Positions 1-64,000 of a stretch of DNA of 64,000 bases are shown piece by piece. Made by a program: the position numbers and the translations under genes. Every line of letters starts with the position of its first letter. Within the stretch, counting starts at the first letter, position 1. This DNA is from Lingula anatina (lineage: Eukaryota > Animalia > Brachiopoda), in the NCBI GenBank assembly GCA_051362555.1, contig CM120642.1, positions 20,274,001-20,338,000 of the forward strand. The letters run 5' to 3'. The notes beneath the pieces were generated by a model. It was given only the letters and a program-made list of their open reading frames with translations, had not been told where the DNA came from and did not search any database.

Positions 1-57
1 CAAATATAGAGTCAAATCAGTGGCTTCAGACTTCGCATGTATTCTTATTCTTATTAC

Positions 58-510
58 CTGATTGTGTAGATTTTAATTTCACAGTTACTCTCACACCCAT
101 TTGTAACTGTAAATCCACCTGACACTCCTGAAAAAAAATGTACACCATCTGAAGATCAATTCACACAACTGTACACAAAATAGCTGTTTTAATTTATAGC
201 ATGGAAATCATGGCATGCTGTTTCAGTTTCTACTTTTCCTAAGAAGACTACTACAGATCTATCCTGAATTACGAGTCGGAAGTAAACTGAATTTTAGTCA
301 ATAAGTTTAGGTGAATTTTGGGAGGAGATAGAGAGTGCTGCTGCCGACCAAACAAGTTGGAAAGAGTTTGCCGTCCAATGTCCTACATTGGACAGGAGGA
401 CCTAAGACTAAGACTAAGTTCTTTGGTGAATATTCTTGTTAGACTTATACCATTACTATTATTATAACAATTATTGATATTAGTACTAATATTACTACTA
501 CTAATACTAC

Positions 511-542
<32 letters not shown>

Positions 543-3500
543 TGAGTCACAAACCTTCCTTAACCCAATGTTAACATAGGATCCTTTCCCTTCCTTCACT
601 GGTTTGTCCAGCACCACGCCTTCCCTGTAGCTACACTCGTCCTCCGCCCGCATGTGATGGGGACAGTCCAGGGGATTCAGGAGACCTGGAAGCAGAAATA
701 TTTGGCAAACTTCAAGATGCATTTGAAATCAAACTTTTGCCACTGAACCAGACCAAATGCCACTGAATAGTTTCAAAAAGCGTAACTTAAAGAAATACCA
801 AAGGGTACCTATCATTTCGTATTTTCCAAAAATGATATAGGAACAGTTTGTTGTGCTTTCTTTATGTGGTATAAATATCCCTCAGCAGTCTCTTTGAATA
901 AGTATGCAGTTGCACACCCAGCTATACATACATACATGTGAGTGATAGTGATGATTATGCAATATACACAGGTCCGTAGTGGACCTTTATGAATTAGGGG
1001 GTCAGAAAAATAGGTCATTCAAATAACAAACACAGATTAAAAGTAGGTGCAGTTTTAATTTAAGCTATTTTTGGCTGAACTCGAGTTTGATTTGGTTTGC
1101 AACTTGGCATGTTGACATTACTTAAGTCATATAAAATCTAGCAGAAGTAGTTTATATGCACATTCCATTACTGGAAATCTACACTTGCTTAATATGCATC
1201 TCACACTTGCTTCATGTGTATCTAAAATTTTATATAAACCCTTTTGATTCACAAGACCCAGAGGCAGAAACATATGGCAATCTTGACATTATACATATTA
1301 CTATATCATTCTGACAGCAGCTAGCATCTAGGGCAGCTGAAAACAGTAAGTCTTGATTCTTTGCAGCAAGAGATAGTGATCTTCCTACACTGCAGTAAAT
1401 CTACATGATTCTAGTACCTGACAAACATAAAAATAAATTGGCTGTTTTTTACAAAAAAGTCATTATCTTGTTTAAAAAATAACAATTTTCTCAAAATTTA
1501 GTAAAAAATTAAAAATTCTATAAGCAATATTTTAGGTAATTTTGAAAACTTAGTCTGCCAACTTTCTGTGTCATCTTTGCTTTCAGCTCTTTTCCTTTAG
1601 TGAAACAGACCAAAGACTCTAACCAGACTCCACTCCAGAATACAAAGACTCACTTTACCAATCAAGATAACTAAAATGCTGTTCTGAAATAAAACAGCTA
1701 GATACAATAGCTAGAAGAAAGATGTCAGACCTGCATACTGTAGATCAGTGTGCTGTGGAAACAGGGACTTTCTCAGGTATTGTGGACACTCCAGGTACTG
1801 CAGTATCCGGGCCAGCTGGACATTAGCGTGTCCCTTCTTACCAACGCCTGTGTATGAACCACTGGTTGTACTGAAATATATATAACAAAGCTAACTGCAT
1901 TTGGGGGATTCTAAAATGAGGAGATCACAGCTGCGGCATTGTTGAGAATTGACACAAAATACAATGAGATGCTTTTGTTCTGTTATTAAAATAATGCAAT
2001 TTCTTTTACAGACCAAAATAACATACCAATCTCTCTATATAATTCCAATTTCACTTTGAATAAAACAAAATACATTGTTTATTTCTTTTATTTTCATTTA
2101 CAATCTTGAATAAAAAATAAACAGCAAAAACAAAGCTAAATAACTTCTCTGTCAAATTTTTTTTCTGAAATGAACATGCTAGCTATGCAACTAGTAATAA
2201 ATGTGTGTTTATCCCTTATTGCTTTGCATATAAAAATTTTCACTATTTCTTACTTTTCAGCTGATCCTGTCTCATCGAAGATGATCACTTCGTCCACCTT
2301 GAAGACTACAGCTGCTCTGGCTATCTGCAACCAAAACTGATGTTTATATACCAGTATATACACACATACACATAAACCTGTATGATAAGTAGCAAATACC
2401 TAATACATATAGTAACCCACAAAAGGGGACAAATAATGCATTTGCCTTAACATCCATGAAAAACATTTATTGCATAGCAAATGAGATAAAGTATTAATAA
2501 TATTTGCTGAACTTTTAAGAGTATATTCATGAACTAAGCTCGTCATAAGCAGAGCCCACCAGCACCCAGCTTCAGAGGCATTCTTCTCAAATAATAAAAT
2601 ATAATAAATTCTTTTATGACACATTCCATAAAAAATATCCCCGTGCGTCCCACAGATTTTCTAAAATCAGTTAAAACAGTGAAAATAAAATAATAAAATT
2701 ACAGTAACAATAAAAAGAATCCTCAAGAATTTTCTTTGATATATAATTGTCATTAATACCCACCTGTCCTGCCAGGTATGTCCTCAACTCTGGAGACTGG
2801 GCATTGTCCAAGATGGACCCAGGCAAGGCAATGCTGACCGTCCTAGTTATGGCATCTGATAGAGAAGCAAAGTTAAGAGAATACATACATACATATGTAC
2901 TTAACTAAATTATCATACTGTACATAGTTGACTCATGGGCGGATTTAGGCCGTCTTCTGGGTCTTCCGGAAGACGGTCAGATTTTCAAGTTTACATTGTC
3001 GGGCATCTAATGTTTTTTGTCGGAAGACGGTCAAAAATGGAGGACAGATCAACAAAGATAATTTGGAAGACTGTCAGAAAATATATCTGGATCCGCCCCT
3101 GAGTTGTATAGACTTAAGGCAAATTAACAGTTAAAATGCTACAACCATAACTTACTGTAACTTGGATCACATATTTTCAAGCAAATGATGAAATGTTTTA
3201 TTTTAATACTTTTTTTAAAAGACAACTATTAAAATGAAAGTTACTGTAATTCAAAGAGACAATTTTTCACCTAACACCAATTATAGTAACACTTTGTACG
3301 AACTCACTGACCTTCTTCTTTCTCTTCTTTTTTCTTGGGATCATCATCAGTTTTCCTTTTCTTATGTTTTTCTAATTCATTAAGCAGTTTTTCTTCCTTC
3401 CATTTTCTTCTTTGGGCTTTTACTATTTAATTTAAGAGTGCAGTGTTTGCAGTGATATTACCTTACAGTGCACATGATATATTAATACGTTTCATACAAA

Positions 3501-6031
3501 ATGGTTGCTCAACTGTTGTTTGCAATTTGATTTATAACTACAAATGGCTGTAGTAACATGATTTTGTCCTCTACAAGCAAGTTGGACATCTACAACTACC
3601 AATAATAATAATCCAAACATAACCACCCAGCAGGCACACAATGTTGATTCAACGTTGATTCAACGTTGAATTTATGTTGAGACGTTGATAAACGTTGAAT
3701 CAACGTTGATTCAACGACCATAATTCAACGTTGACATTTCAATGTTGATTCAACGTTGATTCAACGACAACAAATTCAACGTTGGCATTTCAACGTTGAT
3801 TCAACGACAACAAATTCAACATTGGCATTTCAACGTTGATTCAACATTGATTCAACGACAACAAATTCAACAGTGGCATTTCAACGTTGATTTAACTTTG
3901 ATTCAACGACAACAAATTCAACGTTGGCATTTCAACGTTGATTCAACTTTGATTCAACGACAACAAATTCAACGTTGACTTTTCAACATTGATTCAACGT
4001 TGATTCAACGACAACAAATTCAACGTTGGCATATCAACATTGATTCAACTTTGATTCAACGACAACAAATTCAACGTTGGCATTTCAACATTGACTCAAC
4101 TTTGATTCAATGACAACAAATTCAACGTTGGCATGTCAACATTGATTCAACTTTGAAGTAAGATTGAGTTGATAAACCTACATTATTTCAACCTTATTCA
4201 ACTTGCATTTTTGAATGTTGATGTTTGAGTAAATTTTTCACATTGATTCAATTATTCCTCCCAACATTGATTTTCTGGTCAGGTTTTAACATTGATTCAA
4301 CTTTGGCATTTCAAGTTAACATAATGACTATTCAGGAGGTAACTTATAATTAGTCAAAGATGTTAATTCAACATGGATTCAGTTTTTGCATTTCAACTTG
4401 AGACAGTATGCATGCCGACCGCGACGACAGACCGCAGGTGACAGTTATTTGAAGCCTATACAGAAAAATCAATATATATATTGCCATCAAGCCAATATTT
4501 GGTGATGTCATTTATTTTATTATTTATTTATTTTATTATTTTAATTATTTAATTTTTGTCTATTTTTGTGAGCTGAATGCATTGAACTAACGTCATTTGA
4601 TCAATTTTGATTTATCCCTCTCTTTCTCTCTTTTCTTCAAAGTCCCCTCATCATATTTGTACAATTTGATATAAATTGGACTTGACATTTGAATGAACTG
4701 TTAACTTTTTAGAGCTAAGTACTCGTTCCGCTATTTTTAAATTCCGCTTTTTATGACAAGCCGGTCAAGTACCCGGATGTAGCGTTTTTAGAGTTGTGGA
4801 TACGAAGAAGCACAGGCGTCAGTCTGTCCGGAGATCTGGCATATCAATGCGTAAGCGGTGATTATTACAAAAAATCCTACGCGCTTGCACAAAATAGTCC
4901 GCGACGTGTGTTTCGCGCCATATTTTGCAAAATCCATATCTGTTATGAAAATCCATGAAACTCTGTGAATAGCCCATTATTCTGCTTGAAACTTTCAAAA
5001 AATAAAATTTAGAACTTGATGTAAACGCACAATGTAAAATTAACATTTCATTTCCGTGGAAAAATTTGTATCAGCTGTCTAAAAATAGCACACGCGTTTT
5101 TCCCAAGCTGACCTTGGAATTTTTTACCCAAAAATGAAATGATTGCAGAAAAAATGGACAAACCTAATTTTTTGATTTTATAATGATTTATGAAACTATA
5201 TATGCTCAAATTACACCACGAAGAATAATTTTTTTGTGAGACCTTCCTTCTTTGTAAAATCTCTATTTTAGTGCGAATTATGTAGGTCAGTCGAAATTGG
5301 GACTGTCACGTTGCACTGAGCAAGTGACTCGAGAGCGTTTTTCTCGGTAAATCTTGCATTTCGGTTGAAAATATGGAATGTTCAGCTTTTCAAGTGTATA
5401 TTTATAGTATACAGTGTGTCACTGTCATAGTGAGAGCTGTTATGGAAAACAATACATGAAGAAACGACATCGGTGCTGCTGATAGCCCATATCGCTGCCA
5501 TAACATGGTTTCGGACTGGAAAATTTTGCCGTTTGCCTTTCAAGTTACATAGCTTTGGGTTTGCAGACTAAAAGGTGAGTCTTTTTTGCATTCACTAAGT
5601 CTCATAGAAGCGCCGAAATATATAGAAATGATTTTGGAGTAACCTCCCTTCGCATAGTTCAAATGCACTTGTTGACGTTCAGTCATAGTGAAATGTTACA
5701 TTTTGTTGCAAAGTTACAGTTGCACTTTGTAAAATGTGTACTTGCGTACCTTTATCCCTTCTATTTCCTTATGGAGTTGGAATCTAGACCTTTTCCAAAA
5801 TAGGGGGTGTGTGTCTATACACACCTGTTAACTAGCATATTGCGCAATCAGCAATTATTATTAATTAAATTGTTTGACCAAAGCATACTTTATGACCTAT
5901 GCATTGTGCTTTTTCAGTTTTAGTGAAATGCTGACAGCATACAGGTCTATCCCTGCCTAAGCTATAGCATGAGAATGGACTTGATGGCATGAAATGAAAA
6001 GATACCAGTTAGAAGGTAATTAAGTGTTTAT

Positions 6032-6080
<49 letters not shown>

Positions 6081-9000
6081 AAGCCAATACTTCTGTATTT
6101 TTTTTATAACTGGCCTATAACTAGTAGGACCAAGGAATTATTAATACTATATAGTACTTTGATAAACAACTGGTGTGAGACTGACAATGAGGTGATTTTT
6201 TTTTTTAATCTATAGATTTTTCATTAAATTTCAGTTTTTATCTGCTTTGTATAAATTTGTTTCCACATGTATGATTTTATCATTATATTATAATTATTTT
6301 TAACAGATTCCTGAATTTCATATCAGCTGACAATAAGGGAAGAGGTGTTCTAGTCAAGACCAGGGAAAATTTATTTCCACACAATTTTGTGTGATGGTGC
6401 TGTTGATGCAGGTGTGACTGAACAAGAGATGGTGTTTTGTAGAGTCTTGGATATTATTTACCCTAGAAACCTTTCTCATAGCAGACTAGTTCTGGAACAT
6501 TATTTTCTTCCAGTAAGCAGGGGTCAAAACAGACGGTCGCCCACTCGCCAATGCGACTTAGAAACGTCCCGGGCGACTACCTGTCAGGGGTACTGGTCCG
6601 TTTTGGCGACCGCTGAAAAGTGCCGAACATCGTTGCCAAACCCACAGTCTGCGACGTTAAGCACTAGCCCGAGGCAATTGCCCACCTATAGTGGCACCGG
6701 GCTAGTAAAAAAGATGAAATTTTATAAAGCACTAGCTGTAATTTTGAACCTATTTTAACACTCAGTAAGATTTCAAAAATATGAGTCGCCAGTCTTCTTT
6801 GTCCCTGCCTCTTATTTGACGTTTCTAGATAGTATGATATGCCTCTCAGTTGAAAAAAACTCACACCTAGCTCAAACTACTGAATATTGATTAGTTGCTA
6901 TAAATAACTTCACTGTAGTTATTCATAGTAGCAGTCTGTCTGATCAGCGTGTCGGCATCTTTTAATTTGACCAGTTTGTTGTCATGACTACAAATTGCTG
7001 TCAATCAAGAAACTGGATCAGACCGGAATTCTTTGGTACTAGCAACAGGTTCTTTGTCAAAACAACACTGTCTCCGAAGCAAGTGTAATGTATGCGTTAT
7101 CTCATAGAACATTTAGGTTAGGACCACTTAGCAGACTGAGGGGTGGAGTATTCTATTTCCTTTTTTGTTTATATTTTTTATTTATAATTTTAATGTCCAT
7201 GAGTAAATACATGGCAGTTACATAAATACCCTATGAACTATTCTTGACAATGTGGGATAGTTCAGTTTATGCCATGGCTACCCCTCCACACTTTGTCCTG
7301 GTAAAGTCCTTGAAAAGTTGTTTTTACAAATATATAACCAAAAGAATTGTTACCAAAAAAAATTGTAAGACGTTTGTTTAATTACCCTTACAGCACCTAT
7401 GTATTTTAAATTAGAAGTGGCATTATATACCGATGTAATTGGAAATAAATTGTCAGAAAAGAGCCATTGTCAATAAAAAGAATAGGAATTTAAAAAACAT
7501 TTTGATTGCATATAAAAAATGGAAAAAAAAGATATAATAAAAATATGAAAAGTAAGGGTAACTATATTCAGTATTACAAATTTTAAAAAATAATTTTTTC
7601 AATATTAAATGAATTAAATATGTTTTTAATTAATTTTACCACCCCATCAACTGGAAATTAACCTGCTTGACTTTGTTATTCACTTGCTCTACTTCTATAA
7701 TAAGGTTTATAAGAAAGTACAGTATGGTACCACAACTCTTTACAGCATCTGCTTAAACTTTTTAAATGAATTATTTAAATTGGGCTAGTGTTTTTTGGTT
7801 CGGGCTAGTAAAGTTTGAGAGAAGTTTTTTCGTCTCGCGTTCAACCCCAGCAATTAAAATTAAATTAAATTTTTAAGATTAAAATATGGATATATGTAGA
7901 AGTTATATTTATTTCATAATAATTTTTTATATATCCATTTTATTTTTTATATATTATGATAATGATGAGCTAGCAGAGGAGGATGTGTACAAACAGTTAA
8001 AGGAACTGACTAGAATATGAATGTGTTTAGATAATCATATAGAAATAAAAATGGATGTTAAACATGTATGCATTTACGTTATATCTAGTAGCTTGAAACT
8101 ACTAATTTTTAACGTAAAATTTTACGGACCAGTACTTCTTGGTACGGACCAGTACCTCTAAGATCCACTGGTCCGTATTGGCCAGTCCTGCCCAAATTCT
8201 GTTTTGACCCCTGAGTATTAAACAGGATGGGCTTTGACCCAAAAGACTTCCATTGAGAGTGGCCTGCCTTTAAAGAGTACATAGGTGGCAGGTTTATAGT
8301 GAATTAAAAAAAAAAAAAGACGTGTACCGATTTGTTTCAAGGCTAGGAGACCAGACAAAGATTAGAATACATACAATAATGCTAACTGAAATTGCCTTGT
8401 TCAGCCTGTCCACTTCTCAGGTGGAGAGAGGATACAGTGCTCTCAAAAGAATCAAATCTGACTGGAGGTCAAGTTTGGGGAATATTATGCTTAAGTTAAC
8501 AAATTTTTGACGGCAGTTTTAAGGGGCCAAGTTTTGATGATCATTTAGTCAAGGAATCTATCAACCACTGGGTGGCAGGGAAAACAGCACAATTTTGAAC
8601 TTGAAAATTGGTTTAGTTTTCTGATTGTCATATCCAGGTAAATGACCTGACCATTGAAGATTCTAGGGAAATAAAAAATTGAAACATACTCGTATACAAT
8701 ACTGAAGTTTTTTTTTTTTCATTTTTAATGCATTTTACTTTGATATGTAGACTATTTAATTACAAATTATATTTAAGAATTTTCAGCTGGGGAGGATCTT
8801 ATTTGTATGTCAGTTTTGGCTAAAGTAATATTCATGACTTGATGGGGCAGGTGCTTCTCCTGCCCCCAGAATAGACAGATCAAGTTTGCCAAATAGTTTA
8901 TTGCAGCCTTGTTAACTGATTTGATTTAAAAGGCAAACTTTGAAAAAGTTCAGTGCATATTCATGAGGCTGAATGAACATTTCCCAGGAACAGTGTTTTA

Positions 9001-12000
9001 AGGACACAAGTTTACTTAGTTGTGTTTATTACACAGATTTTAATATTTTGCATGTAAATTTAAGTAGATAAGGGATTTTTTCAAATCATAATTGGAAGGG
9101 CCTCATTTTAAATAGTTTAATATGTAAGAGACAAAAATAGTACTAGTACATAGAAATAAATCTTGAGCAGTAAAATAAGAGAACAAGGCATTAGTGCAGA
9201 TCTTAATATAATGAATAAACCGGTGCTGAATGATTTTTTTTATTATCAAAACCCTTTCAGGCTTTAAAAAGTACAACCTGGCCATAGGCCAGTACTTCAT
9301 TGTACAGTAAATATATATCCAAATAAAAAATCGTGTTTTATTTATTACTAGATATAGCAATATCTTCCTATATTAGTCAAAATTCACACTGGATTTCTTG
9401 TGGGGTGGATCATAACTATACCATTTTTGATGTTTTCAGAATGAAGCATATAACTCTTAAGATAAATCTGATGTTTGATGTACAGTCCTTGTTCGTATTT
9501 TTATTTTCATTGTAATCTGTTTGCTCTGATATTCAGAATATTTAAGAAAACTTGTAGTCTTTCTAAGTCGGGTCAGTGCTTCAGGGGCCGGTTTCACAAA
9601 GCAGTAGTTAGTTAGCGATCGGTAGTTAGCCTCTCGCTAGTTATAGTGCCGTTTCACGAAGTAGTCGCTAGTTCTCTCGCTCGTTATTGTCTCGTTGTTA
9701 CCTTGGATATTTAACGACTGGTCAGACCAGTCGCTAACTCTAGAGTTTCATCGTACGCATGCGTAATGAGTGAAATAAAAAGGTTGCTTAGTTACCGTTG
9801 TCTGTCGTTTGTCTTTGTATCCAATATGGCGGCTACCTTTCTTGCTATCCGTACCGCCAGACGGCAACGTAGACTACGACGTTTTCATAAAAGGCAGAAT
9901 CTATTAGAATATACACACGATGATGCAATTTACGAGAGGTTGCGCCTAGCTGTGACAAAAAGAGCGGCAAAAAGGTGGTGGAGATCCTTTACGACGACCT
10001 CAAAGCAGACGTTCTTATGCATTTCCAGCCACCAAAAATTGGAGAATTAGTGCTTTCGTGACACTTTTACGCAAGAGTTCCACTTCCGGCAGACGGTTTC
10101 GAGACTACGGTGAGTAACGAGAGAACTAACGACCGAACTTTACGACTGAACTTAGCGATAAGTTAACTACTGCTTCGTGAAACACCCCTCGAAAATCGCT
10201 AAGTTTGCTCGTTAGCGAGGTAGTTCAGTAGTTAGTTGTTCTAACTAACTACTGCTTTGTGAAACCGGCCCCAGGTTGGTCACGTGACGCTATAAATTAT
10301 GACGAAAATGGGGTTCCATTTTGTCGTCGTTTTGGAGATTCACTTATTTCCCCACACAAAATGGGTAAAAATTGTAGGAGACATACCTTATGATATAGCA
10401 TTTGAAAGTTTATGATCTCGTCTTTCTGCAAGATATAATTGTTTGAAAATATTTTGCGTTTCCTGCGATACATAATCACAGTAACCTACTGCACTTGAAA
10501 TAATCGGTTTTGCCAACTTTTACACAGACTTCACGGGATTATTAACACTTTGCCAGCCAGTTGGGACCCGAACGCAACATATATTTAATTTCAACACGAA
10601 GCCCACTTGTTTAGCTTTTAGAATATATGTAAAACGCTGGTGAAATAAACATTGTAGCAATTTTGTAATAGTTGAAACGCAGCACTAGTGTGACACGCTT
10701 CAGAAATGCGAGTGCTTGGCGTCGATTTCACCTCGCGCTAAAAAAAAATGGACAAAGCTGAATTTACAAAACATATATACTGCCAGAAACCCAGCTTAAT
10801 TGGCTTTCATGATTTAGTTTTTAAAAAATTGTGAGATTTCAAATTCTTACAGAAATCTTTAAATAGAAAATTGCGGACACCTGAAACGGGGCTCCATTTG
10901 CAATCACCCGCGTGGATAAATCTCCCATTTTACAGTTCTAAATCTATTTTTTATGACAACTAACCTTAAAATTCCGAATCCCTAGACATTCCCGCTTCCT
11001 TTTATATACATATCGTTTAATCACATCAACAGTTGACAAAAATACACATGAAAACAAGAAGAGATCAAAAGTCGTCCATTTTCACTCGATTTTGCTGAAA
11101 GTAGTGCGGAAATGGAGACGAGGATTAACTTTAGTGCAAAACTGCGAGCCAACTTTCTTTGAGAAAATGGAGGAAAAACGTGAAATTACGAAATTCGAAG
11201 CGTACAGAAGTCCGGAGAAATACGGGCCACGCTGGCTAGACAGTTTGCAGGATGAGAAAGAGAGAGATAAATCATTTGCTGACGGAAAAGGTTTGATCTT
11301 TTCAGAACCAACGGACGAAAAGAAATAATGAACAAAGACAGAAAATTAAAAAATACATGTCAGAAGAGACGCGCGCTGATGTAGCATTCAGGGGGACATG
11401 TGTACAAGATATTTTCATGACTCTCCCAAACATACTGCAGGTGTGAAACATGGATACACATAGAATGTTAACGCTTTAAATGAAAGTGCAACTCCAGAAA
11501 CTGTGAGTATGTTAAAAACCGAAGTCATTTGACAAACCAATTTACTCAGTCTAAACACCACGAGTTCAGACATGAAAAAACGAAGTAGAAACCACCCCGA
11601 CTGAGAAAACATGGAACGTGCAACAAGTCTGCAAAACTGAAACTAAGATTCATGTATATGACAGTTATGAACATGATAATCCAGGAGTGCATATACATTT
11701 GGTGTGGGGTAACCAATGCAATATACACTGAGACTTGGTGGAAATAGAGATAGGCGGCATTAATCTCAGTGTACTAGCTGTATTACCAGATTCAGGCGCA
11801 TATTGTAATATCACTGATGAAAATACATGGGGAATGCTGCAATCCAAGAAAAAAAAAATGCGTCTCAGGCTCTTGTGCAGGACCACAAAACAAACAGTAT
11901 TATTCAGACACGTCTGAGAAACCTTTAAAGTGAAGGGAGCATTTGAATGTGACTTAAAGGCAGGCAAAGAAAGAGACCATGTGGAATTTGTAGTAGTGAA

Positions 12001-13791
12001 AGGGACATGGGGTTTGATATGAGTTGATTAGATTTGAGAATTTTCAATGTGGTTAGAATAATTATAGTTGGAGTTCATATGTTATTCTGCAAATGTTTGA
12101 AAAGACAATTTAAAGACTGAACTGTCAATTAGCATATATTTGAAAGGACAGTTTAATTCTCTTTAACAAATTAGGAAGGGATGTTGTGTTTTTACCTGAC
12201 ATTTAAATGAGCTGTTGTTAATTTGGTAGATGTACTTGTTGCATTGTTAATTCCTTTAATTACTATTAGCTTGTCAAGGAGCCTGATGTATCATTTCTTA
12301 GTGATATGGATATGAAAAAAGCACAAGTGTTCCAAACTGGTTCAACTCATTGAGTGATTTTATTCATGATGTAATTTCATTCAAAAGCATCAACAATATA
12401 CTGGGGTTTGTGTTTGTGCACATGTAATTGTCTTTTTATTGTACATCTATATCTATGGGGTATACATAATTCTTTTTTCAGAGTTTGCATGTATGTAGAC
12501 AGCATGCAAGTTTAATTGAAACAGTTACTGCATGGTTATTTATAATTTTGTTATAATGAACTCTCTGTCATCTAAAAAACAATGTTTTTTCATTCATTAT
12601 TCAAGATTTATTTATTACAGAACTAGTGATTATGATTATAAATGATATGTTTGAATTATAATTTACTTTAAAAATGACAATGTATAGTATAATTTAGGTT
12701 AAGGTGTGCAAAAATCTCTCCCCCCCCCCCATGTACATGCATCATTACAATTTTTGTGTTAGTTCAGATTCGATGTGCAGCTTTGTTTTGTAAAAAAAAA
12801 AAGTGTTGTTCTTATTTTTTTATTTATTATTGCTATGTTGTAAACTATGTATATTTTAACTACTTAAATTAGCAGCATTTTTCCTTTTATGTAGTGACAA
12901 AATAAAGACAATGAAAATGCTATTTGTCTCAACTTTTATTTAATGTTAAATCAAGATATAATCAATGCTAAATCAACATATAATCAACGGTAATTGAGAT
13001 TTCTAATGTTGAAACAACGTTGAACTATCAATCATGATTCAACGTTGAATTGCCAACGTTGATTCAACGTTGACTTTTCAACGTTGATTCAACGTTGACT
13101 TTTCAACGTTGACACAAACTTCCGTTTTCAAACATAAATTCAACATTGATTCAACGTTGAGACTCACGCTAAAAAAAACGTTGTGTGCCTGCTGGGCATG
13201 AACAGTATGTATTCAGTGTCAATTATTGCCCAATTATGCCACAATACCAAATAACTATATTGCTCCTTTTTTATAAAGCTGACTTACTTTCTTTCCAGTT
13301 TTTGTGGTTTATTTGCTGTAAAATAAATATTGATCACATGCATAAATCACTATTAGCCCAGATCATTACAGTGAGCCATTAAACTTGTGAATAAAAAGAC
13401 AATAATATGAATAAGCTAAATAAAAAATGATAATAATACCAATAATTAATAAACAAATAATAATAAAATAAGAAATAATATAGATAACTGCCATGTTTGG
13501 TTGGGCTTGTCTCGATGGTGATTCTGGGTATTTTCTCAAAATACATATAAAACGAAAATATGAGTGCTAAAGATTGAGTATATATGAAGACTGGGTGCGG
13601 GTGGGGGGGGGGGGGGGGGCGAAGGACTACGAATTTTTAATTAGTACATGTACCATGATTTTTTGACACAAAACACATGCTTAAACAGATGGAAGCATCA
13701 AAACACAAAACACTGCTCTTTACTTAATTCAATGACGATTTAGGATTATCATCACCTCTGTCGACTTCTTGTAATCTTGAAATGAATCCAT
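58..13791 (-). CDS. SPOUT1: SPOUT-class RNA methyltransferase SPOUT1 (C9orf114/CENP-32), 5' part; gene continues beyond the left edge
   Basis: Minus-strand exons with GT-AG boundaries and consistent phases: 13756-13791 (MDSFQDYKKSTE), 13288-13315, 3312-3422 (KAQRRKWKEEKL..), 2764-2855 (TVSIALPGSILDNAQSPELRTYLAGQ), 2254-2324 (IARAAVVFKVDEVIIFDE), 1731-1870 (QLARILQYLECPQYLRKSLFPQHTDLQYAG), 555-685 (LLNPLDCPHHMR..YREGVV), 58-127 (GVRVTVKL). These are the characteristic C9orf114-family motifs. The two tiny 5' exons are less certain. Confidence 0.93.
2934..3101. mobile_element. ~170-bp hAT-like MITE
   Basis: Ends CATGGGCGGAT / ATCCGCCCCTG; imperfect 8-bp flanks AGTTGACT/AGTTGTAT; diverged copies at ~58860-59023 and ~62859-63013. 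Confidence 0.65.
3641..4160. repeat. Subterminal tandem array, 51-bp unit built from 11-bp TTCAACGTTGA-like palindromes
   Basis: GACAACAAATTC recurs at 3766, 3806, 3857, 3908, 3959, 4010, 4061, 4112. A shorter matching motif cluster lies at ~13010-13160. Confidence 0.9.
6300..8600 (+). pseudogene. Decayed hAT (ZNF862-like) transposase fragments
   Basis: FHTILCDGAVDAGVTEQEMVFCR (~6374-6442) resembles the first catalytic-Asp region; LSTSQVERGYSALKRIKSDWRSSL (~8406-8477) resembles the hAT C-terminal dimerisation motif. Stops, frameshifts and a large deletion are present. Confidence 0.7.
6518..8213. mobile_element. Non-autonomous hAT-like element inserted in the transposase relic
   Basis: Perfect 15-bp TIRs CAGGGGTCAAAACAG / CTGTTTTGACCCCTG; subterminal GGACCAGT and CGGGCTAGT motifs; no clean 8-bp TSD visible. 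Confidence 0.65.
9585..10271 (+). mobile_element. Internally deleted PIF/Harbinger element
   Basis: 31-bp perfect TIRs GGGCCGGTTTCACAAAGCAGTAGTTAGTTAG; 3-bp TSD CAG; retained ORF piece RRLRRFHKRQNLLEYTHDDAIYERLRL resembles the Harbinger transposase N-terminus. Confidence 0.85.
11590..12010 (+). pseudogene. Ty3/Gypsy gag-protease relic
   Basis: VEIEIGGINLSVLAVLPDSGAYCNITDENTW has a DSG aspartic-protease motif, followed by PLKVKGAFECDLKAGKERDHVEFVVVKG; degraded Zn-knuckle-like CNKSAKL upstream. Confidence 0.65.
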
Positions 13792-14160
13792 CTCACAACA
13801 CGCACCTTGTCTGTCCACGATGTGACACAGTTTGATCCTAGCTTGACCTACTTACAAACAGCGACGTCTATCGGTGTACAAACCAAGACAGGCTACTTTA
13901 TTTACCCGCAGTCAGTCCGTAGAACCTTGAAATTTGATCGACGTATTGTTTTAACACATATGACACCATACGAATTAAGAATTCAGTGTTATAAAGGATG
14001 CAAATAGGTCTTATGATTGTAGAAAGAAAACACTGCACACTGCAAAGATAAACTGTTCACGAGCTGTTGGATATTGTCGATCAACAATACGTTGCAATCT
14101 TCAGTGACCCCATTTTCTCGGACCGTGGCGCTGTGCTCTGCGCCTGATTGCGGTCAGGTA
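13792..14160. promoter_or_regulatory. Probable bidirectional promoter and non-coding first exon of the plus-strand gene
   Basis: CpG-richer stretch immediately upstream of the SPOUT1 ATG, with a plus-strand donor CAG|GTAAAG at 14157/14158. The first coding exon of the plus-strand gene (22871) starts at an acceptor and so needs an upstream exon. Confidence 0.4.
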
Positions 14161-16829
14161 AAGATAATTTGTTATCAACAACGTATCATATAATGGGTAT
14201 ATTTGACATGAAGATATGTATAGTGTTATCAGAGATATAATTTTCCATTTGAGAAGTTAAAATTACTCTTCAATGAATAGTATAGTTTCACTTTCCGATG
14301 TCCATTTTTCACCTCGTACCATCTTCATGCTCGTACCATCTCCATGGCGGGGTGTATCCTGCCGTAGAGTATCGTGGTAATTCTGAGTGTTTATGCTTTA
14401 AATTACGAACAAGTGTTGTGTTATTAATTTCAAATTATTTAGACTATAGTGGATTTTATGAGTCTGATGGTGACTATTTGTCTGCTTATGATTTCTGTCT
14501 TGATACAGTCATATGGCAACTGGCTGCGCGTAGGAAAATATTCAGAACGGAGCGCGTGCGCTGACGTCGCGGTCGAAATTTTGTAAAATTCGTAACCATC
14601 GCAGAAATTCATACATTTTCCTAAATTGCCCTCATACGTGCTTGTGAAAAATTAAGACGTGGTAGCAGAGTTCACTACGTGTCTCGACGTGTGCGATTCA
14701 GTTGCAAAGAAACAGAAATGAACGAGTTAGAACTCGACGAATTTGGCAAACGGGTCAGTTTTGGGCCGTAGCAACACTGTAACAATTTGAGATTTCTCCT
14801 TTATTAGAAATAACGCATTTAAGTAAAGTCCGTAAAATGTGGCTTTTTAAATAAGAAATATAATTGTCAAGTTTCATCGAAGTTAATTGTAGCAACTTTT
14901 TATGCGAGCTGTTGAAGTGCATTTTTTGACCCTATTCCGCTAGATGTCAGCCATATTCTGACGTCATATTCTCCAATACAGAAGCAAGTGAAGGTCTGAA
15001 GATTTCATTAAATTTCGAGAAGTAAAATACTTTTCACTTATTTGCACAATAAAATGGCCTTTTTAGTATAATAAATAATATCTAAGGTGTTTAACTCATT
15101 TTACCTCTCTAGATGTCTTATTTCAAAAGACGGATGTTCATCGGTTTCGCACCTGCACAAAACAAGCCGAGTGATGCGAATCCTCCTCGAAATTTGCTGC
15201 CATAAGTTTAATCTGCACAATCCTGAGTTACAAGTACACTGAACACAACATATTCATTCTGTTTACCATTGCGGACTGCGGCTCTGCTTACACTGTATGT
15301 TTTTTATTCATAGTAAAAATAATGAAAATTAACCGACTTCTTATCAGCTCGGAACGGTGAATTGAGAACGGCTTCGATATTTTTCCCCGTGGTGTGGAGG
15401 AGTTCTATTAGTAGGATATAAGATCAAGAAAAATTTGGCTTTTAAGGAAAAAGAAGAACTATATTTCTCATGGAAATCCTAAATTTTCCAGCTTAAAATA
15501 TTCTTCAAAAACTCATATGTCAATTTAAGTCAAATCTAAAATTATTTACCCTAAAATCTTGATTCTTCTTTTATTCCCACACCCCCTTCATTTTGCAACT
15601 ATGGACTTAGCTACCCAGCTATTTGAGATGTGGCATTTGAATCTTTGATACTTTTTGGATACATTTTTTCACTTGTCAAACTTGTTTACGAAAATTTTTA
15701 CAAAATATAGGTCAACATATAACCTCCTGCATTAATGATATCAGAATACACAAACCCTAGAAATGATAAACCCCCATTGATGAAATCTAACAGAATTGGA
15801 GCAATTTTCTAAATGCACCTACAAAGTTACAGGGTTGCCTGTCGCATGTCACGCATCAAGGATAGGTGAAGGTCATTCAGGAAAATACTCACTGGAACTA
15901 GTTTAAATCGGTTGCGTCCGATTCAACATCGTTCTCAGGTTAGTTTTTATTATATCTGAATAAAAATTTCAACCTTCAGCAGTATCAAGGTCGAGAAATT
16001 TCAGTTTGGCAGAGGTATCGAGAAACGTCATTTTTTCAGTTTTATTTCGTTGACTGTTGAATTCGGGAGCAATGTAACTATACTAGAGATAGAGGTCTAA
16101 CGCATTCTTGAAACTTCGAAATTTAAAACCTATGATGATATTTTAACTTATATCTAAAAATGGTAAGAATTCAGGCTGGCAACTTTTTTCCTCGCAGTAT
16201 AGTCCCACCCCATACGAGATACATTTTTTGGTTCATTATTTTCCGAAGTCCTAATATCGTGTCCATATTTCATTCATAAATAATGCTCATTTCCGTAATG
16301 CTTTGAATCCACGGGTAAGAGTACATGATTTTCTACATGTCTTTAAAAAATGACTGCACAGAGTGCCCTTGTTAGATTTTAATAGAGCTTTATTTGTAAG
16401 GTATGGTTTTTCACGTCGGCCATCGCAGTTGTCCAATAACGGCGCTATTTCGTGACGCGGACTCACTGAAAAGTTTCAAATAACCGCCATGACGTTACGT
16501 TTTTCCATAGAAGTAGAGAAAATGGAATGCCAACTTCAAATCTCGCAGGCCGAGCTTGTGACCCCGAGAGTTGGGCGAGAGTTTCACTTCCGGTTTCCAT
16601 ACCGCTGCATTCAACTCACGCTCTACATGTTTCAATAACTACTATTCATAGTGACTAGAGTTAGTTTTTACGATTATGTGATTTGATATGGCGTAAACGG
16701 GAGTCTTGACACTCTAACTGCAGTTTTTATGGTGTGAAAACGGAATCATTAAAAACCAAATCGCTTTATTTGGTGCGTGTGACAGAGTGTATTACCGAAG
16801 TAGAAGATAACACGGAATATAATTTAGCA

Positions 16830-17780
16830 ATGTAAGTAATATCTTTTGTATTTTAATACAATATTGTGTTCTTTAAACGTAAATTTTAGGAGTAAGAGGC
16901 TCATTCATGATATGATCCGTCCTTGAATACAATGGTCGTCTGACGCCGATTGTTTTCCGTGTATCCCTCAAGTGTCCACGTACGGTCTTCGAGAAATCTG
17001 TAAACTAAATGTCGTTATCCAAGCTGTTAATAAAAGCACAGAATATTCATACATATAAACATTACATATTTAGTTATCCCGTTTTTATTTTATGCATTTG
17101 TACAAGCAAAATACGAACATGTTTTATAAGAAAAAATTAAAGATTCAAGTCATAATTGGATTTGGGGCATACCACCAGAAAATCATTGCATCACTAAACT
17201 ATATCTGTTACAGCTGGCTATTACTCCTGGAGATATAGCTTCAACATATAATTAAGATATACCTGACTATGTAGGTCTAATAATGACAATTTATTATAAA
17301 TGTAAATTTTTATTCTGTTCTTTTGAAGGGTGTCAGGAAGGAGCTTCTGTTGTGTTGTTTTATGCAGTGCCTCTTCAAAGAAGTGCAAGGGTCTTTCTTT
17401 TCACCGCTTGCCTTAGGTAAAATTGAAGCAACACAAAATAATTATCAAGCAAACCATTTTATTATTATCCCTCTTCCACCTTTCCGCAAGCGAATATCTA
17501 CTTTCACAATAATTATATATAAAACGACAATTTATGATATCTCATAATGTTCAATATTTTACACCTTCATATGCCAGCTTTTTGATTCCACAAAGAAACT
17601 CCTCATTTCCAAGGCAAGTACAAGAATTAAGGTGGTAAATGTATCTTTTCATATCCACAGGAGTGTCTGAGGTTTCAGACAAATGGAGAAGTCAGCTAAT
17701 CCACTGCATCAACAGATGTGACGACAACTTTAATCCAGAGAAAGCCAAGATCTGTTCCAGGTATTTTGAAGCACTGTTTC
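16830..17780 (+). pseudogene. THAP zinc-finger N-terminus of the P-like transposase
   Basis: ATG split across exons (AT 16830-16831|G 17329) gives MVSGRSFCCVVLCSASSKKCKGLSFHRLP; next exon from 17661 gives VSEVSDKWRSQLIHCINRCDDNFNPEKAKICSRYF (THAP C-C-P-W-P-C-S-(H)F pattern). Has a 1-nt frameshift and an H>Y change. Confidence 0.8.
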
Positions 17781-18829
17781 ATTAAATGTACATTCAGGTT
17801 GTATAACTGGGGGATGAATATTATCTCATGAAAGTTTATTGAAGCTGTTTGAATTGAATTAAAATTACTTTCACCTCCTTATTACAACTTCAATTCAACA
17901 TTGCTGTTTGCTGAACAAATAAGGACTTATGTCTCAGTTTCATAGCTTTATTTTTTTACATCAGACATTTAGCAGTGCACACATGTATGGTGAAACTGAT
18001 TGCAGTTACATACACATTGAGACTATCCTTACTTTAAAATAGAAATTTATGAATTAAGAAATGTGTATAATAAGGGCAGAATTTGTATATTTAGCATGTT
18101 ATGTAGAACTATTATGGCACTCTGGAATAACAGAATTACAGCATTGTAAAAATGCATCTGTAAAGGAAAGGTTTTCCTAATTTTTTCTTTATATTTATAT
18201 AGACTTTGCATTTGTAGTGATAGATTCAAGTCTGCCTTGTGACGTAGCAGGCTGCAGTGTCTGCTTCTGACTGTGTACTGTTATCTCTGGGTTGACTCAG
18301 TTCTTCATGCTTATCACTTCCTCTACATATATGTTTCAGTTTGCTGACTACAAAAACCACCATGCACTAATAGGGCTGATGAAATGTACAACCAGGACTT
18401 TACTGAAGATCTCAAGTGTCAACCAGACAGAGTTGGTCATGTTCTGTGACTGCTATAATGTCTGTCATTCTGGTTGTAGCAGTGAAGATGCTGACTGGGA
18501 TGCCTCTGAGCTCTCTGTTCAACCTGGGGACCTTGGACTTCTTTACCAAACAGGGAGATATGCATTGTCCCAAAAGTTTGCAGATAGCTGAAACTAAATA
18601 AGAACTGTGTGTTAGTCATGCATATTTTTAAACTTCTAATGGCAGAGTACAACTAATTCTGTCTGAGAAATCAGTTTCAATACTACATCTTTATTTTAAA
18701 CAATGACTATATGAAACATTAGTGTTTAAATGTGTATTATAGAATAACCCACAGCATAACATGAGCAAGAGCTGTAAATAAATCGAGTATGTAGGCAAGG
18801 TAAAGTTACCATTATTATAAACAAGTTGA

Positions 18830-19500
18830 AACACTATTGTGATAAAGTTCAACCCCATCTTGCATTTACACCTTCTAATAAAATGATTGCACCAATAGTA
18901 TTCTATGGGTCAGATGTATGGGGCTTCAAATGTGTAAACCGATGCTGATATTATTTTGAAGGAAAATATAAGGTGTAAAATCAATTAGCTATCTTAGCTA
19001 TCCGAATTAGCTATCTTAGGTGATCGCATCAGATAACCAATGCTTTGCAGCTAAGAGTAAAAAATAAACATTAATAATAAATAAAATAAAATAAATAAAA
19101 ATTAAAAAATAATAATAAATTTTTTAAAAAATTGGAATAAACTGAGGAGAATATAGCAAACTATACAATTCTCTTGAAGTTAGACGAGGCATGATGTATA
19201 ACATGGACAACAAGCAAAATCATTTTTATGTAGTTTTGGAAGTGTGTGGTATAATTAAGGCACAGGTAATAATTTATTTTTTAGATACCTTGAACATTAG
19301 ACTGAAAGACTAACATGTTTAAAAATGTTTTAAACAACTGCAAAATACCTCTAAACTGAAATCACTGAATTTTTTAAATGTCCAGCTGAAGATTGTTTAT
19401 GTATTTGTATCTGATTTCTCTAAATTTCATTGTTCTTATCATATACTGATGATTGATTAAGTAGACACAAAACATTCCATAGAAAGATAACTTTTATATG
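18830..19500 (+). mobile_element. Degenerate non-LTR retrotransposon 3' fragment
   Basis: KMIAPIVFYGSDVWGF and KFHCSYHILMI resemble post-RT motifs of CR1/L2-group LINEs; many stops. Confidence 0.5.
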
Positions 19501-19537
19501 TAGGTCACAGTAAAATCCATTTGCTATTATTGTTATG

Positions 19538-20819
19538 GGGTCCGCCATATAGATAAACGTCCCAATAAAGTATTCGTCCCGATAGAAACGTCTCTATACA
19601 TACACGTCTCAATAGATTTACGTCTCGTTAAATTTACGTTCCGATAGATCCACCAACAGTTTCCTATAAACCCACGTATCTTTAGATCCAGGTACCGCTA
19701 GATCCATCTATCTGACATCGTAATTAATCGGCTAAAATGCCGATATAAACTTGAGATACAGGTATGAGGCTTTCGAGAGATAGTCTGGATGCGAGTAGGC
19801 CTACTGACCCACTCAATGAGATGACTTAATTACAACCTGATATTTATTTATTTATATATTTATTAGGTGTTCAAAGAACACATAGGCCTACATGTACGTT
19901 CGCGTCTACACGTCTTTACTATCGTTTACTATATCATTTACTCCATTCCGCAATGTACGCACGTTACTTCATCAATGTAAACTACTTGGACATAAAAACG
20001 ACACAAATTCGTTATTATGTCCAAGATGTAAGTAACTTCTAATGTATATATATACAGCCGATTTTTGCCTGCAAACTTTGGGTATGTTTGTCAACCATAA
20101 AGTAATGGTTTCTATCAAGTAGGCCTATACAAGACAGTTATCAGGCAGAATCATTCATGAAATGCCCAAATAAATCATACACAGTATAAAATATGAAGGG
20201 TTTACGTGTAAAACTCTTAACATTATTTCATCAACTTTCGCCGAGTTCTTAATTGACGGGGGTGGTGTGTGTGTGTGTGTTTTCTTGGATTAATCGCCAT
20301 GAAAAAATATATAATCTTAGGTTCCTGTCAGAAGCCTTCGTAATCAAAACTAAATGAATGTAACATGAAAATAACAAAACATCTAGTGAAATCGTAAATT
20401 TCTGTCAGATAATGCATGAGTAGGCCTAATGTAAATTACCCGAGTATTGCGTAAAAACGATCTATAGTAGAATAATAAATTGCTGAAAGGATTAATATGT
20501 GTACTCTCGTTTTAAACAGTGCATTTTATGTACTGAGTAGTATACCAACCATTTTGAGCAACAGTGTACCTGTAATGGATCTATCGGTATTTGGATCTAA
20601 AAATACGTGGATCTATAGGTATGCGGATTTAAAGGACGTGGGTTTATGAGGACGTCGTATCTATAGGAACGCAAATTTATAGGACGGTGGTAAAAAATCG
20701 GATCTATCGGTATTTAAATCTAAAAAGACGTTTTTTCAGTTTTCCCTTTATGTATCTATCGGTAATGGGAGTATAGGGACGAGTAATATTTTGGGATTAA
20801 ATTTTTTCCGTACGTACCC
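19538..20819. mobile_element. MULE-like non-autonomous element nested in the P-like element
   Basis: Ends GGGTCCG / CGTACCC; flanks ATTGTTAT(G/A) (8 bp exact, 9 bp with 1 mismatch); inverted subterminal short repeats (GATAGATCC / GGATCTAT). Confidence 0.6.
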
Positions 20820-20964
20820 ATTGTTATAGCTGTCATTGCTACTATAACTGATACATAATTGGTACTTTGTAATTTGACAAAAGCCTTGAAATACTGAAAT
20901 AAATATATATTCTATAACAATGTACCTTTTGATGTGTCCTTTTGCATTTCTAAACTACTGTATG

Positions 20965-22183
20965 TCAATAAAATGCTGGATGCAGCTTTTCCAGGGATTG
21001 CTCCACTAAATGTGAGATTTGAGTCACCTGAAGAAGCAAAATTTACAAAGCACTGTCAAAATATTTTTGTATTTTTATCATGTTTCATTAGTAATGTAAA
21101 TACATAATATCAAATGAAAAGGAATGTATTTTATCAATTTCCATGTAGCTATACATTGTTTGAATATAAAATATAAAAAAATCAGACAGATCATTATTTT
21201 TATTTTTTAAACATACCAGGGTGGTGCTCTGTAAGGCAAGTTGCAGCTCACTGAATATCTCTTCAAGATCAGCCTGTAGGCAGAAAATTTACCTAAGATT
21301 TTGCAAAAAAAAAAAAAAATAATAATAAAATAACTTTCAAAGAAATTAAAAAGTTTAACGATAATTAATGTGAGTCTGACTGAACTTTATAAGTTGATTT
21401 AATATCGGTAGAAAAAATATATATTGGGTCGCCTTTGCCTTGGCAGGAAAATTGCTGGCAGCCTTGTATTAAAAGCACTGTCAAAATATTTTTGTATTTG
21501 TATCATGTTTCATTATTAATGTAAATACATAATATCAAATGAAAAGGAATGTATTCTATCAATTTCCATGTAACTATACATTGTTTGAATATAAAATATT
21601 TTTTCAAACAAAAAAAAATCAGAAAGATTATTATTTTTATTTTTTAAACATACCAGGGTGGTGCTACTGGTTGCGTGGTGCTCTGTAAGGCAAGTTGCAG
21701 CTCACTGAATATCTCTTCAAGATCAGCCTGTAGGCAGAAAATTTACTTAAAATTTTGCAAAAAAAATAACTTTCAAAAAATTTAAAAGTTAAACAATAAC
21801 AGTGTGAGTAGGATTGAACTTTATGAGTTGATTTAATATCGGTAAAAATTGCTGGCAGGCTTGTATTAGTTGTAAACAAAAGCATTAAATATTAAATTCC
21901 CTAGTTAAGGGACAGAATTTTATCCTAAATTTTTTCAATTATGATGTGCAGTCAAACTACAGTTCACGGCTGGTAGTAGACTATTCGGACTTATATTCAC
22001 TTGCTCTGGTACTGAAATATCATAACTTGATCACAACATGGAAAGTAAAACTCTGCCGGCTGTCCACGTGTTTTGTGTGAGATCGCTCGATTATCGTCGA
22101 TTTTATTCACATGCTGCAACCAAGCTTTGTTGAATCAAGTTAAGAGACACACTTACCTCCAAAGATGTCAACTTTGAAGCCAT
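20965..22183 (-). pseudogene. Second, convergent spliced gene relic inside the P-like element
   Basis: Exon 22157-22183 MASKLTSLE|gtaagt; in-phase exon 21654-21727 ADLEEIFSELQLALQSTT, duplicated at ~21216-21273; possible further exon starting at 21027. Confidence 0.45.
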
Positions 22184-22876
22184 TTTTAATCAACTCGAGT
22201 GAAAAATCTGTGAAAATGACGCAAAATATTCTAAGCACGCCAGCTCCCCGTTCACATGTAGTGCAACGAAAGTTGACCGGAAGTGAAACTCCCCAACTCT
22301 CGCCCAACTCTCGTGGTCACAAGCTCATAACACAGAGGGCAATACAAATCTCGCGGGAGTTGGCATTCCATTTTCTCTACTTCTATGGTTTTTCAGCCAG
22401 TTGCCATCTGACTGGATAAGGTTTATATATAGTCAGTGTAGACCTAAATAAAAATCATAGACTACACAATATCTTTTTTACAACTTTTATAATGACTTAC
22501 CTGAACAGTTCATACTGTATATAATACATGCACCAGTATTTACATGTAAACAAGACTATAATTTGGTTTGGTTTTTTTAACATTATTATAAATTATTCTT
22601 ATTTTTATTTTTAATTTTATTTTTGTATAGTGAGAGATGGATTTTAGTCAAGGCCACTAAGTCTGTCTTGTTAAGGTTTATAGTCAGTGTAATTAAAAAT
22701 CATACACAATATCTTTTTTACAACTTTTATAATGACTTACCTGAACAGTTCATACTGTATATAATACATGCACCAGTATTTACATGTAAACAAGACTATA
22801 ATTTGGTTTGGGTTTTTTAACATTATTATAAATTATTATTATTTTTATTTTTAATTTTATTTTTGTATAGTGAGAG

Positions 22877-24561
22877 ATGGATTTTAGTCAAGGCCACTAT
22901 GCATATTGTGTTGGTTCAGCATTTGAAAGTTCAGCCAAATCAACAGACAAGTAAGTAAATTAGCTGCGGAGGTATATTCAGATATGCATGTAAGAGCGCA
23001 TTCTCAACGAATTAAGCCATGCTTTACAAAGCCGGTGACCTAAAAATGGCGGACGTACATGAAAGAAAAAACGCCTAATCTTTTAATAGTCTCTCCGCCT
23101 CCCCACACGTCGTCCCTGCGGGGTACAGTAATTAAATCGCATCTCCGTTCGCCATGCGGAAGCTACCTGAGAAATATTAAGTGCGCATGCTCATCAGTTA
23201 AATTCGTGGTGAAGAAAGCATGGCGGCTGAAGGCGATCGAAGGAAAAAAGCTCTTCTGTTCTATTATCTTTGAAAACAGGGGCGAAAAAGGAATAATTTG
23301 GCCCGTAGAGCAGCAATGAATCGACTATCTACGGAGATAATATCACCAGAGATATTCACGGAAATATTAATGTTCGGAGCCGAGATTTAATTACTGTACC
23401 CCGCAGGGACGACGTGTGGGGAGGCGTGTGAGAGGCGGAGAGACTATTAAAAGATTAGGCGGTTTTTCTTTCATGTACGTCCGCCATTTTTAGGTCACCG
23501 GCTTTGTAAAGCCTGGCTTAATTCGTTGAGAATGCGCTCTAAGATAAAATGTTTTGTCAGACATCTATATGAAATGAAGATAATTAATTTAAAAGGTTTT
23601 TACACCTACACATAATACTGGGCATGCAAATATTAGAGCATGAAAAACTATTTGCAAAGTTATCACATCTGCAGGGTTCTGATGAATCACTTGGTAATTG
23701 ACATACTGAGTATATATAGGTGACTACACACAGACATAAAACCAGTCCTTTAAAACATAGAAATGGATAGAAATGAATATTAAAAATTACAGTTTGGATC
23801 TCCTTGAAATTTGGCACAGTTGCTGAGATTGTAAGAGAAAGATACAGAGAAGATGATCTAATCTTAATATATTATACTATTTCAGTGGCCTTCCAACCCC
23901 AGTGGAGGTTCGAGACAAGACGTGGCTGGTCTGTTTTAGCTTACCCAAACCAGTGCCAAACTGGAAGAAGAAAAAACGCACAAAAACTATAGTATTTGTG
24001 GCGGATAGCTCTGTAAGGATGATAAGTGAAAATTCCATGATATTGTGCTCTGTGAAGGTTTAATGTACATTGTGAGGCCTAAAGTTAATATCAAGTAATT
24101 CTGTGCATTGAGACTTGAGTAATTGAAATGTGCCAGTTTGCACTCAAGCAAATCTTTATTTTCCTGTAAATACCTATATAATACCTGGTTTGTGGACATT
24201 TTTCATTACGATAACTACAATAGATTATTTATCATGATAAAAGTTTTGATAGGGATGGTTGCAAGATGAGCCTCTATCTATTTTTTCTTAAGGAATCTTT
24301 GCCTGCATGGCTTAGTAAAATCACTAGCTGCCCAGATACACGAGATGCGCTGATTTATCATGTTGTGGTCCTTCAAACCAGTGGGAAAAGTACTATAGAT
24401 GTGGACGCCCAGTTAGGTGAATACCCACTTGGTGTCTTAGCCCTGGTCAACCAGTGTTTAAAACTGTCCACCAAGGAGAAGAACCTTTCTGGACTTGTGG
24501 ATTTGATGATTTTAGCAACTTCACAAAGAGGTAGGATTGGTGAATTAATTGTAACATAATC

Positions 24562-24601
<40 letters not shown>

Positions 24602-26953
24602 TGCTCTTAGACTCTAAAGAAGTGTGTCTTAAACATTATGATAAAGATAGCACTGAAAAAAGTTTGCAGCATAACAAATTGAAATGCAATACTTGGTTCG
24701 TTTATTTTTAAATTGGTGAATATGATAAATGGTTAAGTGATATTCTTAAATTGTAACCATGTTTTCAATAATCAGGCAAGGCTTAAGATTAGATAGCTTG
24801 TCATGTTGGGAATTTTCTTATTGAAATATGTTCATCATAATATGACAGTCATATTGTGACACATTGATTCATAACTGCACAACAAAAAAGTTCAATGAGA
24901 AGAAAGATCTTACAATATACATTCATATTTAGATATTTTGGTATAAACAAACAAATAAATGAAATTCTAAACCAACACATGCAACAGTTAACACATCAGG
25001 TATATTGTGATGGATTACCAGCAATTATTTGGTTAATTATCAGAGTGTTTTTAATTGATTTTTTTGAAATTTCTATTGTATTTTTGTATTTATGTAGAAC
25101 CCCCAATTCTCAGGAACTGCTCCCTGCCAGACAGTCTTCGACAACAAAGGGTGGGCTGTTATGATACTGTGGAGCTGTTTGTAAGTTTTTTAATGAAAGA
25201 TACATCAGTAACCTTAAATTTATAATACTGCAAAGTAAGTACTTTTGATGTGGTGAAGTCAACCCCTGAAATATTGAAAAAATTGTCCATTTTGTTCTAA
25301 ATGACCATTTTAACGTTTTCAGTTATATCTGTTTGGAAATTACAGAAACTGTGTTGAAAATATGGCCCCATTCGGAACAGTTTGATCCTTGGGCTAACTG
25401 GTCTGTAGATCATATATGGTGGACTCACTTGAAAGCAAGGCCACATAATTCCTTAATGATCTCCCCACCTTCCACACACACCATCCCTGCATGGACTATA
25501 CAATAAAAGTTAAATTGAAACGACTCTGAGATTGATTTCATGTGGAGGCGGGGAGACCACTAAGGGGTCATGCGGCTTTGCTTGGAAGAGGGTCCTCCAT
25601 ATCTGATCTTGAATCAGTTAGTTGATCAAACTGTTCTGAATATGGCCAGTGATTGTAATGTCATAATTATTGCTTTATTTTGTTGACTCTATTGTTACAG
25701 TTTTTGTTTTCTTTTTAAATAAGTAAATTTGTTTATTTATAAGTTTTTTATATGTTTTTCATTATACAAGTTTACATTTTCTTTCCAGAACTACATCAGC
25801 CAAGTACCAGAGGTTGAGTCCATTTTGTTTGTGAATGATGCTTGCCTTACAGACGTGTTCTTCATGATGTGTGTCAAATTCCAGGCAGGTTTCTTTTCTT
25901 TTGAGAAAATTTAACAAAGAATATTAGAGAAACAAGTTGGTATCAGTTGTATTTTTTAATTTTTAAATGATCTGAGATAGATTTAATATTCAGTGGTAAA
26001 ATTAGGTATCAGGTCATATATGCTAACATACTACAATTTATAGCTAGAAAAGCACTCCGAGAGTGCCAAGGCAGCAGTCTCCACCCAATGCTAACCCCTA
26101 AATTTTCATTCTATAATAATTTAGTTTTTTGATTATTGATTGATTGATTTTGGATTCGGATCACCACCAAAATTGGTCCATAACTTTTTGAGTTATGTTG
26201 ATGACAGACAGACAGACAGACAGACAAACAAACAAACAGGGGTGAAAACATAACCTCCTTGGCGGTGGTAATTATAGTACTGATATTGATAAATTGATTG
26301 CTTCATAAATCAAACAATATTTTAATATCTATATACCTATAGTGCTGTTAGCAGGTGGTTTGATTTAAACCCCGTTATGATAAGTTGATTTTATTGGGAT
26401 CATATCTGATCTAATCCCACTGTTATCCCACTGACGACAAGTAAGTTGTGTGACTTGAGACAGATTAGTGCGGTTGGTTAATACTCGGACATGATGGGCT
26501 GATTAAACTTGCTTTCAAATGTCACCGAAGTTTGTATCTGAGAGAACTTCAGAAAAAAAGTATACAGCCATCACCAAAAAATGAGGTGAAAAGTATTGGT
26601 ATTGATTTCAAAATTGTTGAAAGCAAATAATATGATTTCACTTTTAGGACAAAATGGCTAAGCTGAAGAGAGTTGCCATCATGAACTGTCCACGTATCAC
26701 AGACAATGGTTTATACTGGTTAGCCCGGCTGGTCAATGTGGACACACAGGTTAGTGGTCAGCCTCTTGCCAGGGGGACATGAGCAATGGGGTCTGTTGTT
26801 GGTTTGAATGCTTTTGAAATGATATGTTTCAGTTTGCAAGAGCTTCTTGTTTTGTATGGATATGTGATGGTATTGAGGACTCAACAGGAAAATTTCTCAT
26901 TCTTTGGTTGGACCTAGGTATTACAGCAAGTTAGTTTGTACAGTGTAAAAAAA

Positions 26954-26992
<39 letters not shown>

Positions 26993-29900
26993 ATAAAGGC
27001 TTCATTGTGAACAAATACATCATTGTAGCAGAAATCTAGTACATATATATAATAGATATACTGTAACAAGCAACATATACACCTGTAACTACACTAGAGG
27101 CTCTACTATTTACTAATCAAAATCTTTAATGCAGTCTGAGATTCATTTCTGATTTTAGTATTATACTGAGATATATTTAAATGTACATGTTATTTTTTAA
27201 ATAGTTTTTTATCCGTCTCCTCCCAGGTGACAATAGCAGATTGTCCCAAGGTGACAGAGCTGGGGCTTGCATACATGAAGTATGAAATGGGCATACAAGT
27301 GGATACGTTAGAGGGTGAAAAAGAAACAGGTATATGATCCTATGCAGTGTATTCTGGTGTGATGTGGTTACTCAGTAAGGTGCTGTTTAAGAGTAGTGTC
27401 TCTATGCAGCTGTAGAATTCAACCCAGTCAAGGGATGAATTTTAAGAAAATTGCCTTTTTGAAGACTTTTAGCCTAATATGAAAAATGTTTATTCATTGG
27501 TTATGAACATCTTTGAGCATTGCATTATGAAGTTGCCACCGAGTGCTTTATTTATGCACTTTATCCCTAATATAAGCCCAGATGATTGAACGGAAAAGTG
27601 ATTTTGTTGTAAGGATGATTTGTTTTCATATTTGAAAAAGTTTTGAAAGGAATTTTTTGTATAATCCTTGTGAGGGTGTGAGAGGGCATAGACTCATGCT
27701 ACTCTGAACTTTAACTATATAAAATAATATTGACAGTTATACAAAATTTATCTCTTAATTTTATTTTTGATAAAGCTAAGCAAAATCAAGAGCACCTAGC
27801 CCTTGTGTGTCCTCCGATGGATCTGAATATCAGTGTTGCAAGCTTAATTCGCCGTGGGACCAGCTTAGAAGACCCAAATGTTCAAAAGCAGGCATCGTTC
27901 AGTTATATCAAGAAGGCAAAGATGGGAGAAAGTACCTGGAATTTGCTAGAGCTGCCTCTTTCCCATGTAAGTTCTATTCTTGTCTTGATTTTATTTGATA
28001 AAGCATGTATTGTCTTAACTTGTCCTAGTTATTATGTTTTATGTTAGTATGTGATTGACAACTTTAAGATAAAGAGCTGGAAAATATTTTTAAGCCTACC
28101 TTTTTGTATGTATGATTGTAGCTCAACAAAATTATTAATAATAATAATAGGAAGTGAAGAGATTTGCTATTTTTTCAAAATTAATAATAAAAGCATTTAT
28201 TTAATGATATTTGTTCAGTAGCAATAGCATTATTACACTTTGATATTAAACATTTAATTTTATTTCATTGCCTAGCCATTGTTTGAGTCTGTTGCCCCAC
28301 GAAGAGTTAGTCAAGTGATAATACCTGTTGACTTTGCCAAGAGCAAAGAAGAAAGTGTGCAGCATGTTTCACAAGTGATAACAAATGTTATTGCCAAGGT
28401 AAGAAAAGAAATCTAGGTATGTTTGTATGTTATAGCTGGGTTTAGTTTATCAAAAAAAAGAAAAGCCCAGTATATTGAAAAAGTTTGCTTAAAGGTACAC
28501 TCCAAGGGTTTGAAAATCCCCCATATGCTTATTTTTGCCATCCATATAAAACTTCTTATAAAACCTTTCATACACCTTACAAATTATTTTTAAAACTCCC
28601 TAAATAATTTTTTCCTGGAGCATACCTGATTTTGATACTTCCATTGGAGCCTAGGAAGTTGGTTCTGATTATAATGACTGGCCAGTCATTTTAAACTAAA
28701 TCTACTTTTATAAATTTAGTTAAAAGTCAAGTCCAAAGGTCTATTACCGATGAGCACTTTTAACAAAAACATATTAACCAAAGACTATAGTTTATGGTCA
28801 TTTATACATGTTATTAGATAGATAACCTGTACTCAATATTGTTTTTGCAGGATCAGTCTTTGCCACCAATTATGAAGAAACTGCCAGAATCTAAGTCTAT
28901 AACGTGTGCAAGATTGGAAGGAATAGAAGAAGTGGAAGGAGACTTCAAGTAAATATCCCCTGAATTTTGAAAATTTTCCCACCATACTAAACATTATTTC
29001 TAAAAGTAGAAGTGATAGTTTGCCCTTGTTGCATAAATTTCTGGAAGCTCTTCCTCTGTTGTCAGCTACTCTTTGTGTTTCTAGTAATGAAATTAATAGA
29101 GGAGGTATTTCCTGTAATCTGTAAAACTTACAGTTACTGTACTACTTGTGTATGGAGATGTCTCTAATAGTCCATCCGTTGTATTGGCTTCTTATCCTTA
29201 GTAACAGTAAATCATATTTAATTCTATAATTATTGTAAACAGGAAACATTTTTCATTTATTTATCGTAAGATTTTTGATTGAAAACAAACTGCTGAAAGA
29301 ATTATAGAAACGTGACAAATCTGATCGGTCAGTCTTCTGGGTACTTCATGTTTCTTTCTTATCATTTTTATTATTTGTTTTTCAGGTACACTTTTAACTC
29401 AAATGTTGCTCTTTTCATTGCAAATGAAAAAATCTGCAAGGATCTGAATTACTTTGAGATAGAAGTTGTGGACACTGGTCGTAGCGGCACTATTACAATG
29501 GGCTGTGTCTCCGCAAGTCACAGGTCTAACAGACAGCCAGGGTGGGAACGGAACTCAGTGGCATACCATTTAGATGACGGAAGGTGAGATTTCTGTTACT
29601 TTGTTTATTTGTTTCTTTGTTTTGTCTGTTTGTGTTATCATTCCATAATAAAGTTCATATCTATCTTATCATTTCTGGCTTGCTCTCTATGGTAATGCAG
29701 ATACAAAAATTATCTAAAAAATTGACTGTTTTCAAATACAGAACACAATACATTGAGGAATACACTAATTGTGGGCAGTAGGGAAGGAAGAGAGGGTTGG
29801 GTGAAACTTCAAAAAAAATTACCAGCCCTCCATCCTTAGAATCTTAGCGTGTGTTCACAGTGAAACTAAAGTCACGGTACTAACTAACTCCATTACCTAA

Positions 29901-32900
29901 CTACAATCTGGCTGAATGCAATCAGATATAAGTCATGTGGTAAGATTAGCACCCAGTACCCCTCCTGGCACTTTGTAGAATACAGAAGCACTGGTGATTA
30001 TATGAGGACACTGGAGACAAGAGGAAGCATGTTTTAAAATCTGTTAATCTGATCTTATTCAGTGATAGGCATTGGATAGGGTGAAACGTAACATACGTAA
30101 AATTATTGTCAGGTATAATCAACACAAAAATCTTGCTGCCAAATATGTATGAGTGGTTAGCCATTATTTTCTTTTACTTGCAGTTTATTTGATAGAGAGA
30201 GTGGAAGTTCAAATTCGACAGCCTCTTCATCAAAAGTGGGCCGTCCAGGGGACATTGTGGCTTGCCAGGTTTTAGGACCATTTGATGATAAGGGAAACCT
30301 AATGTTGAACGTCCCCGTGGATATTAATTTTTTGAAGAATGGGAACCTGGTATATAATGTCCTATTATCTATTTTAAAAATGATTGTAGATTAAAATACT
30401 TGATGAAATTTCATTAAAGACACCTTGATATGAAATTTGAAAAATATCTGGTTAAAATGAAAACAAAAATAATATTTGGGGGTCACACAAGCATATTTGC
30501 TAAATTAATAATTCTATATCAAACAATTATATTGGTTCGTCATGAAATGAGAATGCACAGTGCGCATGCGCGTCAGTAGCACGAGGCGAGAAGCGCGTGG
30601 TTCACAAGAAAATTTTCTTCTGTATATGTATCTTGACTTTTTTGTCAATACATTGGTGTATTTTGTCGTTTTTTTTTTGACAATACATCTTTTCTCCAAC
30701 ATGTCGGAGAAAAATGAGATAGCGGAGAAAGACTAGAAAGAGAAACAAGTTGCAAGAAATAAGAAATCAACTGGTGCTGTTGCAAATACCACTAGTGTTG
30801 CTGCTAAAACCGCAACTAACCAAGATTCTAAGATTCTAGAATACTTGCAAAGTCTGAATGAAAAACTGTCGTCTAATGATGCCAAATTAGACGTGTTATC
30901 CTCTAGGATAACGGATATTGAAGAAACTGTGAACAGGGACGTTTTACCTGGCACGTCCTTTGACTACAGCTTTGACAACGATAGTCGGTGTTCTGATGCT
31001 AAGCGACCTCTGGATGAGGTAGATCCCCAAAGCAAATTTGCGGATATGGCCAAGCGGTTTAAAGGGGAAGACGTCGTGGGCTCTCCATTGGATGAAACAC
31101 TGGCAGCAAATATTAATGATTTATTTCGCCAGGGATTGGAGGAGACTCAGTTTGAAAAGTTGATTGAGAGCATTGCTAGGCCAGACAATTGCCAAGCACT
31201 TACCACCGTACGTTGCAATAAGCTAATTTTGAAGCTATGTACACCGCAAATCAGACACACAGACAGAACACTGCAGACAGTGGGCACGTCTCTGGTGAAA
31301 GGCTCCATACTTATTGCACAAGCAGCAAGTAAGATAGCTGAACTTGATTTTTCTGGTTTTCAGTCAGGCTCGGAGTCAGAGTATGACATTCAAGGGGAAG
31401 CTAATAGTGTATTGGATTTATGCAAAGATGCATTGGCTCTCTTTGGACACTGTAATCAACAGATGTGTATGATCAGGAGAAATTGCATTAAGCCTGTCAT
31501 CAGTAAGGAGTACAGTCATTTGTGTAATCCTGCTGTACCATTTACCACTGAACTGTTTGGAGATGATGTCTCACAAACGGCCAGAGAGTTGGAATACTCA
31601 GCCAAAATAGGCAATAAAATTCAAGGCAAAAGAGAGGTCTATAAAGGAAACTATAGACTCGGTAAAAACAAGACTTTTCATACCGGGCAAGCCAAGTATG
31701 CTGGAAAACAGCAAGGCAGATACACTGAAAAGTTCTCAGGGTATCAGACGACCCGTGGCAGTGATCCAAAAAAGGGAGTTTGGCGCAAGGACCCAAAATA
31801 AATAGGGTAAGTACCCTAGTAGATTATAAAGTTGGAGGTAGATTGAAATATTTCTCCTCTCAATGGGAACCCATTACACATGACGAAAATATTCTTGACA
31901 TAGTGAAACATTGCCACTTTGATTTTAGTGAAAGTGCTCTGCCTATGCAACATAGTTTCTCTCAATCTAGTTTTGACAGACTTGAGAGTGAAGTAATTGA
32001 TAATGAAATAGCTAAATTGGTCAGAGATTAAGTTATTATGCCAGTGAGCTATCAAACTGACCAGTATCTTTCACCTATTTTCTAAACCAAGAAGAAAAAT
32101 GGAGAATTTAGAATGATTCTAAATTTGAAGAAATTAAACATGTTTCTTCCATATCATCATTTTAAGATGGAAAATTTTGAAAGTGCATTGCATATTGTGT
32201 CAAAAAATATGTATTTTTGTTCAGTAGATATACGTATGGCATATTATTCAATACCTCTGGCAGTTGAACAACAAAAATATTTTTGTTTTAAATGGAGAGG
32301 ACAAATATATCAGTACAGGGCAATGCCAAATAGGGTTGGCCCAGGTCCGCGCCTTTTTACCAAGTTAATGAAACCTGTGTATGCTTGGTTACGTAATAAA
32401 GGTTACATTAGCACCTCATACATTGATGATACTCTGTTAGGTGCTGAGACTAGTGAACTTTGTGTGAGAAATGCACATGCCACTATCAGTCTGCTATCCA
32501 AGCTAGGATTTATGATAAATTTTGAAAAAAGTATGCTCTTGCCATCTACTAGTAGGCAGATTACCTACTTGGGGAATATTATTGACTCTGAAAAGATGTT
32601 AGTATATTTACCAAATGAAAGAAAGAATAAAATAAAGGATGCATGTTTAAAATTGCATTATTGTGAATTTGAAACGATCAGACAAGTGGCTAAAGTTATT
32701 GGACTTTTAGTTGCCTCCTTCTCAGCAGTTGAGTTAGGAAAACTTCATTACAGAGTACTGGAAAAGGCAAAGATAAATGCATTGAAACTAAATAAATGCA
32801 ATTTTAATGTTAAGATGCATATCACAATTGATATGAAATCAGAACTTCAGTGGTGGATAGAAAATATTGATACACAGGTACGGGTTATTTGTAGAGAAAA

Positions 32901-35900
32901 TCCCGAGCTTACTATACAGACTGATAGCAGTATGCTTGGCTGGGGTGCAGTCATGAATGACATTAGAATAGGTGGCAGATGGACTAATTTTGAGTCAAGA
33001 AGTCATATAAATGTCCTAGAATTACGTGCTGTTTTGTTTGCTTTGAAGTCCTTTTTGTCACAGATAGAGGGAAAATATATAAAAATATTAACTGATTCTT
33101 CTACTGCTGTTGCATACATAAATAATTTTGGGGGAATTAAATCTCCAAGTTGTGATGAACTCAGCAAACAAATTTGGAATATGTGTATAAAACATAACAT
33201 TTGGATAATGTGTTCACATATACCAGGTATTCAGAATGAAGCAGATGAGCCTTCACGAAGATTTAAAGATAATATTGAGTGGGAATTACAAAATGTTATA
33301 TTCACTAAGATATGTGAACATTATGGTCAGCCTACCGTTGACTTATTTGCAACGAGAATAAACAAAAAAGTAGAACAATTTTGTTCTTGGACACCAGATC
33401 CTGATGCCACATTTATTGATGCATTCAGTTTAAATTGGAAAAAATTTGAACTTTGTTATATTTTTCCTCCTTTCAGCCTTATAACAAGGTGTCTGCAGAA
33501 AATAAAAACAGACAAAGCAAGAGCTCTTATACACTTTAGTGGTACCACTGTGGACAACACAAATATGGTGGCCAATGTTGATGCAAATGCTGGTGAAAGC
33601 TCCTTTGATTTTACCACCAGTGGAAGAAACTTTGATGCTGCAGTTTTCAGAGAAAGTTCATCCTCTATCCAATCAAATGACCTTGATTGCATGCAAGTTA
33701 TCAGGAAGTCTTTTAGAGACCGTGGATTTTCAGAACAATCAATCAACATATTTATGGCATCATGGAGAGCAAAGACTAAATGTCAGTACAAAACGTATTT
33801 ATCAAAATGCTTTCAGTTCTGTTGCGAACGGAGTATTAATTCATTTTATGTTTCTGTAAATGATATTATTGAGTTTTTGACTGAACTGTATAACAAGGGC
33901 TTAGGATATAGTTCCTTGAACACAGCCAGGAGTGCCCTGTCATCACTTGGAATTTTACTGGAACAGTATACAGCAGGATCGCACCCACAAGTTGTCCGTT
34001 TTATGAAAGGTGTATTTAATCTACGCCCACCTACAAGTAGATATATGGATATTTGGGATGTTGATAAAGTTTTATGTTATTTGCGCAAATTGTCACCTGT
34101 GCGTAATATTAGTTTGAAAGACTTGACTTTGAAACTTGCTATATATTTATTGCATTAGTAAATGCTGCCAGGATTCAGACTGTACACTTGTTGACTGTTA
34201 AGAATTTTAAAAAGTTAACGTCTGAATATGTTTTCTGTTGTGATGGTTTAATTAAGCAAAGTAGACCAGGAGTTCATTTTTCCAAAGTTCATTTAAGGGC
34301 TTACCCTCCTCATAGGAGACTTTGTGTGTACACTGTCATGAAAGAGTACTTGAAACGTACTAAAATGTTGAGACACAGTAAAGAAAACAGGTTGTTGATA
34401 AGTTTCAGAAAACCACATAAAGCAGTGTCAAAGGACACTGTTGCACGGTGGATTAAAGTGGTCTTGATAAGATCAGGAATAGATACTGTGAAGTATGGTG
34501 CTCATAGTGTGAGAGCAGCAGCAACCTCTAAAGCTAAGCTGATGGATGTACCTCTTGCGGATATAATGAAACATGCTGGTTGGTCAAATAAGAGTACATT
34601 TACAAGATTTTATGACAAAGAAATAGTCAAAAATGACACAGTAGTGAAAGCTGTACTTGAATTGGATAAGCAAAGGTCTTAAGTCAGTTCATTTATTAAC
34701 TGCTAGTACTTATCTGTTTGATAACCAATAAAGTTTCTTGTTTGAATTTAAACATGATTTTACGTTGTTATTTTTGCATGATTTGTGCTTTAAAGTCTCA
34801 TTTCACGACGAACCAATATAATTGTTCGATATAGAATTAAAAAATTAAACGAAACTTACCTGTAAGTTGATGTTTGATTGTAATTCTATGAGACAATTAT
34901 CAACTTACAGGTAAGTTTCGTTTAATTTTTTAATTATAACATTTATTTTTCACCTAGACCAGTTGGCCATGATTTAACCATCATGGTTATATTATTAACA
35001 AAACTATATGTATGTGGTGCCCCTGTTTCCTCTAGAAAGCGGATTTTATATACGTTTAACTTGATATATTACAATATTAGTGTAAAAATAGAGGCATTTT
35101 TATAATTTGTACATTTTTCTTTTATGTCTAGATGCACAAGAGCAGATTCACATTTTCTGTTCAACCCTATCCTGCAGTTGGTATGCACAGCAGAGGAGAG
35201 ATTTTCAGATTCAAAACTGTAAGTCCAATGTAAACTGTTTTTACTAATTATATTAAAATTTTATATTAAAATTTAATTCCATAAAAAACTTGTATCATGG
35301 GCTGTGCATTTCAATTTGTGGAGACCTGAAATAAAACTGACGTGTCCTGCATTAAATTCATACCTTCTTTCAATTTCACAATGGATTTGCAGAGCTTAGT
35401 ATTCAGATCATATTATTTTATATTATTTGTTGCTCTCTGTGTAATTGCAGCCCAAGTTCAAGCATGCTCCATTAATGAGAAGAGTTGAATTGCTGGATGG
35501 TAATTATTTGCGGTAAGTATTTTGTGTATGGTGATTGTGTGTATGTGTGTGTGTTTCCGTGCATGCGTGTGTGCGTGCGTGCATGAGAGATAGAAAGGCG
35601 AACTTAATAGTAATGCTATGAAACTGTACATTGTTTAGTGCAGGTTTGGGGGATGGGGGGTTAATGGTGCTGTTAAATGCATCCTGAGTCTGCAGAGTAC
35701 AGGGGTTATTAGAATGCTGCAAGGAATGAAGTATAAATTGAGGTTCAAAGTATAAAATTAAGCAATGTTTGATATGCTTTTATACGGAGATTAAATTTTT
35801 ATGTTTTTGTCACTCAGTATGAAATTCAATCACCCATTCCTGCTTGGGACTGTATATCTTTGGAGTGGTTGAAATCTCACATCAGTGATGTATAATAAGA

Positions 35901-36913
35901 ATGATCATTATTTATTGATTATTTATCTTCTTTCTCAGGAGCACCGGTGGAGGAATGGGGCAGTATATTGGTATTGTTCCTCTTGAGGTCAATGACTATT
36001 TTGAATTTGAGATTTTGAACGTAGATATGCAACGCCACGCCATCACAATAGGTGCTGTGCCGAAATCCCATTCAGAATCTGACCAGCCCGGTTGGAGGAG
36101 AAATTCTATTGGACTTCATGCTGATGACAGAAAGTAAGATACTTTTTTGAATTAATTTCTTTCCTGTGAACATCTGGTTCTTAAAGGGTGTGAAAAAAAA
36201 GGAAGGAGTTTTAGAAATCTAGTTCCTGCTGTCAAGTGCGAGTATTTTGTTTCATTTGGTGTATTGGAGTTATTTGAGTATTTGGAGAAATTGCATCTTT
36301 AACAAGTAGAGCATAGTCCAATGTGGATTTTGAAGTATATAGTATGATACTTTGCAAAATAGGAGATTACAACTCACCAAATGGAGGCCTGAAATTCCAC
36401 GAGACTTAAAAGTTATTATACACATTGTCATAGTTTGTCATAATTTGCTTAAGTCAGTTATCTGTATTTGATAAAAAATGCTACGTAAATAAATCTTTGT
36501 TGCTTGTCCCTTTGTACAAGTCATATAGTTTACTGGACTTACAGCAAACTCTTTCACATTGACTGTACCCCCAGATTTTAGCTATTTTTCCATTTATTTA
36601 TTCAATATTAAATTTTTTTTTATTATTACAAGTTTTGACATGCTTTGACAGCTTGTAGTAAGTTATCTGTATATAGCTGTAAAATAAAAGTTTGTGGAAA
36701 ACATGATAACTGAATAATAACTTAAAGTAATTTTTCACTTTTAGATGTTTTCAGGGAGGGGGATCTTTTGTGCCCAACTATCCAGAAAACTTGGCACGCA
36801 AAGATTTTGCAGTAGGAGACAAGATGGGGTGTGGACTGCGTCCCTTTGACATGCCGAATGGCCAGAATGTCCTCTGCATTTACTTCACATGGAGTGGGTC
36901 AATAGTATGTCTG

Positions 36914-36956
<43 letters not shown>

Positions 36957-37409
36957 GCACATAAGTGTATGAACACACGTTCAGGCATAGACACACATTC
37001 ACACACTGAGCATGCACAGTATTACACAAACACACACATCACCTGCATATCTTTGGAGGCATTCTTCATTTTTTGTTCAATTTTAGGTAGTAAAAGTACC
37101 CAGAGAGGAAGTTGCCCCACCTGACGTCCCATTGTTTCCCTTCATAAACCCTGGGCTGCATTCGAATAACGAAAGTGGTGTGAAAATAACAAGACCTTTC
37201 TTGTCCAGTAAGGTAAGATGGCTCCAATGAAAATAATATTGAAAACTTAAAACATATGTAAGCAAAATGAGGTAGGCCTATAACACTTAGCAAAGGAACA
37301 TTCAATTTGGAGATTTCCTAATTTTAGTAGTCAGTTTGATCCCTCTCAGAGATAATGTGAAGGTGTTTGTCTTTGTGATTTGGGCACATTGGATTTATTG
37401 GAAGGTGGT

Positions 37410-37451
<42 letters not shown>

Positions 37452-40400
37452 GGCATATTATGTATTTGAAACTAGACTGTGTGTGTTTTTATTAACTTTT
37501 CTTTGTGTATAATTTTCTTAATTTGTGATTACTTTGTTTAGGATGGTCCTTCACACGCTGGTGCAATCCCCCCTGAGCTTGTTAAGGCATCCCCTTCACA
37601 GATCTTGTATTGGGGCACACCCTTCCAAATTGCAGGGGTTGGGAAGGGCACTTTGGATGACCTGATGGATGTATATACCCAGGCTGTGAACAAAGTACAG
37701 CAAACACATGCTGGCCTGTTGAAGCAAATGACAGCTTACAGTGATGGCTTGATGAGTGGGAAGACGTATGTATAGCAGAGTAATACTATATTGTATTTTG
37801 ACATTGTGATTATTAGATGAGACTTAAGCTTGCATAAATGACACACGTAGCATTGCAAATAATGATCATAGGATCTGATTTGTGTCTCAGAAAGAGCAGG
37901 AAGGGCAGGGTGCATTTATTTTTTTGGTCTCAAAACTGAGGCCTTAAAAATAAATGTCTAACTTGACACTTTTTAATGACAGGCCTGAGCTTATATAGTA
38001 GCCATCTCTATTAAAGAGGTCAGTGCCAGGCCAACTGCATTTTACTCAGTCAGTCATTTTTAAAGTGTTCTTCAACTGGTGCTTCAGTACATATATTATT
38101 ACAAAGCTGCCTTGTATGACAAATTTGTCTTTTTCTTACCTAAAGCCTAAAACTGAGGTTATTTGTGAAAAAGAGTCCACAGCCAGTCGTCAGCACCCTG
38201 CAGCTGAAAGAATCTCTCTTAACTTGGCATGAACTGATGTACTTTTTTTTAAACAGAAGATAAATTTTTTTGCACATCAATAGAAGTTATTCCATAAAGG
38301 ACTTTTTTTATATTAGTAGGGGAGCCAAGGCAAAAAATTAGGGTGAAAAAAAATTTTTATGATATAAAATTTTCGAATATATGGTCGGAGAGCCTGATAC
38401 CTGGGGTTTATGAATCTGCTTATTGGACAAATGGGCTCAATTGCGAAAGTGCCCAAAAATCCAAGATGGCCGCCACCCCTAAGGAATATGCAATAAATGG
38501 ATAAATTATGAAAAATGGTTGATATTTTCATTTAGTTTCAGGGTAGATATTTTTATTGTCCATATATTGTGGAAATATGTACTATCTGGTGATCTGTAGC
38601 AGAAATTGGTCAATTGGATTCAAAATGGCCGTTCTATCCAAGATGGCGGCCAATATTTCAACATTTTTTGCAATTAAATCCTCTTTTCATTGATCTACAA
38701 TTTCTTTCAATCATGATATGAGCAAACATTTATCAAATAAAGATTGCCTCTACTATTTTCTGCATTTGTACCATCTATGTGTAATATAGAGGCTTTGTGA
38801 ATACAAAAAAATCCAATATGGCCGCCATGCACCCTTTACCATTATGAGTCAAGGGTACTACCTGTCTTTTATAGAAAAGTTCAAATATCTACTTTAATGA
38901 AGCAAATGCTATTTCTATTTAACAATTTTTGGGTGAAGGGGAATTGCTTCAGTATTTTAGAGGTAAATTCAAAGAGCTATTTCAATCCAAGATGGCAACT
39001 TTATCCAAGATGGCGGCCAAATTTTCACAAGTTTTTGCAATGAAGTCATGGTTTCTGTAATCTAGAACTACTTTCAATCATGGAAAAAGCTTAATTTTAT
39101 CAAATATAGAATTTCTCCAATACTGTGTGCATTTTTGCTATCTGAATGCATAATTAAAGTTAGATGATTAGAGAAAAATCTAATATGGCTGCCATACACC
39201 CCTTACCAATATGAGTCAAAGGCGAAACATATCATATCAAAAGTTGGTATATCTCATTCAATGAAGTATATTATACTTTCATTTTAAAACATTTGGTAAA
39301 GTACACTTGTTTTTTATTTTATGATGTTTAATTATACACTACCTATTAATCCAATATGGCTACTCTATCCAATATGGCAGCCAAAATTTGACCAATTTTG
39401 CAATTTAATCCCTTTTCTTTTTGTCAGAATTTTTTTCAATCTTCTAGAAGCAAAATTTCATCAAACATAGATGCTCTACCCTAATTTCCTGCATTTTTAC
39501 TATCTTTATACAGAAAGAAGGCTTTATGCCTATAGAAATACCCAAAATGGCCACCATAAATCCCTTATCATTACCCTCATATGAAACAAAGCGACATATC
39601 TCATAAAAAGTTGAAATATCTCCTTTGATGAAGTACATTTCATTTTTATTTTACAATATATGGGTATATGAGAATTTTTTCACTTTTTGCAGATAAATTT
39701 AAGATGGCATGTTTATTCACAGTAAATTATTTACAAGTTTCTTCACATTCATATGCATGTTCTTGGACCATTGTATTTTTAGCCTAACAACTATGTTGTC
39801 AAATTACATGTCTAGAATAACATCATTATCTATTTATTTGTTTATCAAAAAGAAGCTCAAAGGTTTTGTACAATAATAATTCCAATTCCATGCAAATTTC
39901 ACTTCATGGAATCAAAGCTAAACTCATATTTTATTGAAACTTCAAACAACATTTATTTAAACTATGCAATAGATACTAGTTTCATTTATTACATTGGTGT
40001 TTTAGTTACCTCCGCCAAGGAGGTTATGTTTTTACCCCTGCTTGTTTGTTTTTTGTTTGTTTGTCATCAACATGACTCAGAAAGTTATGGATGAATTTCG
40101 ATAGAATTTTCAGGGTAGGTCAGAAATGGGTTAACTTAGAAGTGACCTGGATCAATAATCAATCAATAATCAAAAATAAAAAAATCAAGTTATGGACCAA
40201 TTTTGATGAAATATTCAGAAGCTGCCAGAAGTGGGCCAAGGAACAGATTATTAGTTTTTGGTGGTGATCCAGATCAATAATCAATCAATAATAAAAAAAC
40301 TAGATCATTATAGAATGAAAATTTAGGGGTGAAACAGCATTGGGTGGAGACTTTGCTGCCTTGACAGAGGTCTGCGCTCTCGAGGTGCTTTTCTAGTTGC

Positions 40401-43400
40401 AATTTATTTTTGGGAATACAGATGGTGGCCACAACTATCCATTTTGCTGTTTAGCAGTTTATAATGTCCCACATCATTAAGTCATCATTAATTTTATTGC
40501 TGCTGATTTGCAGAATATTGCAGCAAATTGGAAAGAAGGAATTGCAATTTGCAGAAGATTTGCAGCAATAAAGCAGTAAATTTGCAACTGACCTGATATT
40601 TTGGTAAGGGTAAAGCTCATAAGGTATAGAAATGAAAAGCATCCTCAGTTGGGAGGAGAAACCTAAGATCTGCTTTGCAAGAAGCAAATATGCAGGGCCT
40701 TTGGTCATATCTTAAGACCCAAAAATCCATATAGCTGTACAAAAATCATGCGCTCCTCTTCCATAATACCATGTAACTGTAAGGTGGTGACATTCTCCTC
40801 CATGCTGGAAAAGATTACAAAATGCCAAGCATTTGCACTTCCCATGCTTATAAGGAGAGTTAAAGAAACTACGCCCGGTAAGCTCATAAACCGTACTCAA
40901 ACCACATCCATGTGGACCATAAGTGCTTTATGTAATATGTAAGACAAAGATCAATGTATGAATTGGAAGAAACCTTCCAATTTTCGCAACCTGCAGTGAC
41001 CTATGTGTATGGCTAGGTTCTGAGGAATATACCCATGACCTCTTTACCAATATGCTTAATGAAATACCCAAGTACTAAATGCTCCAATTCTCCAATCCAC
41101 TGTAACACCATGTTTCCTCAGGAGGAATCTTAGACGCGTCGGATCCTTTAGTTTCCACTCTCCTTTGGGAAAAGAAAATCTGATCACCAAGCACAAAAAG
41201 GTTTTTCACCCATTGGGCAATGAACTGAAGGAACCATAACATAAGGTTTTCGATAAGCATTATTTTGACGTGGGTCTTGTCCCTGTATCTACTATGCTGA
41301 TTTGAGCTGGTGAAACCTGTGGAAAATATTGTATCCTTCCAAGGCAGCAGGGTGGTGGAGGATTCATAATGTTAAGAGATGGATACACCCATGACCACAG
41401 ATTGTCCTTGGTTCTTATTCCATGACCCTTTAACAGTGCCAGAAACAGGGAAGAAGTATTGATCAATGTAGTGTCCCTACATATTCAGGTGCACATCGAA
41501 TAGCAACTCATTTTTATGGACAAAAAAGGCATGCCCCCGCAGAGAAATTCAAAACTGCTTATAAGGTGGTTAGTTTGGTATGGCCAGCAGCTTCTCAAAG
41601 TCTTATTCCAAAAGATAACTATCAGGACAGCATCCAGAGGTATAGAAACATGTTACAGTTGGAGAGAGCTTGTCAGGAATGATGGATGAGCAGAGATGTT
41701 ATGAAAAATGAATATATGCCTGTTGTGTGAAGGATAATTACCACATATTTTGAAATCTGTTTGTAATCCTGTTTTACCTCTGAAATCAAGTTTTAAAGGT
41801 CCACATCATCTAAATAAACCCAACTTAATATTAATTGTTAAGTTAAAAGTAATGCTGCATGGCAACATTAAAGTAACATACATGCCTGTCATGTCCAGTG
41901 TTAAGATAAAAAATATATTTTATGAAGTCTCATGATGTAACCTGATGTGGTCCAACAGCTTTGGAGTTTTGTGTCGGCCTCTTTGTATTATGCTCATGTG
42001 AAAAATTTAACTATACAATTATAGGAAATTAATGTTTAGATCTACATAAGATAAGAAATTGGTATATAAGCAATATGAATTTATATCTTTGGGAGAGAAA
42101 AGAAGAAGAGGAGAGGAGATTGGGAAAAACGGAGCAGACGTGTTTTCAAGAAGTTAGGATTTGGAGACTTAGAAACATCAACGAATAAATCCTTTAACTG
42201 GTCATTATGTGGACTTGGGTTCTCTTTGTGCGACCTTATGTAAATCTGGCATGAAGTGTAGAATCTTTAGATTGCATTATCCACTAAGTTAGTCGAAATC
42301 GTCCTATTTCAAGCCCACACTTGAATTAAGCATCCTACATTTTTATGACATTCAATCCATATATAAAGAAAAGTTCATTACATGACATCTGGGATGACAA
42401 GTCTTTGATGTCATCTATAAAATCTATATCAGTGCCACCTGAAAAATATACATTAAATAACAGATTTCAACTATCAGTAAAGTACACATGGTACCATTGA
42501 TTTGTAATGGTAAGGGGTATATGGCAGCCAAATTGGATTTTTCTCTAATGAAAAAGGCTTAATCATATTCTTTACAAATATTAAAATGTAGGAGATATTT
42601 AGGAGAATTTATATTTCTTAAAATATTGCTTTTACCATGTTTGAAATAATTTCTAGATTATAGAACATGTGCCTCAGTTGCGAAAATGGTAAAATAAAGG
42701 CAGCCATCTTGGATAAATAAGCCATTTTGAAAAAGGATATGGTCTCAGCTTTACATTCAAAAATAAGCAATTGTCCTTTACCAATAAATTGCAAAGGAAA
42801 CATGGAATATACTTCATTGAAGAAGATATTTGATCTTGCAAATAAGGTGCATGCTGTGCGCACCTTTGGGCCATAACGGTCGACATGCATGGTGGCCATG
42901 TTGGATTTTTTTCTAACTATAAAGATTAATACTGTACAGAGAGAGGAAATACAGGTCATACTGTACATAACTTATATTTGATGGTGTGTTGCTTCTATCA
43001 AGATTGAAAGTAATTCTAGATTAAATAAAACATGACCTAACTGCAAAAATTGCCAAATTTTTGGCCGCCATCTTGAATAAAGCAGCCATCTTGGGTCAAG
43101 ACACCATCTCAAATTTACCTTGAAATATTTAAAGCAATTGTTCTATACCTGCATATTGTAAAATAAAAATAAAATATACTTCATTTAATAAGGTATTTCA
43201 ACTTTCAAAAAGATATACATTGTGCTTTTGACTCATTATGGTGAGGGGTGTGTGGCGGCCATATTGGATTTTTCTCTTAATCAAAAAGCCTACATAGTGC
43301 ATGCAGACAACAGAAATGTGTGAAATATTATAAATAAAAATATGTTATGACAGTTATTTCTAATATCACTCTTAAAAGAAATTTAAAATTGAAGAAAACA

Positions 43401-46400
43401 TGACTTAATTGCAAAAAATAGTGAAATATTGTCCGCCATCTTGGATGATGCGGCCATTTTGAACCCAGTTGTCAAATTATTGTTACAGATAACCAGGAAG
43501 TGCATATTTCCACAATATATACACAATAAAAGTAATGTAGACTTCAGCAAAAAAAAATATTAATCACTTTTCATAATTGATGCTTATTCTGTGTATTCAC
43601 CATGGCTGGCGGCCATCTTGGATTTTTCTCTTATCCATCAAGCCATCATTCTGTAAACAGATACTTGAAATGCAGGAAATGATGTAGACAACCTATATTT
43701 GATAACAGTTTGCTTTAATAATAATTGAATATAATACAAAATGAAAGCAAACATTATTTAATTGCAAAAAATGGTGAAAAATTGGCCGCCACCTTGGATA
43801 AAGCGGCCATTTTGAGTCCAATTGACTAAATCTAGCTTTTGATCACCAGAGAGTACATATTTCCACAATATATGGACAACACAAACATCTAAACCTAAAG
43901 AAACTGAAAATATCAACCATTTTTCATAATTGATGCTTGTTCTCTGTATTCACCATTGCTGGCGGCCATCTTGGATTTTTGGGCACTTTCGCAATTGAGC
44001 CCATTTGTCCAATAAGCAGATTCATAAACCCCAGGTATCATGCTCTCCAACGATATGTTCGAAAATTTTATATCATTAAATTTTTTTTACTACCCTTTTT
44101 TGGAGGCTTTTGGAGTTTGGCTCCCCTACTATATTATTTCATGTGAAAATCCTTTTCAGCTCTGTGAAGAAATTCTCCTTGCTGCAGGAATTCTGCACTT
44201 TGAGCATCCAGCTGGATAGATTTTCGAGATTCCTGGGAGCTCAAAAGGACATAGTGAAGCATGTCTGCCTGGATGAAAAGGTAAGGCCAGACAAATTTTG
44301 TAGATTGGTTGGGTACAACCTACCCTAATTTTGAGGAAATCAGTTATTGCACCTATTTTTATGTATAAAAAAAAAATTCACGGGGTATTGATGTGGTAAG
44401 AGGAAGAAATTTACAATTTACAACTCAAAAAATATCCACGCTATGGGTTTGACATTTCCCCTTGAAATGAATATTCACCACCCTTAAAATAAAAGAAAAA
44501 CACTGGCCAGCCCTGAAATTAAATTGATATGTTCGTTAAACTTCATGATGTTTTGAAAAAACAAAAGCAAAGTTTAACCTAAATTTCCTCTGTCTGCCCC
44601 GTTTACTGAGAGTTGTCACGCGAGAACCAGTGGATCAATTTTGTCAAAACTAATGATGAACAATGTCCATTATAAAAAGCTATGTAAGATATTAATTTTA
44701 AGAAGTTAATTTTAATGTTAAAATTTAAATGTTAACTAATAAGAAGTAAAATGTATTATTTTTCTATTTCAAGGATCTCTCAGAAAAAGTTATGTAAGAA
44801 GTTAATTCTAAGACTTTAATTTTAATGTTAAAATGTAAATGTTAACTTAAGAATTAAAATATATTATTTTTCTATTGCAAGGGTCTCCCAGAAATGTTCA
44901 ATGGTCTTCTAATATGTCAGAAGATCAAGGATTTTGTTAGTCCCTGGCAGACAGACAGCAAGGAGCAGAAAATAGTCCAGAGGTACGCTGGAGTGAACGC
45001 AGGGGGGATTGCAGATGACAGTTGGAAAAACATCCATGGGATCCATCACAAGGTCCTGAAAGATTTACATTCTCAGGTAAAAAGGCTTTATAAGTTTTCT
45101 TTTAATTGCAAATCTTTGCATACTTTAGGGTTTTTCTTTTTGCTGACAAATACATGACTGATTGTAGTATAATATATATTGAAGAATCTATTTTCTTTAT
45201 CATATTTACTTTCAGTAAAGTTTATTTAATTAAAAAAACTTAATGTCAGAATTGAAGAAGAATGATTGTTAAGTGTCAAAATTTTAAAGGTTGAATAATT
45301 ATATAATATTGATTTTACTTTATCTTATTTTATGGCAGAATATATCATCATCATTCTGCAGTAATTGTTTAAATTTTTTATAAAAAATTAAACAATGAAC
45401 TAGAAAAATGTTAGAGTCTTTTAGTCAAGAAGTGTATAGATGGTTTCAGGTTATTTATTGCCAGTATATTGATATATATACACGTCTCAGATTGTGCTAC
45501 TGAATGAATTATGACAAAACATTAAATTTCCATCTCAGTTGTATCCAGAAACAATCTTTTTAATTCTGTCCCAATTTATTGTATTCATGAATTTATTTGT
45601 GACAGTACATAAATAAAAAAAAAACATTTATTTTGGGCATGAACTTTTTAATGATGTAATGACTTTTAACTGATCACTGTATTTTAATATTAAGATTAAA
45701 ATCTCTTGTTTTAGGGTATTATTCTGTACCTGAGTCAGCTTCCAGAGCCGATAGTGATCTTGAACATAGAGGTGTTTGCAGCAGTGATGAACAAGGCACT
45801 CAACTGTAGCACTCCTGTTCCCATGTCAACCCCTGTGCTATATCTGCCAGATGGGCAGAAGGTTTATACCTGGCAAAATTTGAAGGAGGCAGTTACCAGT
45901 ATTGATTCTGCAATTGATGATAAAAACTTCCAGGTAACCATATATATATAAGTATTCTTTTAACCAAGCTGTTTTTGTAAAGTATATACTGTGCATGTTG
46001 TACAGTTCTGGCTTAGTTAAGTTAACATTAGATATTGGACGGAAAAAATTATAGAGATCATTATTAACATATATATCCCTTTGAGTTTGTAAGTGCTGAT
46101 CTCTTCTATGAATTTTCACTGTCATAAAACAATGTTAATATATGTTATCTACAGACACTGTGATTGAAATTGTGTTATTTTGCTACTTTCAGATACTGTA
46201 CAAGATGATTAATGACCTGGGGATTCTCCAAGAGGCGAAAAGTTTCCGCACCAGCCTCACCCCAGAAGATTGGACATATCTTTTCTTCAATTGTCGGACT
46301 GTCCAACAGCCCAGCATTCCACTGGTCAGTCAGAAATATTACATATTACGTAATTAAGTAAATGTAGATTGTCAAAAATTACTGTTAGAGGCAAAGTATA

Positions 46401-46669
46401 GGCAAATTATTATTCAAAAATACTTTCTTTGAAGTTGATAATTGCAGGTAATGGATTTTAAAATTAACAATTCTTGTTCATCTAAATTTTAGCACTTTGT
46501 TCTTAACAATATGATGGCTGGTTCAAACAGTAAGCCAAGGGGTTATTCTGTTTAGTCTTTCGTTCCTCATCATATTCATTAGTGGCTACAGAGATCTTAT
46601 TTTGGGATGTGTGTGCAATTAATGATAATAATAATAATAATGATAATAATAATAATAATAATAATAATA

Positions 46670-46708
<39 letters not shown>

Positions 46709-49700
46709 ACATGAATTCTACTGCTCAGATGAGTGATAAATATTATTGTTATCTAGAATTAATGTAGAATTTTATGCTCCTTTATATTTCAGGAAGATTT
46801 CAATTGTCCTCCCAATGCACCAGTCATCAAGAAGACACAAACCTATACATACCCTGCCGGGTTCCACAGGGATCTTTTGCCGGCCATTTTTGCAGCTTGT
46901 GAACAGTTTGTTTCACCTGAAATTGTTTGGGCACAAGGATTTCTGTGTCGGCATGATGGAATCGAAGTCATGGTCAATGAAACTATTACTGGTGCGGTAA
47001 TTTCCTAAGTAATACAAAAAAAAAGTATTAATCATATTTTTTTGACAGCATAGTTCTTTTGGATAAAACTCAAATGACGAAGTGCTTGTTGAATGGGTTT
47101 ATTCAAGAAAGTTGCCCGCTGAAAGTTGGGTTTTATAAGTTAAAAAATTGATTTGAAATAGCAAAAATTTATATTAAAAAAATCTGAAATAGAGACAATT
47201 AATAATTTTGAGTTTTGTTACGTACCAATGTATGTTCATGGGATAAAGATCTTACATTTCTGTTACTTAGTTATAGTTACTGTAATAAATAATGTTTTTT
47301 TTTGTGAATTTTTATTATTTTTTTTTCATAGGTATGGGCACAGGTATGATTACCCTCTCTGGGCAAAGCTACAGACCAGAGGATGAAAGGGCAAAGGCTG
47401 AGATGGAAAGGAGCATCTTGTTAGAGATGTATATCTATGGCATGGTCATTGACTCAGTGCTGGGAGAGACGCAGACTCTAGCTTTTCGACAAGGTGGGTG
47501 GTTTACTTAGTAGACCCTCTTTCAGACATCTGATATTAGCAGTCTTTACTGTTTCAGTTTCAGTTGTTTCATTAGTCAAGAGGGATTTGGAAACTGCTAA
47601 TCTGGAGTTGAAATCTATTGATAATGGGGATAATTATCTGATTCAGAAACCAATCTTTAGCTGCCAGTAATCACACAGTCAAGTAACTAATAATAAAATT
47701 ATCTTAGTTTTTATACCAGTTTGACATGATACATATCTAATAGTACCAGTCAGTTGCCATGAAAAAGTGACCTATTTTATGAAGATTGTTGGTTCTTCTG
47801 CTAAGTAATTTTTTATGTACAGACACAGATGTGTCTGTACATATAGCCATCATCTGCGTCTGTCGTCGCCGTCGCCGTCGTTGCCGTCGCCGTGCACTTT
47901 TACCGATAACACGATAAGTGGAAAACCATTTTGCCTTTTGATTTGAAACTTGCAGAACTGATGAATATTCATAATACGCAGGTCAAGTTCGAAAATCAGC
48001 ATGATCGGGTCACTCTTAGGGAATTTATGCTGTTTTTATGTACAGACACAGATGTGTCTGTACATATAGCCATCATCTGCGTCTGTCGTCGATGTCCCGT
48101 CGTCGCCGTCGCCGTGCACTTTTACTGATAACACGATAAGTGGAAAACTGTTTTTTCTTTTGGCTTGAAACTTACAGAACTGATGAATATTTGTATTACG
48201 CAGGTCAAGTTCGAAAATCAGCATGATCGGGTCACTTATAGGGAATTTATGCTGTTTTTTCACTTTTTTCAGCATATATGCAGCACTGATAACATGATAA
48301 GTGGAAAACCATTTTACCTTTTCCCTTGAAACTTACAAAACTGATGAATATTCATAATACACAGGTCAAGTTTGAAAATCAGCATGATCGGGTCATATTT
48401 AGGGAAGTTATGCTGTTTTTCACTTTTTTCACCATATATGCAACACTGATAACATGATAACTGAAAAATCATTTTACCTTTTGACTTGAAACTTACAGAA
48501 CTGATGAATATTCATAATACGCAGGTCAAGTTCGAAAATCAGCATGATCGGGTCATTTTTAGGGAAGTTATGCTGTTTTTCACTTTTTTAACCATATATG
48601 CAACACTGATAACATGATAAGTGAAAAATCATTTTACCTTTTGGTTTCAAACCTACAGAACTGATGAATATTCATAATACGCAGGTCAAGTTTGAAAATC
48701 AGTATGATTGGGTCATTTTTATGTACAGACACAGATGTGTATATATAGCCATCATCTGCGTCTGTCGTCGTCGCCGTCGTGCACTTTCACCGATAACACG
48801 ATAAGTGAAGAACCGTTTTATCTTTTGGCTTGAAACCTGCAGAACTGATGAATATTCATAATACGCAGGTCGAGTTCGAAAATCAGCATGATCGGGTGAC
48901 TTGTAGGGAAGTTATGCTGTTTTTTCACTTTTTTCAGCACATATGCAGCACCGATAACACGATAAGTGGAAAACCATTTTACTTTTTGGCTTGAAACTTA
49001 CAAAACTGATGAATATTCACAATCCGCAGGTCAAGTTCGAAAATCAGCATGATTGGGCCATTTTGAGGGGAGTTATGCTGTTTTTTCACTTTTTTCAACA
49101 TATATGCAACACTGATAACACAATATAAGAAAAACAGATCGACCAATTGTCATTATATTCACAGGAGTGGTCAATCTTACTAAAACGCAGGTTGAGTTCG
49201 AAAATCAGCATAATTGGGCCATTATTTCAAAAGTTGTGCTGTTTTTTCACATTTCCTCTTGATTCAATTCTTAGGCATGTTAACAGTCTCATTATTTAAC
49301 TAATAAGATACGTAAAAGTATTTGTTTGATATTTCCTGCATCTTTACAACATTGTTAGTTGATTATGTAAAAATGATGGTAAACTTGTTATTGTGTATCG
49401 TGTAATAAAGTGTCAAAAATGGAAATAAACTCATATCATTGCAGTTTGTTAGATTCAATCATCCACTATGTTCAGAATCTCAGAATGGAGGGAATTGGAC
49501 ATTTAACACTGTTCTATTGATATTTTTCCCATCTCATCAATTTTCTTAGTTGGTCATATAAAAATGTAAGCAAATTGTTTATTTTATGTTAAAAAAGTGT
49601 TAAAAATGGAAATAAACCCATTTGAGAACAGTGCTGTCTTGTTTACATTTTGGCATTTTTAAGATGTGATTTTGAAGTTCCATGAGCCTGCAGACCTTCG

Positions 49701-52592
49701 CTAGTCACATTTTCAGAATATCCATGATACTAATATTTAAGTACCAGTCTCTGTAAGGTTCAGAATAGGGTGGCACATGACCATCTCAGATTTTGATGAA
49801 AATTGGTGTATTTGTTCATTATAGCCCCAAACCAACATAATGGATATTGGTTTGTTTGAATCACCCTCGGTTGCCATGGTAACAGCACTTAAAAATTTTC
49901 ACCCAAGATGGCGGAATCCAGATTGCAAAATTTCAATTTCAGCTATATTTGAGCTAAAAAAAAACATAAATGTGGATAAATAAACATTTTTCATTTTCAG
50001 ACATTGTTAAATATCATATCCAATTTGAACTAAAAACATATAAATAAATGTTTTTGGTGGCCTTTAAAAATTAGAAAAATAACTTTGAAAATGGGGAATT
50101 TTCAAAAATTCAAATTTTTGCTAAAATGCCCAAATTTGCAAATTTCAAATACATTTTTCATAGACTGGCCAAAGCCATCTATTATCACCATACATTACAT
50201 AAGAAAGTACATGTACTGTCCTTTTATAATCAAAAATAAAATTTTTTTCAAACACATTTTTCAAAAAATTATTCAATTTTTAAAATTCTTAATCCAAGAT
50301 GGCGGCAACCAAATTGCACATTTTACATATTTGTGTATATTAAAAATACCAAACATGGTTAAACACATATTTTATATTTGTATGTTGCTAAATCCCAAAT
50401 CTTGATTAAGTGAAAAACATAAAAAATATTGTTTTTTGCTGGCCTTTAAAAATTAAAAAAATAACTTTGAAAATGGGGAATTTTCAAAAATTCAAAATTT
50501 TGCTAAAATGCCCAAATTTGCCATTTTCAAATACACTTTTCATAGACTGGCCAAAGCCACCTATTATTGACATACATTACATAAGGAAGTACATATACTG
50601 AACTGTTTTAATCAAAAATAAAATTTTTTTCAAACACATTTTTCAAAAAATTATTCAAATTTTAAAATTCTTAATCCAAGATGGCGGCAGTCAAATGGCA
50701 AAATGTCCCTATTTCTGCTTTAAACTAAACAAGCATGGATAAAACACACATTTCATTTTAGCATCCTGCTAAATATTATATCTTGATTTAGTCAAATGCA
50801 TATTACTTAATATTTTAAACAGTCCTAAAAATTGAGAAAAACAACTCTAAAAATGGCAGATTTCCAAATTTCAAATTTTAGCTAAAATGCCCAAATTTTG
50901 CCATTTTTAAATACATTTTCCATAGACTGGCCAAAGCCACCTAATATTGTCATACATTATAAGTAAATGTTTTGAGTTAATATTATAAAAAAAAATCTTT
51001 TTTCAAACATTAAAAAAAAAAAATTGCAAATTTTTAAATTCACAATTCAAGATGGCGTCAACCAAATTATCCATTTTTCGCTATTTCTGCTTTAAAAATG
51101 GATTAAAATACAAATTTTGTACTTGTGTCCTGCTAAATAACTTGATTTAGTCAAAAGCACACAGGTAAATATTTTTGTGATCTTTAAAAAAAACTTTAAA
51201 ATGATGAATTTTCACAATGGGACTATGGGTGTTAATCTTTCAAGGTCATACAATAACAGCAATGTGGTGGTATTCTTTTGGTTGACATCTAATAGTTGAG
51301 AAATATCTCCTACCAGTCTCAGCTTCAGTTTCAATCTCTTGTGGACTTTCTACCACTGTCCAGGAAAAAAATTCCCTTATTCATAAACTACTATCTATAA
51401 TGTGCGTGGATTTAGCAGTGCCTACCCCAGATTAGTTAACATTTTTATTTGATTCTTTTAATTGTATATGAATATATTTTAAACAAGTCACAGTGAAATA
51501 AAACATGTATTTAGTCTTTCTTATTTGAAAGAAAATGAGGCATCTTCTCTGCATAGTAGTAAATTATATGAATATTTATTATGGTGTTCAGCATTTTTGT
51601 CACAAACTTAAAATACCAATATATATTTTCCCTCATGCTCCTTGCCCTAAGATGTTCATAATTTATTAATTTTGCTAATTTCCTTTTGGTATACAACTTA
51701 TTTGTAAGAATATTTGTTGTAGGTTAAGTCCATTGGTAACCAGCTACACTGTTAGAAGTTGAGATATCAAAGCAAAGCAGTTATCAATGTTAAGGGTGCC
51801 TCAACATGATAGTATTTGATGCATTTTTTCCCGAGAATCATGCATGATCATACATTTTGACGAGTCCAACATCTGCCTCAACACTGAGGACTAATTTGGC
51901 ATGTTACAATCAGGTAGAAAGTATCATTATGATAATTTCCCCTATTTAAGTTACTATTTACAATTTTTAATGTAAAGAGTAAAGTTAGGTCACCTGCTAG
52001 TTTTCAGTAAAGAAATATGAGAAAAATTTATGGATAACACAGACTTTATGATATCAAAACTGTGGGAGCATTATACTAAGCAGGACTTGATGAGGTGAGT
52101 CTTTAATACAAATAGCATGATTATCAAGGCTTATAAAGTAATGCTAACTTGTTTTCTCATTTAGTATTTTTTGTGACTGAAAATCTAATGTACTGCTATA
52201 TCTTTCCGAGAAAAACTGAGCTGCAAGACTGGTTTGTCAAATAAAGTGTAATAGTACACACCATATCACTCCCATTCTGAAAGGATAAAACTGGCTGCTT
52301 GTATTTGTATTATTTTTAAGGCTATACATACACAAGGACCATTATATTTATCTGATCCTATCTGTTTTAACTCACCATGGCGGTCCACACATTTTAATAC
52401 TGAGAATGACCTTATTTTAGAACAGTCTATTTTAGAGAAGGGGTACCTCAAAAGTTATGGAGATTGGGCTTTTATAATCTATGCCCCCAAATTATGGAAC
52501 GCCTTACCAAATTTTATAAGAAAAGCAGACGACTTTTACAGTTTTAAATCCCTTCTTAAAACTCACATGTTTAAATCTGTCTATATCTCTTA

Positions 52593-52648
<56 letters not shown>

Positions 52649-55600
52649 TTTAGTAGTGTTAATTTTAAATGGTTTCCAAGTGTTTCAGATTTAAATATTG
52701 TAGTGATTTTAATGATTTTAGGTAGCACGTAAGGCACCATATAAGAATATTATTATTATTATTGACAGATATCTTTTACATGTCTATTTTATTTTACAAG
52801 TTTTTTCATTTAGAATCCTGGTTGTGAAGAACTAGAAATTTCTTCCACTTGTATGAATCCCGATTTCTACTATATATATATTAAGTATTCAAGTAATCTG
52901 TTCTGTTATCGACTTCAAGTACCTGAGAGGGCACGACGGGCCTTACAGGGCGCTGTTTTAAATTGGAGGTAGACCATACTCAAGCAGTAAATAGCCGTAA
53001 AACACAAACTCACGTTGAACATCAAAACTTTATTAGAAAACCTGTATCAAAGTTGACACTGACTGTAATTTAGAGTATAGTAACTGACAGTACTTTACTT
53101 CTTTGTCGATTATATCGGATATTAACGGCAACTGCACGTGAGGGAGAAGACGAGGTTTTCACAGTGGTACATGTACCTGGTAGTTTTCTTGATATCCGTA
53201 GTTACTAGTGCCGATTATTTACGACCATAAAGTTCTACCAGTCCTTTCTTGTGGGTAATTTATGAAAAATTGCATATCATGCCGTAAATAAATAACTGTG
53301 TGCATTCTCCTTCCACATACGAAACCGTCGGCAATCAGAGCTCCCGCCATCTTGGATAAAATTAGTTATGTTGTATATAAAAAAACGATGTGCGGAAACA
53401 AATACTACACACCAGTCGGCATAAAAACAGTCCAAGCAATAAATGATCCAGAAAACAAGTGCCATTTATCCAAAAAATATCCATTTCATGAGATAAATAA
53501 CCTTAATTCAATTTATTTACATCTGAATGAGTTCGTAGTTTAGCAGTCACCGCTACTGCGCATGCGCAGATGGTCTTTTTCGCGTAGTTTTAGTGTTGAT
53601 TGTTTTTAATGTAATTTAACCATTTTGTGTTTTGAAAAAAAATTTATTTCATTTTTTGGTACCTGAATATATGCTGTAAACATCTTGTATAGCCATCTTA
53701 CATAACTACGTCGGCCATACGAGTTATTTGTCAGTGAATATGGGGTTACCTGAACATTTTATATAGAAAAGCATATGGGAGAAAAATTTCAGGCTTAAAT
53801 ATAAAACGCTCTAAAAAATAAATTATTTTAAATATGCAACTTTTCGGGCTCAATTTATTAGTTTTTAGCATAGTTCTTCACAATAAATTAAAAGAAAACA
53901 AAATCTGGGAGGGTCATGTTCCAATGCCCCTATGTTATTTTTCTGATTCTTACAGAGACTGGTACTTAATGATTAAAAATTGATGGTCATTATGCTGTTA
54001 AACATTATGTAATATTGCATCAAAATTTGAAGAAACCCCTATTTTGGGCACTGCTCCCATGATGACCATTTAAAGAAAATCATGTCAGTTACTGTTCTCA
54101 AACTTGCAGGAAAGAAACATGGCACTTAAATACAGCTTCAGTAGGCAATGCAGTCTGTTTGGTAATTTTTTTCTGGCAGTTAAACAGTTTTTTTTTGTGA
54201 AAATTTAATTTTTCACATATTGGCATTTTCAAGGTGTGACTTTGAAGTTCCATGATCCTGAAGACCTTTGCGTGTCACGTTTTCTAAATGTCCATGTTAC
54301 TAATATTCTATTATTAAAAATTGATGGTCATTATGCTGTTAAACATTATGTAATGTTGCATCAAAATTTGAAGAAACCCCTATTTTGGGCACTGCTCCCA
54401 TGATGACCATTATGGGAAAACCGTGTTACTTATGACTGTCAAACCTTTAAAAAAGAAACACTGGACTAAAATGCAGCCTGACTTGGAAAAGCAGCCTAAT
54501 TGGCTTCTTTTTCTGGAAGTTATACATTTGAGTGAAATATTTATTATCTCTTTGGCATATTGATTGTGGGACTCAGAGCTCCCATGGACATGAAGCCGAA
54601 TGGTAATCAAATTTTCTACATGTCCATGCTATTTATAGTCAATAATCAAAAATCGCTGATAATTTTTCTGTAATTTATTTTGTAATGTTACAAAATTGAC
54701 AACAATTTTTCTGTAATTTATTTCGTAATGTTACAAAATTGACAACAATATTTTTGCATTGCTACTGCAAACATTATGAAAAGAAAACTGTGTTACTTAT
54801 TATTATTTTTAACTTACAAGTATGATTTTTAGGATTGGCATGCAGTTCAAATTAGAAAGCCAGGTCAATTGGGTTATCATTTATTATTGAATATATGCAA
54901 TTTTGTGTGAAATTTTCATTTTTCTCATTCTGGCACTTTCTAAGTATAAACTTGAACTCTGATGGGCCTGAAGCCTTATGCTTTTACTTTCGTCGTTGTT
55001 ACCTGTTATGCATAATTAAAATTTAATGTTGACTGTGCAGTAAAACATAATGTATTATTGCATCAGAATTGGTAGTCTCCTATTTTGTGCATTATTGTTT
55101 TGTGCTTTTCTTAAGATGTGACTTATGGGCCTGAAAGACCTTTGAGAGGGTCAGTCTGTTAATATCCCTTGGGTATCACTTAGCTAATTTCTGAGTTATA
55201 AAGTCATTTGCTTAATTGATAGGCCATTAAAGGAGATTACATAAAGCACACTTGTTGATATTTCCTTGTAAACTCCCAAAAGTTAAGCTTTCTGTTAGAT
55301 TAATAATAAGGAAGCAGTGATAATTATGCAGGTTATTATATATATATATCAAAGATTAAAAGTTTGAATAGCAGCTTCATTGAAATTATATTTACCTCAG
55401 GCTCTGCCTAGGAGGTTATAGAACAGTTTCATTAGCTATGTTATTATAATAGACTTGTGAAGATTCTTTTGTCTATAGCTATTTTTTTTTTTTTTTTTTA
55501 GTTTGATCTTACCATCCAATATTTCATCTGCTTGCAGTCAGATTTCATCAGGGAATGAGGTTGTGACAGGTATGACAACCTGTCACCCCCTCTGGTGTGC

Positions 55601-58600
55601 TATTTGGGGGGGGATCTGCCCAAATAGCACACCAGAGGGGGTGACAGGTTGTCATACCTGTCACAACCTCATTCCCTGATGAAATCTGACTGCAAGCAGA
55701 TGAAATATTGGATGGTAAGATCAAAAAAAAAAAAAAAAAAATAGCTATAGACAAAAGAATCTTCACAAGTCTATTATAATAACATAGCTAATGAAACTGT
55801 TCTACACTATACGTGAGAAACTAGGAGTAGATGGTGTGCATTTAGTTAGAAAATGGGAAACAATATCATCCCAGATAGCCAAGCACAGGAACCATCTAAA
55901 ATTCAACCTACGGTGCAAAGAAGAAGATTTAACACCAGTTAGTATTAAACTTAAGACCACTATTAAGACAGAGAAGGCCAAGAAAATCATAAAAAATGCT
56001 GAAAGACAGCTGCTTAGGGAACGTATCAATCTCACAACACATAGGATAAATGAACTAAAAAGGGACAAGGAAAATGTGGAAAACAACGTAAAAAGCTGTT
56101 GGGAGAACCATAACATCAGTGACAATGAATTATTGGATATGGTCAAAGAACACATCCATAACAAAGAAGAAAGCGTGTTCAGGAAAAGCAGACAAACTCA
56201 GATCAACAAACTTGATAGACTACAGGGAAGAACATCACTGAAAGACAAAAAGGAGTCCATTGACCTATCTGGCACACAATTAAAAAAGTGGGTCAAAGTG
56301 TTGTCAAAATACCAACCCACAGACACAGAAATCAAAGTATTAGCAAAAGGCCTCAACTATGCCATTGCCCCAAGAAAAACTCCAACAAAAGAAATAATTG
56401 CTACTACAGAGGTGATTTGTGAACAACTACACCTCCCTCCAGAGGAAGCTGATACCCTAAGGCATGAAGTTGTGAACATCATCAAGAATACCAAGCCTCC
56501 AAAGGACAACCTCAGCCATGAGGAAAGGAAAGCCCTGAAGTCACTAAAAAGCAATAAAGAGATAATGATTGTACCTGCAGACAAAGGAAAGTGTGTAGTG
56601 GTAATGGACAGGGACAATTATATAGAAGAATGCAAACACCTGTTAGATGATCACACCACATACAAAGAGATACCTGAGGATCCAACTAAAGTAATGAAGG
56701 GCAGAATACAAAGGAAATTGAGGGCACTGAAGAATAAGGGATATTTAGACCAGATCACCTATAACAAAATATACCCTACATCGGATGCTACTCCGAGATT
56801 TTATGCAACACCTAAGATCCACAAAGACCCTATAAAAATGCGTCCTATTGTCTCTGGTATCAACTCCATTACGTACAACCTTGCAAGATTCCTAGCAGAT
56901 CTTCTGAAACCTTTAGTAGGGAAGAAACCAAGCCATATCAACAACTCACAAGACCTGGTGAAAAAAGTGGAAGAGATCACTCTGGAAGAGGGGGAGGTGT
57001 TAACCTCATTCGACGTAACAGCCCTATTCACCAGCGTACCAGGCAACGAAGTGACAAATATGGCAGTAGAAAGGGCCAAGAAGGATAAAACCTGGAAAAA
57101 CAGAACACTGCTTCCTCCAGAGGACTTTGGGGACTTACTAAAGCTAACAATTGAGACAACCTACTTCCGGTACCAAGGGCGTATTTACGAACAGGTATAT
57201 GGAATGGCAATGGGCTCTCCACTCTCTCCTGTCCTGGCCAACCTATTCATGGAAGAGTTTGAAGAGCAGGCACTAAGAACAGCCACCCACCCACCAAAAT
57301 TTTGGGCCAGATACGTCGATGATACAGGGGTTATAATACAGAAACAACACGAGGAGGAGCTTTTCCGACATATCAATGCACAACATGACAGCATTAAGTT
57401 CACAATAGAAAGGGAAGATGACAACCAGACATTACACATGCTGGACTTACAGCTTATTAGGAAGAATGATAACATCACAACAGACATTTATAGAAAACCT
57501 ATGCATACAGACCACTACCTTCAGTGGACATCCCACCACCCTGTCCAACAGAAGATAGGAATCATCAAGACGCTGATGCATAGGGCAGACACACTGATAA
57601 AAGAGAAACCCAAGATAGAGATAGAGAAGGAAAAAATCAGAGTGGCTTTTAGAAACTGTGGTTACCCGGAATGGGCTATAAAAGAAGGGGAAAAGAAAGG
57701 AAGAGAAAAACAACAAAGGCCCGAGAACATGACTGAAAAAGAAAAACCCAAAGGATATGCAGTACTACCTTACATGAAAGGGGTTAGTGAAAAGCTAAAA
57801 AGAGCATTCAGAAAAAGGAATGTAGTATTACACCATAAGGCAGGACAGACACTAAGAGGCATCCTAGTATCCCCAAAGGACAAATTAGACCCAGGAGAAC
57901 AGTGTGGAGTTGTATACCAGTGTGAGTGTCAGGTGTGTGGAGAGAAATACATCGGAGAGACAGGACGTTCCTTAACTGAAAGAATCGCTGAACATCAAAA
58001 ATCGATCAAAAAAACATGATAAAAAATCTGCCCTCAGCCAACACCAGGAACAGACAGGGTATTGTATAACATCAACAACCACAGAAGACATGATAATCTT
58101 GGAAAGAGAGCCACGAGATCTACACCGGAAAGTTCTTGAAGCAATTAACATCCGCTTACATGGGGCCAAGTTGAATCGGAATGATGGGACTGAGCTACCC
58201 AACCTCTACCTACCACTCCTTAGGGAGGGGCAGGCAAGGGGGGGGATCTGACCAAATAGCACACCAGAGGGGGTGACAGGTTGTCATACCTGTCACAACC
58301 TCATTCCCTGATGAAATCTGACTGCAAGCAGATGAAATATTGGATGGTAAGATCAAACTAAAAAAAAAAAAAAATAGCTATAGGAAAAAGAATCTTCACA
58401 AGTCTAGGAGGTTATATTTTCACCCCTGTTTGTCTGTCATCAACATACAGGATAACTCAAAAAGTTATAGACCGATTTTGCTGAAATTTTCAGGAACTGT
58501 CAGAATTGGGCCAAAGAGGACAATGATTAGTTTTTAGTGGTGGTCTGGCTCAATAATCAATCAATAATCAACAATAATCAACAATTGCTGCCTTGGCAGA

Positions 58601-61600
58601 GGTCTGCACTCTCGGTGGTTTTCTAGTTTTGTTATGTTTTCCTTTACAATTTTTTCTCAAACACTTGCATTTGTGACTTTTAACTCTCATCTGCTCGAGG
58701 CTCTGCACATTTTCTGTATTTCCACATAAGCAATTGTATTGTTTTTTATGTCTTTAAACATTATATAAAATTATTTTATGCACTGTCATCATTTTTCAAA
58801 TATTGAGACTTTCATCATGTGACTATAGTCTCTCATGGTCCTGAAACTGCAATCTTATTGAAGGGGTGGATTGAGACCATCTTCTGGGTCTTCTTGAAGA
58901 CAGGTTATTAAGTTTATATTGACTGGTATCTATTTTTTTCTGTTGGAAGACCATCAAAATGGAGGATGGATCAACATAGATACTTTGGAATACTGTCAGA
59001 AAATATCTCAGGGTCCGCTCCTGTTATTGACCATGTTACCTGTTGTGCATGATTAAAATTCAGTGTTGACTGACAGTGCTATTATAAGCATTATTTATTA
59101 TTGCATCAAAATTGACAAAATGACCTTTTTTTGCATCTTTATTTGTCTGTACATTTGACAGCTTTGCTGCCTTGTTCAGCATATATGCAGCACCGATAAC
59201 ACAGTAAGTGGAAAACCATTTTACCTTTTGGCTTGAAACTTACAGAACTGATGAAAATTCTTAATACGCAGGTCAAGTTTGAAAATCAGCGTGATTGGGC
59301 CATTTTTAGGGAATTTATGCTGTTTTTTCACTTTTCAATATAAATGCAACACTGATAACACAATATAAGAAAAACGGATTGGCCAATTGGCATTATATTC
59401 ACAGGAGTGGTCAATCTTACTAAAACGCAGGTTGAGTTCGAAAATCAGCATAATCGGGCCATTATTTTAGAAGTTATACTGTTTTTTCACATTTCCTCAG
59501 ATTCAATTATTAGGCATGTTAACAGTCTCATTATTGAACTAATTAGATGCGTAAAAGTGTTTGTTTGATATTTCCTGCATCTTTACAACATTGTTAGTTG
59601 ATTATGTAAAAAAACATGGTAAACTTGTTATCATGTATTGTGTAATTAAGTGTCAAAAATGGAAATAAACTCATATCATTGCAGTTTGTCAGATTCAATC
59701 ATCCACTATGTTCAGAATCTCAGAATGGAGGAAATTGGACATTTAACACTGTTCTATTGATACTTTTCCCATCTCATCAATTTTCTTAGTTGGTCATATA
59801 AAAATGGCAGTAAAATGTTTATTTTGTTTTATGTTAAAAAGTGTTAAAAATGGAAATAAACCCATTTCAGGACAGTGCTGTCTTGTTTACATTTTGGCAT
59901 TTTCAAGTTGTGACTTTGAAGTTCCATGGGCCTGAAGACCTTTGCTTGTCATGTTTTCTGAATGTCCATGTTACTAATATTTTATTAATAACATTTGATG
60001 GTTATTATGCTGTTAAACATTATGTAACGTTGCATCAAAATTTGAAGAAACCCCTATTTAGGGCACTGCTCCTATGATGACCATTTAAGGGAAAACATGT
60101 CACTTGCTGTTCTCAAACTTACAAGAAAGAAACATGGGTCTAACATACAGCCTCAGTAGGCAATGCATACTGTTTGGTAAATTTCTCTGGCAGTTTTTTG
60201 TGAAAATTTAATTTTTCACTTATTGGCAATTTCAAGGTGCAACTTAGAACCTCCACAGGCTTGAAGACCCATACTAGTCACATTTTCTGAAAATCCATGA
60301 CATGTTTATTTTGTTATTAAAAATTGATGGTCATTTTGCTGTTAAGCATTATGTAATGTTGCATCAAAATAGAAGAAAACACAATTTTTGGTGCTGCTGC
60401 CATGATGACCATTATGGGAAAACCGTGTTACTTATGATTGTATATATATATATACATCAAACTCAAAGATTAAAAGTTTGAATAGCAGCTTCTTTGGAAT
60501 TATATTTACCTCTGCCAAGGAGGTTATATTTTCACCCCTGTTTGTCTGTCATCAACATAACTCAAAAAGTTATGTACCGATTTTGCTGAAATTTTCAGGA
60601 ACTGTCAGAAGTGGGCCAAAGAGGACAATAATAATAATCAACAATTGCTGCCTTGTAGCTTTAAACCTACAGAACTGATAAATATTCATAATATGCAGGT
60701 CAAGTTCGAAAATCAGCATGATCTGGCCATTTTTTAAAAAATTACTTGTTTTTTCACTTTTTCAGCATATATGCAGCACCGATAACACAATAAGTGGAAA
60801 ACCATTTTACCCTTTGGCTTGAAACTTACAGAACTGATGAAAATTCTTAATACGCAGGTCAAGTTCGAAAATCAGCATGATCGGGTCATTTTTAGGGAAT
60901 TTATGCTGTTTTTTCACTTTTTTCTACATATATGCAGCACCCATAACACAATAAGTGGAAAACCATTTTACCTTTTGGCTTGAAACTTACAGAACTGATG
61001 AATATTCATAATACACAGGTCAAGTTGGAAAATCAGCATGATTGGGTCATTTTTAGGGAATTTATGCTGTTTTTTCACTTTTTTCAGCATATATGCAGCA
61101 CCGATAACATGATAAGTGGAAAACCATTTTACCTTTTGGCTTGAAACTTACAGAACTGATGAATATTCATAATATGCAGGTCAAGTTTGAAAATCAGCTT
61201 GATCGGGCCATTTTTATGGAAGTTATGCTATTTTTTCATTTTTTAGCATATATGCAACACTGATACACGATAAGTGAAAAACTGTTTTACCTTTTGGCTT
61301 GAAACTTACAGAACTGATGAATATTCATATTACATAGGCAAAGTTTGAAAATCAGCGTGATCGGACCAATTTTATGGAAGTTATGCTGTTTTTTTCACTT
61401 TTTTCAGCATGTATGCAATACCGCTAACGCATTTCAAGAAAAATCAATTGGCCAATTGTCTTGAAATTTACAGGGGAGATCAGTCTTACTGAAATACAGA
61501 TGAAGTTTGAAAATGGTTCAGTTTTGGTGAAGTTATGCCTTTTTTTGTATATAAGTGGGTTTTTTTTCCTTTGATTTAATTCTTAGGCATGTTAACAATC

Positions 61601-64000
61601 TTCTCTGTGAACTAATTAAATGTGTAAAGGTGTTCTTTTGACATTTTCTGCATCTTAACAATATTGTTAGTTGATTATATAAAAAAGATGGTTAATCTGT
61701 TATTGTGTATTATGTAACAAAGTGTCAAAAATGGAAATAATAATAAACTCATATCTTTACAGTTTGTCAGATTCAATCATTCACCATGTTCAGAATCTCA
61801 GAATGGAGCAAAATGGACATTTAAAATTGTTCTATTGATATTTTTCCTATGTTAGCAATTTTCTTAGTTGTTCATTTAAAAATGACAGTAAATTGATTAT
61901 TTTGTTATATGAAAAAAAGATGTTGAAAATGGAAAGAAAATCAATTCAATACAGTTATCTTTTGTTTACATTTTAGCATTTTGAAAGTGTGACTCTGAAC
62001 TTCCATGGCCTTGAAGACATTTCCATGTCACATTTTCTGTAAATACATGATACTTTTATTTTATTATTAAAAATTGATGGTCATTATGTTATATTGCATA
62101 AAAGTTGAAGAAAACCCTAATTTTGGAAATGGCTGCCAGAATGACCATTAAGGAAAAACCATGTTACTTATGATACTCAAACTTACTGAAAAGTTTCGTA
62201 AGACTGATGTGCAGTTTGTGTTGGAAAATCAGTGTGATTGTTTTCTGTTTTGGAAGCAATGTAGCTCTATAGAGTGCTATATGGGGCTACTGCGTATGGA
62301 TGGTGGTAATTGCCCCTTGGGGTAGTCACAAGCTAAATTCAGAGCTATAAAATCATTTGCCTAATTGATTTCCAAGTGCCCATTAAATAAGATTACATAA
62401 AACACACGCTGAGACTTCCCAGTAAAGTCCCATAGGTTAAGCTCTCTTAACTATGTCACATAATTAGGAATCTATGATAATTATGCAGGTAAATGTTGTT
62501 TAATATTGCAAATAAGTTAACAAAACAAAACAAAAAAATAGATGAATAACAGTGTCTTATTATCCTCAAACACATTGGGGTTATTCATATCATGTTATTA
62601 CAGCAAGATTAAAAGTTTGAATAGCAGCTTTAATGGGATATTTTTGTGTTTTCTTTTTAATTTTTTTTTTTCAAACACTGGCATTTTCAGCTCCCATCCA
62701 CCTGAAGCTCTTCACATTTTCTGTATTTCCACATAAGCAGTTGCATTGGTTTTTATGTCTTTAAACATTATGTAATATTATTTTATGCACTGTCATCATT
62801 ATTTAGATATTGGGATTTTCATTATGTGAATTTGGTCCTGAAACTGTAATCTTATTGCAGGGGTGGATTGAGGCCATCTTCTGGGTCTTTCAGATTTTAA
62901 AGTTCACATTGATGGGTATCTCTTTTTTCTGTTGGAAGACCATCAAAAATGTAGGATGAATCAACAAAGATAATTTGGAATACTGTCAGAAAATATCTCT
63001 GGATCAGCTCCTGTTATTGACGATGTCACCTGTTGTGCATGATTAAATTTCAGTGTTGATTGACAGTGCTATTGTAGGCATCAAAATTGACAAAATGAAC
63101 CATTTTCTGCATTTTTATTTTGTGTTTTTGTCTGTACATTTGACAGCTTTGCTGCCTTGTTTTTATTCAAGATTGCTATATTCAGTCATAAGTGAGTCAT
63201 GCTTTTCAAGCAGTACAGAGTTGCTCCACCAGAAATATGCCACTGATTTCCTTTATTTATATACATACATGTAGTATGGTTTTTCATTTGTTTGTTAGTA
63301 GAGTGTTCAGATAATATGTGTTGCTTTTGTTTATCGTTTTATTACTTTTACATTCATATATTGTGCATTTGTCTTAGATCAGTAGTTTAAAAACGTTTTC
63401 TGTGATCCAGATAAAACACTAGTCAAGAAAGCTGGGAAATGTGAACATTTACAGTGTAGAGTTCAAAATATAATCATTATCTAACTTCAATCACAGGTGA
63501 CCTGTCCGAGCTGCTGGACATAAAGGTGGACCCTTGCCTATGCCAGGAACATGTGTGGAGCCGGCCAGATGGGACATACCCTTGGGACTACAAGGTGACC
63601 GTGTGCACTCGGTGTAACAACTGCTCAGATAAGGGGAAAACATGTCCATGGAACGGCGTAAAGGAGAGGAGACTCAGGTATGCCTTACGCTGACTGCAGA
63701 GACATCTATAGGAGAGATAATTCTTTTGACTTGAATCACTAGACATGAACATCTTAATGGAAGTATTGATTTTAGAAAAGAGAATGTATGAACAAATTAT
63801 TGTTATTTGAACATAAAGAATGCTCTGACGTATGTTTGTGGATCAGAGAGTGATTAAAAAGCTCTGAAAATAAATCTGTGGGAATAAATCTAAGAAATTA
63901 ATGGAAACTTTTTAAAAGTATCAAATTGGATGTTTTTTGTTTTTTTTCTAGTTCTGGAGAGGTGTGGGCATCGTCTCTCAAACAGCTGGACTCTGGTCAG
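22877..64000 (+). CDS. Roco-like protein: LRR-like repeats, pseudo-Roc interrupted by 2x SPRY, COR, Cys-rich module (3' partial)
   Basis: Phase-consistent exons: 22877-22950, 23886-23928, 24293-24530, 25098-25180, 25789-25884, 26648-26749, 27227-27329, 27776-27966, 28276-28398, 28851-28948, 29386-29583, 30184-30349, 35132-35218, 35451-35512, 35939-36133, 36745-36904, 37087-37212, 37542-37765, 44160-44280, 44882-45076, 45715-45933, 46193-46324, 46793-46991, 47332-47493, 63497-63677, 63952-(edge). No in-frame stop over ~1190 codons. Confidence 0.85.
22994..23539. mobile_element. Tourist/PIF-Harbinger-type MITE with ~145-bp TIRs
   Basis: GAGCGCATTCTCAACGAATTAAGCC... and its near-perfect inverse; TAA TSD on both sides. 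Confidence 0.85.
25363..25648. mobile_element. Small old MITE
   Basis: Imperfect TIRs TGGCC..ATTC(G/A)GAACAGTTTGATC with further internal inverted similarity. Confidence 0.5.
25789..27329 (+). CDS. Cys-containing (F-box/AMN1-type) LRR-like exons of the Roco-like gene
   Basis: LKRVAIMNCPRITDNGLYWLA and VTIADCPKVTELGLAYM match the LxxLxLxxCxxITDxGL consensus. Confidence 0.75.
26044..26272 (-). mobile_element. Short Helentron/DINE-like (HINE) element, ACCTCCGCCAAGGAGGT family
   Basis: 5' hairpin, GTTT/GTCT microsatellite and 3' GCACTCTC..GTGCTTTTCTAG end. Other copies at 40006-40398, 55392-58628 (split by Penelope) and 60506-60655. Confidence 0.6.
29386..37212 (+). CDS. Two tandem SPRY domains (SPRYD3/RanBP9-like) of the Roco-like gene
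   Basis: YFEIEVVDTG..TITMG..QPGWERNSVAYHLDDG..GDIVAC..FLKNG..YPAVGMHSRGE, and YFEFEIL..AITIG..QPGWRRNSIGLHADD..GDKMGCGL..IYFTWSG. Confidence 0.88.
30701..31801 (+). pseudogene. DIRS gag-like ORF1
   Basis: ATG 30701, premature TAG at 30734; RPDNC..L..VRCN and YSHLC..P.TTELFGDD motifs typical of DIRS ORF1. Confidence 0.8.
31780..33720 (+). pseudogene. DIRS pol: RT, RNase H and N6-adenine methyltransferase-like domain
   Basis: GGRL..F..W, FRMILNLK, YIDD, TDSSMLGWGA, HINVLEL, HIPG..N.AD; MT region VDLFA..DAF..W..YIFPPF..VPLWTTQIWWP. Stops at 32029 and 32083; frameshift near 33530. Confidence 0.9.
33560..34682 (+). pseudogene. DIRS tyrosine recombinase
   Basis: ASWR..T..QY, GYSSLNTARSALS, catalytic-type AAR, HSVR, AGW, FY; frameshift near 34140. 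Confidence 0.9.
38314..44131 (-). mobile_element. Decayed AcademX-like DNA transposon with long repetitive inverted arms
   Basis: TIRs TAGTAGGGGAGCCAA / TTGGCTCCCCTACTA; 3-bp TSD TAT; ~130-bp near-identical inverted subterminal block (38350-38477 vs 43960-44085). Minus-strand relic peptides YELTGRSFFNSPYKHGK, FVQLYG and LLPTEDAFHFYTL*A (~40600-40900) resemble the XPG-like region of Academ proteins. Confidence 0.7.
40006..40398 (+). mobile_element. HINE copy nested in the Academ element
   Basis: TTACCTCCGCCAAGGAGGTTATG start; GTGCTTTTCTAGTT end. Confidence 0.65.
44882..47493 (+). CDS. COR-domain exons of the Roco-like gene
   Basis: LKDLHSQGIILYL..VILNIEVF and PCRVPQGSFAAIF..VWAQGFLC..IEVMV match COR-A and COR-B signatures (LHxxGxIxxF..VILDPxW; PxGFFxRL..WxxG). 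Confidence 0.7.
46621..46710. repeat. (AAT)n followed by (TAT)n microsatellite, self-complementary
   Basis: Directly visible. Confidence 0.9.
47900..49130 (+). repeat. ~160-bp tandem satellite units; also at 59176-59360 and 60660-61430
   Basis: Unit contains GATAAGTGGAAAACCATTTT..GAAACTTACAGAACTGATGAATATTCATAATACGCAGGTCAAGTTCGAAAATCAGCATGATCGG; unit starts at 60781, 60942, 61103, 61262. Confidence 0.9.
49741..53965. mobile_element. Unclassified TTAA-targeting DNA transposon, 4.2 kb
   Basis: 17-bp perfect TIRs GTACCAGTCTCTGTAAG, flanked by TTAA on both sides; paralogous empty site at ~54296-54330; ~380-bp tandem repeats at 49900-51150. Confidence 0.75.
52370..52762 (+). mobile_element. 5'-truncated L2/CR1-group LINE
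   Basis: YGDWAFIIYAPKLWNALPNFIR..FKSLLKTHMF C-terminal motif; (ATT)n tail. Confidence 0.8.
55513..55557 (-). ncRNA. Minimal hammerhead ribozyme, inverted pLTR
   Basis: Reverse complement of 55670-55714. Confidence 0.7.
55670..55714 (+). ncRNA. Minimal type I hammerhead ribozyme, 5' pLTR
   Basis: CATTCC-CTGATGA-A-ATCTG(actgcaag)CAGAT-GAAA-TATT-GGATG: conserved core, stem II, palindromic AATATT in place of stem III. Confidence 0.75.
55791..58251 (+). CDS. Penelope RT + GIY-YIG endonuclease polyprotein (one frameshift)
   Basis: HLKFNLRCK N-terminal motif, PADKG, SFDVTALFT, GMAMGSPLS, RYVDD, VVYQCECQVCGEKYIGETGR. A +1 shift in the A7 run at 58008-58014; the shifted frame continues SALSQH..RKVLEA..LNRNDG to TGA 58251. 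Confidence 0.93.
58302..58346 (+). ncRNA. Minimal hammerhead ribozyme, 3' pLTR
   Basis: Same sequence as 55670-55714. Confidence 0.75.

Follow-up and report, generated by a model that had tools for sequence, protein, structure and literature searches.

A probable tandem Roco gene of Lingula anatina with a SPRY cassette inside a predicted Roc-like domain lacking G motifs

At one locus of the brachiopod Lingula anatina, a pair of SPRY domains lies between leucine-rich repeats (LRRs) and a COR-like region, which raises the question whether a Roco protein can carry a Roc domain that has lost its G motifs and is split by other folded domains, and what such a domain would do. The window (the whole stretch of DNA analysed, 64 kb) likely holds the N-terminal part of a tandem Roco gene encoding at least 3,000 residues. 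We consider it reasonably probable that this protein combines LRRs, a SPRY-split GTPase-fold domain without G motifs and a degenerate COR with a second, live unit that is regulated by the dead, sensing arm.

A sequence-only reading had described 27776-47493 as a single open spliced frame. Splicing in silico of these 17 exons together with two LRR exons upstream (26648-27329) indeed gave a frame of 954 residues with 0 stops and GT..AG introns throughout, and all peptides quoted in that reading were found in place. The full window model, which adds five 5' exons, one of them with a GC donor, and two 3' exons, counts 1237 residues, again with 0 stops (Table 1); the gene thus does not end at 47493, as had been implied, since further exons lie at 63497-63677 and from 63952 on. 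LRRs are present as claimed, but upstream of 27776, and they belong to the RI/FBXL type rather than to the one usual in Roco proteins (orthologue fold comparison, E ~0.01). VWA and ubiquitin-like domains, considered for the 5' exons on the basis of motifs, were dropped as these exons have no Pfam match.

Table 1. Features of the tandem Roco gene model in the window
Feature	Position	Strand	Evidence
5' exon, candidate ATG, Lingula-specific N-terminal extension	22877..22950	+	junction 22950>23886 (7 reads, 2 runs); open frame
Exon, Lingula-specific extension	23886..24012	+	acceptor in RNA; frame model
Probable exon, Lingula-specific extension	24293..24530	+	open frame and splice sites only; no Pfam match, no RNA depth in bin
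Probable exon, LRR-block N-cap	25098..25180	+	frame; resembles orthologue N-termini by eye
Probable exon, first LRR, GC donor	25789..25884	+	frame model
Exon, Cys-containing (RI/FBXL-type) LRR	26648..26749	+	orthologue profile E 0.01; orthologue fold
Exon, LRR	27227..27329	+	spliced frame
Exon, predicted pseudo-Roc strand 1, helix 1, switch I region, strand 3; without P-loop, DxxG	27776..27966	+	frame, profiles
Exon, predicted pseudo-Roc strand 4 and helix 3	28276..28398	+	orthologue profile E 1.6e-9; tblastn 42-44% (two orthologues)
SPRY module 1 exons	28851-28948, 29386-29583, 30184-30349, 35132-35218	+	phase 0-2-2-0-0; junction 28948>29386 in RNA
SPRY module 2 exons	35451-35512, 35939-36133, 36745-36904, 37087-37212	+	phases and intron positions as module 1
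Exon, predicted strand 5 (no G4 motif) and helical hairpin start	37542..37765	+	profiles; matches XP_013389506.1
Exon, hairpin end and predicted strand 6	44160..44280	+	RefSeq match, profile
Exon, predicted helix 5 and COR-A start	44882..45076	+	RefSeq match, profile
Exon, degenerate COR-A	45715..45933	+	RefSeq match, Atlas features, profile
Exon, degenerate COR-A	46193..46324	+	RefSeq match, profile
Exon, degenerate COR-B, weak donor agreeing with RefSeq model	46793..46991	+	frame, RefSeq match, profile
Exon, COR-B end	47332..47493	+	RefSeq match, profile
Exon, Cys/His-rich module, likely Zn-binding	63497..63677	+	conserved in all orthologues
Exon cut by window end, gene continues	63952..64000	+	100% to XP_013389506.1 residues 478-494

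Both claimed SPRY domains were recovered by a profile built from four orthologue SPRYs, with the Lingula sequence left out (iE 6e-21 and 5e-12); Pfam run on 18 single exons gave one weak SPRY match only, under the cut-off (E 0.002). The pair is a duplicated phase-0 four-exon module with identical phases and intron positions. Orthologues were found in the nemertean Tubulanus polymorphus (XP_074647641.1), the freshwater mussel Sinanodonta woodiana (KAL3880395.1, KAL3880394.1) and Mytilus (CAG2254410.1, VDI29781.1), under the database names 'uncharacterized', 'roco5-like' and 'SPRY domain-containing', none of which mentions the first unit. The family looks narrow, as phmmer gave 5 matches among 1.84 billion sequences, by which distant members may be missed; a word-based search with the COR region returned the Lingula protein only. 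The orthologues share with Lingula the flanks of the cassette, the COR, the Cys-rich module and, in models of sufficient length, the live Roc-COR-TIR part, and differ in the SPRY content of the insert and in an extra post-COR SPRY, which is not detectable in Lingula. The exon just before the cassette (28276-28398) is the best conserved of the dead unit, ranking top of 2113 ORFs with the orthologue profile. The insert occupies one site between flanks common to the orthologues, measures 68, 156, 386 and 597 residues across four species, and holds 0 to probably 3 SPRY domains: a 68-residue K/E linker without SPRY in Mytilus, 156 beta-rich residues without detectable SPRY in Tubulanus, and one clear and two weak SPRYs in Sinanodonta. 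The Cys-rich module is conserved in all orthologues and has no family assigned; invariant positions occur in it and in the COR. By Pfam, no F-box, SOCS-box or RING was found in eight database proteins or in the window exons scanned, which leaves an earlier suggestion of ubiquitin signalling without support here. Between species, identity is 15-29% for the dead unit vs 58-61% for the live one; such fast divergence of the dead unit fits a sensor but would also fit a relaxed spacer.

The G motifs of the N-terminal unit are gone. The G1 P-loop (GxxxxGK[ST]) has 0 matches in 4/4 N-terminal units, and G3 (DxxG) is absent at the switch II position, with one stray DxxG-like match in the COR-A of Mytilus, so that the proposed loss of G1 and G3 holds in 4/4 species; the G4 pattern is lost from 4/4 units as well. 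The strand ILYWGT had been taken as the G4 strand, a placement about seven residues early: the conserved post-insert strand is PFQIAGV, just after it. Two candidate P-loops were rejected, namely a post-SPRY strand read as strand 1 with a P-loop remnant in one weak alignment (it lacks a Walker A and is not conserved among orthologues) and a GKT in exon 37542, which has the wrong spacing and sits in a hairpin.

Beyond the window, the gene likely continues into an intact LRR-Roc-COR-TIR-TIR unit. Pfam places Roc, COR-A and COR-B over cut-off in XP_013400345.1 and in three orthologous proteins; these live units carry G1, G3 and a G4-like motif, with GLGGAGKT in 4/4. The single Tubulanus and Sinanodonta proteins that contain both cassette flanks have Roc, COR-A, COR-B and TIR over the Pfam cut-offs. 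In Lingula, the link from the window to the live unit goes through two RefSeq models, both partial and each on a contig of its own, with XP_013389506.1 overlapping XP_013400345.1 at 289/290 residues. Because the gene likely runs on into this intact unit, the protein is better described as a tandem dead-plus-live Roco than as the nucleotide-independent scaffold first proposed. An origin by internal duplication is not demonstrated, since with the dead-unit profile bacterial Rocos score at least as high as the in-family live units.

As to its working, the flanks may close into one G-domain fold that presents the SPRY cassette on its helix 3-strand 5 loop, as the predicted models suggest. The dead unit would be a fixed, nucleotide-free platform, whose SPRY and LRR modules may bind ligands or partner proteins. 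Binding would be passed to the live Roc-COR, and a GTP-driven monomer-dimer cycle, by analogy with the one reported for Chlorobium Roco (PMC5714945), could then cluster or release the TIR domains. Judging from domain content only, the context is likely intracellular innate immune or stress signalling. Alternatively, the dead Roc-COR could be a passive relic or spacer whose sole role is to hold the SPRY cassette, without control of the live unit. The low identity of the dead unit, a strand 5 to strand 6 span varying from 55 to 72 residues and the lack of SPRY in the insert of the Mytilus models would suit such a spacer, but the entire unit, with all predicted core elements, is retained in a brachiopod, a nemertean and bivalves, and the invariant positions in the COR and the Cys-rich module also argue against it, making a mere relic rather unlikely in our view. 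Equally doubtful is a single-chain asymmetric Roco dimer, in which the dead Roc-COR would be a tethered pseudo-partner of the live one, holding the TIR domains off until an exchangeable, splice-ready SPRY cassette set into its G-domain binds a ligand. Complex prediction of the dead vs the live unit scored 0.00 (partner fold uncertain, alignments unused), which speaks neither for nor against such pairing. Were such a dimer to exist, it would be a natural test bed for the role of the partner protomer in the LRRK2/Roco dimer cycle.

Returning to the tandem Roco with a sensing arm, the evidence for the fold of the split domain comes from the Mytilus protein and not from the Lingula window protein. 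An Atlas model of Mytilus residues 60-345 (both flanks plus the K/E linker; pTM 0.60) aligns to predicted models over 149-178 residues that span the full range, and 8 of the 10 matches listed are G-domain families (Arf/Roc/Ras, EF-Tu type), with TM by row <=0.59, TM by query 0.43-0.48 and family scores under the bar; its feature match to Roc (0.84) is a lead only. The flanks of this SPRY-less orthologue are thus predicted to form a whole, Ras-like G-domain fold. Both AlphaFold models (one of Tubulanus) reached a pLDDT of ~42 on 8-row, partly misaligned alignments, and in both the strand-helix order fits Roc for the first half. A profile alignment is colinear over 144 columns. Compared to Roc, the pre-SPRY half shows no sequence likeness (86/100 shuffles score as high), the joined pre- and post-SPRY core is marginal (6/100), and only the post-insert strands plus helix, in the C-terminal third, stand out (1/100). 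The Roc HMM matched none of the dead units, two VIA searches listed no match in the Roc range (only COR-B-like sheets and the hairpin matched), and Foldseek on the Tubulanus model gave none at E<=0.001. A Roc origin of the pre-SPRY half, with the Roc strand/helix order kept, is suggested by predicted structure and position and not by sequence.

The pre-SPRY segment could instead be another small alpha/beta domain, with the SPRYs lying between domains and only the part from strand 5/6 onward plus the COR derived from a Roco. This would explain the insignificant sequence signal of that half, a significant profile match that begins at strand 6, and AlphaFold models that assemble no confident G-domain. 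We judge it improbable, as the Mytilus Atlas model aligns to G-domains and as the LRR-COR position, the length of ~100 residues and the strand-helix order match what is expected of the absent N-terminal two thirds of a Roc. The SPRYs had been proposed to lie inside a dead Roc fold; the data support a position of the SPRY pair between helix 3 and strand 5 of the predicted Roc-like fold, in which the pre-SPRY half lacks significant sequence likeness to Roc.

The COR motifs, earlier called clear, were detected by three approaches, yet proved degenerate and below Pfam detection. Atlas features gave COR-A at 0.95 (186/256 features), 9/9 Foldseek matches at E<=0.001 were Roco structures (weak model), and a SPRY-excised four-species profile matched 28 Roc-COR sequences (Prob 87%, E 3.8e-6) over 269 columns from strand 6, a match reached by 0/100 column shuffles. 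With only three in-family Roc-CORs the profile comparison was not significant (P 0.085), Pfam on XP_013389506.1 found neither COR nor Roc at E<=10, and a PDB sequence search with this protein returned LRR matches and one chance match only. A degenerate COR in the first unit is thereby supported.

RNA evidence came from raw-read runs labelled as the same species (depth ~1), with a second mapping at 90% likeness whose junction table is dominated by a repeat near 40.1-40.4 kb. Among the junctions listed, 2/16 introns of 27776-47493 appear, 28948>29386 and 35218>35451, the latter joining SPRY module 1 to module 2 (8 reads, one run), together with one intron upstream (Table 1); the other introns, including both that bound the cassette, are absent from that list at this depth, so the junctions are confirmed in part. 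Over residues 18-418 of the Lingula anatina RefSeq model XP_013389506.1, the last seven exons of 27776-47493 show 10 differences, and the first 16-17 residues of that model equal the +1 frame of exon 37542, from which a one-base assembly difference explains the RefSeq gene split at this exon. By tblastn, the exons on either side of the cassette match single proteins of Tubulanus and of Sinanodonta, both flanks thus lying within one protein in two orthologues. That the SPRY part, the COR part and the live Roco belong to two or three separate genes, as annotated by RefSeq, which begins a gene at exon 37542 and has the live Roc in another model, would agree with the absence of 37212>37542 from the RNA junctions listed and with the pre-SPRY exon matching no database protein (nothing in the word-based search), but is highly unlikely given the one-base difference that accounts for the split, compatible exon phases without a stop in the window, and orthologues that form one chain each (3306 and 4435 residues).

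Roco proteins such as LRRK2, LRRK1 and Chlorobium tepidum Roco, as described in PMC6337361, share with the Lingula family the LRR-Roc-COR order and a COR-like fold, and its downstream unit resembles them in G motifs and Pfam Roc, COR-A and COR-B. Unlike these, the family has two Roc-COR units per chain, the first G-motif-less and SPRY-split, a TIR output, N-terminal RI/FBXL-type LRRs and no kinase by Pfam. Class i pseudoGTPases are defined in PMC12490416 by loss of the G motifs with the G-domain fold retained and no nucleotide binding or hydrolysis; the first unit has lost its G motifs in this sense. AAGAB, a class i member that uses its G-domain fold for protein contacts (PMC12490416), and the pG domains of p190RhoGAP, likewise dead G-domains inside a larger signalling protein (PMC5593906), are comparable, whereas the fold of the Lingula family is only predicted, is part of a Roc-COR tandem and has folded domains inserted in it. 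Variable sensor ends and exon shuffling are described for brown-algal ROCO candidate immune receptors (PMC11378527) and bacterial AP-GTPase/COR conflict systems (PMC8195603), papers that also note non-conserved insertions inside Roc and, in comparison, SPRY as a recognition module in eukaryotic immunity. As far as these papers describe them, those systems are single Roc-COR units with no SPRY inside Roc, and PMC11378527 does not contain the word SPRY. Among 25 bacterial Rocs with P-loop, two have inserts of 51-52 residues in the helix 3-strand 5 loop. In agreement with the earlier claim, our literature search found no paper on an LRR-pseudoRoc(SPRY)-COR architecture, although papers on Lingula immunity or bivalve TIR proteins may list the C-terminal unit.

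What is new here is the tandem dead-plus-live Roco. The coupling of dimerisation and GTP turnover in Roco proteins, LRRK2 included, is described as still debated (PMC6337361), and with one dead plus one live Roc-COR per chain this family keeps the two protomer roles naturally apart. It would lengthen the short list of pseudoGTPases by one of the Roc type. Its G-domain loop would serve as a socket that takes between zero and three SPRY domains, encoded by a symmetric exon module, by which animals that lack adaptive immunity might diversify their receptors. Since the first unit escapes Pfam entirely, similar dead Roc-COR units may hide in other annotated proteins.

The exons were positioned by hand in the AT-rich animal DNA of the window and then spliced by coordinates, and as the sequence-only reading had claimed for its gene at 27776..47493, they join into one open frame: 19 exons (26648-47493) encode 954 residues with 0 stops, all introns being GT..AG, and a longer model, extended both 5' and 3', has 1237 residues in 26 exons, one of them with a GC donor. 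A search with one COR exon retrieved the Lingula anatina RefSeq protein XP_013389506.1, which differs from the last seven exons of the gene as originally read at 10 of 401 residues and agrees with the weak donor at 46991. The +1 frame of exon 37542 (37542-37600) corresponds to the first 16-17 residues of this protein, and the RefSeq annotation splits the gene because of a one-base difference in the RefSeq assembly at this exon. RNA runs carrying the Lingula anatina species label gave low plus-strand coverage flanking the SPRYs on both sides and supported three junctions (22950>23886, 28948>29386 and 35218>35451). The proposed junction check was thereby answered for 2 of the 16 introns originally read, six further ones match RefSeq, and the two that flank the SPRY cassette are putatively placed from phase and orthologues. 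The observation of this Roco-like gene is real. An exon-like block at 25323-25654, with a good acceptor and in-frame stops, is possibly an alternative exon or one that has decayed; the open model does not require it.

The suggested orthologue search succeeded in other invertebrates. With 1186 residues of XP_013389506.1 against 1.84 billion representatives, phmmer gave five matches: the protein itself and another Lingula model, plus proteins from Sinanodonta, Mytilus and the nemertean Tubulanus. All these relatives share the order N-terminal LRRs, conserved 100-residue segment, insert, strand, helical hairpin, COR-like region and Cys/His-rich module. A profile built from the N-termini of three orthologues and run against 2113 window ORFs ranked exons 28276, 26648 and 27776 first to third (E 1.6e-9, 0.01 and 0.16, respectively), and exons 5' and 3' of the cassette match the same single orthologue proteins. 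Near-identical pieces across three consecutive Sinanodonta locus tags (P0004, P0006, P0007) point to tandem duplication; the C-terminal BTB-BACK-Kelch tail of P0007 (KAL3880395.1, residues 3849-4335) is probably a fused adjacent gene.

In Tubulanus (a protein of 3306 residues) and Sinanodonta the chain continues with SPRY, LRR, Roc, COR-A, COR-B and a pair of TIR-like domains; Roc, COR and TIR_2 lie above Pfam cut-offs. This second, live unit was invisible to the sequence-only reading because the window stops at the Cys-rich module. In Lingula, XP_013389506.1 overlaps at its C-terminal end with the start of XP_013400345.1, which carries an intact Roc-COR-TIR; 289 of 290 residues are identical, and the joined length is ~2,990 residues, the second model (XP_013400345.1) being partial. 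The second TIR presumably retains Glu at the catalytic position of NADase TIRs. An EF-hand-like loop lies between two LRR blocks ahead of the live Roc (database proteins and positions given for loop and TIR Glu: P0002 319-331, P0003 1936 and 2806-2825, P0004, P0007).

The first, dead unit lacks Walker A, as well as DxxG at the expected place, in all four proteins compared, confirming the proposed loss of G1 and G3 before the SPRYs. The G4 pattern is likewise absent (4/4). GLGGAGKT is present in 4/4 live units. Interspecies identity is 15-29% for the dead unit (23-33% for its pre-insert half) and 58-61% for the live unit.

The insert between predicted helix 3 and strand 5 measures 68 residues in both Mytilus species, 156 in Tubulanus (beta-rich in the structure model, no SPRY detected), 386 in Lingula (two SPRYs) and 597 in Sinanodonta (one clear and two weak SPRYs). 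Each Lingula SPRY is a four-exon module with phase 0 at start and end; the three inner introns of both modules coincide in aligned position and phase, and the modules are identical at 51 of 162 residues. Exon duplication of such a symmetric module accounts for the change in SPRY copy number. The frame stays open if one or both modules are skipped, a structure that would allow alternative splicing. In Ras, the helix 3-strand 5 loop points away from the nucleotide site. Two of 25 P-loop-bearing bacterial Rocs (L018, L020) carry inserts of 51-52 residues in this loop, and insertions within Roc are known from brown-algal Rocos (PMC11378527).

Neither a two-unit Roco nor a SPRY inside Roc was found in the literature searched, in line with the earlier statement that no such architecture is described; TIR is among the domains given for Trichoplax Rocos in PMC4104024, and the terms Roc and COR are absent from PMC7075850. 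A predicted LRR-pseudoRoc(SPRY)-COR, likely followed by a live Roco, appears to be an arrangement new to the Roco family. Rocos dimerise chiefly via COR (PMC6337361), Chlorobium Roco alternates between a GDP-bound dimer and a GTP-bound monomer (PMC5714945), SPRY-like domains are recognition modules in eukaryotic immunity (PMC8195603) and class i pseudoGTPases are nucleotide-free interaction modules (PMC12490416). Past the anatomy, we infer every step: most economically, LRR and SPRY on the dead Roc-COR would form a sensing arm, which would be coupled to the live Roc-COR switch with TIR as output, and in the boldest form the dead and live units would make up a putative tethered dimer.

Transposons, repeats and short ORFs in the window
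Feature	Positions	Location	Content
DIRS/Ngaro-type retrotransposon	30501-34938	intron within SPRY module 1	inverted terminal arms 30501-30552 and 34796-34847; gag-like ORF, RT, RNase H, Dam-like methyltransferase, tyrosine recombinase; stops and frame breaks
Penelope-like element	55788-58248	16-kb intron 3' of COR-B	743-residue ORF, RT and GIY-YIG
Dispersed repeats	23040-23500, 40000-40400		high RNA depth on both strands, many mismatches
Satellite-like arrays (units of a few hundred bases) plus tandem duplications of local extent, by eye	47800-49200, 59200-61400, 21000-21800, 22420-22900, 44680-44880		44680-44880 copies acceptor region of exon 44882
Short ORF	17639-17782		presumed likeness to THAP domain
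Short ORF	9715-10047		presumed likeness to Harbinger-type transposase start

A Pfam scan of the two short ORFs gave no match. RNA over the dispersed repeats likely derives from copies in other transcripts, and the low plus-strand depth over the DIRS/Ngaro-type element may come from other copies.
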